In this document: in pieces, positions 1 through 64,000 of the stretch
Numbering within the stretch: position 1 is the stretch's first letter
How the letters are laid out: every line of letters starts with the position of its first letter
Position numbers and translations under genes: made by a program
Source of the DNA: Tubulanus polymorphus
Lineage: Eukaryota; Animalia; Nemertea
Reading direction: 5' to 3'
Length of the DNA: 64,000 bases
Assembly (NCBI RefSeq): GCF_964204645.1
Contig: NC_134026.1
Span: 28,678,150-28,742,149, forward strand
The notes under the pieces: model-generated
Seen by the model: the letters and a program-made list of their open reading frames with translations, nothing else
Told to the model about the DNA's origin: nothing
Database searches by the model: none

Positions 1-675
1 TGATGCTACTGATCAAATCTTACTCGCTAGATTTGCATATGTCTTTTTAAATTAAACATTATTAAGCCAAACATCCATCTCTCCATCCGTCTGTAGTCGC
101 TGTGTATACATATGCATATCCTTTGGGAAAGTTGAGATAATGTGGGGCTTTGGTCGCCAGCCCTGAGGGTTATTCCATTAAGGTATATCGGTAGTGTTAT
201 AACTGAGGTTTTCTCTTTGCTCCGTGTTGTAAGAATATCAGTCATCGGATCAATTCAATTTCTTAAAGTTCGGTATAATTTAACTAGCATCATTTGGCTT
301 TTAGCATCTTACACTGTTGATAGAACTTCCCGGAGACTTGATTTGATGTCTCTCGCGACTAAGCCTAGGCTCGTCCTTTTGAACTTTGCGTTCACATAAA
401 ACATGATGTTGCTGAAGACGTCTGAATCTTTGAAGTACGTGTAAGTGTGATTACATCTGCTAGTTCATGATCTTAGTGACTATCTGGGGGATGAAAACCT
501 TTCCTGTCGGATTAAACCGCGTCGTTAGATATGACGATAAAAATCCGCGCCAGTTATCTTCGCCGATGTAAAAAATTCATATCAACGTTTAACATTATGG
601 ACAAACAGCGAAGATAGATTATAAGATAGCGTTTCGAGATGAGTTCGCTGTGGATAGTTAAGGCTTTACCTCCCG

Positions 676-790
676 GGGGCCAGTTCCAGTCTTAGTAAGT
701 TAGGGTTATGTAATTCTGAGTTAAAATCAGTTCATTTTCGCTATTTCAACTCTTGAGTCGAATTAAACTCACAACTGTTGAACTGGATCC
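676..790. mobile_element. Short MITE-like element; related fragments at ~57657 and ~60558-60655
   Basis: GGGGCCAGTTC / GAACTGGATCC imperfect TIR with internal inverted TGAGTT/AACTCA; GGGGCCAGTTCC recurs at 57657. Confidence 0.5.
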
Positions 791-3686
791 TGCATTCTAA
801 CAAACCCTAATCATATAATCTCGTGAACTTACCAATACATCCTTGGCAAATACCACCAAAAATGAGTTGACTTTTGTTGATAGTTGTATATATTTCAAAT
901 ACTGCTATTTGTCTGTTCTCACTGTCGATTAGAAAAACAATCGACGATAGACCTATCAAATCAATAATTCAACATTGTCATGGGGAAAGCACTTAAACTA
1001 TTGTACTTTCATATGAATCGAAGCTAGCGTAGGCACACACATCAGATAAATTGAATGACAGGTATCTGCTCGGAAATAAATTGCAGAATATTTCTCATTT
1101 CCTGGCCATGAAATTTTAATGAATCGATCCAGCAATCTAAATAGAATCTCTTCATATAGCCGACCGTCGACGCAGTATTCTGGCTTCATATATCAAAGTT
1201 CATTACGGAATATGTCTTTACGACTTTACCTTCGCTGTGGCAGAAACCTCCCTGGGCCGTCCTTACGCGTTTGATGTATGATTTTCGTTGTTTTAAGGCG
1301 TCCCGAAATTATCTTAGAACATTGTCTGAAAAAATGAAAACGATGACATTTATGTTTCCCGACGCGGCACTAAAATACAAACATTTATGATGGAGATGTA
1401 GAAAAGATTTCACGCGTATTCAGTAGTATTGAACTGTACGACTGGGTATAATTCAGCAGATGTAAGTGATACGCTAGGAAATAATTTCTTTCACCGCTCG
1501 TGGTTGAATGGACATGATTATTGAATTATCGATGTCCAATAATCGGCGCGGGTTACTTCTTACTACATCATGAATAGATCTGCCTTCGATGAAATAAAGA
1601 AAAGGAGAAATATCAGGCATTCGTTGAACCTTTTGCGTTTCAATAAAGATGAATTCAAATGATAGTTTAGACGTTTTTTTCTCAGGCTTTCAGAGATGTG
1701 AGTTTTCTGTTCTTTGATGGAAATCCTTTTTTTATCATACTTAATCCCGGCTCAGTTGGCAACTGCTCTGCTACATATTTTTGTCATTTTTTTTTTTCAA
1801 ATGGAAAATGGTGCCAGAAATTGCTACCTATTGGCTTATACATTTCAAAAGCCCTCCCCAAGAGAAAAGTTTGATGATTTCTGTCTTGGGGTAGTTGTCT
1901 CTCACATCTCTGTGTATTATAAAAGCTACATTAAGTTATAGATTAGAAACAACACTCGAATATGAAATAAACTGCAATATTGAACATGTGTTATCAACTC
2001 TGTAGTTTTAATAGTTTGAATGTATTGAGCAATTAATGAATTGATTAGCTGCAGTCCAGTGGAGTTATGCGCAACATGTGCTTCCCTAAAAAATATAATT
2101 CATAGGATAAACATGTGCTGCGGTAACTTTCTGTGCGATTTAATTAAAACTGAAATCAGTGAAAGCTCTCGATACAGAATCAGTATCCACGATGGGTTCG
2201 GGAATAAAAATTTAATTTCGCCGCCCTTGGAATTTGTCTGCATTGTCACATGTTTTAGGACGGCATATATCGCTTTATATTCAAATGCTATGATTTCCTG
2301 ATACGTTTACAAAATCTCTTCTCGGATAATGAGTCAATTTCCGTTGTATTATAACCAGCGTTATTCAAGGAATTGCTTTTTGTTTTCGCCCTTATTCTAT
2401 TACAGAAAGCGCCAGGGTTCGAACTAACTCTTGTGACGGCTTAAATAATTACAATTACCGCAGGTTGTGAATAAGGGCAGTTTAATGACTGGCAAAGATT
2501 GATGATTACGCCGGAATTAACCACGGAAATCAATGCTTTTCTACATCATTTGCAGGAATTACTTGGCAAATAAATACCGCCAATTTTAGCTGGGAAATGA
2601 AAGAAAACAATAGAATACTGTGGCCCAATTTGTTCCGTAGCAATCAAAATGCAATTATCATAGCGTTCAGTAGTGGGTCACATGGTGAACAGTGAGTGTG
2701 CAACAATTAATGCAAGGATGGTGAATAATATTTTTGGTATGAAAACCTTTAAATGACCTACGGCTCTTAAGCTAAATGATCTTTTTTTAAATTTTACCAA
2801 ATCCCTCATTAGAGGATGACGATGTTCATTCTCTGGTGCAGGAAATTCACCAGACTCACTGTCAAGTTACCCTTATTTCCTTTCTTTTTCCTGTCTACTC
2901 ATTCCTAATTTTTGGTGAGAAAATGTTGCTAGCACGATGAAATGTTGCAAATCTTCTGATATTTGTATGATAGTACGTATTTCAGATCTTCATATCCTTG
3001 GTATAAGTTCCGGTACTGCCACCAATACCTCGATACCTCATAAGTCGAGAAATGTTTGACTTCAGATCTTTTCAGTGAACCCTGTCGCCTGAATTCGATC
3101 TCGGGTTTTACGAAATTCGAGAAGTTTCGAATAACAAGCTCTAATTTTCAGATTTAAACAGCTGACGTGAAATTATATACCGGTATAATCAGCATTATAA
3201 CTGTCTGTCTAGTAAATTTCATTTCATTGCTGAATCAAGTATCTTTCTGTTTTCCTTTCATTTCAAAAGAGAAGAATCGATTCAATCGTACGATTACCAC
3301 ACATTCTTTGAGAAATACACTTTGCACTTGAAAACACAATTATCTCGAACAAAGACTTACACCTTTAGGGCTCAGAGAAAGTTAACATTCTTTATATACG
3401 TTTTTCTTTGTACGAATGAAGCTTTATTTTTGATTATTCGTTCTCAGCGGGGCGTTTAATGGGGACGATTTCCACCAGAGACGCGGAATAAATATCGCAT
3501 GTACAATAAATAGCGTTGTGACGTTGAAACCCGCATTCCGCTATTCAGACTGCACGAGCTGTACGTTTGAATAGCGCAGCTGAAGGGTTCTAACGTAGCG
3601 CCACAATCGACGATACACTGAATTTACTATTACATGTGCTCTGTGGTGTTATTGATGTCATGTACGCATAAAATTCCACTGCCCTC

Positions 3687-3704
3687 ATGAGATTTGTTAT
3701 GAAG
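3687..3704 (+). CDS. Candidate alternative first coding exon of PTBP (MRFVMK)
   Basis: ATG...ATGAAG|GTAAGC in phase 0; same TTATGAAG|GTAAG ending as 18041-18053. Confidence 0.45.
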
Positions 3705-6700
3705 GTAAGCCTAAGATATTTGATACGATTACTTTTTTGTAAAAGATCGCTATTCTGTTGGATACTTTTTGCGTTGAAATTTAGCGAGAATTTATGTTGA
3801 AACGTAGCTTCGCTGTCACTGTGCGAGTTGTTGTAGGAATGTTGACATAGTAGTTTTAACTGTATTCATTACAGATCGCAGTCGTATCAGTCAATTCATT
3901 AACGTATTTATCGATCAACGGATGATATATTTTTATGATGTGATAGATTATCGATTAGATATGCATCATTTCGATATATAAGTACAGTGTCAGCCGACGA
4001 TTGGTTATGAAGTAATGCAGTCTCTTTGATTAATGAAGTAGTGAATAGTTGCTTAACTGGCCTCATCTCGGCGTTAATTAACTGTTAAAAAGTTGATGAA
4101 TGTTTAGATGTATTAATCTGTTTTCAATATGTATTAACTATATATAGACGTATAAACTTGTTTTAACAGGTATATATATATATATATATATACCTGTGTG
4201 TTGTAAAGGTATCTCAGGTAAAGAAATGTAGAGCGTTAAATGCGGAACCAACACGTGTTACAAACATGGATAGTTTTATGTGCTGTTAAATGTCTATTAA
4301 AACCGGGTTGATAGCCTGACCAGGAAGGTATCCTACCTCACTCATCTGACTGGTTCGCTATCCTTTTTCTGCTGTGATTTGCACATGCATACATTCGTTA
4401 TCTGACAGACAGAGAAGCAGGATTGAAAAACTTCAAATTCAAAATACTGCACAATGAGATGTATTTCATTTGGGTGTTTATGTTGAAGTAATTTTGATAA
4501 CCCGTTTTAAACAGTATTTGTAAACAAATTTTATTAGTGTAGGCCGAGGAATTCATTGTTTAGAACCCATATCTCGGTTAGATATGTGTTGATATCTAGT
4601 ATTGCGATAAACGAAATCCGAAGAAAGCTGTAATCCGCACCACCTCCTTCTTGGCAAAGTTTAGTTGTTTTTGTAGGTTATTGACTGTTCTCGAAATTGT
4701 AGAACAGTTATCAGTGGGAGGCAACACTGGATAACTTTTTGAATACGAAAAAAACGCGAAACTAGTTTCAATACGGTGTTTTAATATCAATGGTCATATT
4801 GTTGCCAGCTGTCGCATCGGTTACGTTCGGTGCATCCTCTCAAAGGTAGCAGCATATTGAATGGAGATGGACTACCAATACGTCAAATACCTCACGAGTG
4901 CTGTCCTTTAGTAAGAGTATACTCGTTTGATTGACTTAATGGTTGTTGGCGCCTGGTATAAGTAAGATGAGTCTGTGGTCACACTCTCTTCACCACGTCT
5001 GCTGTGGTAGTAGTGCTGCTGCTGTCGTGCTGTCACCTCAGTCGATAATCAATGCGAGCAGAAAACAACTGAGATGTTCAATATGATTTCTCTTGTGAGA
5101 GCTGTCCGTTTCGCTGATTTTCATGATGGATTATCTCTCGTTCGAAATGTATCACGGGTTAACCCTCTGTTTTCATGCGGCGTGTTAACGATTGAATCGT
5201 GAGGATTAAGAGCTATCAATTGAATCGATACGAGAGTGCCGAGAGATAACCGGCTCTATTGAATCTACGATTTAAAGTGATTTGAATTCCCTTTGAAGAT
5301 CGGTACGTCTTAAGTACCTTATAATTTCATCAAAGTATTTTATCGACTGGAGTTCTTTAAGTCGATTCAAAAACTGAACTGTTTGATAACATGTAACATT
5401 TTAGAAGAGTTTGAGAAAGCGTAGAAGAAATATTGAGAATTGACTAGGTGTACTTAACAAAAAAGAAAACGGCTTGACATTGGAACTTTCTTTAGAATTA
5501 CTTTCCCATGGCTTAGTTTTATGCTTGAAGCATGCCTGATACCATTCATACCACACTTAACGACTATTCAAAGCTAATTTGGATAATCTAGATTTACCTG
5601 TTCTTATTTGGACAGTATTGTTATTGACACAATGATATATATTTACACAATTCTTATCAAGCAACTTTTGATTCAATATTTCAAGTGCGTCGTTGAGTTA
5701 TTTAGACTTGTCTGAAAGGTGTTAGATTTTTTATGTCTGCGAATAAGATATATTAAGATTGATGAATCAGATGTTATAAATCATAACTTCCCTTCCCCAC
5801 TCTTCAATGCTAAGCCTGTGCATGTCCTATTAAGGCATATGAAGTGAAGGCCTACCTGAAATGACGTTAATGTATGACCACACCCTGGTCATTATTGAAT
5901 GACCTATGAGACAGTGAATGGTTTGAATCTTCCATTCAAACTGCTATACTATATTCTATACAAATTACAATAGTAAGATCATATCTTCTACTAGACGAGG
6001 TTGGATGTTACATTTACCTCTGATACTAACATGTGGGCTGCAATAGCTTCTCCCATAAAAAATATTACCCCACATAAATCTCAAGTAACGAACGAACATA
6101 GAACATGTTAAACTTGTAACTGTACTATTGATAAACAGCTTCTTTCTCAACCCCCTGGGATAATAGTGTATAGGTTTGTAATAATATTGGGAAAATGTTG
6201 GATCCGATGAGATTTATCTTGAGTTGTGATATATTTGTGCCGGATACAGTGTGGATGTGGGTGTGGATGTGGGTGTGGTTGACTTGATTAGTTCAATTGT
6301 TCATTAATCATCGTTACAACACGTGTCTCGTCATAATCACATATAAGAACCTTAAGGATTTCATACATCGATATTATCAAACGTGGCTGATTCACTGATT
6401 TTCTTCCTCGATTGTTTCTAATTCGAACTTGTTCGAAGATACCGGTACCAGCAGGATGTGAACATTCAGCCGGTTTCAATAAAGTTTGCGGCTAATTTGC
6501 CGACGTGCAACGAGATGAATATATATAAAATGGATGGAACATGATTCAAATGTACCTCAGTTTCCAGACACACAAGTTTTTGCTTTCCAGATAAATAAAG
6601 AGATAACAAGCGAATAAACGCAGTTATAGATTACAATAAAGAGAGCTATAGATACTAGTTTGTATTCTTTAAGCTGTACGACAATTTTTCTTAATCAGAA

Positions 6701-8087
6701 GATACGATTGAAAGAAAGTCTCGACGCTATATGAGGAAGGAGGGACCGAGTCTGTGGCACCTCGCCTGAATATACCATGGTTGTGACGGATGGATTTGAA
6801 TGTTAAGATATGGCGCATTGTTCGGGATCTCGAGGTATCAAACTTATCACTGGTCGTCGGTGACAATAATGAAGATCTACAGATTAAACGTATACAACTG
6901 ACTGGTCAGTTTTTCTGTGCGGCAGCTACTGATTGATATTCACTCACAGTCCGACCAGATCACCACGAGCCCTTACAGAGATGGCTAAATTAGGAAGTCA
7001 GCTCGCTGATTGACGCGCATTATCCGACCTGATTGTTTCTACACTTGCAAGACTATAAAAGATGTTCTTTCCCGCAGCTGAATGTTATTGGATGCTGGTG
7101 CGGGTGCCAACGAGAGATCGATGGCTCGAAGCAGAAATGATTAGACCACATCAATTCAATCATATAGCATCGGCTATCACTGTCGTTTTAATCTGAAAGT
7201 AGTAGAATAACGTATGTTCTCAAACGTGAATAACTACCATTTATGGACGAACAGTTTTAAAAGAAAATTCTAAGAATCCAATTTTCAAATCGAATTAAAT
7301 TATTCATAGAATCACTCTGATGAGATTCTCTCAACAAATTTTCAAATTTTTATAATGGAAAAACTATTACATTCCCGTGACCCGCACTTTGCACTGTATA
7401 TTGACAAAACATATCTGCTTCGCGCTAATATTGCCCAGAAGCACGTATGTGGTTTATTTACACACATTTCACGTAAATAGTGAAACATGACCATAGAATT
7501 GATTGTAGTAATCCTCTAGTTAATAAGACATACAACACCTTTACTTCATACACCGGTGAACATTTCAGCATTCCACGTACTTCTGTTGTTCAATCATGGA
7601 AAGTGAAAATGGCCAAACACTTTTCTTTAAGGTCTTTTCAATGTCTTATTGTTACTCACCAATATTGCGTACTGTATTACTGTATTAGTGAATGAAATGT
7701 AATAAAAACTTCCCGAAATTTATTGTCTTGTACATAAAGCATAGATCTCGGACTTTTGCAGCCTTCAGCCGTGTTGATCACTGACGGCTTGCTTTCAGTG
7801 TGAGATTATAATATCAATCGCAATCCTTCAATAAAAGCCTTCCTGGTTTAAAAATTCATAAGTCATCGTAACTTCCATAAAATGGTTTGCACTCTGCCAT
7901 GTTTGCTTGGGTTACAGTAACCATGGATACCTCATGGCGTATGTACACAAGTACCTGAGTGGCTTGTTTGTCGGAAGAGTTGCGAGCTATTGGTTAAGAA
8001 ATCGTCATTCAACCAAACCCAGTTCTGTGATTCTCAGTTAGATATTCATATATCAGTTGAAACCGAGATGGGTTCTGCCTTGAACCA

Positions 8088-8385
8088 GGTTTCTAGTAGA
8101 TTGTCAAAATGCTCAGGTTTCCAATAAGGATATCCAGACACTTGCCAGACGATCTCGACTTACAGGTTTCCAGTAGACTGTCCAGATTGTTGGGTTTCCA
8201 GTAAGAGACCCAGACACTTGCCAGAAGATCTACGCTTTGAGGTTTCCAGTAGGATGTCCAGAAATTTGGATTTCCCCGATACATACCAGGAGATCTACAC
8301 TTTTGGATGTCTAGATGCTTTGGTTTCCAAAATGAGACCTAGGCACTTCACAGAAGATGTATATTTTCCAGTTGGACATCCAGAC
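8088..8385 (+). repeat. Degenerate tandem repeat (~30-50 bp units)
   Basis: Recurring GGTTTCCAGTAG..TCCAGACACTTGCCAGA..ATCT. Confidence 0.8.
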
Positions 8386-11300
8386 GATTATGTATTACAT
8401 ATATGAATGAAATACAGTACGCCATCTATTGATTAGTGATATTTATGGTTACATCATTGACGATTTTACTTCAAACTTCCTGAAGTTGAGGTTCTTAATT
8501 TCCTCGTGTTTAGTGGGCTTTGCTCATTAGCTTCCGTCTGGCGTCACCTTGGTAACAATAAAACGCGTCTTCGGTTTCACCTGGCAATGCATCATTTTTC
8601 TAGTTCATTCATCGAGAGGAATGCGTGGCACGACGCGCGCGGTAGAGCACGTGGTACGGCTGAGTGAGAAAAATGATGTTGTCATTCTAACTTCATATTA
8701 TATCAAGAGAGATAAAAGTACTGACTAATCACATGACAAGATGCTACCTGTCATCGGGTTTGGTTGCCGTGTCGATAGTTTCTATGGTTACAAGGGAAGC
8801 TACGCTAGACGCGGCGGCCGGAGACTTTCTTTCTCGTCGTAGTCGTCGCATGTATCATGCTATTTTACGATCGTCATCGTTTTAGAGATGTGAAAATGTC
8901 TTTATGTTAGTCATTCATCCCGGCATCCGATGAAAACCTTTAAAGAAATTACCATGTCACACGCTAGATAATTGATCATATTTAGCTTTTGTGCAAACTG
9001 CGCTGCGGTGTCTATATTTTTGGTCACTCGAGGCAGAGATTACAGATAGCAGTCTATGCTAATCCTGATGTATAGAAATAGATTAACTAGATGAGACAGT
9101 CATGTTATAATCTGCAGAGTGAAAGGCAACTATGAATTTCGAATGATATGAAATCCCAGACGAAGAATGAAAAAAAAAAGATTCCAAAAAGTTTCATCAG
9201 CTATAGTTCGTTCAATGTTTTCACTATATTATACCGAAGATGACTTAAGATAGAGTCTAAAACATTGCATAAGCTATAACTTGAGGAAACTTTTTGGGCT
9301 CAATTGTTTCATTCTTAGTGTGAGATTTATCGTCATAGCTCAGACCGAGTGTTTCATCAATGGTTATAAACTTCAGATGATTGCGTTCGATCTGATTTAA
9401 GCAATTCTCGGTATTCCATTGTAGCGTATGGTATAGAATTTCGTCCAATTTATATTTCTTCGATCTAAAATCCTTTTCATTTTTCTGTCTTTTCAGGTGA
9501 GTGTTATTTCTGTTATTGTGTGCGTCGGTAGTCGGTAAGTTGGCAGAACGAATCTCTTGAACGGGAAACATCGGCGACAGATTTGCTCCGTAACATTTCT
9601 TAATGATTGTTTGTGAATCATGCATAATCCATATGTTTTTATTATGATACTGTATGCAGTGATTTTCCACTTGCCTGGCAGCTTAACAACATTCAGATTT
9701 GGAATAATTTTTCTATCGTTATGTAAATCCTCGCTTTCATCACAAACTAAGACTCGCTTTATCCCGGTGCCAGTATCCGGTACTTTCATCACAGCCGTAT
9801 CAATTCTTAAGATTGATGATTTCAAACGGTGTGTCCGGACATTTTACGTAAATATAACGACTAGAATGTCTGGTCGTTACCGGAACATAAAGATCGGAAC
9901 TTAGAAAGACCGATGTGAAACCGCGAGCGTTTATAGCCTCTATAAACTGAACATCATAATATCAGTAAGGCTTCAATGTTCATCGATTTGACATCATCCT
10001 TAAAGAAAACGTCTGATGGATGATGTTCGAGTTTTTGATCGGTGCTTTGTTTTCCGTCTAGTTAGTCTGATTGGATGGTGGCGAAGTATTGATTTGTGAA
10101 CTCGCTGACACGAGAAATGCGCAGGGTATTGGTGTTTATCCGCGTAGAAACTTAACGCCGTTGTAACAAGCATGTATCCCCGCTGCGATTGACTTCATTA
10201 GCTCAAACATTACAATCGTTTGAGAAGAATATTAAGTCGTACCTGTCCGCGCAGTCATCCGCTAAGCTTTCAAATGTTAAAAATGCGTGCGAGGAAAATG
10301 TGAAACAGCTCGGTAAATTTGCTAATCGAGTTGGAATCTTAATTTCTTAGTAAAAACTAAGACTGGCCAATTCAAGCACATTATCCCTTGTTTCTTGCTA
10401 TGTCAATTTGTTTATTCTTCTGGATCATCAATTTCTTGACAAAACTTATCAGTTGGAAAAGCAACTAATCTGAATTGAAGGACAAACTATTGAAGTTCAG
10501 ACGAAACAGGTTTTCGAGTAAAATTCGCGAGATGGATCTAATCTGAACATTTTGGACGTACCAAATGACATATGTCTGATATAGTTATAGTATAGGGGGG
10601 GTGGTCCGTACACGCAGTCGGTCAGCTGTTAGTCCTCGAGCATTGTTTGACGGCACTGTGTAAAGCATCTGTTACATCTACTTACAACAATGGTAAAATC
10701 AGACTCTATATAAAACAGTGAGGGAAAAGTGCTCCAACAGCTGTAGCAAATATGTAATGAAAAATTACACCTAGTAAATCCACGAAAACTGAGAACATCA
10801 TGGATTTCATCGGGCCCTGATTTATCAATACACCGGGTTCGGTTACGCACTGCTGTCATCTAATATTACCGAAATATCCAAACCTCAAACAGTGTACCCA
10901 TATTTAGTAGTATCCACGTATCATCGATATGCAGGCAGGATGTTTCACGGTCTATATTCCACGCGGTGATGATGCGCAGAGCCATTCATTTTTAGTAAAA
11001 TTCAATTATATATAAATATGAAATAAGAGATTCTCGTCGAGCGAAAATAAAACATATGTTTCGTGGTTTGTGTTGCCATCTATTGATCAAATTTCAGATG
11101 AAAGTCATCGTCGCAACTGTTCAGAATTTGAAACCGCCGCAGCTGATGTTATTTCGTATATCGAATGTGAAATTTTCCATTTATGATTTGATTACTGGAT
11201 CCGAACATGTATGACATCAGCCATCATATTACCTTGGTGGAATAATTACTGTACATAAATCATCTGAACATATACCTCGGTTAGGACAATATCGTATAAA

Positions 11301-11692
11301 TAATCTATTAGGTTCCATGTGTCATTATGTCCGCCATAGTATAGACGCTAACATATTTCCTGTGGCCCTTGGAGGTTAGGAAGTTTACCAATAAAGCTGG
11401 TTTTATAGTCAATTGGGAGAGTGATATCCGGAGTTTATGACCAGCTAATGCCACTTTGATAAACCAGGTACCCGGCGGGGGATTCTGGATTAAAACATGT
11501 CTCTGTAGAACGGCATGAAGATTCTGCTGTGGATTATCATGATTCATAGCCGCGTACACTGACCATTTATACCATCAACCATCCCCCCAAAGAGTTACTG
11601 ATATTTCTTACTGATCATACTCAAATCCGCTCTGCGTATTCACCAGATTCACCGCGTAGATACCTGAGTTTTCCATGAAAATTGATGTGGAC

Positions 11693-11907
11693 CAGGCCCG
11701 TAGCGTGCGGAATATGCGGGTGGGTTCTTTTTCAATTTAGTTGGAACTGAATATCCCTATTTATGTTGATATAACAAAGGTCCGATTAAACGAACAGATT
11801 TAGTATACAAGTTTAATGTTGTTATACTAAGTGATACATTCTCACTTTAATATTGTTAAAAATTGATGACAACCCCCCTAAACCCCTTACCCCTTTCTAT
11901 GGGCCTG
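11693..11907. mobile_element. MITE (CAGG-terminated)
   Basis: TIR CAGGCCCGTAG / CTATGGGCCTG with G-rich and C-rich subterminal runs; no clear TSD. Confidence 0.65.
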
Positions 11908-12518
11908 TTGATAAGTTTGAGTTTTAATTAGGTTGACATTTATACGTATAAAATCCATTCACATAGGTACATTGGACCTTTAAAAAAACTTTCCAAGTGT
12001 CAATATGGAGATTAATATAAAACGGAAACCTCGGAATGGTGGAAATTGTTAGATAAACAAATGGTGCTGGCTGCTTAACAATTATTAAAAGGATTAATAT
12101 TTTTGCTGATGTTGTAACGTATACGCGCGTGCTGTGACCAGCGGAGCTGTCACGTCGCTAAAATCCATAGTCGGCAATGGTTTTCTAGCAATAAGATCGG
12201 CATTTGTTGTATTGACTGTTTCAACAGCTGGCTTGAAATACATTCAATAAATTAGTGGGCTACAACGACTTAATAGCACGCGCATTCTCCATATATACAT
12301 CTAGTACAACGCCATCATTTGTCGCGTTAATATCAAATATTTCAATCCAATCTCTTGACACAATAGAATAGCTGCGTCATATCGGCTCCGGTTCATTGTT
12401 GTGTTACCGTGGAAATCAGTAGACACTTGTTCGGTCGTCGTCAGTCACTCTATCCGGATCACTGTTTCCGCGTGTAACTCTTAGTTTTCACTATTCTACT
12501 GTTCTACCGTTTTCAAAC

Positions 12519-12557
12519 ATGCAATACGTTCACCCTTACGATCCTTGTCTTCAACAG
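12519..12557 (+). CDS. Candidate alternative first coding exon of PTBP (MQYVHPYDPCLQQ)
   Basis: aaacATG start, 13 open codons, strong CAG|GTAAG donor in phase 0 matching the 26281 acceptor; TCAGTC initiator-like motif at 12441. Confidence 0.65.
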
Positions 12558-14344
12558 GTAAGAAAAGTTTTCAGCTTATTTTTTTCTCTCTCTGTCGATA
12601 ATGGAAACCGATTAGATTATGTTTATGCGTATTTCATGTACTTATCGATAGATCTGTTCGAGGGCATTTTGAAATAAATTTTGATATGTATTTTTCTGAG
12701 TTGATCTCAAAGTTCCTGCGAGATGCACCTCTGATAACGACATCTACATGAGAGTAGTCTCTACTCGTTTTTAGAGCTCTGCAACTCCTAAAATATGAAT
12801 ATTCTCTTAGAATCAGAATAGTTTCTACTTCATTTTCAATTGAACTGCTATCTTTTACGTAGAATTACATTAATTTGTGTTGAAAACTACTTCAATTAGA
12901 AATATCAGTCTGGTCTGTATAGATGTTTCGAATTCAATAATTCCACACCTTCGCTTTCATCCTATGTTTCATATTAGTTATGGTTTTTGATATAATACTC
13001 GCCTCAAAAGATCCGCTTTATTTTTCTGCGTTCGAGTGATTGAAATGTTCTGCGGGCTAGTTACATTGAATTCACTATAGTTACCGGCTTTTTTTATCAA
13101 ATGCATGCTATTATTGTTTGTTGCACGTTATAATACAATCGGCACCAACCATAGCATTTTGTGCGAATTTAATGCGATTAGGATTCAATTTGTCGTATAG
13201 AATTCGCTCTTTTTAACACAAACGATCGGTAGTTCCCAGTACGGAAATATGCCTCGAAATATGTGACTCGTTTGAAATTGATCATTTAACGGTTCCATTC
13301 CGGCAAGAGTTTTTCATGTACAACTCGCTGAATACAAATAAGGTAAACGTCGTCGTATCTTAGGTCCTAGTTGTGATGATAAATAAATCAGGATTGTAGT
13401 TGTAAGGCTAACATCTAAAACGGCACTAATATCGAATAAAATGTAGGAATGCTGTAGCTTGTACATGTCTATATATATATATGTATGTAATACCATCAGA
13501 TATCGACCGATAGTTTGTAGTTTAAAAACAGGTGATTAAGGACATTCAGGAGAAATGGTAATCAATTATCGGATTAACGCTAAAACATTCATCCCCTACC
13601 GCAATATGCATGCGATTTAGGGGCTATTTTGTCCAGTTCACGCAGTTATTTTTGACCACCGAGAATAGCAATCTTAGGCACTTCATCTTCTATTAATTCA
13701 GCGGTCAGCAGTCCAATATTTCCACATTTAGTCACTTATGTTGATCTCGCACCTCCAGTAGTTAAGGTGAAAATTTATACATCAGGCTATGTGTTATTCT
13801 CACATAAGATCCTGAGATCAGGATTAGTGAATTTAAGCCTTGCTAAGTTAATGATATGAGAGAGTATATGGATAGAGCATAGAGTATGCCTCCACAGTAC
13901 TATTCTTAATATAAATTGGATGTTTTTGATGTTAATTGATCTGTTATTAAGCAGTATTAGTCGTCCTAATACCGGCTGAATTATGTCAATTGTTTGTTAG
14001 ATTGTCATATAGGGGTAATAACTAATAGCGGCGAGCTATAAATACCATCTGTTGAAACTGTTTCATGTGATTTGACAAAGAATACATTTAGATACATAGG
14101 ATTTCTTGTGGCCAATAGTGTACTTAGTTGGATTTCAGTGATAACATTGTTGATTTTTTACAAGCCCTGAAAAGACAATTTAGGTAGTCTCATACTGAAT
14201 ACAGGTAACAAACTATCGGTTAAGAACACATTTTCCCTGAAGGCCCCCCGTTACGAGTTCCACTGTAGCAGATCATACTCTTTTCACTGTTGCAAATGAA
14301 TTGTTTGATTACAATTTAATGAGATGTTTTTCGTTTTGACTGAT

Positions 14345-14495
14345 GAGTTGGTGACCATTTACTTGGAAATCAGGGAATAGTAATAAAAGAAAGCTAAAAG
14401 TCAGGGAAATTTATCGAGATTGCTAGGTCGCGTATTCTAAGCAGATCAAGTCGGGGAAAACGATGTCCATGTCAGGAAATAGTCAGGGAGAGTCA
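14345..14495 (+). mobile_element. Degenerate MITE-like remnant with TCAGGGAA repeats
   Basis: Five imperfect (AG)TCAGGGAAA units. Confidence 0.4.
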
Positions 14496-15877
14496 AAGTC
14501 CGCTTATCTATATTCATCATTTCAGTAAATCACTGAATACATGGATAGATTCAAATCTGAATTACATTTTTTCGATGTTGAATTCATCCAGACACTTGTG
14601 TCGAGCCTCAAGACATGACTTTTTATTGACGGGACAAATAATAAATTTATGCCATCATCATCATCATGCACCATCACAATGTTTAGCTGGCGTGATTATA
14701 TAGGCTGATACGAAGTATCTCTATCTCATCATATTGATTATATACCCAGCACTGACTGTCACAGCATCTTCTGGCCAATCAGCTGCTGACAACAATAACT
14801 GCTAGTGCTCCAGTTGAGTTATTGCCAGTGATAATTATCATCACTGATCTAAGAAGCAACAGGTGGGTGAGACGTCCCTGCGTCGTCCGTTCACTGTTAA
14901 ACTGTCCAGCACTGCGTACCGTAGTTTGTTCTGTGTTGTTTTTCACATTTATTTCGTTAACTTTTGGTCAAATATTTTCTCACGTTTTTAATTCAATTTC
15001 TCGATGAGTTTTTTCCGGATATCTAAGGCATTTAAACGTCTCGTTTTACGAGGTCTTAAAAAGTATCTCGGAGATTCTAATTTCATAATCATGAAAGGAC
15101 GCGTAGGTTAGGGGAATAGAGAGTTGCAGGTGCGTTAGCGATCTCGGGTTTTTTATCGTAAAATGAACTGACTTTTAGACCCGACACGTAAGAAGGAAAT
15201 AGTATTATTTTGTCGCTTCGTCTTAGAGATAATGATGAGAACCTCCTGCGTACAGAAACGTGACAGAATTTACGTTTTCACGATATATTTGCGTAAGTCG
15301 CGCGCGAGCCACTGCGAATTCCGTGATGGTGAATTTCTGTTACGTTTATCTGTTGATTTTGACTCAGTTTATTTCATGCTTATGTTGTTGGTTTGTTCTC
15401 CTAGTTTTCTGGCGCCAAATGCATTGTCATATTTGCGCTCCATTATTAATTTTCTGGCTTTGACGTTTGTTCAACTCTCCACGCATGAAATTTTACAAAT
15501 TGCGGCAAACATTTGCGTTGCAGGTTGATAACCCATCAGTGAATGCTTTAAAAAATAGTCGCAGAATTTCTGTCGTTAATCACTTTCATATTTGTATCGG
15601 GAAAATCCCTCGAAATTATTTAGGAACTGATATGGATTTTGATGTAGAATTTTATGAAATAATCATTTTGTTAAATTGCTGGTTTCGGAGCAATACTTTG
15701 TATAAGATATGCAAGTGTGCAAGGCAACTTAATTCCACCCTCCCCTAACTGAATGTATATCCTGATATCCTGATTAGAAAATAAATTGCTACTGTATCCG
15801 CAGTGACCAACATGTGTTTGGTATTGAATGAACTTTATACTTAATGATTTCATATAGTTATAACATATTTTATATAT

Positions 15878-15879
<2 letters not shown>

Positions 15880-15926
<47 letters not shown>
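15880..15926. repeat. (TA)n microsatellite
   Basis: About 23 TA units; a shorter one lies at 4171-4192. Confidence 0.95.
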
Positions 15927-15927
<1 letters not shown>

Positions 15928-18015
15928 CTTTGCAATGAAGTATAACGTGTCACATATTGTCTAACAGTGGTAACAGATGATAACTGATAACTACTGCTGC
16001 AACAGACTTCAGTCAATCAATCACGACAAAATCCTATCATCAGTTGTCTCTGTTCGTGCCTGATTTTCATTTCGGCCGATTGTTAATCCGTTATGGAAGA
16101 TATCGCGATAATCATGTCGAGATATCACTTGATTCTCGTGGATCCCGTGTGTCGGACTGACCGGTATAATGCCGCTATCCAAACGCAAAAAAGGGGCGCG
16201 CGCGAGGATTTTTTTCTTACTCGTCCGTGACACAAGTTTGTGTTTCATCAATAATGCGACAGAAAGCAATTAGTTTGTGTTTGTAGTCATGGGACGCATA
16301 ATGCAAGGGATGAACACATTAACAAATTGACAATCAATCGTAGATTGACAATCCATTGTAGATCGTCAAACTTTTTATGTTGAATTAGTAAAAATGAGGG
16401 GAAGGAAACTCGTCGAATTGATCTGAATAATTAAGGGAAATGTGTGACGCCTGAATATAGAACGGAATCCATGAATTATAAATCGTTCGTGAAATAGACC
16501 AGTTGCGGCTTTAGCGTCACCTTGGACACAGGGCAATGTTCCTGTCATCTCGATAATTATAATAGATAATTGATACATATCCCTGTCATATTCAGACAGT
16601 GGCGACACCTTAAATTGACGTGATGATGCTTTATTTCATAGTTTAAAAGGTCAGATTTACACTATAGATGACCTGTAGTCGGTTCGTGCGTGATAATAGC
16701 GTTAACTCGAGTGGTTGCGGGGGTTGCCTCGGTTAAAGCCTCCGATGATCTGAAGATATTGTTAGCCAGCAGCTGATCTAGTTGATCGATGCATTATTAC
16801 AAAATGTCGTTTTTCGTCTTTTTGTCGCGATAAGCGCTAAAACATAGAAAACACATTACACCGTTAGTGAACAGTAATCAAAGGCCAATAAGCCATCACG
16901 CCACTAGTCGGGCAGTGAAACTGAAGACACTGCTCTCGCTTGAAGATATTTTCTGAAGGTGTGTATACAGGCTGTCTTGGGAAAAAATGTAATAACATAT
17001 TTCTAACGATGGAGGAAACTGATAAGTAGTGTAATTGTGGCCTTTTAAACGAGTCAGGTCAGTGTGATCACGGAGCATCTCTCTGGTATCACAAAACATA
17101 TCCACTTCAATCTATTACAGAATAACAAGATTTGTAATGCTGATTTTGTCATCAAAACTCAAATTCTAAAAACAATGTTTATCAATTAGATTACTCATTA
17201 GCTTCCTCTGTGGTTTGAAATATGCTATTGCATTTTTTCCGAGGACATCTCGTATTTCAAAATGTTGCCTGGTTCGAGTCCGGTTTCTGAAAGGTTTTCC
17301 ATGAGGCTCTTAATCGGGTGTACCTCTTAATCAATATATAGCGATAGCAAATTAACCGATTTTAAAGGCAATATGTTCCAATTGTCCACTTAAAAGTGAA
17401 TAAACATAGTGAAGTGAATGTGTGAGTGTCAATACATGCACAGTGAACTACAGTCTAATCTGAAAAGTCTCCTATACATGTGAATTTTCTCTCAACTACG
17501 CTTCGCATTAAATTAAATGCAACTATTGATGGCCGTGTTGACATGGCTCGCAAAATCTACATTTACCTCGGCAAATAAACGTTCCCCATTACCTAAAGTC
17601 CAGTAGCGCTGTTTCATTTACACAGTACCGCATTACAAATTAAACGGCGAACAAAACCATGAAAAATCAACAGAACGCCGATTTTGTGTACATTATAAAT
17701 CTATGGGTCTAAACATTAGACGATTGTCAACATGATCGTTAGCGGCCGGTTTACTGACAACCCCAGCATTTCATCCAATTATCATCCGGAATAAAGTTAA
17801 ACAGTCCATTTATGAATTTCCTCACCGGCACGCTATTGACCAATATTTGGGTCGTTATGGCAACGCGATGTACCTGAGCGACTGACGGGCGTTTGAAACA
17901 ATGGGTCGGTATTGAATCGAGTCGTCGACAGCCGAAGTTGAAACTATCATCGACTTCATTAGTTATTAGTCAGGCATAGCGTTGATAACTCAATCAGGTG
18001 TATTTAGCTGCATGC

Positions 18016-18048
18016 ATGTTTTTTCAAGGGAATCAATACTTTATGAAG
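18016..18048 (+). CDS. Candidate alternative first coding exon of PTBP (MFFQGNQYFMK)
   Basis: ATG, 11 open codons and a perfect AAG|GTAAGT donor in phase 0; splicing gives K|RGSEELL, like vertebrate K|RGSDELF. Confidence 0.55.
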
Positions 18049-19270
18049 GTAAGTTTCATACATGAATGACATTCTCATCTCCTTTTGTCTTTATGCATTC
18101 TCCTAGTTTAACAGGGACCTCCCGGCCACTAAGTATACAGCTGTTGACTTGCTGGGGGTCTTCAATGGTATCAGAATCTCGGGTGAGAATGTATGTTTTC
18201 CGTGTATTATTTATATCATATTTGCGCGATGAAAATTCATTCTTTTCTGACAACCGCAGCTTCATTCTTTTCTGCGTAGGCCGTAATAAAAAATAACGGA
18301 AAAAACTACTTCTACGCAAAACGTTGAGATCAGATATTTTTTCTGTGTCAATTTCGTAAATGTCATTCATTTACGTTTAAGAAGTGAGCATTTACAGAAG
18401 TCAATCGGAGTTGGTTCTCTGTGAACATGTAAGTCAGACCGATGATGAAAGTGACTTTATTTTGTATTCAAACAGTATCAGTAACCGCTGTATTACTACG
18501 GGAAGACCCGCAGGGCACCATTATCTTCACTACGGGTTCACCTTTGTGAGACAACCGTAGCTGTAGGCTAATGTCCAAAGTAAATAGGGAAGTATTTATT
18601 AGATTGCGGCGTCTCTCGCTGCAGCGTTAACTCATCTGACTTATCCTTTCCAATGATTCTCATTAAAATACAACCTGTCTAGACCATTTTAATAACCCAA
18701 CTCTATTATAATTCCATGGGATGATAAACTGGTTTTTTTTTTCAAAGCTTAGTGATGAAAATAGTCTACAATTATTCCTCCTCGTAGCATGAATGGTTTG
18801 TTCATTTAATATAATAATAAGCGCACGTTTTTTCATATATCAGATGCTTCCATCGCCTATTACATCGTTATATCATGATGCATCGATGGCTCAAAATCGA
18901 TAACTCTCAAGTAGAACCACTTATTTCTATTGTCTTCATGCGATACAGGTGAAAATGTGTTGTATCGATTAGTCAGGATTTTAATGACACTTTCTGAAAG
19001 GTTTTACAGCAGAATTTCAGCTGCCATATCCTCTTATTGCGACACATTCGATAGTCGCTCCTCGCAGAGTATCATCTATCACTAGAACCCTTATCATGCA
19101 CCTGAGATACAGTACTGAATGTCCCAACTCTGAATGGCTTTCTCAGCTCTAGCCGCGTTCAAGCTATCACTATAGTGAGTCCATTCTAATTTGGCCCCCC
19201 GTAGCTGGAATGGACCAAATCAATGCTGTTCGCAGACATTTCTGAATCAGGTGTTATCACTGACCGGTCC

Positions 19271-19323
19271 GATAACCAGTCCAGCCAGATAACCAGTCCA
19301 GCCAGTTGACCGGTCCAGCCAGA
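19271..19323 (+). repeat. 17-bp tandem repeat, about 3 copies
   Basis: ATAACCAGTCCAGCCAG twice plus the variant TTGACCGGTCCAGCCAG. Confidence 0.85.
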
Positions 19324-22300
19324 TGCATGACTAACTTTGTTCACACGTACAGAAATTTGGAACGGACCTGGATCTGTCTTTTTAGTCGGTCTTTAGTCAG
19401 TCTTTCCATTCTAAAGTTCAAATTTAAAACGGACTAAATAACATAGTGTGTCTGTGAATTCGACTTAGAGCTCTTACCCCGAGCTGCTATGGTTCGGAAC
19501 GTCCCAACTCAGTCAGTTTTCTGAGCTATATTTTGAATTCGATACGGCCACTAAATTGATGGCCAGTGGTCACTAATGCATTTGACTGGTAAAACCATCG
19601 CGTATATAGATTAGCGAGATTAATATGATAGATCGGTGCAATCGTAGCCCTTTATTCATATATTAGTGGCACGATTTATTCCCGTGGGTTCAAATCTGCA
19701 ATTCACTCAGGGATTGATTCCATCCATTAAGGACTCTGGCAAACATTCGGCTAAAAGCAGTAATGAAGCCGCTAGATGGGTCTTTATCAGATTACTCCCT
19801 GTACCCATCGGTCTATAGGGGTTTAGTGATGATTCGTGGCACGTCACTGAATTTACTGCATCTGGAAAATGTATTCGAAATGCATTTTTCTGCCGCTGCT
19901 GCGATCTGCGATCTGCAATCCGAATTTCATTTTCGATGCAACGGATGAACGGTTCATTTGTGGACAGTTTATGAATCAATTATGATTGTCGCGTAAACGT
20001 CGGTTTCGATCTCTCGGGAAATTTCGATATGAACGAAACCGGGGACAATATCTCGAATCCAGGGACGCGGTTTGAGCAATTAAAATTTCATACGAAATAC
20101 GATACATATATTAATCATTTTGCGGAGTAATATCGGATGTATTCGTCGTATTAGAACCAATTTCGCGGCTCATCCTTCATTTAGTTGTCGCCCGTTACCA
20201 TTCAAATTGAAATGTTGTCGGGATGCGTTTAGCTTCAGCTTCGACTTGATAATTTCGCCGAGGAGAGAAATAAAGCGAACTGCGAAAGCGATGTCGATGA
20301 CGAACGAAATGTTAGAGGTATGAAGCAGACCTGACTATGTCTCATTAATTACACAGTTGTATCTACTCGACTCTTTAAGAAGCTCAAATTCTCCCAAAAC
20401 TATCGAAATACTCACAAAATCAGAATTCATTCTCGATTAAACTACTATCTTTCGTGTTGAATTACTTTCATTTTTGGGGAAAAATCCTACAATTAGAGAT
20501 ATCAGTTCATCCGATCTGTTGAAGGCTGTATAGATAGAATCTGATAGTGGACCTGTTTAAAATAGAGCGTCGAGTAAGTTGTAGACAGAGTCTAGTCTTT
20601 AGTTTAGTATGCTTTTAGCTAACTTGGTTTGTTTGTTAATAGATGGAACCATTTCCTCAAACAGTACGAGTAACTTCCGTTGGCAAATGTGTCGACTACG
20701 ACGACGACGCAGAGGCGCTCTCTCACATTGCTGCTGAAACAAACTCACAGACTTTGATTATTTGAGACTAGCAGAAAATGAAGTTATATCTTGTATTAAT
20801 AATTATCATGTATGCTTTGAAGTCGTCACCGAAAAAAGAACGCCGAGTCGCTCAATTTACATCTTATGATATGAAACATTATACTTTCATTCCCGGGTAT
20901 CATTCTTAGAAATACTCTTTCTAAAGAGATTAGATATTCTCGGCTAGCGTTGTTTTCAATTTCCATGGATGTTTTATAGACTCGGGTTTTCCAAGGTTTC
21001 CCTTTTCGGATGACTCATTCTAGACGCAAACAAGAATGGAAAAAAACGACAACGTTTCCTATGATTTGTTTTTCATTTCTCTATTCGGTTTAGTTAGGCC
21101 TACGTGAATGATACGGACAAATTGAAACCCTACCCGCTCGGCCAGGACTCGCGGGATTACATGAAGAAAAAAAAGCGTTTCAGCATCGTCATAAATTGAA
21201 AGAAAAATCGTGGAATTCGGCCTCTTATTTCACGTATGGCTGGCTGTAGATGCTGTAAGAATGTTGTTAAAGGAACGGGGATGGCATTTTTATGAGTTGT
21301 GATAAAACGCTCTGTTTCCTCTGTTTCCTCAGTTGCTCTCGCTCTTCCCATTTATTCTCATTACGAGTACTGGCCATCTGGAAATTTCATTTATACAGGA
21401 CATAAACCAGTTTGATATGAATGCCTCGGCGTAGTTGGTCTTTTTCACTCGGTTTTAGTTGATATATTTCCTCTCGAGGATTCGCGTGTTTATATCATTC
21501 ACCTTTTGGCAATTACCGCTAATTTGTCAGGTCTTTTTGTGTGAGATTTTATTGTAACCCGTTTCATCCCTGAGGAAATTTCTTTGCGATCTTTTCTTAT
21601 GAGAAGTTAGTTTTTCCAGAAATGATGACAATTCTACCGCTGGCCAAGTGTCACCATGACAACTTTATACATACAAGCAAAAGGGATGAATATTCGGAAC
21701 ATAATTTGGCGATGTTAGTTTTTATCATTATTAAACTGAGGGATCTAATTGCTTGCAGCTATGAGGTATTAAGAATTAAAATCTCTGGATATCAAAATGA
21801 TATTACCTCTAAAGTCTTAATATGTATCATAATAGAATGACGTATCATTTAGTACAAAACTAAAATCATTTATTATTGCACTGGGTAGAATATCTCCCGG
21901 CTGATGAAATTAATTCATTAATTCGATTTTATTATCATCGATCACAAGGTGCCTGGACATCCATGGCATCTGTCCAGGTTATCATAAAATATCATGTAAA
22001 TTTGAAATGAGTCGACAATACAGGTTGCTGGTTCCTCAGTCCAGTAGTGACTTGTCACCTTCGCTCGGTAGAGGCTGATATTACTCTCATGAACTGCGAA
22101 TCCATCACACAATTAAACTGATGAGAATTGACATATGCTCGGTGTACTTCGTAATTGGTAATTTTCTCATATTGGTCGGGTGGTAATATTGACAGGGCTA
22201 ATAAACGAGACATATTGTCCACGTAATCGCAATTGATGAGAATTGACAGTCATCGACAATCGTCCAATATATGACTATTGCATTAATATCTTAATATAAA

Positions 22301-23113
22301 ACCCATCAGACCGCTGTCCATAGTCGTATCATATTCTAACCTGTCCCGGTGTAAGATGGTCTTTCGTTCTTCGGATGCAGCTCCCAGAACTTGTTGAGCC
22401 GTCGTATTTTCGAAAATTCAAAAGCTATTTTCGAACATCCGAGTTATTTTATCTCATTCGCAATGACAGGACACGTTCGCTCAGCCCGTATTGAAAGTCG
22501 TTTCGAGGTCATGTTGATTTTGGATCAAGTGTTTAATCAATACATGGAATTTAGAAAAAATAACACTAAGTCTGGTTTGATATATTGAATTGGTTGTACG
22601 CCTTCGTACAGGTTGATAATGAACGTAGATTTAAAATTTCTGAGATAATGAAAGTTGTAAATAATGAGACCACAGAAGTGAAGAAAACTGATATAAGTTA
22701 CTTAAAGATTGATATACAATCCGATGTCCCCTATTTATCCCCATTCTAGAAGTTTTTCCCTATCATCCCGAATAGCGTCGTACATGTGATGATATGATTT
22801 TTGCTCATACGCTGGACCAAAATCCCATAATTAAACACAACATTTCTCCCTGTGGCGTAATGGACTTAATTATTAAAACGGCAGCTGTTAGTAGTCCTGT
22901 AGTTTGAAGCTACCACCCCTATTGTCCTAGTCTGAACGATTAAGCACAGCTGACAGAGTTGTACAGGGAGTGATAGACGGCCCCGGTGTGTGTCAATCTA
23001 CTATTCTCTCTTCACGTTCTCACTTGTTTCTCTCCTGTTCAAACGTCGGTCGTCGGTAGTCATCCGGTCATCGCTATCAGTCTCGTCACATTTCTACACC
23101 GTAACTATTCTAT

Positions 23114-23134
23114 ATGCTTCTACAAGTTTGTCAG
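23114..23134 (+). CDS. Candidate alternative first coding exon of PTBP (MLLQVCQ)
   Basis: ATG, 7 codons, CAG|GTAAGC donor in phase 0; the pyrimidine-rich leader shares motifs with the leader of the 12519 exon. Confidence 0.55.
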
Positions 23135-23311
23135 GTAAGCAACGTCGTCAAAATCTCTTCAGAACAGATTCCGATTTCAACTTCGATCATTGATTAGTAT
23201 TTTGGCATATATTAAACCTGCGTAGCATTTCTCGCTTCTGAATTTGTTTTCATAATGCTTTTTTCGTGCTGTATGTTAGTATATAGATTGCGGATTAAAG
23301 CATTATACGTG

Positions 23312-23387
23312 ATGAGATATGATCTGATATGATATCTGTTGTGTCACACATGAGATATGATCTGATATGATATCTGTTGTGTCACAC
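23312..23387 (+). repeat. Perfect 38-bp tandem duplication
   Basis: ATGAGATATGATCTGATATGATATCTGTTGTGTCACAC occurs twice. Confidence 0.9.
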
Positions 23388-26280
23388 CTGTGGCCATCTT
23401 ATATTGAATATAACATCCTGAATGCTTTGTAAAAACCATTCGTATATACACGCAGCATTCACTGGTTTCACTTCTATTTGAGATATACATGTAGTATATA
23501 TATGCATGTATGAACGTGTATATTTATAATTCATACATGTAGGTTATTGTGCTCCTATCACCTAGTTTTACTGTTTATTGAGTCATTAATATGATAGGCT
23601 TGGCAAATTTGTTTTTCGAAAAAGTTATTATTACTTTACGAAATCACGCATTATTTTCAAATCACGTTGTTGTTGTACACGGTCTTCGGAGATAAATTCC
23701 TAAGCGTTTAATCACGGCTATTTCATCTTCATAAACAGTCGGTAATCACTAATTCGACCCTCTCTTTGAAGTCGCTCTAAGTTTTTTTTAATTCGTAAAA
23801 TCGGCTTTATTTTTTTCGCCTCTGGCTCGAGGGCGTAGTCAGTTTTCATATGCGACAGATTGTCACCGGATTTCAAATCAATACCAAACACTTGTCACAA
23901 CGTCATTTACAATGTGTGGCCGTTTAGCTTTTCAATTTCTGTTATTGGATTACTTTGGTTACCCACATGCCGCGTCCTGCCTGCAACACATGACAAACAT
24001 GTGCCACGACTCAAAAACATCTCCCTTCATGGTTACGCTCTATTATGCTCTATTCCCAGAAAATTGTCTTCTATATAAATGCGTTGCGTTTTCATCTCAC
24101 GGAATTGAAGATTCTTGTTTTCATGTCGAACGTTATATTATCATGACATTTTTTAGCGTTCCCAAGTGGAAGTAAGGCTCAAAGCTGAGCAGATGTACAG
24201 AAATGATTATTGTGATTATATCGTCCCATACAGAGCAGCTGGATTGTCATAAAATACAATTAGCGACATCATTTATGTCTATATATTCATATGTAAAAAT
24301 ATGTATATGTTTTTATGATGAATGTGTTCTTATTTTCTGGATGCCAAAAGTCAGAGTTTCTACATAGATAGCGGCGGCGATCGTACAAGCTTTTTCGACC
24401 CGGGCCGAATCTAGCACAACCAATAACGTTAGACCAGACCAAATTTCAGCAAGGATCGTCAGTGAACTAACTGGCACAAGCATAGCATCGTTTTGATAGC
24501 AGTTTAGAAATGAGTGATTTACGTGTAAATGCACTCAGATTTGAAACGGGGGTGTGATCCACTTAGGCCAAACGGGCTCCTTGTGATTGCGGGGCTTATG
24601 TTTCATCATGGTTTCATTTGCGAAAACTTCTGCAAAGCAAGGCAAACAAGTGTGATGCATGTCCTTTGAATTGATAGGGTTGGGGGTCGGCTGTTCATCC
24701 AATTTCATAGCCTGTATAGGATCAGTGGGTATTAACAAATATCGTGATATTCCAGTTATAGAGTTCATCTAATGCGTAGAATGAATATTTGCTGAATTCA
24801 AACATAGAAAATATATGAATATGCCAGCTGCTGGCAAAATTATTAGGTGAAATAGCACAACTGACAGCTGTATTTAATTTCGCCAGCGTTGATGTTGCAT
24901 TTTCTATCAGAGCATCGCACGGGTTTCGAACAAAATGTGTCATTATTATCAGTCTTGGAGAGAGAACCGGGTATCGTTTTGAATCTCATCACTAGTATCA
25001 GGCGACATCTTATATTTCTGAAGTTTTACTCAGTTGTTCGGATAATAGTTCGGTGTCCAACGTTCGCTTTAATCTGAAACCGCTTGCAACCGGTCCCATT
25101 ACTGAAAAGCGTTAGGTGATTATTTTTATGGCAATACAACTCCCGGTGTCTTGAAGGTGAAAGATTACTGACAACTTTTCTGATAAAGCCGGCTTCCTTT
25201 GTGAATTGTCCTTTTTATCTGTTCGTAGAAACTGTAACTTCGAGAAAGATAATGTTTCGTGACGTAAAATTTCCTCGTGTCGTCGTCGAATAGACGGGGA
25301 TTGCCGCACCACTAGGGATTATTAGCTATCAACAAGAATACAGCCCAAAAATGGTAGTTGAACAGCGCAGTAGATCATGTTTCAGAAATTTTTTCTTAGA
25401 TATCAGTAATTCGTGATGAATTAAATCGGAAGTACAATAGATGCCGGCGCGCTTTATCTGAACGTCGATTAGCGATGTTTCGCCCAACTTTTAACTTGGT
25501 CGATTTTATGTTTATAAAACGCATTATGTGAACATTATAATAATCCGTATGTTACGTCATGACGATTCTTTCTTCAGACGCGACATCAGTTTCAATCAAG
25601 ATGTAACAACATAGAAAAATGCCGGGAATGTGTGTTATCACCTGAGTAGTTAAATGTGATGTTTGGAAGATGTGTATATCGATAGGACAGGTGATATTTC
25701 ATAATTGTCACTATCACTGCTTATGTGAAATACCATCTGCCCTATACGCAGTATTTATCTAGGCCAAGTATCTGTATATAACAACGTCACACGATCATAA
25801 TGTGATTACAAATATTCATAATTTAATGCTAGGACCAACATCCGATGGGTCTCTTCAGGGCAAAATGAAATTCTACCAGCAGACCAGACCACTGCACTGC
25901 ACTGGTCTGCAGACCACTTTCCAAAATTTCTGATAAAATTGTGACTGAATTACAGAAATCGCCCTGTTTTGATTCTTTCGGCAAAATTGTGCCTGACAGA
26001 AGTCTCTTTGAGGCCCCTGGATCGACTCGTGAAGCGAGGCGTTGAATGTGATACGGGTATTTGTGAGTCAGTCGGGGATCATCAGAACTTTTTTTCAGAA
26101 ATGTGACACAAAACTGACACCATGTATACACACTAGTGTATGTTCCACGCAATGACATTTAAATGATCCGCCACCTCTCTCTCTCCTGGGAAGGCCGCCG
26201 CAAATATGAAATTCTTCGCGAGTATTACTCATAACTAGTTGATGTAATCTTATGATTCGTTATTATTTTGTGTCTTGTAG

Positions 26281-29200
26281 CGTGGTTCTGAAGAGTTACT
26301 TTCTCAAACTGGCATGGTTGCGAATGGCACTATTATGAGTCCTACACAAACCAATATGGCTGATGTTAATGATGCAAAAAAGGTTAGTATTTTTATCTTA
26401 ACGATATCATCACTTCTTCGAGTCGATTCTTTTTTAATTCTCTGCAGTATTCATTGTCACAATCATATCGGAAGTTGAATTCACAAGAAAAAGCAGATTA
26501 CTTGAAAATGAGTCATTTTGTCATGTATTGTATTGATGTTGATTCTATGGATTGTGCTTCAGCTTCCAGCGTGGTTTTAATCTTCAGTTGTGTGCCCAGT
26601 AACTGTAACTGTGTATTGAACGTATGAATAATGCACGGAAACTTTTATGAAATATTAATTGTTTATAAGCCTCAAGTTTGTTGATTATACCGTGTACATG
26701 TATTCCTCAGTATCTGCAGAATGTATGCCTGAGCATGGGCTGGATATGTAAAACATTCTTTTCTTTAGAATATTAAATTCAGACTCGGAATTCAGTTGTC
26801 TACCAGCGTTTAGTTACTGATTGTTAGACTGATGAATATTCTCTGTGAAGTGGGAAGCGACAATCTCAATAATGAAATGAAAATACAATGTGCTTGCGTT
26901 GTTGATAGTCAGTTTACCACTGGAGACGTGCGTTGGGTTTTTATCGACCACTTAAGGAATTTCAGTATTTCGCAGTCGCGAAACAAATGAAAACAACTCT
27001 TCAAAACATGTGTTTTTATGACCAAGCATGCGTGATATCAGTAACATTCAGCCGATCATTGTCATCAGAGCATGAAAACTTCAGATTAAAACGATTACAA
27101 CCTTTTCTATTGGCCTCATTAAATAGAATGGTTCGTAATTTACATCGTTTGATCCTGAATTTGAAACGAGCACTTCGGCTAGTAGCGTAACAATAAGTAT
27201 AGTTATATAAGTTAATCGAAGCTTGAAATGATCGTCTTTTCTCGAATCAAAAAAGGAATCCCTCGTGGCAAGTAGAGTTGTCATATAAATTTCGGGAAGT
27301 TTCTTGCATAGATATATCCCCGTGCAGACATTTTTGATATTGAAACGATACTTCAAAATTTATTACAAATACATACACTTTATATGGGAAATGAGTTTGA
27401 ACATGTAATGAGTAGCGACTTACACGAAAGGTACGCCGTTACTTCATGAGAACACTTCGCCCTATCGGTTTATTGCCTTGCACTGTCAACTCGTGTTACT
27501 AAAATATTCATAAAAGTGTCCAAATGACTTCATTGCCAATGATACAATATCCTATTGGTGAAGAGTTAATATCCTCTACGTTCGGCATTAGTCTAGAGAG
27601 CACGCCTGACAAAGAGAAATTATACCTGTCACAAATCATCATTTAACTTTGATGCGATCTCATCAGTAAGACAATTAATAAGCCACAAGTCATTGTCGAC
27701 AATGATGAGAAACCACTAAATGCCTGCCATTAGCATCTCATTATTCACCTGAAGCTAAAAAATCCAATCATTCATTCCTGTAATGAAGATACAATAGTGT
27801 CGCGTTTAATGATGGGTGATACAGTTAATGATTCAGTGACACTACAGAAATCAGAAACGGTGTCACGATGAATCGCTCTGTTCTCTGATGTCAATCGAAA
27901 TAGACACATGGTAGAGGTTGTTTCAGAAAGAGTTACTAAAGCTGAAGATGAAAGTTTTTAGATATTAGTTCGAAGTAAGCTTCAGCTATCTATTTTACAT
28001 CTCCTGTTACATATTTTTGATATTATACCTTATTCTCAGAGGTATATGACAATGTTTTTGGAAACGAAACAACTATGAATACAAGTTGTTGCTTCTGACT
28101 GATGTTGATCATGGACAATTTTAACATAGATGCAATTTAGTTTTGTGGTTGTTATATTGCTCCCTGGCGAATTCTGAATTGCTGTGATCTAAGTTTAAAT
28201 TGCTGCAATTAGCACCATCTGATATTGCTTGTGCATCATTGTAATGCAATTTGCTAAAAACCTATAAAGTAATTAGCCAAACTTGAGTGCATTCAGCTAC
28301 ATTTATGGTAGATCCCTACTGACTTGGCTTAAATGTAATGGCAATGTGAGCTAGCATATCCTTTTAGGCGCTCCCATAACTATAATGCAAAATTTGTAAT
28401 ATCTTGATAGATTTGACCTTTTCTCTCCTGTAACAAAATTTGTTCCCCAAATGATGAAGAATATTATGTATGTGTTTTGTAGGTTAAGTTAGACCAGTCC
28501 CAGGCGGGTCCGTCTAAAGTGCTTCATGTGCGAAATGTACCACAGGATGCTACAGTAGCGGATATCGTCATGCTCGGAGTCCCGTTCGGAAAGGTTACGA
28601 ATTACGTCCTTCTTACGAAGAAAGCCCAGGTACGTTCTATGACGATACGTATTAACGTTTAGCTTAATACGGATTAATGTAAAAATGAATGAATTAATCA
28701 ATGTCCGATGTCTCCTGTAAGCAATAACCGAGTAACTGCTAGATAATGGATTTCGTGAATCTCGTTTTACTGATTCCGTAGATATTATCAACTATTCACT
28801 TAGAACTGAAACATCCGGAAAATATAATTCGATGACATTAAATTTGCACGTGTGAAGAAATTTATGGTTTCCGCGATATTAGCAGTCGGCTATAATGAGA
28901 TTTTCAATTTTGATGAATGGCGATGATAATCTATCATATGAATGGTAAATGTAGTCATCTCAGTACTGAAGGTCATTAAAGCTTGTAAAAGGGAGGGGGG
29001 GTTTCAAGAGATTTATCATGATTTGTACCTGGGGTAGTTTCAGTTTCCCGTCTCGAGTGTGAGTGTCTATGAAGTGGATATTACTGGAAGTTGAGCGCGT
29101 ATGAAAATGACCCATGTGCGCCTTCAACTTCATGGTGTAATGATGTATCTTTCGAATTCGATCTGTTTTTCAGGCTTTGGTGGAAATGGAAGATGTACAG

Positions 29201-32200
29201 AAAGCTACTGCTATGCGGGATTATTATACAATGCACACACCTCAATTACGAGGGAAAAACGTCCATGTCCAGTTTTCTAATCACATTGAATTAAAAACAG
29301 ATAGTGCCTCACCACAGGTACCTTTGCATCCTTCTGCTGCCGGTGTCGTAAGTTTCTGCTTCTTGCACGCTATTCCGCCCTACTAACTACTTAAAGTGCC
29401 CGCTAGGTGGCAGTGTCTGCATTTCTGTTGCATGTACACGTTACCGGCGATGTGGTACACGACAAAAAACATTCTCGATTCGGCGTTTTCGACGGCGTTT
29501 TACTGAATTCTGATCGTACTCAATAGAGTGTAACACTGTTTGCTCAATCTGGAACAGCGAGGATAGTCACGCCTCGGTGAACTCTTTACAATCAGTTGAT
29601 TGCCGTTTTAAAGTGTTGAATCTGTGAATGCGTAATTCCCCCGTGCTAACATCCAGTCATTTAGAAAGATAGATAACAACCTGAAACCTCTCCCAATATG
29701 TGGAATTCTTCACAATTCTCTCTCGGTGTAACTGATACTCTGCTGTTATTAATCTTTCTGATGACTTATAAAAAAGACCTTTGAACGAAATGTTTACCAG
29801 TGTTTTTATCTACTTTATAATGATGTCGATAAGTTTATAAGATTTTATTGTGATCATCGGTGGAAACGGATTCTATTATTCAGCTTTGATATGGGATCAA
29901 ATACTACCTGAAAGACAAACTGAAGCCATAGATCTTCTTTGTCTTGTCTTTATATACACTTTGACCATTTATTAATGAAAACATATAAGAAGTCCAAAGC
30001 CTTAATTCGGTCTCTTGGTATTTTTGAGCATAAAAAATCATCTTAATACATACCATAATTCAGTTATCGTAAAATGAAATGTCATTGATAGTAATCATTA
30101 TTGAAAATGACAAATTACTTTAACGTATAATTAGATTTGTGACATGATTAAATCAAGATACTTCATTCTCTACCGCGTCTAACCTCAATAATAATCTTAT
30201 TCCGTTTTTTAATAACGCACAAAGCGTATCAACTTTCATCTCGTGCTGCTGGCCATTAAATAATTTCGAATGACAGGCCGTAAAATGCCGCCGCAATTCT
30301 AAACTTCTTATTACACGTCTATATGAAATAACCAGCATGTATCTGTCGCCCGAGGAATGTTAAACTTTACCTATACCGGTATGTTTGGCTTATGTTTATA
30401 TTCATCTGCTATTGTCTTGGATCCTTACCTCAATCTCTTCCCTACCTCAATATAGTTTTATCTGACATATTGATTAGTTATATCATAAACCGTTAGGTCG
30501 GGTACGGATCACCGTGTCAGCTGTACGTATTTGTCAACCATGTCTCGGAACAATCGCTGTGCTTTTCGTGTCATAAGATTTAATTAAAACTTTTTCGCAT
30601 ATTCCAAATGAACCAGTGTTTAAACTAGTCGAGGAAACAGTAGTGATTGTTGTCAGGGCACTGTATCCACCATCTACGTGTTTTTTCTATGCGTATTAAG
30701 CTCGACACTCTTTGTCATGCGGAAATGTTTGCAGAATAATTGCAACGTAACACCGAGTTTACTTCCTGACATGTGACTACATTACCACCAACATTCTTTC
30801 TAAATCAACAGCTAATTGTAAGCCTCATGGGGACCAGAACAACTACATATCTAGTATCGTTGAATGTAGCGGTTTCATTACAAACTGCGTAAACTTTTTA
30901 AAAGAATTGAAGAATTTAAGTTCTTTTTTTCTAATGTAGAATATGTTTTCTTTTTTACAGAACAATATGACACAAACAGTTTTACAGGCAGCCAATGAAG
31001 TAGTTAGTGATGAAAATAAGAAAACAGTCCTTCGTGTGATAGTTGAACATTTATTGTACCACGTTACAATTGACGTTCTGTATGAGGTATGCAATGAGAT
31101 ATTTTCTAATCCATCCAGTCATGCGCTGTGGTATTCTTCATAAATTCTTTCCATTCTATTCTGTTTAATCCTCGCGTATGTCATGTTGCAGATATTTCGA
31201 AAATTCGGTGCTGTCCAGAAAATAATCACCTTTAACAAAAACAGTATGTATCGTATTTCGTGATTGGAAAAAACGTTTTATCGACGTTCGATGAAAAGCG
31301 TCGTAATAAGTTTTAAATATTCTTTACTTTCAGACACATTCCAAGCTCTTATTCAAATGGCCAACCCTCTTTCTGCGCGTTTAGCAAAAGATGTAAGTAC
31401 CATTATCAGAGTGAAAGTCAAACATTTTTGAGTACTGCACATCTTGACTCATATTGTATCAAATTTAAGGGTTAACATCGAATGTTCCATTAATTCTTAA
31501 ATAGCGGCCATTTTAAAAGCCTCACCGTATCAGCTCTTTAAGTGATGATTTCACAGATGGATTTGCTATATAATCTTTACTGAATTTCAATAGGGTTAAT
31601 CAATGACAAGAGCTACATTTAATGGAGTATATTCTCCTTCAATGCTTCATAGCATGCTCTTAATTTGCGAGGTTTAAAGATTGACGAAGAGTGAATTGTA
31701 TAAGAGTAATCATTGATAGAACTTCGGATGTAACTATACTATATTGATCTGTACAGACGCGCGTTTTGCCTTAAGTTCTATTAATTGGTTCGACAAAGTA
31801 ACTGTCAACAAACTCGAGACGAAATAAAGTGTCGAATTTCCATCGAATTCATATAACTGAAACGAAATTATGTTTTCATACAGGATCTGAACGGTAAAAA
31901 TATTTACAACGGTTGCTGCACATTAAAAATCGACTTTTCGAAACTTAACGCACTGAATGTGAAATACAACAATGAGAAGAGTCGTGATTTCACGAATAAT
32001 AATCTACCGGCTGGCGACATTACGTTAGATCAAGGTGTTGCTGCTTTTGGAAGTAAGTATTTCATGAAATGATGTAGTAACATATACGTATATATATACA
32101 CTCGGTATGTAGCACTTATCATACAATATATCAGTTTCTCGAGAGACTGATAGATTGTCGTATAAATGCACTCAAGTCACAAGTCCTATCACAAACCATT

Positions 32201-35200
32201 TAATTGACAAAGAGATAATTTTGAGGATCGGGAACATTTTCGATACAAGAACATATCATTAGGAGGCATCTACGTAATCGTGTTTGCATGAAATACAATT
32301 ATTCTCCCCGGCTTTACATTTATATCAACTAGGAAAAAACTTTCCCTTCACAACCTCCCATCATAGCAGGCCCTGGGTGTTCAGTATTTTTGCCTCCTCA
32401 GTTGCTTTCTAATTGATTGAGTTTGTACAGCTATTTGTGTAATATTAACTGCTAATGCATCATTGTCCTGTAATGTTATTCGGATACTACCACTACTAAC
32501 CAGATGGTGTTTGTTAATGCAATTAATTCCATGCGGTCACCATTCTCCGTAGAAGAAAAACCGTTCGATCAGCGTTTTTAGTTTTCGACTAATGACGGGT
32601 TTCGGCATGAACCCTTCATAACGTTTCTTTGAAGGCGTATCGAATAATTGATGGGTGGGCCGGGACTTATAGAAAATACAAGTATTCAAACAAGCATTGG
32701 CGTTCTTTTATAATTACAGAACTAGCGATGCATCCTGAGGGTTTTATAAGTAAGTATCCCGGACGACAAGGGACACTCTGTTTTATTGTTAATGTTTTTG
32801 TTCATTCATTTTGTCCATTTCTTCAATTCCATTTTTGTGTGTGATAAACTTCAGAGCACGTTTTGAAGATAAGTTTATCATCGCGTGTTTTCAAAATTGG
32901 GTTTTTTGTACATATCCCTGAATCCCCCTTCACCCGGTGGTTTAACAGTTTAAAGTTTTTCTCTCTATTATTGTCCAGCTGAGATCGAACGTACTAATTT
33001 TTCGAAAAAAACCCAGAAAATAACGATTTCATGGATGAAAACTAAAATTCGATTTTTGTCGATGTTTCTAGATGCTTTTCACGAGAACAGAGTGGGAACT
33101 GTACCCCTTTCGTTCGCTACCTTAATTCGGGGTGACACCGTGATTGGATGAAAGTCTAGGTGATATACGTACGCGATCAATAATACCCATTAGTTCGATC
33201 ATCATTTCTCATTCTGGAGATGGATTGATGATAGCGAAACTATTGTAAATGGATTCCGTGTCAATCCACGATTGACACAACATGAAGTAAATTTCATCAT
33301 TACTCGTAGTTGAATGTTTATTTTCCAACACACTGGGTGCTCTCTACTATCTGATTGATTGTCATTTACACAAATTGTACAACTCTACTCAGCTCTCCAT
33401 CATGGCATACCTGGCGTCACTATAGCAACCAACTTAAATGTCCCGATCTATCATTATTATGTCAACAAATCTCCAAATCTGCGTTTGTTTTCTTTGCTGT
33501 CCCCAGTCTATATTTTACCTCAGCTCGTTACCGTTATAACTCCCTCGGAACTTATCAGTAGTTTCATCAAAGTCTTTGATCGGGCATTTTAGTTCGCTCG
33601 CGTCATTGTCGTGCGCTCTTTTCAGTTGTTCGTCGCGAACAAACACCGTTTGTTTTCGACGCGGATTTATTCATTTTAAAAGATATATTGTATAAAATGT
33701 ATTATAAACATATGTAATCATCATCTTCATCGGTAATGAATAATATAACAATAGTATAATGAAAGAAATATAGTATGAGCAAAGTCACTGTATTGTAAAT
33801 ACTAGCCACAGAGTCGTCGTCTATGAGGATACTATATGCGTCTACTATCAATATCTTATATATTTCCACTTTTATCTTTCTATCTATTCTCTCCTTCCAT
33901 TATCTGATAATAATGTTTTATTACCTTCGTGTTTCTGTCTCTTAAACCTACTCTTTCTATCCGGAACTGCTGTATTATACATTGAATCTATCCAATCTCC
34001 GTCCAACTCTTTTTCTAATTGTCATCGAATCATTGCATGTTTTTGGTTCGTCGCATGTCTCACCTATCACGTCGCTTTCACGATTATCAACTTTTTCTTT
34101 ATCCTGATTTCCGTCTTTTAGTCTATTGGACGTTGCTCATATCCTCTTCACCTGACCGTTGGTCGTCACTATTCGCTGTAGTGACATGATTTATAAGCTT
34201 AATGCTCTGGCTGCGCTCATATTTTTGTAATACACATGACTTTGTGATCGAGATATATTTTTACGGCTTATCTAACTCACTTTGTGGAGCGTGCATGTTA
34301 TATGATATACTAATACTTGGCACGGTATGTTTATAAGGTCCACAGGGTATGCTGGCGTCCCCATTCACCATGCCAGGTTTTGGAGCCACGCCACTAACCG
34401 CCTATGGCGCTGCTGCGGCCACCGCCGGAGGTATGCAAAGGCTTCTTACCATACTTATATTATATCTATGAAAATATATATATATATATCAAAAACTCGA
34501 TTCGTAACATATCTTCGATTGCCTTGACACTTGACTAAACATTTTTCTGGCTTCCAAATGAATTAGATAATGAACAATTGGTTATGAAGTGGTTTCAAGT
34601 TTGCCGAATTATAAAAACATGGCAGATAGATATGTTGCGATGATGACGTGCATGATTATGGTTGTTAAATGTATATATACTATTACTAGTAGAACCACCA
34701 TAACAGATTATAACAATCAAAATCAAATGAAATTTGAAATCACTGAATAATAATTGGTTTTGGTGGTTTCTATTAGTTAATAGAATTACATGTATCCAAC
34801 TCTCTTTATCAATCATCTGATGGCTTCACTTCACTTTCTGTGGTATCTTTTGTGCACTTAAAGAATGATCTATCCATCATCATATTCAAACCATGAACTG
34901 CTTAAGTAAAACCAAGATGATAATAACATATACCTCATCGTAATACGTCATAGAAACACTTTAACTTTCAACGATTTAAACCTTCATTTCAAGTGTTTCA
35001 CATATAAATTACTAAATGGTAACGTGACAGCATACATACTGTACTACACCAACCCTTCCAATTTATCGAGTAATTTTGTTGTCGAGCTGTAATTGTGTCC
35101 CAAGTAGAATACGGATAATTACGAACCTAGAAACCCTTTTTGCATTGCTTCTAAGTGATGTGATTATATTTTTCATGGCACAATATAATCCGGGGCTAAA

Positions 35201-38200
35201 GTTCAGCTACAGTTATTTCGTCATATTTTCTGTGCACATATTTCACTGTTTTCTATGTATTTTATATTACACCTGGGCTATGCTCTATGTCTTGTTTCAT
35301 TATTATATATGTATATATGTTTATTCTGTATCTTTGACTTGCGTTGTGTAATTATTTGACTATTTTCTCGATGTTCTATTCTTCAACTATTTTTTCCACA
35401 TTTAGAGAGGGCAGCACGTCCTCGCGTGGGAATTCGTGGTCAAAAAATCCGTCAGCAATTTCTCTCCAAGTGACAGATACTTCACTAGCCTCAGATATAT
35501 TATGTCTTTCAACTGAGATTGAATGAATATCTTTGTCATGGTTTCGGTGAATTGCGAATGGATTGAATCTTTCCTAGCATCATGCCTATATTCTCGACTA
35601 TTTCTTACTGTGATATTAATTTTCTGCTCCCTGTCTATGTCCAGAAGGAGGTACTGGTTTAATGAATGGAAATCGTTCTGGCCGATCAGCGCCTCTCATC
35701 CCGGGAATACCAAACGGCTGTAAGACTGTGCTTTTCTTAGAGTTCTTATTGTCTTGCTTACTCGCTTCTAATTATTGTTCTGTTCCGCGAACCAGAATAT
35801 CTAATGGTTACTATTAAACTAGATATTTTACATTTGAAATTTTTCTAAATGTTTGCTTCACTTCGACTAATAGTTCACATTTGGAGAACAAGTTCCATTT
35901 CGTTGGAAGTTGAGATTGATTTGGAACTGAACAGCTAGTGCTAATGTTTGCATGGTTTATGGAATGTCTGATCGATTCCCTCTTTAACGCTTTTATGGCA
36001 TTGTGTTTTAATCCAACATCTAGAAAGCAATAAACCTGGTGGAAGAATTACTGGTAGCGAGATTATTTGGACTATTTGCGCATTTAATTTTCAAGCTTAT
36101 TTTCATTAACTAGAAGTAACTATAGTTTTGTAGTATCTTTATAATACCTTTAGTCTAGAAGTAGAAATAGTGAAAGCAAGTGTGCTAGTAATCTCAGGAA
36201 AAAAGAAGTTTGTTTGAGATTTAATGAAAAAAAATACTAATTAATTGATCAGTCATCATAAGTTATACTGAATGATTAGCATAGAACCCCAAAACATTAT
36301 TGCCATAACGTATGTGATGTGCTGCTATGTATTACATGTTTAACCAATGTTTTGTCCAGTTATTTCCCCTTTCCTGTTTTTTTGGAAGTAACATGTCTGT
36401 GTGTGTGTGTGTTGCTTACTAATGCTAAGCATGTTTTCCCTGCTTTGCAGCTACTCATGCAAACCTAGGACATCCTCACCACGCATTACAACAACAACAT
36501 CACGGTACGTTTTCACTTCGCTATTGTATTTATCTCGCACTTCATTCATTCTGAAGGTGGACATTCAAATGTTTGATAAAGCATTTAACTTGATCAAACT
36601 TTTGAACTAGTCAATCTGCATACTGTTGTACATGTCTGATTTTAAGTTTCAATCACTTATACCCCTGTTCATTCAGGGTTGAAATTAATTTACGCCTTAA
36701 GTATCCATACCGTAGGTTTTTTATGGCAATTTCGATAAACGTATCAAAATTGATGAATTTGACAATGTATTTTGTTTGCAGCCTCACAACTCGCTGGAAT
36801 TCCTGGTTTTCCCCACCATGCTGCTGCTCTAGGTGCTGGCTTGCCGATGCCCGGTCAGCAACAGACAGGTCCCGTGCTGCTGGTTTCCAACTTGAACGAG
36901 CAGGTACGATATTCATTTACGTCGTCGGATTTATATGTTGTCAATAGCAAAAGCAGTAATCAGGCAAATCATCATTTTCTAAATGTTAGCCTTTATAGAT
37001 ATGTATATATATGTATATACATTTATATATTTATATAAATATGTATATTATATTGTTTTATATGTGTAAAAATTAATTATTAGACTTCATTACGTGTAGT
37101 AAATATATTATTCATTCTCTTAAAACCATTGATTATGAATGAATTCATTGATAATATGTCTATATTCGTACATACTCGGACAGAAACTCGGGACATTCTA
37201 CATTTATCTACATCACTAGATATCTGTCCTTTAACAATTTTTCATCAGGTGTCACTTGTTTTGAATAATGCCTTCTTTTTATAGAGGATTAAACTAACTC
37301 TGTAATGTTGCATATGAGACTATTCTACTGCTACTGATGGTTGTTCCTGAGATTGTCTACAAATAACTATTATAAATACCGCTTGACAGGACAACCATGT
37401 GTACCCCCTCTATCGAAACAATGTTCAGATAGGCAGATGTAAACTGCCTTTACCGGTTCATAAAAGACCATCGACCGAGTCCCTTCAACAATAGAACTTT
37501 ATAGATGTGTCGTACATAGGAAAAGCGCATGTAACTGTCTACTTTTGCATGACACATATTTTCCTATGGCTCAATGGTTGTACATTATTCTAACCAATCA
37601 GATTTGTTATAAGCCGTTAATGTTTATTTAATCATTAATTGACAAGATTTTCCCTTTTTCTTTTTTTTCCGTCCACTTCGCCTGGCGTTGACCTGAACCT
37701 TTTTCTGCGCTCCTACGCTCTCTCTGCTATGACACTGTTATAGAAGATCACCCCTGACGATCTCTTTACCCTTTTTGGTATGTCATACAGCACTATTTAT
37801 TTCATTTTTCTTATCTATGGTAGTTTTCAATAGGCTAGTCATCGTAAACTACATTCACTTCTTAAATATGCTCTCAAGAAATAGCATAATGTGCTAAAGC
37901 ATGTATCGAGTTGTCTTTGATGTCAAAATATATTTAAAGGAATTCTGATCAATGTTTGCACGTTATGTGACATCGACTAATGCATAGTAAAAAGACACAT
38001 CTGAAAAATGGCTTAATAATACAATAAACTATAACTGCACATTACAATTTACATACATAAAGTCTTGGCTGTGTGTTTGTTCTTAGTTGTTAGATAAAAT
38101 TTCTTTGCACAAGTAAACGATTCTTGGTTTGTCATTGGCTTTTCTTTCAAAACTATTGAATATTAATACGAACATACGTCATATCGTCAGTAATAACAGG

Positions 38201-39619
38201 CACACATTTAACAGCTATTACATTCGGAACTATCTTAGGCTCTCGTTAATTTGTATGATTATTCGTAAAACTGTATGACACTTTTTAACGAACGTTTTCC
38301 GTGACATGTTTTATCAACAGGCGTATATGGGGATGTACAACGTGTTAAGATAATATTCAACAAAAAAGATAACGCACTAGTCCAGTTCGCAGACGCTCTG
38401 CAGGCACAGACCGGTAAATAGTTTCCACTTTCTTCAGTGTCGTATTCAAAATGTTCATCCATTGCTGTCAAACTGATGACTATCGTTTTGTTTTTATGTT
38501 TTAGCATTAACCCATACAGATAAACTAAAATTGTGGGGAAAACAAATCAAAGTAGCTCCATCCAAACATCCTGTCGTCCAAATGCCCAAAGAAGGCCAAC
38601 CTGTAAGTGCTTTATCTGACATGAATCAATTGGTTTGAAGTTAAGTAGTTGATGATTTGATACATTTACGCTCGATTGCTTTCAGGATGCTGGCCTAACG
38701 AAAGACTTTGTGAATTCACCTCTGCATCGGTTCAAGAAACCTAACTCGAAGAACCACCACAACATTTTCCCTCCTTCAGCCACATTGCACTTGTCCAACA
38801 TTCCACTGAACGTCACTGAAGAACAAATTAAAGATGCATTTCAACAAACTGGTGGAAGTGTGGTTGCCTTCAAATTTTTCCCGTAAGTTTTGTAACAGTA
38901 CTCTAGAATAATCGTTCAATATCAAGATGGTATCAGTAAAATGTAATAGATTTGATTCGATTAGTAAGCAATAGTATGAAATATCTATATTCTTCTCTAT
39001 CTGATGCATGAATCATCTACTGGAACGAACCATGCCTCTTTTTGTGCCTGCCGTAGTATATTATGACAGAGAAGTAATTGCACGTAATAAAATGACTTCA
39101 TGAGGCCTCAAACTTCTGCCAACTCTTGATCTCTAAAATGAAATGAATGTCTTTGCATCAGTGTATAGAGGAAAAAAATTAACTAGAAAAGTCTTAAAGT
39201 TACCCAAAAAAAACATTTTTAGAGATGCTATCATTTGAATTGTGTCCATCTTGCCGATAACTATGCAAAAGTGAGCATGTTGCTGGAAGACTTGTACACA
39301 TCTCAATGCATGATTTATATATACTTCTATCATCTCTTCTATCCAACTTGCTGTGTCTAGGGTGACCAAGACTGATGAGTCATCTGATTCCAGAAAGGAT
39401 CGCAAGATGGCGCTCATACAGATGGGATCTATCGAAGAGGCAACACATGCCCTTATTGTGAGTCCAGTATATTAGTATACAACTCTGTTAACACTCTGGT
39501 TCACTAGTTAATCAAACTTGTCTTACGCATTGGTTATTTGATTGTTTTAGGCAATGCATAACTACCAGCTGAGTGATTCAAGTCATCTGCGAGTTTCATT
39601 CTCAAAGTCTACGATCTAG
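26281..39619 (+). CDS. PTBP1: Polypyrimidine tract-binding protein (PTBP/hephaestus), 4 RRMs; core coding exons (start codon lies in an upstream alternative first exon)
   Basis: GT-AG exons with consistent phase: 26281-26382 (RGSEELLSQ), 28483-28629 ([18 protein letters not shown]), 29174-29317, 30961-31086 ([20 protein letters not shown]), 31192-31243, 31334-31392, 31884-32052 ([28 protein letters not shown]), 34338-34430, 36782-36903 (VLLVSNLNE), 37744-37777, 38321-38413 ([10 protein letters not shown]), 38505-38602, 38686-38882 ([23 protein letters not shown]), 39361/39394-39457, 39551-39619 ([11 protein letters not shown]). These are diagnostic PTB-family motifs; the gene is probably a pro-orthologue of PTBP1/2/3. 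Confidence 0.97.
35645..35719 (+). CDS. Candidate 75-nt in-frame cassette exon in the PTBP RRM2-RRM3 linker ([25 protein letters not shown])
   Basis: Pyrimidine tract + CAG acceptor, GTAAGA donor, symmetric phase 1-1, open frame, Gly/Pro-rich like neighbouring linker exons. Confidence 0.65.
36451..36504 (+). CDS. Candidate 54-nt in-frame cassette exon in the PTBP linker ([17 protein letters not shown])
   Basis: GCTAA branch-like motifs + ttttccctgctttgCAG acceptor, G|GTACGT donor, symmetric phase 1-1, open frame. Confidence 0.7.
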
Positions 39620-42510
39620 TTCCATCGGCCTTTAAATGCTTAAAAACAGCAGATCCAGCTTTCCACGTGGCGTCATACATAGGAGTAAGATCTGATGCAG
39701 TACTGAAGAATAGGAAGAAGAAATCAAAATTTGCGCTCAGAAAACAATCATTTTATGCATATAGGAAATAGGATATTAGTTTACGGTCGCTATTAAACAT
39801 CTCCACATTCTGACATTGAGGAATTCTGGAATTTTTAGCCTTGCTACTTACAAAAAAAAATTCGGTTAATGGGATTGTAAATAGATTATAAACGGATAGG
39901 TCTGTCCTGCACACGAACTGTTACAGAAATGGACTGTTATTCATGAAAACGTGTTAAATAAATGATAGCCATTATAAATAGCTGCAATTGTATATTATTA
40001 TATTTTGCATATAATAATCAGTGTAATATTTCTATGAGAACAAAACAAAATATACTGGTGTAACTTGCAGCTATCTCTAGCGAGATAAAAGTTTGTAGTT
40101 TTCACTAGCGATTTGATTTCAAATCATTAATAACATTTTATTTGTTGAACTAAAGCAGTCGACAGAAGTGGTATATTGTTATATAGGAAAAGATTTAAGT
40201 ATATATTATTGACGTCCATATTTTTGTTATATTTTGCAAATAGGATTATGATAAAAAACGGGTGCTTAACTCCGCTTCATCGGGGGTGACCCGAAATATT
40301 TCTGCTGATCGTTTCAATTATTATATGTATATATAGGTATGTAGTGCATACACATAATAGAAGACAGTTCATGTCCAACTAATTCTTAAAGTGGGTCAGT
40401 GATAATTGTTCCCGATGTTTAATTTAGAAATTCACTTGTTCAGAGTCTGTCAATTGTCATCACGAAATGTAGGATTCGGTCATCCTTCATTCGATCATTT
40501 CGATTTGTCCCCCTCGGAGATTGTTGGACATAAATTGTGCATGAAAATTCATCAAAGTTTGGTGAAAGACGTACAATAGATAGTTGTGAATGGATATGGA
40601 TGATTTGTCAATCAGTCGTAGGTGGAAAGCTGGTATAAAGAACAAACATCCCGTTCTACTGCACCAATAGTAGATCTTTTTATAATTCTTATTTTTGCAT
40701 TTGGGTGTTCAGTGTACAAGAAAATGTTTACGATATATGGTATGAATATATATTTTTGCATTTTGAAGTTGTATAAGGATGAAATCAATGGTATTTTATT
40801 ATATATGTCCCTTGCAAGTTCGGCATTCCAAAAGCCTTCGCAGTTTTCTCGTCATCTTATATAAAACCGTTGTCTTTACTGATTTCATTGTGATGGTTAC
40901 CGACGGTAAACCTATACACAGTTTGTTTTGAATTCCATTCAATTTTTAGATATAAAGAAACGCGAGCGTTGATAATGATAATAATAATATTGTGCCAGTG
41001 AAACTTTATTGACTTTAAATGGTTGAAAATGTATTATTAGAAAAACTTGTTGAATCTCATGATAAAGAGAGAGTTTGAGTTGTAATATACCCTTGCGAGG
41101 ATTTTTCCTTGAATCATTGCATCGGTTGAACAACATATTTATTTTTACTTTTAGAAGTTTGTTTTATACAAATCTTGTAATTACAAAACTAGGATATCGT
41201 TTATGAATGAAAAGTTAATCTCTCTGAAACCGTTTAAGTTTCTCAAAACCCTTTGATTTTATTTTGACGATATTCTGATTTCACACAACTGCTTATTTTG
41301 GTCATTTCTAACAGCTGTATGTGTCTTTGTAATGAGGTTTGATGGAAACTTTTATGACACTCGCAGTGTGCGGTGTATCGAACCATCTAGTTGTGATTTT
41401 TTGTGCAAAATTTTGACACTGTGATTATAGGTGATATGTCAGTGTTATACCAGGTGTACTCAGTGTATTTTATCCAGTTTGTTGTTCTCTTATGATTACA
41501 GTTTCTGTCATATTAGTGAAAGTATGTTGTAAACTTGTGTCTTATATTTCCCTAACATCCTACAAATACCATACCAAAATCATTATTCTAACGGTGTTCA
41601 GACAAACGTCCATTCAACTGGGAAAATAATTTTAATGTGGTTAGCATTATCATTTAGTTCGGGGTTATATAGTTGTGTCACAGAACTCTTCAAATCATTG
41701 ATTCATCTTAAACTGTATCTTTCGAAAAAGCTTTTTTGTCAAATTCTAACTTTTCGGATTCTGTCCCTCATCAATCAGTTTTATGTTATTGCGCGGAGAA
41801 CAAACCTCATGGTTGTGAATTTATTGAGAGGTATATGAAACATGCTAACCAAGTAAATTTATTTTTCTAGTCATATTTTTACAATGCGCAACCAGATATT
41901 GAGGAATACACATATGTAAATAATAACCTCAATGCTTTAATAAAAATCGAAGGTTGTGTATGTATATGTGTGTTTTAGGGAATAGCTGCTGCAGTCCTTA
42001 ACAACATAAACCTTGAATTGAAATTCACCATACAAAGTACTTAAAAATAACACTGATTCTGGTCGCTACCTCTAAATTCAGTAAATAAAGCAAACTGCAG
42101 TTTTGATGGTGCTCCTTATATAGGATAATGGGTGTAGTTACATTTCACAGTTGAGTAAAGCGAATGAATTTAAGTCGTCTCTAATTCAATCATGTTCATT
42201 ATTGATTAAGGGAAAATTATGCATAGTCAGAGCCTTTCCACTGTGGAGAAAGATCAGAAAACTGATGAAATATAACAATTTGAAAAAAAATGTTCCATAT
42301 TATAAACCCATTGTGAAGATAAAATGCTTGTTAAGTGCCTAGTTATATTGTTCAATGGAACCATACAGTTTATTATATCTTGTTGGTTTTATGGACAAAA
42401 TTGTATTGTATATCAATATAGATATTATATATACACATATAGATAAGCGTTTATATGATATTAATTTATTTGTATCTCGATACCAATAAAATAATTTAAT
42501 ATATTGAAAT
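39620..42510 (+). other. Probable long PTBP 3'UTR with several polyadenylation signals
   Basis: AT-rich non-coding stretch after the stop; AATAAA at 39957, 41939 and 42485, the last two followed by GT-rich sequence. Confidence 0.5.
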
Positions 42511-43394
42511 CACACGTGTGTCGTTGGCAGAAGTAAGACATTTAGTGGTGTGTTCATCAAGCCGTTATCACTAGTGTATCATCTTGAAATTCTCTTAACT
42601 TGATCTTAATTTCTACTGCTTCGCTAAACTGTCTTTAACAAAATGCTGATGAACTGATAATCCTGTTGATAGGCAAAAACTGTAGAAATTCCTGGGCATT
42701 TCTAGTTGTTTCTTTCAACTTTCTTCGTAAACTACTGCTTATTTCGATGACGCACACTTTGTGTAAAGATGACTGTTTTTCAGTTTCCACTGATTGTGCC
42801 TCCGTAAATCGTAAAATGCACCGAGCTACTTTACAATCGTAGCTATTTCATCATCCTAATTTCATAATATTGGGAATAGTTTTGCTGATCGATGATATAT
42901 GATTTTCCCAAAACTTTCATGAGTGGATTTGTAATGATGTGTCAATAATATTGTACAATAAGATATAGAAAATATTACTTAAAAAGTTTCATTTTGTAAT
43001 TATGATTATTTTGGTTTTGGTCCATGTTAATACTATATTCAAGCATATATACATATTATATATAAACATATGATAATCAATAACCACAACGACTATCAGA
43101 AGAGACAAAACACAACTATTTTCTGGAATCTGTTTAAGTAGAAAATATGTAGTCCGTTCTCTTCTATTCTGTGCACGAATTATATCTTTCTTATTTCTAT
43201 TGTCAATTCTTCTTCTCTATTTAGGCAATTAAATAATGCTGAAAAATACACTTTTCTTGCATCTGTCTTTTCTGTTTTCTTTTCTCAATAACTTCACTTT
43301 CATTGTACTTTGAGTCTACGTATGTGAGATATAGAACTGGAGAGGATTTCGATGAGTGCTTTGTTTTTGCTTCGTGCCGATATCAAAAAAGACA

Positions 43395-43516
43395 GAGGAA
43401 TCGCATCCTCGCTTGCCAGGGGTCCGGTATCACTCCCGAACTCGCTTCCACCAGTTCGGCGAACAGCTTTAGCGTAGTGGGTTCGAATCCCTTGACGGGT
43501 GAAGATGGAGGAATCG
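43395..43516 (+). other. Structured 104-bp GC-rich element with tRNA-like boxes, flanked by 9-bp direct repeats
   Basis: GAGGAATCG at 43395-43403 and 43508-43516; 19-bp imperfect terminal stem; inner CCGAACT/AGTTCGG stem; TAGCGTAGTGG + GGTTCGAATCC. Confidence 0.6.
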
Positions 43517-44103
43517 TGGAAGTCTAAGAGTCCTCGTTGTGCGGATTGAAAATATATCAATTATGGAACTACATCGATATAAATCTTACTTCATAATTAC
43601 AAACACTCGAAAGATTATTTACAGTTTGGAACAAGAAAGTGTTGAATGACGCGTATCTTTACTCACATGCCACAGTGGATCAGCAAGTATCAGATCCCAA
43701 CTGCCAAGCGCCACCCCTAAAAACAACGAAAGCGGGAAAAATGGGAATTAACTCGATAATCCCTTACCAGAATCTTATCACTGTGTCCGGACTCGGATAA
43801 ATTATGCGAACCACTACTGAAACTGTCCAACTGGAGATTCTTTCTATCTATCTATTAACCAACATCGTGCTTGACTGAAACCAATGGGGAATCTCCGTGA
43901 TGTCTCAGTGTAGGAGAAATGCGGTCGCTGCTCCGATTTACTCAGAGACTCATAAACAGATTGAAATAGATTAAGAAACTTCCGTTAGAATGCAAGCTAT
44001 TTAAACTCATTCGGGATAAAAAATTGACCGAGTTTCAAATCCTGTTGGTTGAGACGGTTTTTGGTTATTTATTTTTGTAAATTGAACAATTTCCAAGATT
44101 CAC

Positions 44104-44213
44104 TGGGTGTTACTAAAATTATGCACTACTAAAACGAAAGACCGAAGACCTATGCACTCTGCGAGACTAAAACTATGCACTACTAAAACGAAGACCAGTT
44201 TTAGTAACACCCA
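44104..44213. mobile_element. Short MITE with internal direct repeats
   Basis: 15-bp perfect TIR TGGGTGTTACTAAAA / TTTTAGTAACACCCA; internal repeats TATGCACTACTAAAACGA..GACC. Confidence 0.8.
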
Positions 44214-44849
44214 TACGTTCTTGGGCATGGACTCAACCGTGATCGTCGACAGCATCAACATTACGGAAGCTGATAACATAACCTTGGTGACTTTTGGAGA
44301 TTTTCCATTATGAGTTTTCCGGTTTGCTCGGCTACCCGTACTGGCGGGGTAGTCTAGAGAGGCCAATGAAAACCCCGGTTCGCTGAACTACCCCTCTTTG
44401 CGGGGATGCGGTATGATGTTTGATCTGACAGTTTCAAGTGGTTAATGGCTGTTTCAAGTGCTTACAACGATGCTTATTACTTCGTGGTACATGGTGGTTT
44501 AAAAAAAAGATTTCATAATAATACGCTCACCGCGTGGGCTTCGTAGAAAGACCACTGCCTGTGGCCTTCCCAAATTTTAATTGTCCTGTCCGATTTGGTT
44601 TCGTCCAATTGAGAGACTGCCTTTTCCAGTTAGTGCATTTTTGGATCACATAACTCAGGAAGTGACTTACGTTTTTGGGCCCATTCGTCGGTTCCACATG
44701 TTTCATTTGAGCTATAGACCACAATGGTGACACCATGATGGTCAGAAACTGACCAATTGAGATATCCCCGAGTCTGACCACTTGACTTCGAATTTCGGAA
44801 ATTTTTCAAGTCATGTTTGTTTTCAAACTACTGAAAAATCATTGCAAAT

Positions 44850-45070
44850 TCATAAACTGACCATCACTGACCACCACTGACAAATTCAAACTCCTTGAAT
44901 TTGAAAACTATATACCGCGTTATGGTGTCAAACTAGAAAGGATTCGCCATAAATATTGAGAATTCATAAATTGACCATCACTGACCACCACTGACCAATT
45001 CATGCTTTTCGAATATGAGAACGATATACATGTACCACGTTACGGTGTCAAACTAGAAAGGATTCGCCAT
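44850..45070 (+). repeat. Two-copy tandem duplication (~110-120 bp)
   Basis: TTCATAAA(C/T)TGACCATCACTGACCACCACTGAC...GGTGTCAAACTAGAAAGGATTCGCCAT occurs twice. Confidence 0.9.
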
Positions 45071-45072
45071 CA

Positions 45073-46266
45073 GGACACCCCTGTACATCCTCTATATATT
45101 CAGCATCAGGACCACTCTGAATAAGCATCAGTAATTACTGGGTTCGAACCCGGGGCACCCCGGTACATCCTCCATTAAGCATCAGGGCCACTCGTTCAAA
45201 CCCAGTAATTGCTGATACTGATTCAGAGTGGTCCTGATGCTGAATAGAGAATGTACAGGGGTGTCCCAGGTTCAAACCCAGTAATTACTGATACTGATTC
45301 AGAGTGGTCCTGATGCTGAATGGAGGATGTACAGGGGTGTCCCAGGTTCGAACCCAGTAATTACTGATGCTGATTCAGAGTGGTCCTGATGCTGAATATA
45401 TAGAGGATGTACAGGGGTGTCCAGTTATCAGTAATTACTTTTGTTAAGGTATCAACATTTTACCGTACGGTGCTGTCTCTACGCTCATCGTTAGCGGGAT
45501 TTTTATACACTAACGTTAGTCAACTCTGGCAAGCTAAGGTCACGGAGTATAACTGGACAGCACGTCGATTGCCAGAGTTGACTTTAGTTAGTGTATGAAA
45601 ATCCCGCTAACGATGAGCATAGCGGCAGCACTGTACGGTCTGGACACCCCTGTACATCCTTTATTCAACATCTGGACAACTCTGAATCAGTATCAGTAAT
45701 TACTGGGTTTGAACCCAGGACGCCCTGTACATCCTCTATTCAGCATCAGTACCACTCTGAACCAGTATCAGTAATTACTGTGTTCGAACCTGGGACACCC
45801 CTGTTCATTCTTTATCCATCACGACCACTCTGAATCACAGTAATTGATGGGTTTGAACCCGGGACATCCCTGTACATCCTCTATTCAGCATCAGGACCAC
45901 TTTGAATCAGTATCAGTAATTACTGGGTTTGAACCTGGGACACCCCTGTACATCCTCCATTCAGCATCAGGACCACTCTGAATCAGTATCAGTAATTACT
46001 GAGTTTGAACCTGGGACACCCCTGTACATTCTCTATTCAGCATCAGGACCACTCTGAATCAGTATCAGCAATTACTGGGTTTGAACGCGGGACAGCCCTG
46101 TTCATCCTTTATCCATCAGGACCACTCTGAATCACAGCAATTAATAGGTTTGAACCCGGGATACCCCTGTACATCCTCTATTCAGCATCAGAACCACTCT
46201 GAATCAGTATCAGTAATTACTGGGTTTGAACCCGGGACACCCCTGTACATCCTCTATTCAGCATCA
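45073..46266. repeat. About 76-bp minisatellite in direct and inverted blocks (foldback-like)
   Basis: Unit GGACACCCCTGTACATCCTCTATTCAGCATCAGGACCACTCTGAATCAGTATCAGTAATTACTGGGTTYGAACCYG; ~1.6 forward units at 45073-45194, ~3 inverted units at 45195-45422 and ~8 forward units at 45642-46266. Confidence 0.95.
45463..45637. mobile_element. MITE-like hairpin element at the centre of the inverted satellite
   Basis: About 68-bp inverted arms (CCGTACGGTGCTGTC..GCTCATCGTTAGCGGGATTTT..GTCAACTCTGGCAA / TTGCCAGAGTTGAC..AAAATCCCGCTAACGATGAGC..GGCAGCACTGTACGG) around a ~38-bp loop. Confidence 0.75.
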
Positions 46267-46608
46267 AACAAAACATCGAAACAAAACATTGAGGGCGTGT
46301 AGAGGGCAGAATTTCCTGACCGACTCTTTGTCTGTTATCCTCGACACGGCGGCGAAGGAGAGCTGACGCTTTCGGACATTAGTTTTGTTCCAGCAAACGT
46401 TGAAATTCGACAGAGAAATCGGCCCTGAAAAACAAAACGGGTTAATTGCTGAAAAATAGAACGGATTAATTAACACGGAACAGTACAGGACAGCACAGAG
46501 ACAAACAGTAACATATAAAACATAAAGACGTCGTTCCTCAGGAAGCAGGAACAGGAGCAGGAGCGGGAGCGCAGCGAAAATCGCCAGGAGGAGAATCCAC
46601 GGTAGCAT
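46264..46608 (-). CDS. Possible orphan membrane-protein ORF or first exon (114 aa)
   Basis: aacATG start MLPWILLLAIFAALPLLLLFLLPEE followed by a second hydrophobic segment; locally GC-rich; CCAAT (46635-46639) and a CRE-like TGACGT (46670-46675) upstream; the stop falls at the satellite edge. Confidence 0.35.
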   Translation of the reverse strand: MLPWILLLAIFAALPLLLLFLLPEERRLYVLYVTVCLCAVLYCSVLINPFYFSAINPFCFSGPISLSNFNVCWNKTNVRKRQLSFAAVSRITDKESVRKFCPLHALNVLFRCFV

Positions 46609-46823
46609 GTTCACAGTGTGAGTAAGCTGAGGTGATTGGTCTATGCTTGTGTACACCGTGGTCAGCCGGTGACGTATTCAATAGCGCGTGTCAGAATGAT
46701 ATCAACAACTCTGAAAACCCGCAATTGTGTCTCTATTGTTGAATGGATTTACATTATGAGGTTCAACCGCCGGGTTGAATACGCGCCAGTAGTCAGCTGA
46801 ACAATATAGTGGAGGAACTTTAA

Positions 46824-47382
46824 TAAGGCCATGAAATAAATTACTTGATTCCCAACAGCTACTTCCGAATTTATAGGCATCCGCCTGTTTTTTTTTCCTT
46901 AAATTCTAGAATAATTTATAAATTATACCGACCGATAGCACTTCCAGTTCAGATTCACACCAACACAGGTCTTCCTATCATAGAAACCGCGTAAACATTT
47001 ACTAATGAAATTAGTTTATTAGTCACGGACAGTTCATGCACCCCGAGTAGTCTAGTACCTAGCCGTTGTTCCTGAACGTTGTTCCATTGTGGGTTTGAGA
47101 ATGGCCCAGAACGAGTGTTATCTTATTTTTCTGGCCGCCCAAATGTTTTTTTCATTTTTACGAGCGGGGGCCCATCCCCCGCTCGTACATTACTAAAACT
47201 AAAACAGCCACCCCTCTTTATAAAATCCTGTATCCGCCCCTGGGTAGTGGGTCGGTCGGTCAGCCATTTTTATCAAAAATTAAATTTATTTCAATGAATC
47301 CAAAAAAATGTTCTCACTCGGTACCTTTGAAGTCAGGTCGGTCGGGTTACGGCAAACAGACCATTATTTTGGGATGGCCTTA
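46824..47382. mobile_element. Degenerate non-autonomous DNA transposon with a nested fragment of another MITE
   Basis: TAAGGCCA...TGGCCTTA termini; internal ACCGACCGA / GGTCGGTCGG inverted motifs; nested end ...CCTGTATCCGCCCCTG at ~47227-47242. Confidence 0.55.
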
Positions 47383-47611
47383 CCACTCATAATTGGAAAA
47401 AACTGATTTTTTCTTTAATTTTGATACTGTATTAAACGGTACATCATCATGTAAATTTAGGAAAGTTCCTTGTCCTTCTATTACTGGTACTTTCTGTCTT
47501 TCATGTTTACAGATTTGAGACCAGGTTAAAATACAACTCTACAACATGTTCACATGTATATTTAAAAAGTTTTATTCTATACACAGTATTTACAAAATAA
47601 TACACCATTCA

Positions 47612-51683
<4,072 letters not shown>

Positions 51684-52195
51684 TTTATCGATAAATATAT
51701 GATGCTAGTAAAGTGCCATGCTGATAAGGGATTTCCCAATAATTGATGTTGCGTTAATTGTTATCGGGGATTCCGTCAGAAATCCGGTACTTTGATTAAC
51801 TTTTATCATCAATCAGGCACACGATATAACGTAAATAAAATTTTCTAATTTTTGAATCGGTTATAATGTTTCAACTAATTCGAGATGAGCAGAAAATTTT
51901 GTTTACACAATGTGGCCACTGGTGTGTGACAAGCCATGCAACATGGCGGGGAAGTCCAAAATTCATTATAAAGCCAACAATTAATAGAAATGTTAATTAC
52001 CATGTTTAACGACAAGTTGTTGAAGTAAAAGCTGTTGAATATAGGTTGGTTTGATATTTCAAGATGACTTCGAAAAGTTTGAAGCAATGAAAAGATTCTA
52101 GAATCATGTTTATTTCGAATGAAAGAGATAGACACAATAATTACCGAAAGAGGTCAGTTTTTAATCGTTTCTGATATTCTTTTTTCAGCCCTGAA
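51684..52195. promoter_or_regulatory. Compact bidirectional promoter/5'UTR region shared by KRI1 and CLCC1
   Basis: Only about 510 bp separate the divergent start codons; contains TATCGATA (51686-51693), GGGATTTCCC (51728-51737) and a YY1-like AACATGGCGG (~51940). Confidence 0.6.
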
Positions 52196-54855
52196 ATGAT
52201 GTTACCTTCGATAAGCTTTGTTTTAACCTGCTGGTTGATGATGGTTTTAGTTACCGCTGAAAGGATACCGACTTTAGACGATATAAAAAGAGTGAAAAAA
52301 GATGATTTTGTCGATCCAAATGATATGTTTAATTATGAACCGAATGGGCTGAAAAAAATCAATGATAAGGTTTGTATCAGTTTTCTGCACGATTCCAGAA
52401 TTAAACTTCTGTGATATTGATTGCTTATGAATTTTGTATTGTAAGGAATTTGTGAAGATTGATGAGACGAACTCAGAAGACATGAATAAGAAATATAGGA
52501 AAGATTCGGCAAAACTTCCATCGGAACAAATCAGCGCGACTGAAAAAGTTGAGAAAGTTTGTCCTGCTGTTGTATCTGACCGTCCATTTTATAAACAGCA
52601 TATCAGATCATTACTGACTCATTTTACAAAAAAGGTGATTATAATCATTTTGATAAGCGCTAGAAGAAGAGTTTTATGTGAAAGCAAGTAATTACAGTGA
52701 AACCTCGTTACAATGAACTTTACGGACCAGAAAATAAGTTCATAATAACCGATAGTTAGTTATGTCCAGTATTGAAATAATTAAATTGTCTTACTTGGGA
52801 CATAATTTTATATTTGTAATACCCGATGAATCACTGTATCTATCAGGAAAATGTTTTGGAAAAGTGCAAACTTTGCCCACGTTGATGAAATGTCTCTCTC
52901 ATTCTGCCTCGTAGCTTGATTCTGAAAATTCACAAGAGGAAATGTCTTACGAACTGATTGTTACACTTTCAAAAAGTGATTTCAACATTCTGCAAAGTTT
53001 TGTCAATAAGGAGTCGGTTAGCATCCAAGATGTGAATTCAGTATTGGGTCAGATGATTCGTCGATCAAAGCCACTCGAAGAAGTTTTCGTTAGTAGATGG
53101 ACTTTTGAAGATATTTTTTTCGGTATCCAATATAAATTAGCTAAGGAAGTAAGTACAGAAATAATCATCACCGCTTTCATAAGACTGAAAGGAAATCTGG
53201 AGCAAATGTTGTTATTTTCAGATAATGATGATAATGATTTTGGTAATTACAACTATCTGTATCGGAACAAGAGTTCAAGTGTCTTGGAGAAGGCTTTTTG
53301 GACACATTGTCATGGTGTGTTTCATAATTAGCATACCATGGAATTGGTTTCATCTCTATAAGGTAAACGCATCAAAAATTCTAAGAAGAGATAGTCTAAA
53401 CTGGTACCGCAACACACCATTTGTAATATCAGGGGCGAATTGAGGGTTGTTTTCAAATTTTCCTGTAATTCTTCAGGAAGTGCATTTAAAATTAGTTTTG
53501 AGTGAGGCATCGTGGATCCGAACCTGAATAAAGCTCATAGCAATTAACATCAAATAAATCTGAAATCCGCGTATGATTTTGATTTCCAGGTGGCTGTTGC
53601 GAAGAGACAGTCAGAAGTGATAAAGGGGATACCGGAGGAATGTCGTCCTAGTGATATGTCCTGGCAGAAATCTATTCTCGGATACTTCGATAGTTTTATC
53701 ACGGTGAAGAAAGGAACTTGTGCGGAATATCATGAGAAGCTTCAGGTCGACCCATTTTGGGAAGTTTCACCACCGCAGGTAATTAATAGTTATATACATC
53801 CATTTAGGAAATTAATGATACCTTGGACTGTTGCTCATTGTGATATAGGACTCCTCAAATGCTTTCAAGCCAAATTATCATTTAACTCGAATACAAATCT
53901 TAAAACCATTGCAACAGAGAATTAAATTCCATTGTCTTAATCAAATTGTGGCCTCACTCGAACAAAAATGGTCTCAAATGATTCAAATTAAGAGGAGTAT
54001 GCTTTGATACAATGAAATGTGATAATTCGAGTTGTTTATAATGAAGTTCCAGTGTAATAATGACTTACTTTACAAAAAAATTCTTATTCAAAAAACCTGT
54101 TACTTGATAAGTAGTTGACATTTTATTCTGATGTTTTTGTTTTTTTAAGGCAGTTGCTGTCAGTATAACGAAATTCATTCTGGAACCTGTGACGCATATC
54201 GGGGAATCGATCAGTAAATTTTTCCGCAGTATTCTGTTACACGTTCCTCCGGTTATGTATCCTGTAGTGATCGGATGTACATTAGTGTGTCTGTTCTTTC
54301 TGTTAATACTGACGTTCGGTTATCGTATACGCCTGCCGTTCTTTATGGGGGCGATTGAACCGACAAAACAAGAACAGACATCATCGAAAGAATTCGTGAA
54401 AGCAATTGAAAGCATGAAAACTGAGGTAATAACTTGTTCCGTCAAGGACTGAAATATTTAATTCTTTACTGCTTAAATTCATTATTTGGAATTTTTTCTT
54501 GCAGATTATTGAATCAGTGCAGCATAGCATGTCTTCACAGAATAAGCTGCCAGCACCAGCCCCAACTCAACCAGCAGCTATTGAAAGTAGGCCAGGTGTG
54601 GAGGATATTGGACCATTAGTTAAAGTTGTAGCCGAACTGAAACATTCACTAGATACTGTTAAAAAACAGCAGCAATTGTACTCAGTTGATAAAAGCAGTT
54701 TGAATGAACCAAACTATTGTGCTATCGACAAGCCGTCCTCCGGTCTCGTAGAAAATGCAGACGATGCTGATAATAAACGGGACACTATTTGTGATGAAGA
54801 TAGTAATGAGGAATGTATCGATGTAATTGGTGCTGGTGATTCTTTAACGAACTGA
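52196..54855 (+). CDS. CLCC1: Chloride channel CLIC-like protein 1 (MCLC family ER membrane protein), 7 coding exons
   Basis: Signal peptide followed by FVDPNDMFNYE (cf. WIDPTDMLNYD); CFIISIPWNWFHLYK; CAEYHEKLQVDPFWEVSPPQAVAV; ILEPVTHIGESISKF plus a TM segment. Exons approx. 52196-52369, 52447-52634, 52915-53148, 53222-53362, 53590-53778, 54150-54425, 54505-54855; AATAAA at ~54889. Confidence 0.9.
52693..52838. mobile_element. Tc1/mariner (pogo/Tigger)-like MITE in a CLCC1 intron
   Basis: TA|CAGTGAAACCTCGTTA...ATCACTG|TA termini with TA duplication. Confidence 0.6.
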
Positions 54856-55372
54856 TTGAAGTAGTCATTATGTATATGAAATTTCTGAAAATAAAGTGTA
54901 TATGATGTGTATGTTTTTTCATAGAATTGTAAACTGAACGGTTTACACTTCTATGGTTTTTTGTTCGATGAAAATATATATGAAGACATTAGATGAATAT
55001 AATTCGTTCGTTTATTTCACGGAATGAAAATATTTTGTATATGAAAACAATTGAATATGATGTACAAATCATTGCAACATATATCGAAATTAGTCTGAGG
55101 TCGGTGTATTTATTGGTATATTTGTTTATTGCGGTAGTTAGCATAGTGTACATGGACAGACAAACAGTGTGCGAAATAGTTCCGTATAAAAACGATTAAT
55201 TGACCCTTAGACTCTTGATAAACAGGAACAATACACGCTCTGTCTACGACATTTTTAATCAAGTCGGGCACCCTTTTTATTAATGTCAAGTTGATAAAAA
55301 TGCTTATTGACTAATGAGCTGATAATGTATGATATCACTCCGCCGCGTGACGGCTCGTCGACCATTTTGTAA

Positions 55373-55470
55373 TCGTTCCTAGGAACGAAAAAGATCGAAC
55401 TCAGTCCACTATTGAAACTACCACACAGCCTGAGGGTTGCAAGTTACAACCCTGGGCTCTTTTTGTTTTA
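55373..55470 (+). promoter_or_regulatory. Probable ODC core promoter and 5' leader with a hairpin
   Basis: 16-bp palindrome TCGTTCCTAGGAACGA at 55373-55388; TCAGTC Inr-like motif at 55401; stem-loop 55427-55458 followed by a T-rich tract. Confidence 0.45.
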
Positions 55471-55494
55471 AAGTTTCCCTTTTAACCCTTCAGC

Positions 55495-56046
55495 ATTCCG
55501 CCGAATAAGAACACACAGTTCTGCAGTTGGGATCAGGTGAGTAAACTAATTCTTAAATCATGATTCGGCGGTTCTCTCTAAGCTCGATCAATTAGATTTT
55601 ATTTACCATACGTTAAACTAAATTAGTTCTTATATTCTTTCATTTTGTTTCTTGGATCGAAAATATTGGCGTTCGAACTGCAGTGACTACAGCGGTGAAA
55701 GCTGCAGCAATATTAATAATTTACTGTTTTTCTAAACTTTTCTGACGGAATTGTAGTAAATTCGCCTCGGCAGAATTTTAAGCTAAGCAGAACCTGTCAA
55801 AAATTGACAAGTGGCCGCGGCAATCAAAAATTGCTTCCAAAGCGCTGGATTTACAAAATCCTGCTGTACATTTCAAGAATGAAATATCGGTCGGCTAGGC
55901 CTATATCTATTTCATCGCAAGTTGCTGAAATATTGTTTCTAATTTTGAAGGTTCCTGCGTCTCAATACAAATCAAGCCCAGAAGGTAGTTGCCTACACAA
56001 GCAAGCGCTTGATTTCAACGCAGAACCCCCGTGGGATCCCAGCTGA
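55495..56046 (+). CDS. AUU-initiated, spliced upstream conserved coding region (uCC uORF) of ODC, 45 aa
   Basis: ATT 55495-55536 joined in phase 0 (GTGAGT donor; ttttgAAG acceptor) to 55951-56046 gives IPPNKNTQFCSWDQ|VPASQYKSSPEGSCLHKQALDFNAEPPWDPS*. Both ends match the AZIN1/ODC uCC pattern (IPP... and DFNAEPPWxPS*). Confidence 0.93.
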
Positions 56047-56346
56047 TATTTACTGAAACAACAAACATTTCAACTGGCCATGTAAGTAACCTAGTCGTAT
56101 TGCTTTGCAATGGTATTAAAAGCATTGAAAATTCAAATTATAAGAGTGTGACAGATGTTGTACCTGTTTATTCACTACTGAAAATCAGTTTGTTCAAATC
56201 AGGCCGTGGAATCTACTAAACGTAGTTTGATATCGCTTGAATTCACCTACAGTGACATACGTTCCAATGGTTTTTTCAGACTGCTCCGGATTTCCTAATA
56301 TTGCTTATACAGTATTCAATTGTTGTACAAAATACATTCATCCATC

Positions 56347-59300
56347 ATGAAATTAATCAATGTTGTTGAGAATGGTAACGTGGAAGTTCTTCCAGCCAAT
56401 CAAACGATGAGAGATATCTGCGACCAGAAGACAAATACCATGAAAAATGATGTAAGTCGCAGACCGTCGGTGAAGCAGCCTTTCTTATCGCAATTTTCCC
56501 TGCCTAAAAACTACTCGCTAAAGTTGTATGAACAGGGTCCCTACAACTCCTTGAATCCTTGAAAACTCCTTGATTTTGGAATATATTTTTCAAGGTCCTT
56601 GAAAATCCTTTAATTTTCAGAAATATCCATAAACTCCTTGAAACTCCTTAAATTCTGGGAAAGTCCTATTAAAAATTTTCAAAAGGTCCTTTTCAGAAGA
56701 CAGTGTATTCTATTATTCTTCATTGTGTGACTTGTGAGTGAAAGTTGTTTCACTTTGAGATTTAAACACAACAACTGATCAAAATTTGAGAAAAACATGG
56801 ATTTTGTATATGACCGCGAAAACCTCCTTGAATTTTGAAAATTACTCCTTGAAAATTCCTTGAAAAGTCCTTGAATTCTGGATACCAGGAATTGTAGGAA
56901 CCTTGATGAATCTTGAAAAATCATCGTAGTGTATTATATTTGTAGGAGAGTGAAAATGCGTTTTTCGGTTGTGATTTGACTGAAATCATCGACAGGTGGA
57001 GTAGATGGAACGCCAATTTACCGACTGTTCAACCATTTTACGGTATGTAGGCTTTCCCAAGATGACAAATATCGGTTTTGATTCTGATTTTTGAGTTTCA
57101 TCGATGTATTGTTTGTTGTAGCTGTGAAGTGTAATCCTGATCCCATCGTTCTACAGACTATGGCCGGTCTCGGCGCAAACTTTGATTGCGCAAGCAAAGT
57201 AAGTAACGTAGGCTGAATGAGCTTATTTACTAACACTATTGAGCTATAACCACTAAAACTGAGTGTATTGTTGGGTAATCTGGTTTGACGCCAGTCTCTC
57301 ATTAAAGGAATAATTGGGTAATTTCTATTTGGATGAAGTCGGAGGAATATTTGTTATTTTTTTCTCGTCCAGGTTGAGATGAAAACTGTTTTGAGTTTGG
57401 GCGTGTCCCCGAAACGAATCATCCTGGCGAACCCTTGTAAACAGTCGTCGCATATTGTTTACGCTCGAGACAACGGGGTCGAGATGATGACCTTCGATAA
57501 CATGGAAGAGTTGCACAAAGTCAAAAGAGTTTACCCCAATGCTAAGTAAGTGTTTAACACGTTCAAACAGTTGATTGCTATTGAGGGCATTATTAGTATC
57601 TCCAGGAATCTGATCTGCCATCAGGATCCTGGTGTAAACTGCACCTCTTAAACTGTGGGGCCAGTTCCTGCAGTTTTGGTTAACCAGTGGATGAATAAAG
57701 TGGTGGTTAAACTTCATTAGATACAATTAAAACTAGTTACTATGTGGTATTATCAAAAATTCATATAGTCTTTATGAATTTTTGGTATTATTTAATGGTT
57801 GACTTGAGCACCTGATTCTATTCAATCTCATTGATAGACCCGGATGTGATATGATAATCTTATGTCAATTTTATCAGGTTGGTACTCCGTATTTTGCCCG
57901 GTAATTTCAAGGCTCAAGTCGACTTGGGAATTAAATTTGGCTGCCACGTCAAAGATACGACTCGTCTCTTGGAGAAAGCGAAGGAATTGGAGTTGAACGT
58001 GATCGGAGTGAGGTAATAGATACTGCGTTTGAAATACTAGATTGTTGTTTTAGCGATGAATTGCGTTGATGTATGTTTCATTTGTTTATAGTTTTCATGT
58101 CGGAAGCGGTTGTCATGAAATCGAAGCGTATCCGACGGCGATAACTCTCGCTCGCAACGTGTTCGATCGTGCCGAATTGCTCGGTTTCAAACCTTACTTG
58201 CTCGACATCGGCGGTGGATTTCCGGGACAAGATGGAGGACCAATTAGCTTCGAACAGGTATTGATTCCTGCGATGAAATCTTGAAATTACACGATGTATA
58301 TTAGTTTAGATTGTGCTGATTATTGTTTGTATATAATGAACAGTTTAGCGAGTCTATCAATGGATCGTTGGAGAAGAATTTCCCGGCTGATTGTGGAGTT
58401 AGTGTAATTGCTGAACCAGGCCGCTATTTCGTGACTACCGCTTTCACGTTGGTTACTAACGTGATTGCCAGGCGCACCGTTTCCTCTGAGGAATTGGATG
58501 GTAGGTTTATTAATTCATTATGGACATAGTTTTTATCCAGGTGTCAATCTGCCTCTTGTCAGTGATCGGTGTAGTCTGGATGATTCGATTCTTGCATTGT
58601 TTGTGGGTCTGATGAAAAGATTAATTGATTTTTAAATAAAAATGCTGTCGGTTCATCCGGGCAGGAGGAGACCACCGATAGGGCAGTGCCCAGGAGACCC
58701 AAAACCATTTCAGTTCTATAGCCAATCTAAACCTTAATACCTGTCTTAAGATTTGAGACCACTTTTGGATTTGAGTCTCGGCTATCAGCTTGAGAATTAT
58801 TTTTTGTGTACGGATGGCAAAAGCCTGTTAAACGTCCGATTGGGTGGGTGCTGATTGACATCTGCATCATCACCCAACAAATCCACCATTTGAAAAAATC
58901 TATCTCATTTAATGGACGATTTTGTTTATGTGTAGATGGTATTCACAACACTCCTGCTCCGGGGAAGAATCGTAAAGCACCGGCATTCATGTATTACATC
59001 AATGACGGTGTTTATGGTTCCTTCAATTGTCTTCTGTACGACCACGTGCCAGAATGTCCGCCAGTTCTTTATAACGTAAGTCCGTCCTTTAAAGAACTTT
59101 GAATCATTGCGCGACACATTTCAACGACTAGTCTAAATACGTTTTCCTTTGACGTCTATTTCAGGATCGTTCAGCTGAACAGCATTATGCCAGTAGTATT
59201 TGGGGACCAACATGCGATGGTTTGGATTGCATAACCAATTACGTTCTTCTGCCCGAATTGGACGTCGGTGACTGGGTATTCTTCGAAAACATGGGAGCCT

Positions 59301-59805
59301 ATACGATGGCAGGTGGCAGCACATTCAACGGCATGCCCAAACCATCGGGATTCTATGTCATTGACGAGAAATACAAGTAAGCATTGCCTTATCGTTTATT
59401 GAAACTTCATTCATATGACTTCAATTCCACCTGATGAGTGAAACGCACTTTGACACTTCGTTATTAACATGATAAGATGAAGTGGTTGTGTGTCGTGATT
59501 TCCAAGAATTCAAGTGTCGTGGTCGAAAGTTTATCAGTATATATTCTGAATCATTTCGGACAAAAATGACAATATTCCAGTTATTGAATACTTGAATATC
59601 GCCTCAATATCTCTGAATTTGTTATTATAGGGAGCTGATGAAATCGAAATGCAAAACACAGCGCTGCGACAACGTGATGAAAGTAACCGATGTCGACCAA
59701 ATTATCGCCGAAGGTTTGCTGAATTGTATTCTCGATGAAAAAGAGCAAAGTTTGCGCAACAACCTGGATCAAGTCATGTTACCATTGACAACTATTGAGT
59801 TTTGA
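56347..59805 (+). CDS. ODC1: Ornithine decarboxylase (PLP-dependent, catalytically intact), 10 coding exons
   Basis: Exons 56347-56451, 56946-57042, 57122-57198, 57373-57545, 57878-58012, 58092-58257, 58344-58500, 58936-59075, 59165-59376, 59631-59805. Motifs PFYAVKCN (PLP lysine), [59 protein letters not shown] (catalytic Cys), NMGAYT..STFNG. AATAAA at 60205. Confidence 0.97.
56533..56905. mobile_element. MITE in an ODC intron
   Basis: TIR CAGGGTCCCTACA / TGTAGGAACCTTG (2 mismatches), flanked on both sides by ATGAA; many internal (A)CTCCTTGAA repeats. Confidence 0.85.
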
Positions 59806-61270
59806 AAATCTATCTTGCTTAGTTACACAGATATATCTGATCATAATATAAGTTTTGTCTAATTTGTACGCGTTGCATTAACAGCACATTAAATCATCCG
59901 GTGGTTGTCGAAAAACATATCTTTATCGAATCACTCACTAAGAAAGATATTGGAATCCTCACGTATATCATGAATTGTGGTGTGGGTATTTTAATTACCA
60001 ATTTCATCAAGTCACATTGTATGTCCATTCCGGCAAAGATGTTATAGTTTTTAGTTCGTCATTTCTGCTTGAGCACTGTTGTTTTGTTTAAGCTTTATTG
60101 GGAAATTCGTGAGCAGCCAGTGTCTCGACACGATATGTATTAATTTATGATTGTAATTCATATATTCTAATCAAATTTGCTTTGAAATCGTAGTATATAA
60201 GATCAATAAAGGCCAATTGAAGTAGTGAAATAATATGTTCTCATCTTGTGTTTTTACCGAGGGAAAGTTGTCTGCCGTACAAGTGGAATCTTGCTATACG
60301 ACCTTGGATCTTACAATTTATCAGTTTCCTACTGGTATTAGAAATCTAGAATTTCATCTAAAATAGGAAAATTTTGATAATTTCAATAATATATTCTGAT
60401 CCCCTCCTCTCCAGTTCCTTCGCTTACAAATCGAACCTACAATAGTTTGATCGTCTCCAAATCATGGGAATTCATTATGAGCGTAAATGTCCATAGTCTT
60501 CAGGGAAACTAGTCGGCGAGTAAGCCATCGATTTTCAAGTAGGAGAGCTTTGAGCCCTAGACTGGTATTAACTTAAACTCATGGGCTAACTCAATTCATT
60601 TTCAATTGAGTTAACCCCTGGGTTAAAGATAATATGTCTATAAAACCAGGCCCTGAAAAACTAACTCATCACTGAAATTCTGAATATAGAGAATCTTCAA
60701 CTTCGGATGATATCATGCCAGAAATGAACTATCATTAAAATGCGCATATTTTCTTGTCCCTAGCTCCTCTGTACTGGCAGTTTCGCTCCAATTCCTTACA
60801 CTTATAAATGTATCCGACAAGAGTGACAACCTCGAGAGTAGGAGAAAATCTAACCAGAACAACTAGATGGTTGTTATACGAGTAATAAATAGTCATTGTT
60901 GGTCATAGTCATTGGGAAAAAAGGTGGGAATTCATCAATTTTCGAATTGGAATGGCTGGCTATGTACAAAACCCTGAAACCTTATTCCTCAATCACGATA
61001 GATGATGGTAGCAAGTGATCCTAACCATCGAAAACGTAGAAAAAATAAATATAACTTGAAAATCATGATCGATTTTAATGGCTTAAAATAATTAGCAGTC
61101 TCCAAGTAGATAATATGCAATACATAAAATATAAACGCTTAGATTGTCATTTAATAACTTGCACCACATGTTTTAGGGCTCAACATATTCAGCATTGACT
61201 GTAATATCCAAAATACATACATTTTTTTATACAACATCATACAAAATAAATGAATGTGAACAATATGGTT

Positions 61271-64000
61271 TTAATAACAGAATTGTGCACATTCATCTGC
61301 GTGTGATTCAATTTCTAATGCGGAAAATTGTCTCCCACATAACGGACACGGCACTAAATCTACAGACGAGTTCAATGTTCGTGGCCTTCGTTGCGCTTCG
61401 AACGGTCGTATGAATCCGCCGGCAGGATGAGCACCAGCTGTATTTTGTGAAGGCGTATTCTTGATTTCATTGCGACGAACATTGCAACTTGCGGCATGAA
61501 CCTCGACCGCATACAGAGGAAACATTCCTTAAAATATATACACGACTAGTAATAAATAAATCCATATCCAGGATTTGATGACTGAATATTTAATATATCC
61601 TACCATTGCATATCGGACATCTTGACATATTTGGTGGAGTTTTTTGGTTTGATGATTTGTTATTTTCATTAGGCGATGTTTTCTGCGTCGAAGGTGAAGA
61701 ACTATAAACAAACATAGTTATCTCTAATGAGACAAAAAGGCAATGCACCAGCGATACTCGTAATCATGATATCCTCACTTGAGAGACTCGAGGAACTGCG
61801 ATTTCGAGTTAGATCCACGCGCCGAACCTGGAGTCGTGAGAGTTTTTGGCAAGGTTCTTCGTTTCTTGGTTGCGCTTGTATTCTGTGATGTGGTCGGAGT
61901 ATTATCCGGAGTAGTTGGTGCTGAATGATGATTATATGGGGTTGGAGGACTAGGACTGACTTGATTGTTTTTTCGTTTTTGTGCAGATGCACCTGAAAGT
62001 ACCAGGTAATAATATCATGCCATGAATCGGATGTCATCAGTAGATAATAGAATATTCATTATTTTTGGCACATACTTGTTCTAAGCCATACATTATCGGT
62101 TTGTCGTGACACGGCCTGATCTGATAAACTGCACACCGATTGCTTTCGTTGAACTACTTTTACTTAAAATAAATAAAACTAGAACATTCATCACTCACTG
62201 ATGTTTTTACAAGCTGTCGATAATAAATGGGTTAAATTGAATTCTATGAATAATTCATAGAATTTATGTTTAACAAAAAAGAATTCAATCCTACCATTAT
62301 TCCTGTTTGGAGTTAGAACCTGAGTTTTGATTGCAGAATAAACCAATTTTCCATCGATAGCAGTATTCTTACACGAATAAGAACTCTGTGGCGATTTGTT
62401 CATTGTGATTGAAGGTTTCTTCAACGAATGAAAAGTTTGTGGTGATTGTTTTATCACAATACCGCTTGTCTTATTCACTGCATTAGCACCTGGAGACGTC
62501 ATAGAAAATTTCCGTAATTGTTCAACGATATTTTTAGATTTTTCCGATAGATTTGGAGATATAGATTTCTTCGAGTTCGAAATGTTTTCACTGTTTTTAT
62601 CCGATTTTGGCGTAACATAGTCTTCACTTTGCTTTCTAGCCGGTTTCGTTCCGAGAAAAGATCGACCTAGCGGTTTAGGTTGTTTGTCTCTTTTACTGAG
62701 AATACCTGGTAAATCCTCAGTAACTGAATTCAATGGTTCACCTTTCTCTGAAGATTCTGAAATATCATTTTAAGTAATTACATTCAAATCTGAAGATAAT
62801 TTGAATTTATAAGCATTCTACTTAACTAACCTTTCGGTTTTGATATGAATTCACCATTATCATCAAATGAATTTTCAAGAAATCCTTGCCCCGCAGCGAA
62901 GAAATATTTCTTTTCTTCTTTTGTCAACTTTCGTTTTATTTGTTTTTCCAGTTTGTGTCTCAGGTCGGCCATTGTTATCGTATTCAGATCTAGCATAGAA
63001 GGATCCAATTTCTTAAAGAAGTTTGTAATTCTATCCTCAAACTGTAATGAATAATTTCAAAATTCATTAATCCAACAATGATTGCAATTCTATATTAATG
63101 ATTAAGAGAGCATTTCATGTATAGCCCACGTACTTCCGATTCCGATGCAGTTCTTTCATTTGGTTCCGGTGCATTTTGCTCAGAAAATTCATTTTTCTTG
63201 TTCAACCTGAATACAGAAACTGAACTAGCTAGATTCATGGCATGTTTTGCGGTCATTTTTGTAAAATTTGATAAAATTTGCAAACAGTTCATTTCTATAG
63301 CGGCCGGGTCTGTTGTGGTAAAATTGATCACGATTTAAAAAAAAGTAATGTATAGGGTAGATAGGCGGCCGGCCGGGTCAACATTTAAGCTCAGCAGAGT
63401 GGAGAAACAAGGTATCAATTTTTTTTAGCCTTACTTTCGACAGTTTCAAACTTTACTTACAATTTATTTTTGAACTTTAAGATATCATTTTTTGAGTTTG
63501 ATAATGTCGACGACAGGGGAAATTTTTGTTTAGCAGCCTCGGGCGTGAGAGACTTTTTCTGAAAAAGAAGCATTTAAAATCAGAAGTCTGCTTAAAGTGT
63601 TTATTTTTTGTTTAGAATGCTGTTTATAGAGATTACCTCCTGTTCTGTAAGACGTAGTGTTTTCACAGCAATCATTGATAAACCAAACTGTTTATCTTTA
63701 GTAAATGGTTGTTTACAAACTATTTTCAAACGATCCCATTGTTGACCTTTACTATCGGCATCAAAATCACCTATAATTGATGAATACATGAAAACACTAA
63801 AACATAAATTGATATTATGTCAAAAAGCTTAAGTACGATCAACTGACTTTCATTAAACATTCGAATGCTGTTCGTATTCTTCCATGATTTTGAATCCATC
63901 AGCGTCATGAATGTATTTGCCGGCAATAGACAAACATAAGGTCTATTCTGAGGCCACGAGGATCTGCCAACTGAAACCTCTATGAAAGCACAACCGTGGT
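61271..64000 (-). CDS. XNDC1: XRCC1 N-terminal domain-containing protein (XNDC1-like) with two C-terminal UBZ-type zinc fingers; 5' end outside the window
   Basis: Exons approx. 63848->64000 (HGCAFIEVSVGRSSWPQNRPYVCLLPANTFMTLMDSKSWKNTNSIRMF), 63638-63771 (WDRLKIVCKQPFTKDKQFGLSMI), 63133-63299, 62831-63042, 62295-62756, 61779-61992, 61604-61701, 61271-61527. The C-terminus has CPICNGMFPLYAVEVHAASC and CPLCGRQFSALEIESHADEC; no BRCT domains. Confidence 0.85.

What the first reader, a model, noticed from the sequence alone, without database searches (positions are those of the whole stretch)
37647..37777. 34-nt frame-shifting PTBP exon behind a 95-nt AG-free CU tract: conserved autoregulatory AS-NMD switch
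Seen: exon 37744-37777 ([12 protein letters not shown]) is exactly 34 nt and is preceded by a CU-rich region with no AG from 37647 to 37741. Skipping it joins 36903 to 38321 and creates TAA at 38351-38353, upstream of several later junctions. Known: vertebrate PTBP1 exon 11 and PTBP2 exon 10 are 34 nt at the same RRM3 position, and their PTB-induced skipping triggers NMD. Inference: the negative feedback loop predates vertebrates and works in this invertebrate.
Basis: partly seen in the sequence, partly recalled or inferred. Interest (0 to 1): 0.75.

Follow-up and report, generated by a model that had tools for sequence, protein, structure and literature searches.

The report
Ribbon-worm PTB self-limiting splice switch
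This ribbon-worm gene for the splicing protein PTB has a 34-base exon whose loss puts an early stop in the message; the protein likely forces that loss itself so that the message is likely destroyed, a feedback switch already shown in mammals and in the nematode C. elegans.

Summary
The gene is PTB of the nemertean Tubulanus polymorphus. The headline inference, that the loop predates vertebrates, is already in print: C. elegans ptb-1 has the same 34-nt exon, skipped under PTB-1 control and degraded by NMD (PMC4876481). This locus likely works the same way. In 42 clusters of orthologous exons (window included) the AG-free zone has median 164 nt, against 27 at other PTB acceptors. A 19-nt intronic element behind the donor is identical in an annelid-like locus. 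RefSeq isoform X6 lacks the exon, but lands in frame on a second acceptor (38350) and would escape NMD. An unnamed Logan protein carries the frameshifted skip tail. Against: no 36903->38321 joint among the joints listed for two spliced runs, and the matching PTBP3 exon shows no EST evidence of skipping. PTB dependence and NMD are untested here. Verdict: new member of a known kind.

The parts
26281..39619 (+). Coding exons of the PTB gene (four RRMs), from the RGSEELL exon to the stop; alternative first exons lie further 5'
   Evidence: 16 exons give an open 551-aa frame; exon 38686-38880 is 100% identical to RefSeq Tubulanus polymorphus PTB isoforms; spliced joints in X2 and X5
36782..36903 (+). 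Upstream exon, ending in RRM3 beta1 ([11 protein letters not shown]); phase-0 donor
37633..37643 (+). Predicted distant branch point candidates (A at -106 and -102)
   Evidence: consensus-like heptamers directly 5' of the U-rich block; not mapped
37647..37741 (+). 95-nt AG exclusion zone, 76% pyrimidine; U-rich block 37647-37672 at its 5' end; CUCUCU at 37718-37725
37686..37692 (+). Second branch-point-like heptamer (A at -53); human PTBP1 has one at -51 whose mutation had no effect
   Evidence: PMC1431707 passage
37744..37777 (+). 34-nt frame-shifting exon (start of RRM3 after beta1), with UCUCUU at 37761-37766
37778..37783 (+). Donor GTATGT; GTAYGT in 35 of 42 orthologous exon clusters against 3 of 44 control donors
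37789..37807 (+). Conserved downstream intronic element AGCACTATTTATTTCATTT, function untested
   Evidence: 19 of 19 identical in L076, 20 of 22 in L019, also L061, L035, L075
38321..38413 (+). Downstream exon (93 nt)
38348..38350 (+). Second acceptor (AG 38348-38349, exon start 38350); joining 36903 to it removes 63 nt (21 aa) in frame
   Evidence: RefSeq isoform X6, P0124, reads NLNEQ|IIFNKK; it is the first AG after 38321
38351..38353 (+). Premature TAA in the skip frame

Best explanation
This is the 34-nt RRM3 exon of the nemertean PTB gene, and skipping it places a stop 60 nt before the next junction; PTB likely binds the pyrimidine tract and exon to cause the skip, and NMD likely removes the skipped message, making a negative feedback loop. 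Steps shown by sequence or calls: exon, frame shift, stop, long AG-free zone, conserved flanks, and an annotated isoform lacking the exon. Steps inferred from vertebrates and C. elegans: (1) the exon is spliced from a distant branch point near -102/-106 with the adjacent U-rich block as its polypyrimidine tract, which makes it weak; (2) high PTB occupies the CU-rich stretch between branch point and exon, and the UCUCUU in the exon, and represses inclusion; (3) the main skip product 36903->38321 is degraded; (4) a minor share slips to the next AG at 38349 and would give a stable message for a PTB lacking 21 residues of RRM3. The loop is most simply inherited from the common ancestor of protostomes and deuterostomes.
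For: The same exon is shown to be self-repressed and NMD-sensitive in C. elegans (PMC4876481) and in human cells (PMC1940037). AG-free zone at orthologous exons: median 164 nt, 30 of 42 at 95 nt or more, against median 27 and 3 of 54 at other PTB acceptors of the same loci; longer than every control in 28 of 29 paired loci. After collapsing by hand into 20 groups, it is longer in 13 of 13 groups with controls. The best U-rich 20-mer lies in the 5' quarter of the zone in 21 of 30 long zones, window included, the distant-branch-point layout mapped for human PTBP1. The downstream intronic element is shared with annelid-like loci (6 of 41 clusters at p<=0.02 against shuffles). Donor GTAYGT is in 35 of 42 against 3 of 44. 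RefSeq X6 lacks the exon. Unnamed Logan protein P0364 ends NLNEQ|ASMVMSYG, the frameshifted reading of the next exon.
Against: No 36903->38321 joint among the joints listed for the two spliced runs. One search listed 10 joints for 34200-40200 with none marked hidden; one search hid 14 rows; contigs drop rare forms, so this is weak. The only skip form on record for this gene is in frame, and its RNA support could not be seen. The zone (95 nt) is far shorter than in human PTBP1 (381) and PTBP2 (438), below the ortholog median, and only 15 nt above the next acceptor of the same gene. Six of 20 groups have a median under 95 nt, so the layout can be lost. The homologous PTBP3 exon shows no EST evidence of skipping. 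Upstream sequence similarity to other animals was mostly not above shuffles (1 of 41; 2 of 41 in a post hoc retry). No PTB binding, PTB dependence or NMD was tested in any lophotrochozoan here.
Confidence: 0.78

Rival explanations
1. The exon is near-constitutive in this animal. Its 34-nt size only reflects two ancestral intron positions, and the flanking signals serve efficient inclusion of a short exon or are relics, as for vertebrate PTBP3.
For: Only inclusion joints were listed. [quoted passage not shown] The zone is short for this exon family, and 280 of 289 fetched proteins carry the exon's peptide.
Against: RefSeq X6 lacks the exon. A 19-nt intronic identity with an annelid-like locus is hard to keep without selection. 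NMD-sensitive forms are not expected in contigs or protein sets (inference).
Confidence: 0.12
2. The exon is regulated, but the output is a protein switch rather than decay: skipping is coupled to the acceptor at 38350 and makes a stable PTB lacking 21 residues of RRM3, with weakened or dominant-negative RNA binding.
For: This is the only skip form annotated for the gene (P0124). The AG that allows it (Lys codon AAG) is present in 20 of 26 loci with the next exon.
Against: It was seen in 1 of 289 proteins fetched up to and in no other species. The site has no pyrimidine tract of its own. The deletion removes core RRM elements, so a misfolded product is likelier (inference).
Confidence: 0.05
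3. The exon is an AS-NMD switch, but it is controlled mainly by another RNA-binding protein acting through the conserved downstream element (tissue or developmental control) rather than by PTB itself.
For: The best-conserved non-coding sequence is the A/U-rich element behind the donor, which is not a CU-type PTB site. Canonical UCUU/CUCUCU sites in the tract are few.
Against: Self-repression is shown in both mammals and C. elegans, and the two controls are not exclusive.
Confidence: 0.05

Closest known systems
C. elegans ptb-1 exon 11 autoregulatory AS-NMD (Tomioka et al. 2016, PMC4876481; section 11 and passages read)
   Same: 34-nt cassette exon in RRM3 of an invertebrate PTB gene; skipping shifts the frame to a premature stop.
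   Different: There skipping, NMD (smg-2; PSI 77.6 to 65.2) and loss of skipping in the ptb-1 mutant are shown; here they are inferred. The text read describes no flanking elements and no in-frame second acceptor.
Human PTBP1 exon 11 and PTBP2 exon 10 (PMC1940037 and PMC1431707, passages and supplement 2 parts read; Wollerton 2004 not held, known only through these citations)
   Same: Same position and length, long AG exclusion zone with a U-rich tract at its 5' end, branch-point-like site near -50, GTATGT donor as in PTBP2, stop in the next exon.
   Different: The zone is 95 nt against 381 and 438; the predicted branch point is near -102/-106 against -351 (mapped) and -389 (predicted). No paralog was found in the searches made, so cross-regulation between paralogs is not expected (whole genome not held).
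Human PTBP3/ROD1 exon 10 (PMC1940037 passage)
   Same: The homologous RRM3 exon.
   Different: [quoted passage not shown]
SRSF5 unproductive splicing conserved across animals (Lareau and Brenner 2015, PMC4379411; passages read)
   Same: Precedent for an AS-NMD switch in a splicing-factor gene kept across animal phyla.
   Different: There an alternative exon of an SR-protein gene triggers decay; here loss of an essential coding exon of an hnRNP gene would.

Membership tests
PTB/hnRNP I family | Four RRMs with PTB-type sequence | tested here: met
   100% match to RefSeq PTB isoforms; phmmer hits to solved PTBP1/PTBP2 RRM1, RRM2 and RRM3-4 chains, E 5e-60 to 4e-21
PTB exon-11-type AS-NMD switch | 34-nt exon at the start of RRM3 after beta1, phases 0 and 1 | tested here: met
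PTB exon-11-type AS-NMD switch | Skipping gives a premature stop more than 50 nt before a later junction | tested here: met
   TAA 38351-38353, 60-452 nt before four junctions
PTB exon-11-type AS-NMD switch | Extended AG exclusion zone with a distant U-rich tract | tested here: met
   95 nt, first of 19 acceptors; U-rich block at the 5' end; shorter than in vertebrates
PTB exon-11-type AS-NMD switch | Distant branch point actually used | not testable with these tools
   candidates at -106, -102 and -53 only
PTB exon-11-type AS-NMD switch | Frameshifting skip isoform exists in RNA | tested here: inconclusive
   not among the listed contig joints (no raw reads offered); in-frame skip in RefSeq X6; frameshifted skip in an unnamed other organism
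PTB exon-11-type AS-NMD switch | Skip isoform is degraded by NMD | not testable with these tools
   needs UPF1 or translation inhibition
PTB exon-11-type AS-NMD switch | Skipping depends on PTB level | not testable with these tools
   needs a minigene or knockdown; UCUU/CUCUCU motifs present (motif identity recalled)

The most novel reading that the evidence does not exclude
The PTB feedback exon is run by a cis-module as old as Bilateria: distant branch point, GTAYGT donor and an uncharacterised downstream element (GCACT...TTTATT). The element is letter-perfect over 19 nt between a nemertean and an annelid-like animal and still recognisable in insect-like and vertebrate PTBP1/2-like loci. It marks a second, unidentified regulator of PTB levels, and the ribbon worm adds an in-frame escape acceptor that turns part of the decay output into an RRM3-broken protein.
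Probability: 0.25. Interest if true: 0.55.

Novelty: new member of a known kind. Interest (0 to 1): 0.3.

Why it matters
The loop is known from deuterostomes (mammals) and ecdysozoans (C. elegans); this would add a lophotrochozoan case. It gives a compact version of the element (95 nt instead of about 400) that is easy to dissect in a minigene. The comparative set points to specific bases to mutate, above all the element at 37789-37807, which may also matter for mammalian PTBP1/PTBP2 exon control. It does not change the age or logic of the circuit, which is in print.

Tried and rejected
No whole genome is held, so paralog number and genome-wide acceptor statistics were not tested. No RNA holder was listed and no raw reads; X2 and X5 turned out to be spliced contigs, X1 unspliced, and X6 a diverged relative. 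Contigs of X2 cover parts of both introns beside the exon, but contig depth cannot rank parts, so nothing is drawn from it. By-eye matches to human introns (a TTGAC near -52, a TACGCT at -30 as in PTBP2; supplement of PMC1431707) were not supported: alignment of the window's upstream tract to the vertebrate-like loci scored below shuffles (L001 p 0.96, L018 p 0.93). A post hoc retry with softer penalties gave 2 of 41 at p<=0.05 (L019, L061), about the number expected by chance. Selection for an early stop: the Val codon before Lys is not enriched for stop-making codons (17 of 26 against 38 of 66, p 0.64), and 6 of 26 loci have no stop inside the next exon. Third-position pyrimidine excess in the exon (182 of 270 against 169 of 318) is not phylogenetically independent and is not relied on. 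There is no unusual RNA fold (z 0.13) and no Rfam family (one chance hit). The viral-contig scan found 0. No in-frame skip was found in other species (1 of 289; 0 of 28); one search returned only 10 hits. Literature searches without an invertebrate case; two searches found the C. elegans paper. A C. elegans microarray table lists a ptb-1 event with no PTC and no smg-1 effect (PMC2265522); which exon is not stated in the passage. No structure or complex prediction was run.

Full report
1. Observation. The exon 37744-37777 is 34 nt, with acceptor TAG and donor GTATGT, and AG is absent from 37647 to 37741. Sixteen exons from 26281 to 39619 give one open frame of 551 residues; leaving out the 34-nt exon gives the tail [10 protein letters not shown] and TAA at 38351-38353, 60 to 452 nt before four later junctions. 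Contigs of two spliced runs from two studies show both inclusion joints. In the window 0.9% of AG-to-AG gaps reach 95 nt and only 3 regions are as pyrimidine-rich. Among the gene's 19 acceptors this one is first in AG-free length, pyrimidine share and C count, though the next longest is 80 nt.

2. Identity. One downstream exon is 100% identical to RefSeq PTB isoforms of the nemertean Tubulanus polymorphus, and the protein matches solved PTBP1/PTBP2 domains. No whole genome was held.

3. Is the exon skipped? The 36903->38321 joint is not among the 10 joints listed, nor among those shown (14 rows hidden). Only contigs were available, which drop rare forms. Of 19 Tubulanus isoforms fetched, one, X6 (P0124), reads NLNEQ|IIFNKK. 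It lacks the exon and also the first 29 nt of the next exon, so it joins 36903 to 38350, the first AG after the normal acceptor. This removes 21 residues in frame and would escape NMD. That the model rests on RNA evidence is my inference from how RefSeq isoforms are built; I could not see it. The form was found in 1 of 289 proteins fetched. A search of short PTB relatives gave 120 listed proteins, 28 with the RRM3 beta1 motif. One of them, Logan protein P0364, ends NLNEQ|ASMVMSYG, the frameshifted reading of the next exon (compare the skip frames). It is at most about 55% identical to the named PTBs among its 25 best hits, and its taxon is unknown. So the frameshifting skip occurs in at least one further organism that is not close to the named PTBs compared.

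4. Comparative architecture. A pattern for AG + 34-nt PTB exon + GT found 85 metagenome loci, all with the PTB peptide. Twelve have no intron after the exon and were set aside; 73 genomic loci fall into 41 clusters, 42 with the window. The 34-nt length is built into the pattern, so these data cannot count lineages that lost an intron. The AG-free zone has median 164 nt (30 of 42 at 95 or more), against 27 nt (3 of 54) at other PTB acceptors found by pattern in the same loci. It exceeds every control in 28 of 29 paired clusters; pyrimidine share is 0.65 against 0.55; the donor is GTAYGT in 35 of 42 against 3 of 44. A few control calls are probably wrong (values of 1-2), and 3 of the window's 14 other donors are also GTAYGT. 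One annelid-like clade supplies 9 clusters, so I collapsed the set by hand into 20 groups from the tree and identities. Fourteen groups have a median of 95 or more, and 13 of 13 with controls are longer than their controls; 26 of 38 non-vertebrate-like clusters reach 95. Six groups have short zones (medians 12-86 nt), so the layout is common, not universal. In 21 of 30 long zones the best U-rich 20-mer lies in the 5' quarter, as for the mapped distant branch point of human PTBP1 exon 11 (-351, zone 381 nt; PMC1431707 passages). In the window the candidates are A -106 and A -102, directly before the U-rich block.

5. A conserved downstream element. Bases 37789-37807 are identical over 19 nt in L076, match 20 of 22 in L019 and match in L061, L035 and L075. 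These loci are nearest to annelid proteins (L035, L075 and L076 on 42-55 residues only). Six of 41 clusters score at p<=0.02 against dinucleotide shuffles, and the window's 16 other donors reach at most 29 against 38 and 34. A looser motif chosen after seeing the data occurs in 12 of 42 against 0 of 44 control donors, in 7 of 20 groups, including 2 of 4 vertebrate-like and the hymenopteran-like locus, but 0 of 9 in the clitellate-like clade. Upstream similarity was mostly not significant (1 of 41; 2 of 41 post hoc; alignment).

6. Mechanism. Shown: exon, frame shift, stop, zone, conserved flanks and one annotated isoform without the exon. Inferred: splicing from a distant branch point; PTB binding between branch point and exon and within the exon (UCUU/CUCUCU sites; motif identity recalled); dose-dependent skipping; decay of the 36903->38321 product; minor slippage to 38350. 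Confidence 0.78. Rivals: a near-constitutive exon like PTBP3 exon 10 (0.12), a protein switch through the in-frame acceptor (0.05), and control by another factor through the downstream element (0.05).

7. What is known. [quoted passage not shown] Tomioka et al. 2016 (PMC4876481; passages, section 11) found the 34-nt exon 11 in C. elegans ptb-1, showed stabilisation in smg-2 and loss of skipping in the ptb-1 mutant, and remarked that role, position and size are conserved with mammals. Cross-phylum AS-NMD has precedent in SRSF5 (PMC4379411, passages). Passages of PMC7706725, PMC3856098, PMC4978528, PMC10551640 and PMC2265522 added no invertebrate case. Wollerton 2004 is not held and may discuss invertebrates or the downstream element. 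Nine answered searches surfaced no lophotrochozoan case in the listings and passages seen, and the listing showed no paper on the downstream element. Subscription papers and splicing databases were not searched, and supplements of the C. elegans paper were not read.

8. Verdict. The feature is real and the interpretation likely right, but it is a new member of a known kind. The additions are a lophotrochozoan instance, the wide conservation of the distant-branch-point layout, a conserved downstream element and an in-frame escape acceptor. The scan's own notes held nothing on this sequence or place. Interest 0.3.

Noticed in passing
window 32720-32749, 34338-34430, 35645-35719, 36451-36504: Four frame-preserving cassette exons (30, 93, 75, 54 nt) in the RRM2-RRM3 linker are used in many combinations (joints; RefSeq isoforms), parallel to the alternative linker exon 9 of vertebrate PTBP1.
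   Followed up: partly
window 39361 and 39394: Alternative acceptors in RRM4 add or omit 11 residues ([11 protein letters not shown]) after FKFFP; the long form is in X2 and X5 contigs, both are in RefSeq, and human PTB lacks the insert.
   Followed up: partly
window 33828-34119: The longest AG-free stretch of the gene (292 nt, pyrimidine-rich) lies about 220 nt before linker exon 34338; it may be a PTB-binding or distant-branch-point region, or precede an unannotated exon at 34122.
   Followed up: no
window 35213-35475: A 191-nt AG-free zone ends at an acceptor-like AG (35404-35405), followed by a short in-frame reading that ends in TGA; a possible poison or terminal exon in the linker, with no joint seen.
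   Followed up: partly
window 12519-12557, 23114-23134, 24193-24216: Pieces matching different RefSeq N-termini (100%, 100% and 75% of short stretches): the gene has several alternative first exons.
   Followed up: no
L002, L005, L011, L016, L022, L023, L028, L052, L067 (flanks of the 34-nt exon): A clitellate-like clade lacks the window's downstream element but has its own conserved flanks on both sides, with zones of 139-285 nt: possible turnover of elements with the layout kept.
   Followed up: partly
L049, L060, L017, L027: Orthologous 34-nt exons with ordinary short AG-free zones (12-37 nt): candidates for loss of the switch.
   Followed up: no
window 46267-62769: Open frames of 133-192 residues, mostly on the minus strand, belong to other genes beyond PTB; not identified.
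   Followed up: no

What the first reader, a model, noticed from the sequence alone, without database searches (positions are those of the whole stretch)
55495..56046. Hidden AUU-initiated, intron-split polyamine-sensing uORF (uCC) upstream of an active ODC
Seen: agcATTCCGCCG (A at -3) opens 14 codons to a GTGAGT donor. A phase-0 join to 55951 gives a 45-aa peptide ending DFNAEPPWDPS*, and the spliced leader has no AUG before the ODC start at 56347. Known: vertebrate antizyme inhibitor AZIN1 and many invertebrate and fungal ODC homologues carry an AUU-initiated uCC. Its PPW motif stalls ribosomes when high polyamine levels inhibit eIF5A, and the resulting queue boosts AUU initiation and represses the main ORF; PS-stop is also a known eIF5A-sensitive termination motif. 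Inference: this ODC keeps both catalytic residues (AVKCN Lys, PTCD Cys) and is feedback-repressed in the same way, consistent with the ancestral arrangement. The ORF track catches only the second half, with a false start. The system class is known, but this instance is unlikely to be annotated.
Basis: partly seen in the sequence, partly recalled or inferred. Interest (0 to 1): 0.85.

Follow-up and report, generated by a model that had tools for sequence, protein, structure and literature searches.

The report
Polyamine-sensor uORF with readthrough tail
The spliced messenger RNA for a ribbon worm's polyamine-making enzyme carries a short upstream reading frame of a known family that likely starts at AUU and likely brakes enzyme production when polyamines are high, and that frame keeps a protein-coding pattern for 17 codons past its own stop, which likely means some ribosomes read through that stop.

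Summary
Observation confirmed. ATT 55495 (A at -3), the 55536/55951 splice, the 45-codon frame ending PPW-D-PS-UGA and the AUG-free leader are as described. Contigs of three public runs (two studies) carry both leader junctions. The 478-aa product is identical to an NCBI ODC-like protein of the nemertean Tubulanus polymorphus; 23 of 25 checked ODC residues match human. In 12 of 13 testable animal ODC leaders an in-frame AUU with -3 A sits 39-44 codons before PPW (0 of 14 in other frames). This is a member of the known animal uCC family (AZIN1 type); polyamine control here is inferred, not measured. Three more gene calls show the tail. Likeliest cause is UGA readthrough (about 0.5); an RNA element is the rival. 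The scan found uCCs before on other DNA and once noted such a tail in relatives. My paper searches found no description, but the primary papers were not readable.

The parts
55425..55536 (+). Leader exon 1 (5' end not mapped; 55425 is the furthest contig end)
   Evidence: X4 contig unbroken 55425-55534
55495..55497 (+). Predicted AUU start of the uCC, A at -3, C at +4
   Evidence: matching in-frame ATT with -3 A in 12 of 13 testable relatives
55495..55536 (+). uCC codons 1-14 (begins Ile-Pro-Pro)
   Evidence: less conserved half, pN 0.30 against L001 over the first 19 aligned codons
55537..55950 (+). Intron 1, phase 0, 414 nt, GT..AG
   Evidence: skipped in contigs of X3, X4, X5
55951..56046 (+). 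uCC codons 15-45 and UGA stop (56044-56046)
   Evidence: last 26 codons pS 0.40, pN 0.05 against L001, Fisher p 0.001
56026..56046 (+). PPW-D-PS-stop motif (predicted eIF5A-dependent stall and termination site)
   Evidence: single occurrence in the window; conserved in relatives
56047..56081 (+). In-frame tail after the UGA, first part (11 codons plus 2 nt; begins Tyr-Leu-Leu-Lys)
   Evidence: tail also in P0140, P0141 and partly P0142
56082..56279 (+). Intron 2, 198 nt; splicing removes the only ATG-forming junction (56080-56082)
56280..56298 (+). Tail, second part, ending Ile-Ser and a second stop TAA (56296-56298), 48 nt before the ODC AUG
   Evidence: stop kept as TAA or TAG at the same place in L001, L003, L009, L011
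56347..59805 (+). Ornithine decarboxylase coding region, 10 exons, 478 aa
   Evidence: spliced product identical to P0001; introns
57127..57129 (+). Lys70 (human Lys69 equivalent)
59213..59215 (+). Cys367 (human Cys360 equivalent)
55879..56046 (+). Spurious ATG ORF that starts in intron 1 and runs into the uCC frame
   Evidence: its ATG lies in the intron skipped

Best explanation
This is a spliced, 45-codon uCC of the AZIN1 family in the leader of an intact-looking ODC gene; it likely starts at AUU and likely works as a polyamine feedback brake, and its conserved 17-codon tail is likely made by partial readthrough of the UGA. Shown: anatomy, splicing, conservation of AUU, frame and PPW-x-PS-stop, and coding-type selection on the tail. 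Inferred from AZIN1 and HOL1: at low polyamines most scanning subunits skip the weak AUU and reach the ODC AUG. At high polyamines eIF5A is impaired and the few ribosomes on the uORF stall at PPW and PS-stop. A queue of about four ribosomes (117 nt from AUU to PPW) then parks scanning subunits on the AUU, raising its use and shutting ODC off. Inferred for the tail (about 0.5 on its own): slow termination at PS-UGA-UAU lets a fraction of ribosomes insert a residue and run 17 more codons to a second stop 48 nt before the ODC AUG. That would cut re-initiation further or set up a second pause.
For: Junctions in contigs of 3 of 5 runs, two studies. ATT with -3 purine 39-44 codons before PPW in 13 of 14 leaders including the window, 0 of 14 in each other frame, chance 0.049 per leader; frame open for 39 codons in 14 of 14 against 2 and 1 of 14. 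Purifying selection on the C-terminal half (omega 0.04 on the last 15 codons of five sequences). A profile search returned 48 proteins, 45 with the motif, 36 ending exactly at PS or PC. Tail: omega 0.13, LRT 26.6 in the uCC frame, not below 1 significantly in the other sense frames; 67 of 107 differing codon pairs keep the residue against 0.20 in column shuffles, p<1e-4, also for the last 8 codons alone and for nemertean-annelid pairs alone; the only indel is 6 nt (L001); the second stop swaps TAA/TAG; all 5 carriers have UGA-UAU. Three further gene calls carry the tail (shuffle p 5e-5, 5e-5, 5e-4). Mechanism passages.
Against: No ribosome, reporter or peptide data exist for this gene; contigs show neither translation nor strand nor 5' end. 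+4 is C, so the context is half a Kozak match. L011 has an AUG in poor context and no AUU; L008, L010, L012, L013 and L014 do not end in PS, so parts of the motif are dispensable in some lineages. The tail is absent from 10 of 14 uCC-bearing loci; 5 of those 10 also use UGA. In mollusc-clade L005 and L007 the post-stop nucleotides still resemble the window (z 4.4, 5.1) while the frame is broken, and L002 keeps the last codons behind an internal stop: both point to some constraint at RNA level. The five tail sequences were picked after seeing them (nucleotide similarity picks the same ones: z 8.2-13.1 against at most 5.1). One reverse-strand frame also gives omega 0.24, expected as a shadow of a coding frame but not excluded as noise. 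UGA-UAU is not the UGA-CUAG readthrough context (recalled).
Confidence: 0.8

Rival explanations
1. The uCC works as described, but the post-stop conservation is an RNA element (a hairpin over the stop codon, a protein-binding site or splicing signals around intron 2) and is never translated.
For: A stem pairing the PS-stop with a segment about 25 nt downstream forms in 75% of cells against 28-49% in slid controls; L003 folds it strongly (z -2.7). Mollusc-clade L005 and L007 keep nucleotide similarity without the frame.
Against: The window's hairpin is no better than shuffles (z -0.21); 7 of 8 sequences folded are not significant; consensus energy is -0.4 kcal/mol with no two-sided change; covariation is not above shuffles (54 of 500), and the structure was drawn from L003. 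The last 8 codons lie mostly beyond the hairpin and show the strongest synonymous bias (33 of 44).
Confidence: 0.25
2. The tail is translated, but by re-initiation at a CUG or UUG just after the stop, or by selenocysteine insertion at the UGA.
For: Each of the five carriers has a CUG or UUG among the two Leu codons after the stop; all five use UGA.
Against: The near-cognate codon changes position and mostly has a pyrimidine at -3; Leu codons of the YTR type give this often by chance. No SECIS or other relevant Rfam match at E<=1 in window 55300-61500 or in L001, L003, L009, L011.
Confidence: 0.1
3. The uORF is translated, but it acts mainly by triggering mRNA decay (its stop lies upstream of ten exon junctions) or as a fixed damper, not as a polyamine-gated translational queue.
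For: Ten junctions lie downstream of the UGA; uORFs can act through NMD (passage); a C. elegans study links eIF5A, polyamines and stall-dependent mRNA levels and found inconsistent odc-1 changes (title and passages).
Against: Conservation of a weak AUU, a narrow AUU-to-PPW spacing and the PPW residues is what the queuing model needs and what plain NMD does not.
Confidence: 0.12
4. The frame is a chance or decayed sequence with no function.
For: None beyond the lack of functional data.
Against: Conservation and selection tests.
Confidence: 0.02

Closest known systems
Animal uCC of ODC homologues (Ivanov, Loughran and Atkins 2008; seen only through section 6 of review PMC2811004)
   Same: Non-AUG (AUU) start in good context, two prolines near the C-terminus, PS-stop end, position in an ODC-homologue leader.
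   Different: Whether Nemertea is among the six phyla is not stated in the section read. The section describes no coding past the uCC stop.
Vertebrate AZIN1 uCC (Ivanov et al. 2018; seen only through passages of PMC9082881, PMC11550727, PMC11058473 and 10.1101/710061)
   Same: Ile-Pro-Pro start, PE and DFNAEPPW-x-PS end, aligned with P0169, which fits the quoted mouse numbering; AUU 39 codons before PPW here against 46.
   Different: The main ORF here looks like an active ODC, not an inhibitor. There are no extra AUG uORFs in the mapped leader. Six gene calls that resemble P0169 stop within 1-2 residues after the inferred UGA, so they have a back-up stop where the window has a 17-codon tail.
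Yeast HOL1 uORF PS-stop (Vindu et al. 2021; passage in PMC11550727)
   Same: PS-stop as a polyamine- and eIF5A-sensitive termination site.
   Different: Not homologous; controls a transporter; no PPW elongation stall.
Vertebrate AMD1 readthrough tail (Yordanova et al. 2018; passage in 10.1101/710061)
   Same: A polyamine-pathway mRNA in which stop readthrough leads to a conserved in-frame tail and a proposed queue.
   Different: AMD1's tail follows the main ORF; here it would follow a uORF, is 17 codons long, and is not homologous.

Membership tests
Animal uCC of ODC homologues | Lies in the spliced 5' leader of an ODC homologue | tested here: met
Animal uCC of ODC homologues | [quoted passage not shown] | tested here: met
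   13 of 14 leaders, all with A at -3; +4 is not G
Animal uCC of ODC homologues | Adjacent prolines (PPW) near the C-terminus and PS-stop end | tested here: met
Animal uCC of ODC homologues | Peptide-level conservation concentrated at the C-terminus; homology to the AZIN1 uCC | tested here: met
   pN 0.05 against 0.30; omega 0.04; P0169 alignment and numbering
Animal uCC of ODC homologues | Initiation at the AUU in vivo | not testable with these tools
   only contigs available
Animal uCC of ODC homologues | Polyamine-dependent, peptide-dependent repression of the main ORF via eIF5A and queuing | not testable with these tools
   needs reporters or ribosome profiling
Eukaryotic ornithine decarboxylase (active) | Full PLP-, substrate- and dimer-contact residue set; closer to ODC than to AZIN1 | tested here: met
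   23 of 25 positions identical to human (list recalled, numbering; K294->R, F400->M differ); 453 against 333 bits
Eukaryotic ornithine decarboxylase (active) | Decarboxylase activity | not testable with these tools
   needs an enzyme assay
Programmed stop-codon readthrough | Coding-type selection in frame from the first stop to a conserved second stop | tested here: met
Programmed stop-codon readthrough | Conserved leaky stop and a known stimulator (UGA-CUAG motif or 3' stem-loop) | tested here: inconclusive
   UGA-UAU in 5 of 5 carriers, not CUAG; hairpin weak and overlapping the stop
Programmed stop-codon readthrough | Measured readthrough product or footprints | not testable with these tools
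   no raw reads or proteomics
Selenoprotein-type UGA recoding | SECIS element in the mRNA | tested here: not met
   no SECIS match at E<=1; Rfam may miss divergent ones

The most novel reading that the evidence does not exclude
In nemerteans and annelids the ODC uCC is a doubly recoded switch: it starts at AUU and its PS-UGA stop is read through into a conserved 17-residue tail, with readthrough rising when polyamines slow eIF5A-dependent termination. The tail acts as a second regulatory stage that blocks re-initiation at the ODC AUG or forms a second stall. It has been kept across two phyla and lost in mollusc-, clitellate- and vertebrate-like lineages.
Probability: 0.45. Interest if true: 0.72.

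Novelty: new variant of a known kind. Interest (0 to 1): 0.5.

Why it matters
The uCC itself is a textbook class, so one more instance matters little, although it is a clean, transcript-supported case on an intact ODC in a little-studied phylum. The tail matters more. Conserved readthrough of a regulatory uORF's stop would join two recoding events in one 190-nt element. It would give a natural, quantifiable test of whether polyamine and eIF5A control of PS-stop termination turns into readthrough, and of what a ribosome does after passing a stall site in a leader. It can be tested directly with reporters and annelid ribosome profiling.

Tried and rejected
No whole genome is held, so paralogues and antizyme could not be checked. 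No RNA holder listed by record; run kinds are unknown and were judged only by their joints. Upstream splicing or trans-splicing at the TTCAG before the ATT: not seen, contigs cross it, though contigs drop rare forms. Other acceptors in intron 1: 28 other AGs listed, none seen used. Polymorphism: X1 differs at 11 listed places in 55152-56559 and none in the 138 uORF bases; about 1 expected, uninformative. A word-based search with the L003 uCC peptide found nothing among proteins of 25-83 aa, weak by design. The Pfam scan of single exons did not run; domains are taken from the precomputed entries. Hairpin as the sole explanation of the tail: not supported. SECIS: none. PMC6313458 had no residue-level ODC/AZIN comparison. 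Primary papers (Ivanov 2008, Ivanov 2018, Vindu 2021, Dever and Ivanov 2018, Dever 2023) are not held; their supplements, which I could not see, may already show this sequence or the tail. Trees are quick ML searches without bootstrap; L055 and L072 were left out because their ORFs were short.

Full report
1. Observation. ATT lies at 55495 with A at -3 and C at +4; 14 codons end at a GTGAGT donor (55537); joining to 55951 gives 45 codons ending PPW-D-PS-TGA at 56046. PPW-x-PS-stop occurs once in the window's six frames. Five public runs hold the stretch; none is on record as RNA. Contigs of X3, X4 and X5 (two studies) skip 55537-55950, 56082-56279 and nine ODC introns, all GT..AG once an allelic letter at two junctions is allowed; X1 and X2 show no joints. 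The pyrimidine tract and AG just before the ATT could have been an acceptor, but X4 and X3 contigs cross it, and L001's contig has the same 5' context. The spliced leader from 55425 has no ATG. The 5' end is unmapped; ATGs at 55283-55329 would matter only for a start further upstream.

2. The main gene. The ten exons give 478 aa, identical to P0001, which NCBI names ornithine decarboxylase-like of Tubulanus polymorphus, a nemertean. It scores 453 bits against human ODC and 333 against AZIN1. Of 25 active-site and interface positions (list recalled; numbering), 23 are identical to human; K294 is Arg and F400 is Met. Activity is inferred.

3. Conservation of the uORF, found by starting from ODC and looking upstream. 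An ODC alignment retrieved the best 80 of 589 metagenome-collection loci. Thirteen (L001-L012, L014) group with the window and two named molluscs at SH-aLRT 96. Twelve of these 13 carry a PPW uORF; L002's contig has only 91 nt of leader. L013 and L016, outside that clade, also carry one. L015, L022 and L042, in fungus-like clades, matched the PPW pattern and were not included. In the 14 testable leaders (window plus 13; L006 dropped as 5'-short) an ATT with a -3 purine lies 39-44 codons before PPW in 13, against 0 in either other frame and 0.049 expected; the frame is open in 14 of 14 against 2 and 1. L011 has a poor-context ATG instead. Window against L001: last 26 codons pS 0.40, pN 0.05 (Fisher p 0.001). 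A profile search of 1.84 billion proteins gave 48 hits; 45 carry the motif and 36 end at PS or PC. P0169 has GP at 14-15 and PPW at 47-49, the numbering given for mouse Azin1 in passages of 10.1101/710061, which ties the window's peptide to the AZIN1 uCC. Ten of 13 relatives have a CAG/G, AAG/G or similar junction-like sequence at codon 12-17 (eight CAG/G), and genomic gene calls read from intron-like sequence into the same point; a shared phase-0 intron is an inference.

4. The tail. The nucleotides after the UGA were unexpectedly similar between the window and L001. In the uCC frame they read 17 codons (19 in L001, by a 6-nt insertion) to a second stop in the window, L001, L003, L009 and L011, that is 4 of 14 uCC-bearing loci. 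L001 is sister to the window; L003, L009 and L011 fall in a clade with Capitella and Helobdella at SH-aLRT 99. A 64-state codon model on the five gives omega 0.13 (LRT 26.6, p 2.5e-7) in this frame, 0.81 and 3.8 in the other sense frames, and 0.91, 0.24 and 5.9 on the reverse strand. Of 107 codon pairs that differ, 67 keep the residue against 0.20 expected after shuffling columns (p<1e-4); the result holds for the first 10 codons (p 2.5e-4), the last 8 (33 of 44) and cross-phylum pairs alone (41 of 65). Pairs are not independent and the five were chosen after inspection, though nucleotide similarity alone separates the same four relatives (z 8.2-13.1 against at most 5.1). All five use UGA-UAU; of the ten non-carriers five use UGA and five UAG or UAA. 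Three of the nine carry the tail (9, 7 and 6 of 11 identities to the nearest carrier; the profile contained the tail, so this is not a blind test), and six stop within two residues. P0140 ends in the same three residues as the unspliced window, which suggests a shared intron 2. Against a peptide reading: mollusc-clade L005 and L007 keep nucleotide similarity with the frame broken, and L002 keeps only the last codons behind a stop. A hairpin over the stop can be drawn (75% of cells paired) but is significant in 1 of 8 sequences folded and lacks covariation beyond shuffles. No SECIS was found.

5. Mechanism. From section 6 of PMC2811004 and passages of PMC9082881, PMC11550727 and PMC11058473: a weak AUU is mostly skipped; high polyamines impair eIF5A; ribosomes stall at PPW, and at PS-stop in HOL1; the queue raises AUU initiation and represses the main ORF. 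Every sequence feature that model needs is present and conserved here, so I put it at 0.8-0.85 for this gene. None of the functional steps was measured. For the tail I favour readthrough: selection begins at the first codon after the stop, no conserved start codon exists, and the second stop is conserved with synonymous change. Its likely effect is to end translation 48 nt rather than 102 nt before the ODC AUG, or to give a second pause. I put readthrough at about 0.5, an untranslated RNA element at 0.25, and other entry routes at 0.1.

6. Novelty. The uCC class is known since 2008, and the scan's own notes hold five similar findings in other genomes; one (e1-8672333) mentions coding past the stop in relatives (returned in the same turn, after the similarity was seen). 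It is a lead, not support, and may rest on the same loci. Paper searches: nemertea appears in none of the 20 listed of 138 hits; AZIN1+uCC+readthrough gave 3 papers, one read in passages with nothing on this and two seen as listings; a five-term search gave 2 (one read in passages); two searches gave 0. The primary papers and their supplements were not readable, so 'undescribed' is provisional.

7. Verdict. Real, a member of the animal uCC family, with a probable lineage-specific readthrough tail: new variant of a known kind. Interest 0.5; 0.72 if regulated readthrough is shown.

Noticed in passing
L011:9-149: The uCC here has an in-frame AUG in poor context (C at -3) 40 codons before PPW and no AUU; the contig starts 8 nt upstream, so it may be a true AUG variant or an alternative 5' end.
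   Followed up: partly
L008, L010, L012, L014 leaders: The clade with Helobdella keeps AUU and PPW but has lost PS-stop (PPWDPC, PPWDPE, PPWDHH; L014 has a partial duplication of the end) and has no tail.
   Followed up: partly
L055:2810, L062:530, L072:2758: Fungus-like ODC leaders share a different AUG-less frame ending in PP-stop with a conserved LPHRT stretch, probably the Pezizomycota-type uCC.
   Followed up: no
L015:254, L022, L042:158: PPW-containing short frames in leaders of fungus-like ODC loci, with other endings.
   Followed up: no
window 56045-56056 and the same place in L001, L003-L005, L007, L009, L011: The +1 frame after the uCC stop closes after three codons in all eight; it may be a by-product of the conserved post-stop nucleotides or a trap for +1 slippage.
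   Followed up: no
P0144, P0145, P0149, P0150, P0151, P0155: AZIN1-like gene calls end one or two Trp after PS, implying a back-up stop right after the UGA.
   Followed up: partly
window 55790-55845, 56530-56900, 58730-58770: Intronic repeats: many contigs from elsewhere in the genome match here with loose ends.
   Followed up: no
window 54148-54969: An upstream spliced gene on the same strand ends near 54969, so the ODC promoter must lie within about 450 nt; a TCAGT initiator-like word (motif recalled) is at 55402-55406.
   Followed up: no
P0039, P0053 (Ephemera), P0131 (Lingula): ODC-family proteins of 718-734 aa, much longer than usual; fusions or annotation artefacts.
   Followed up: no
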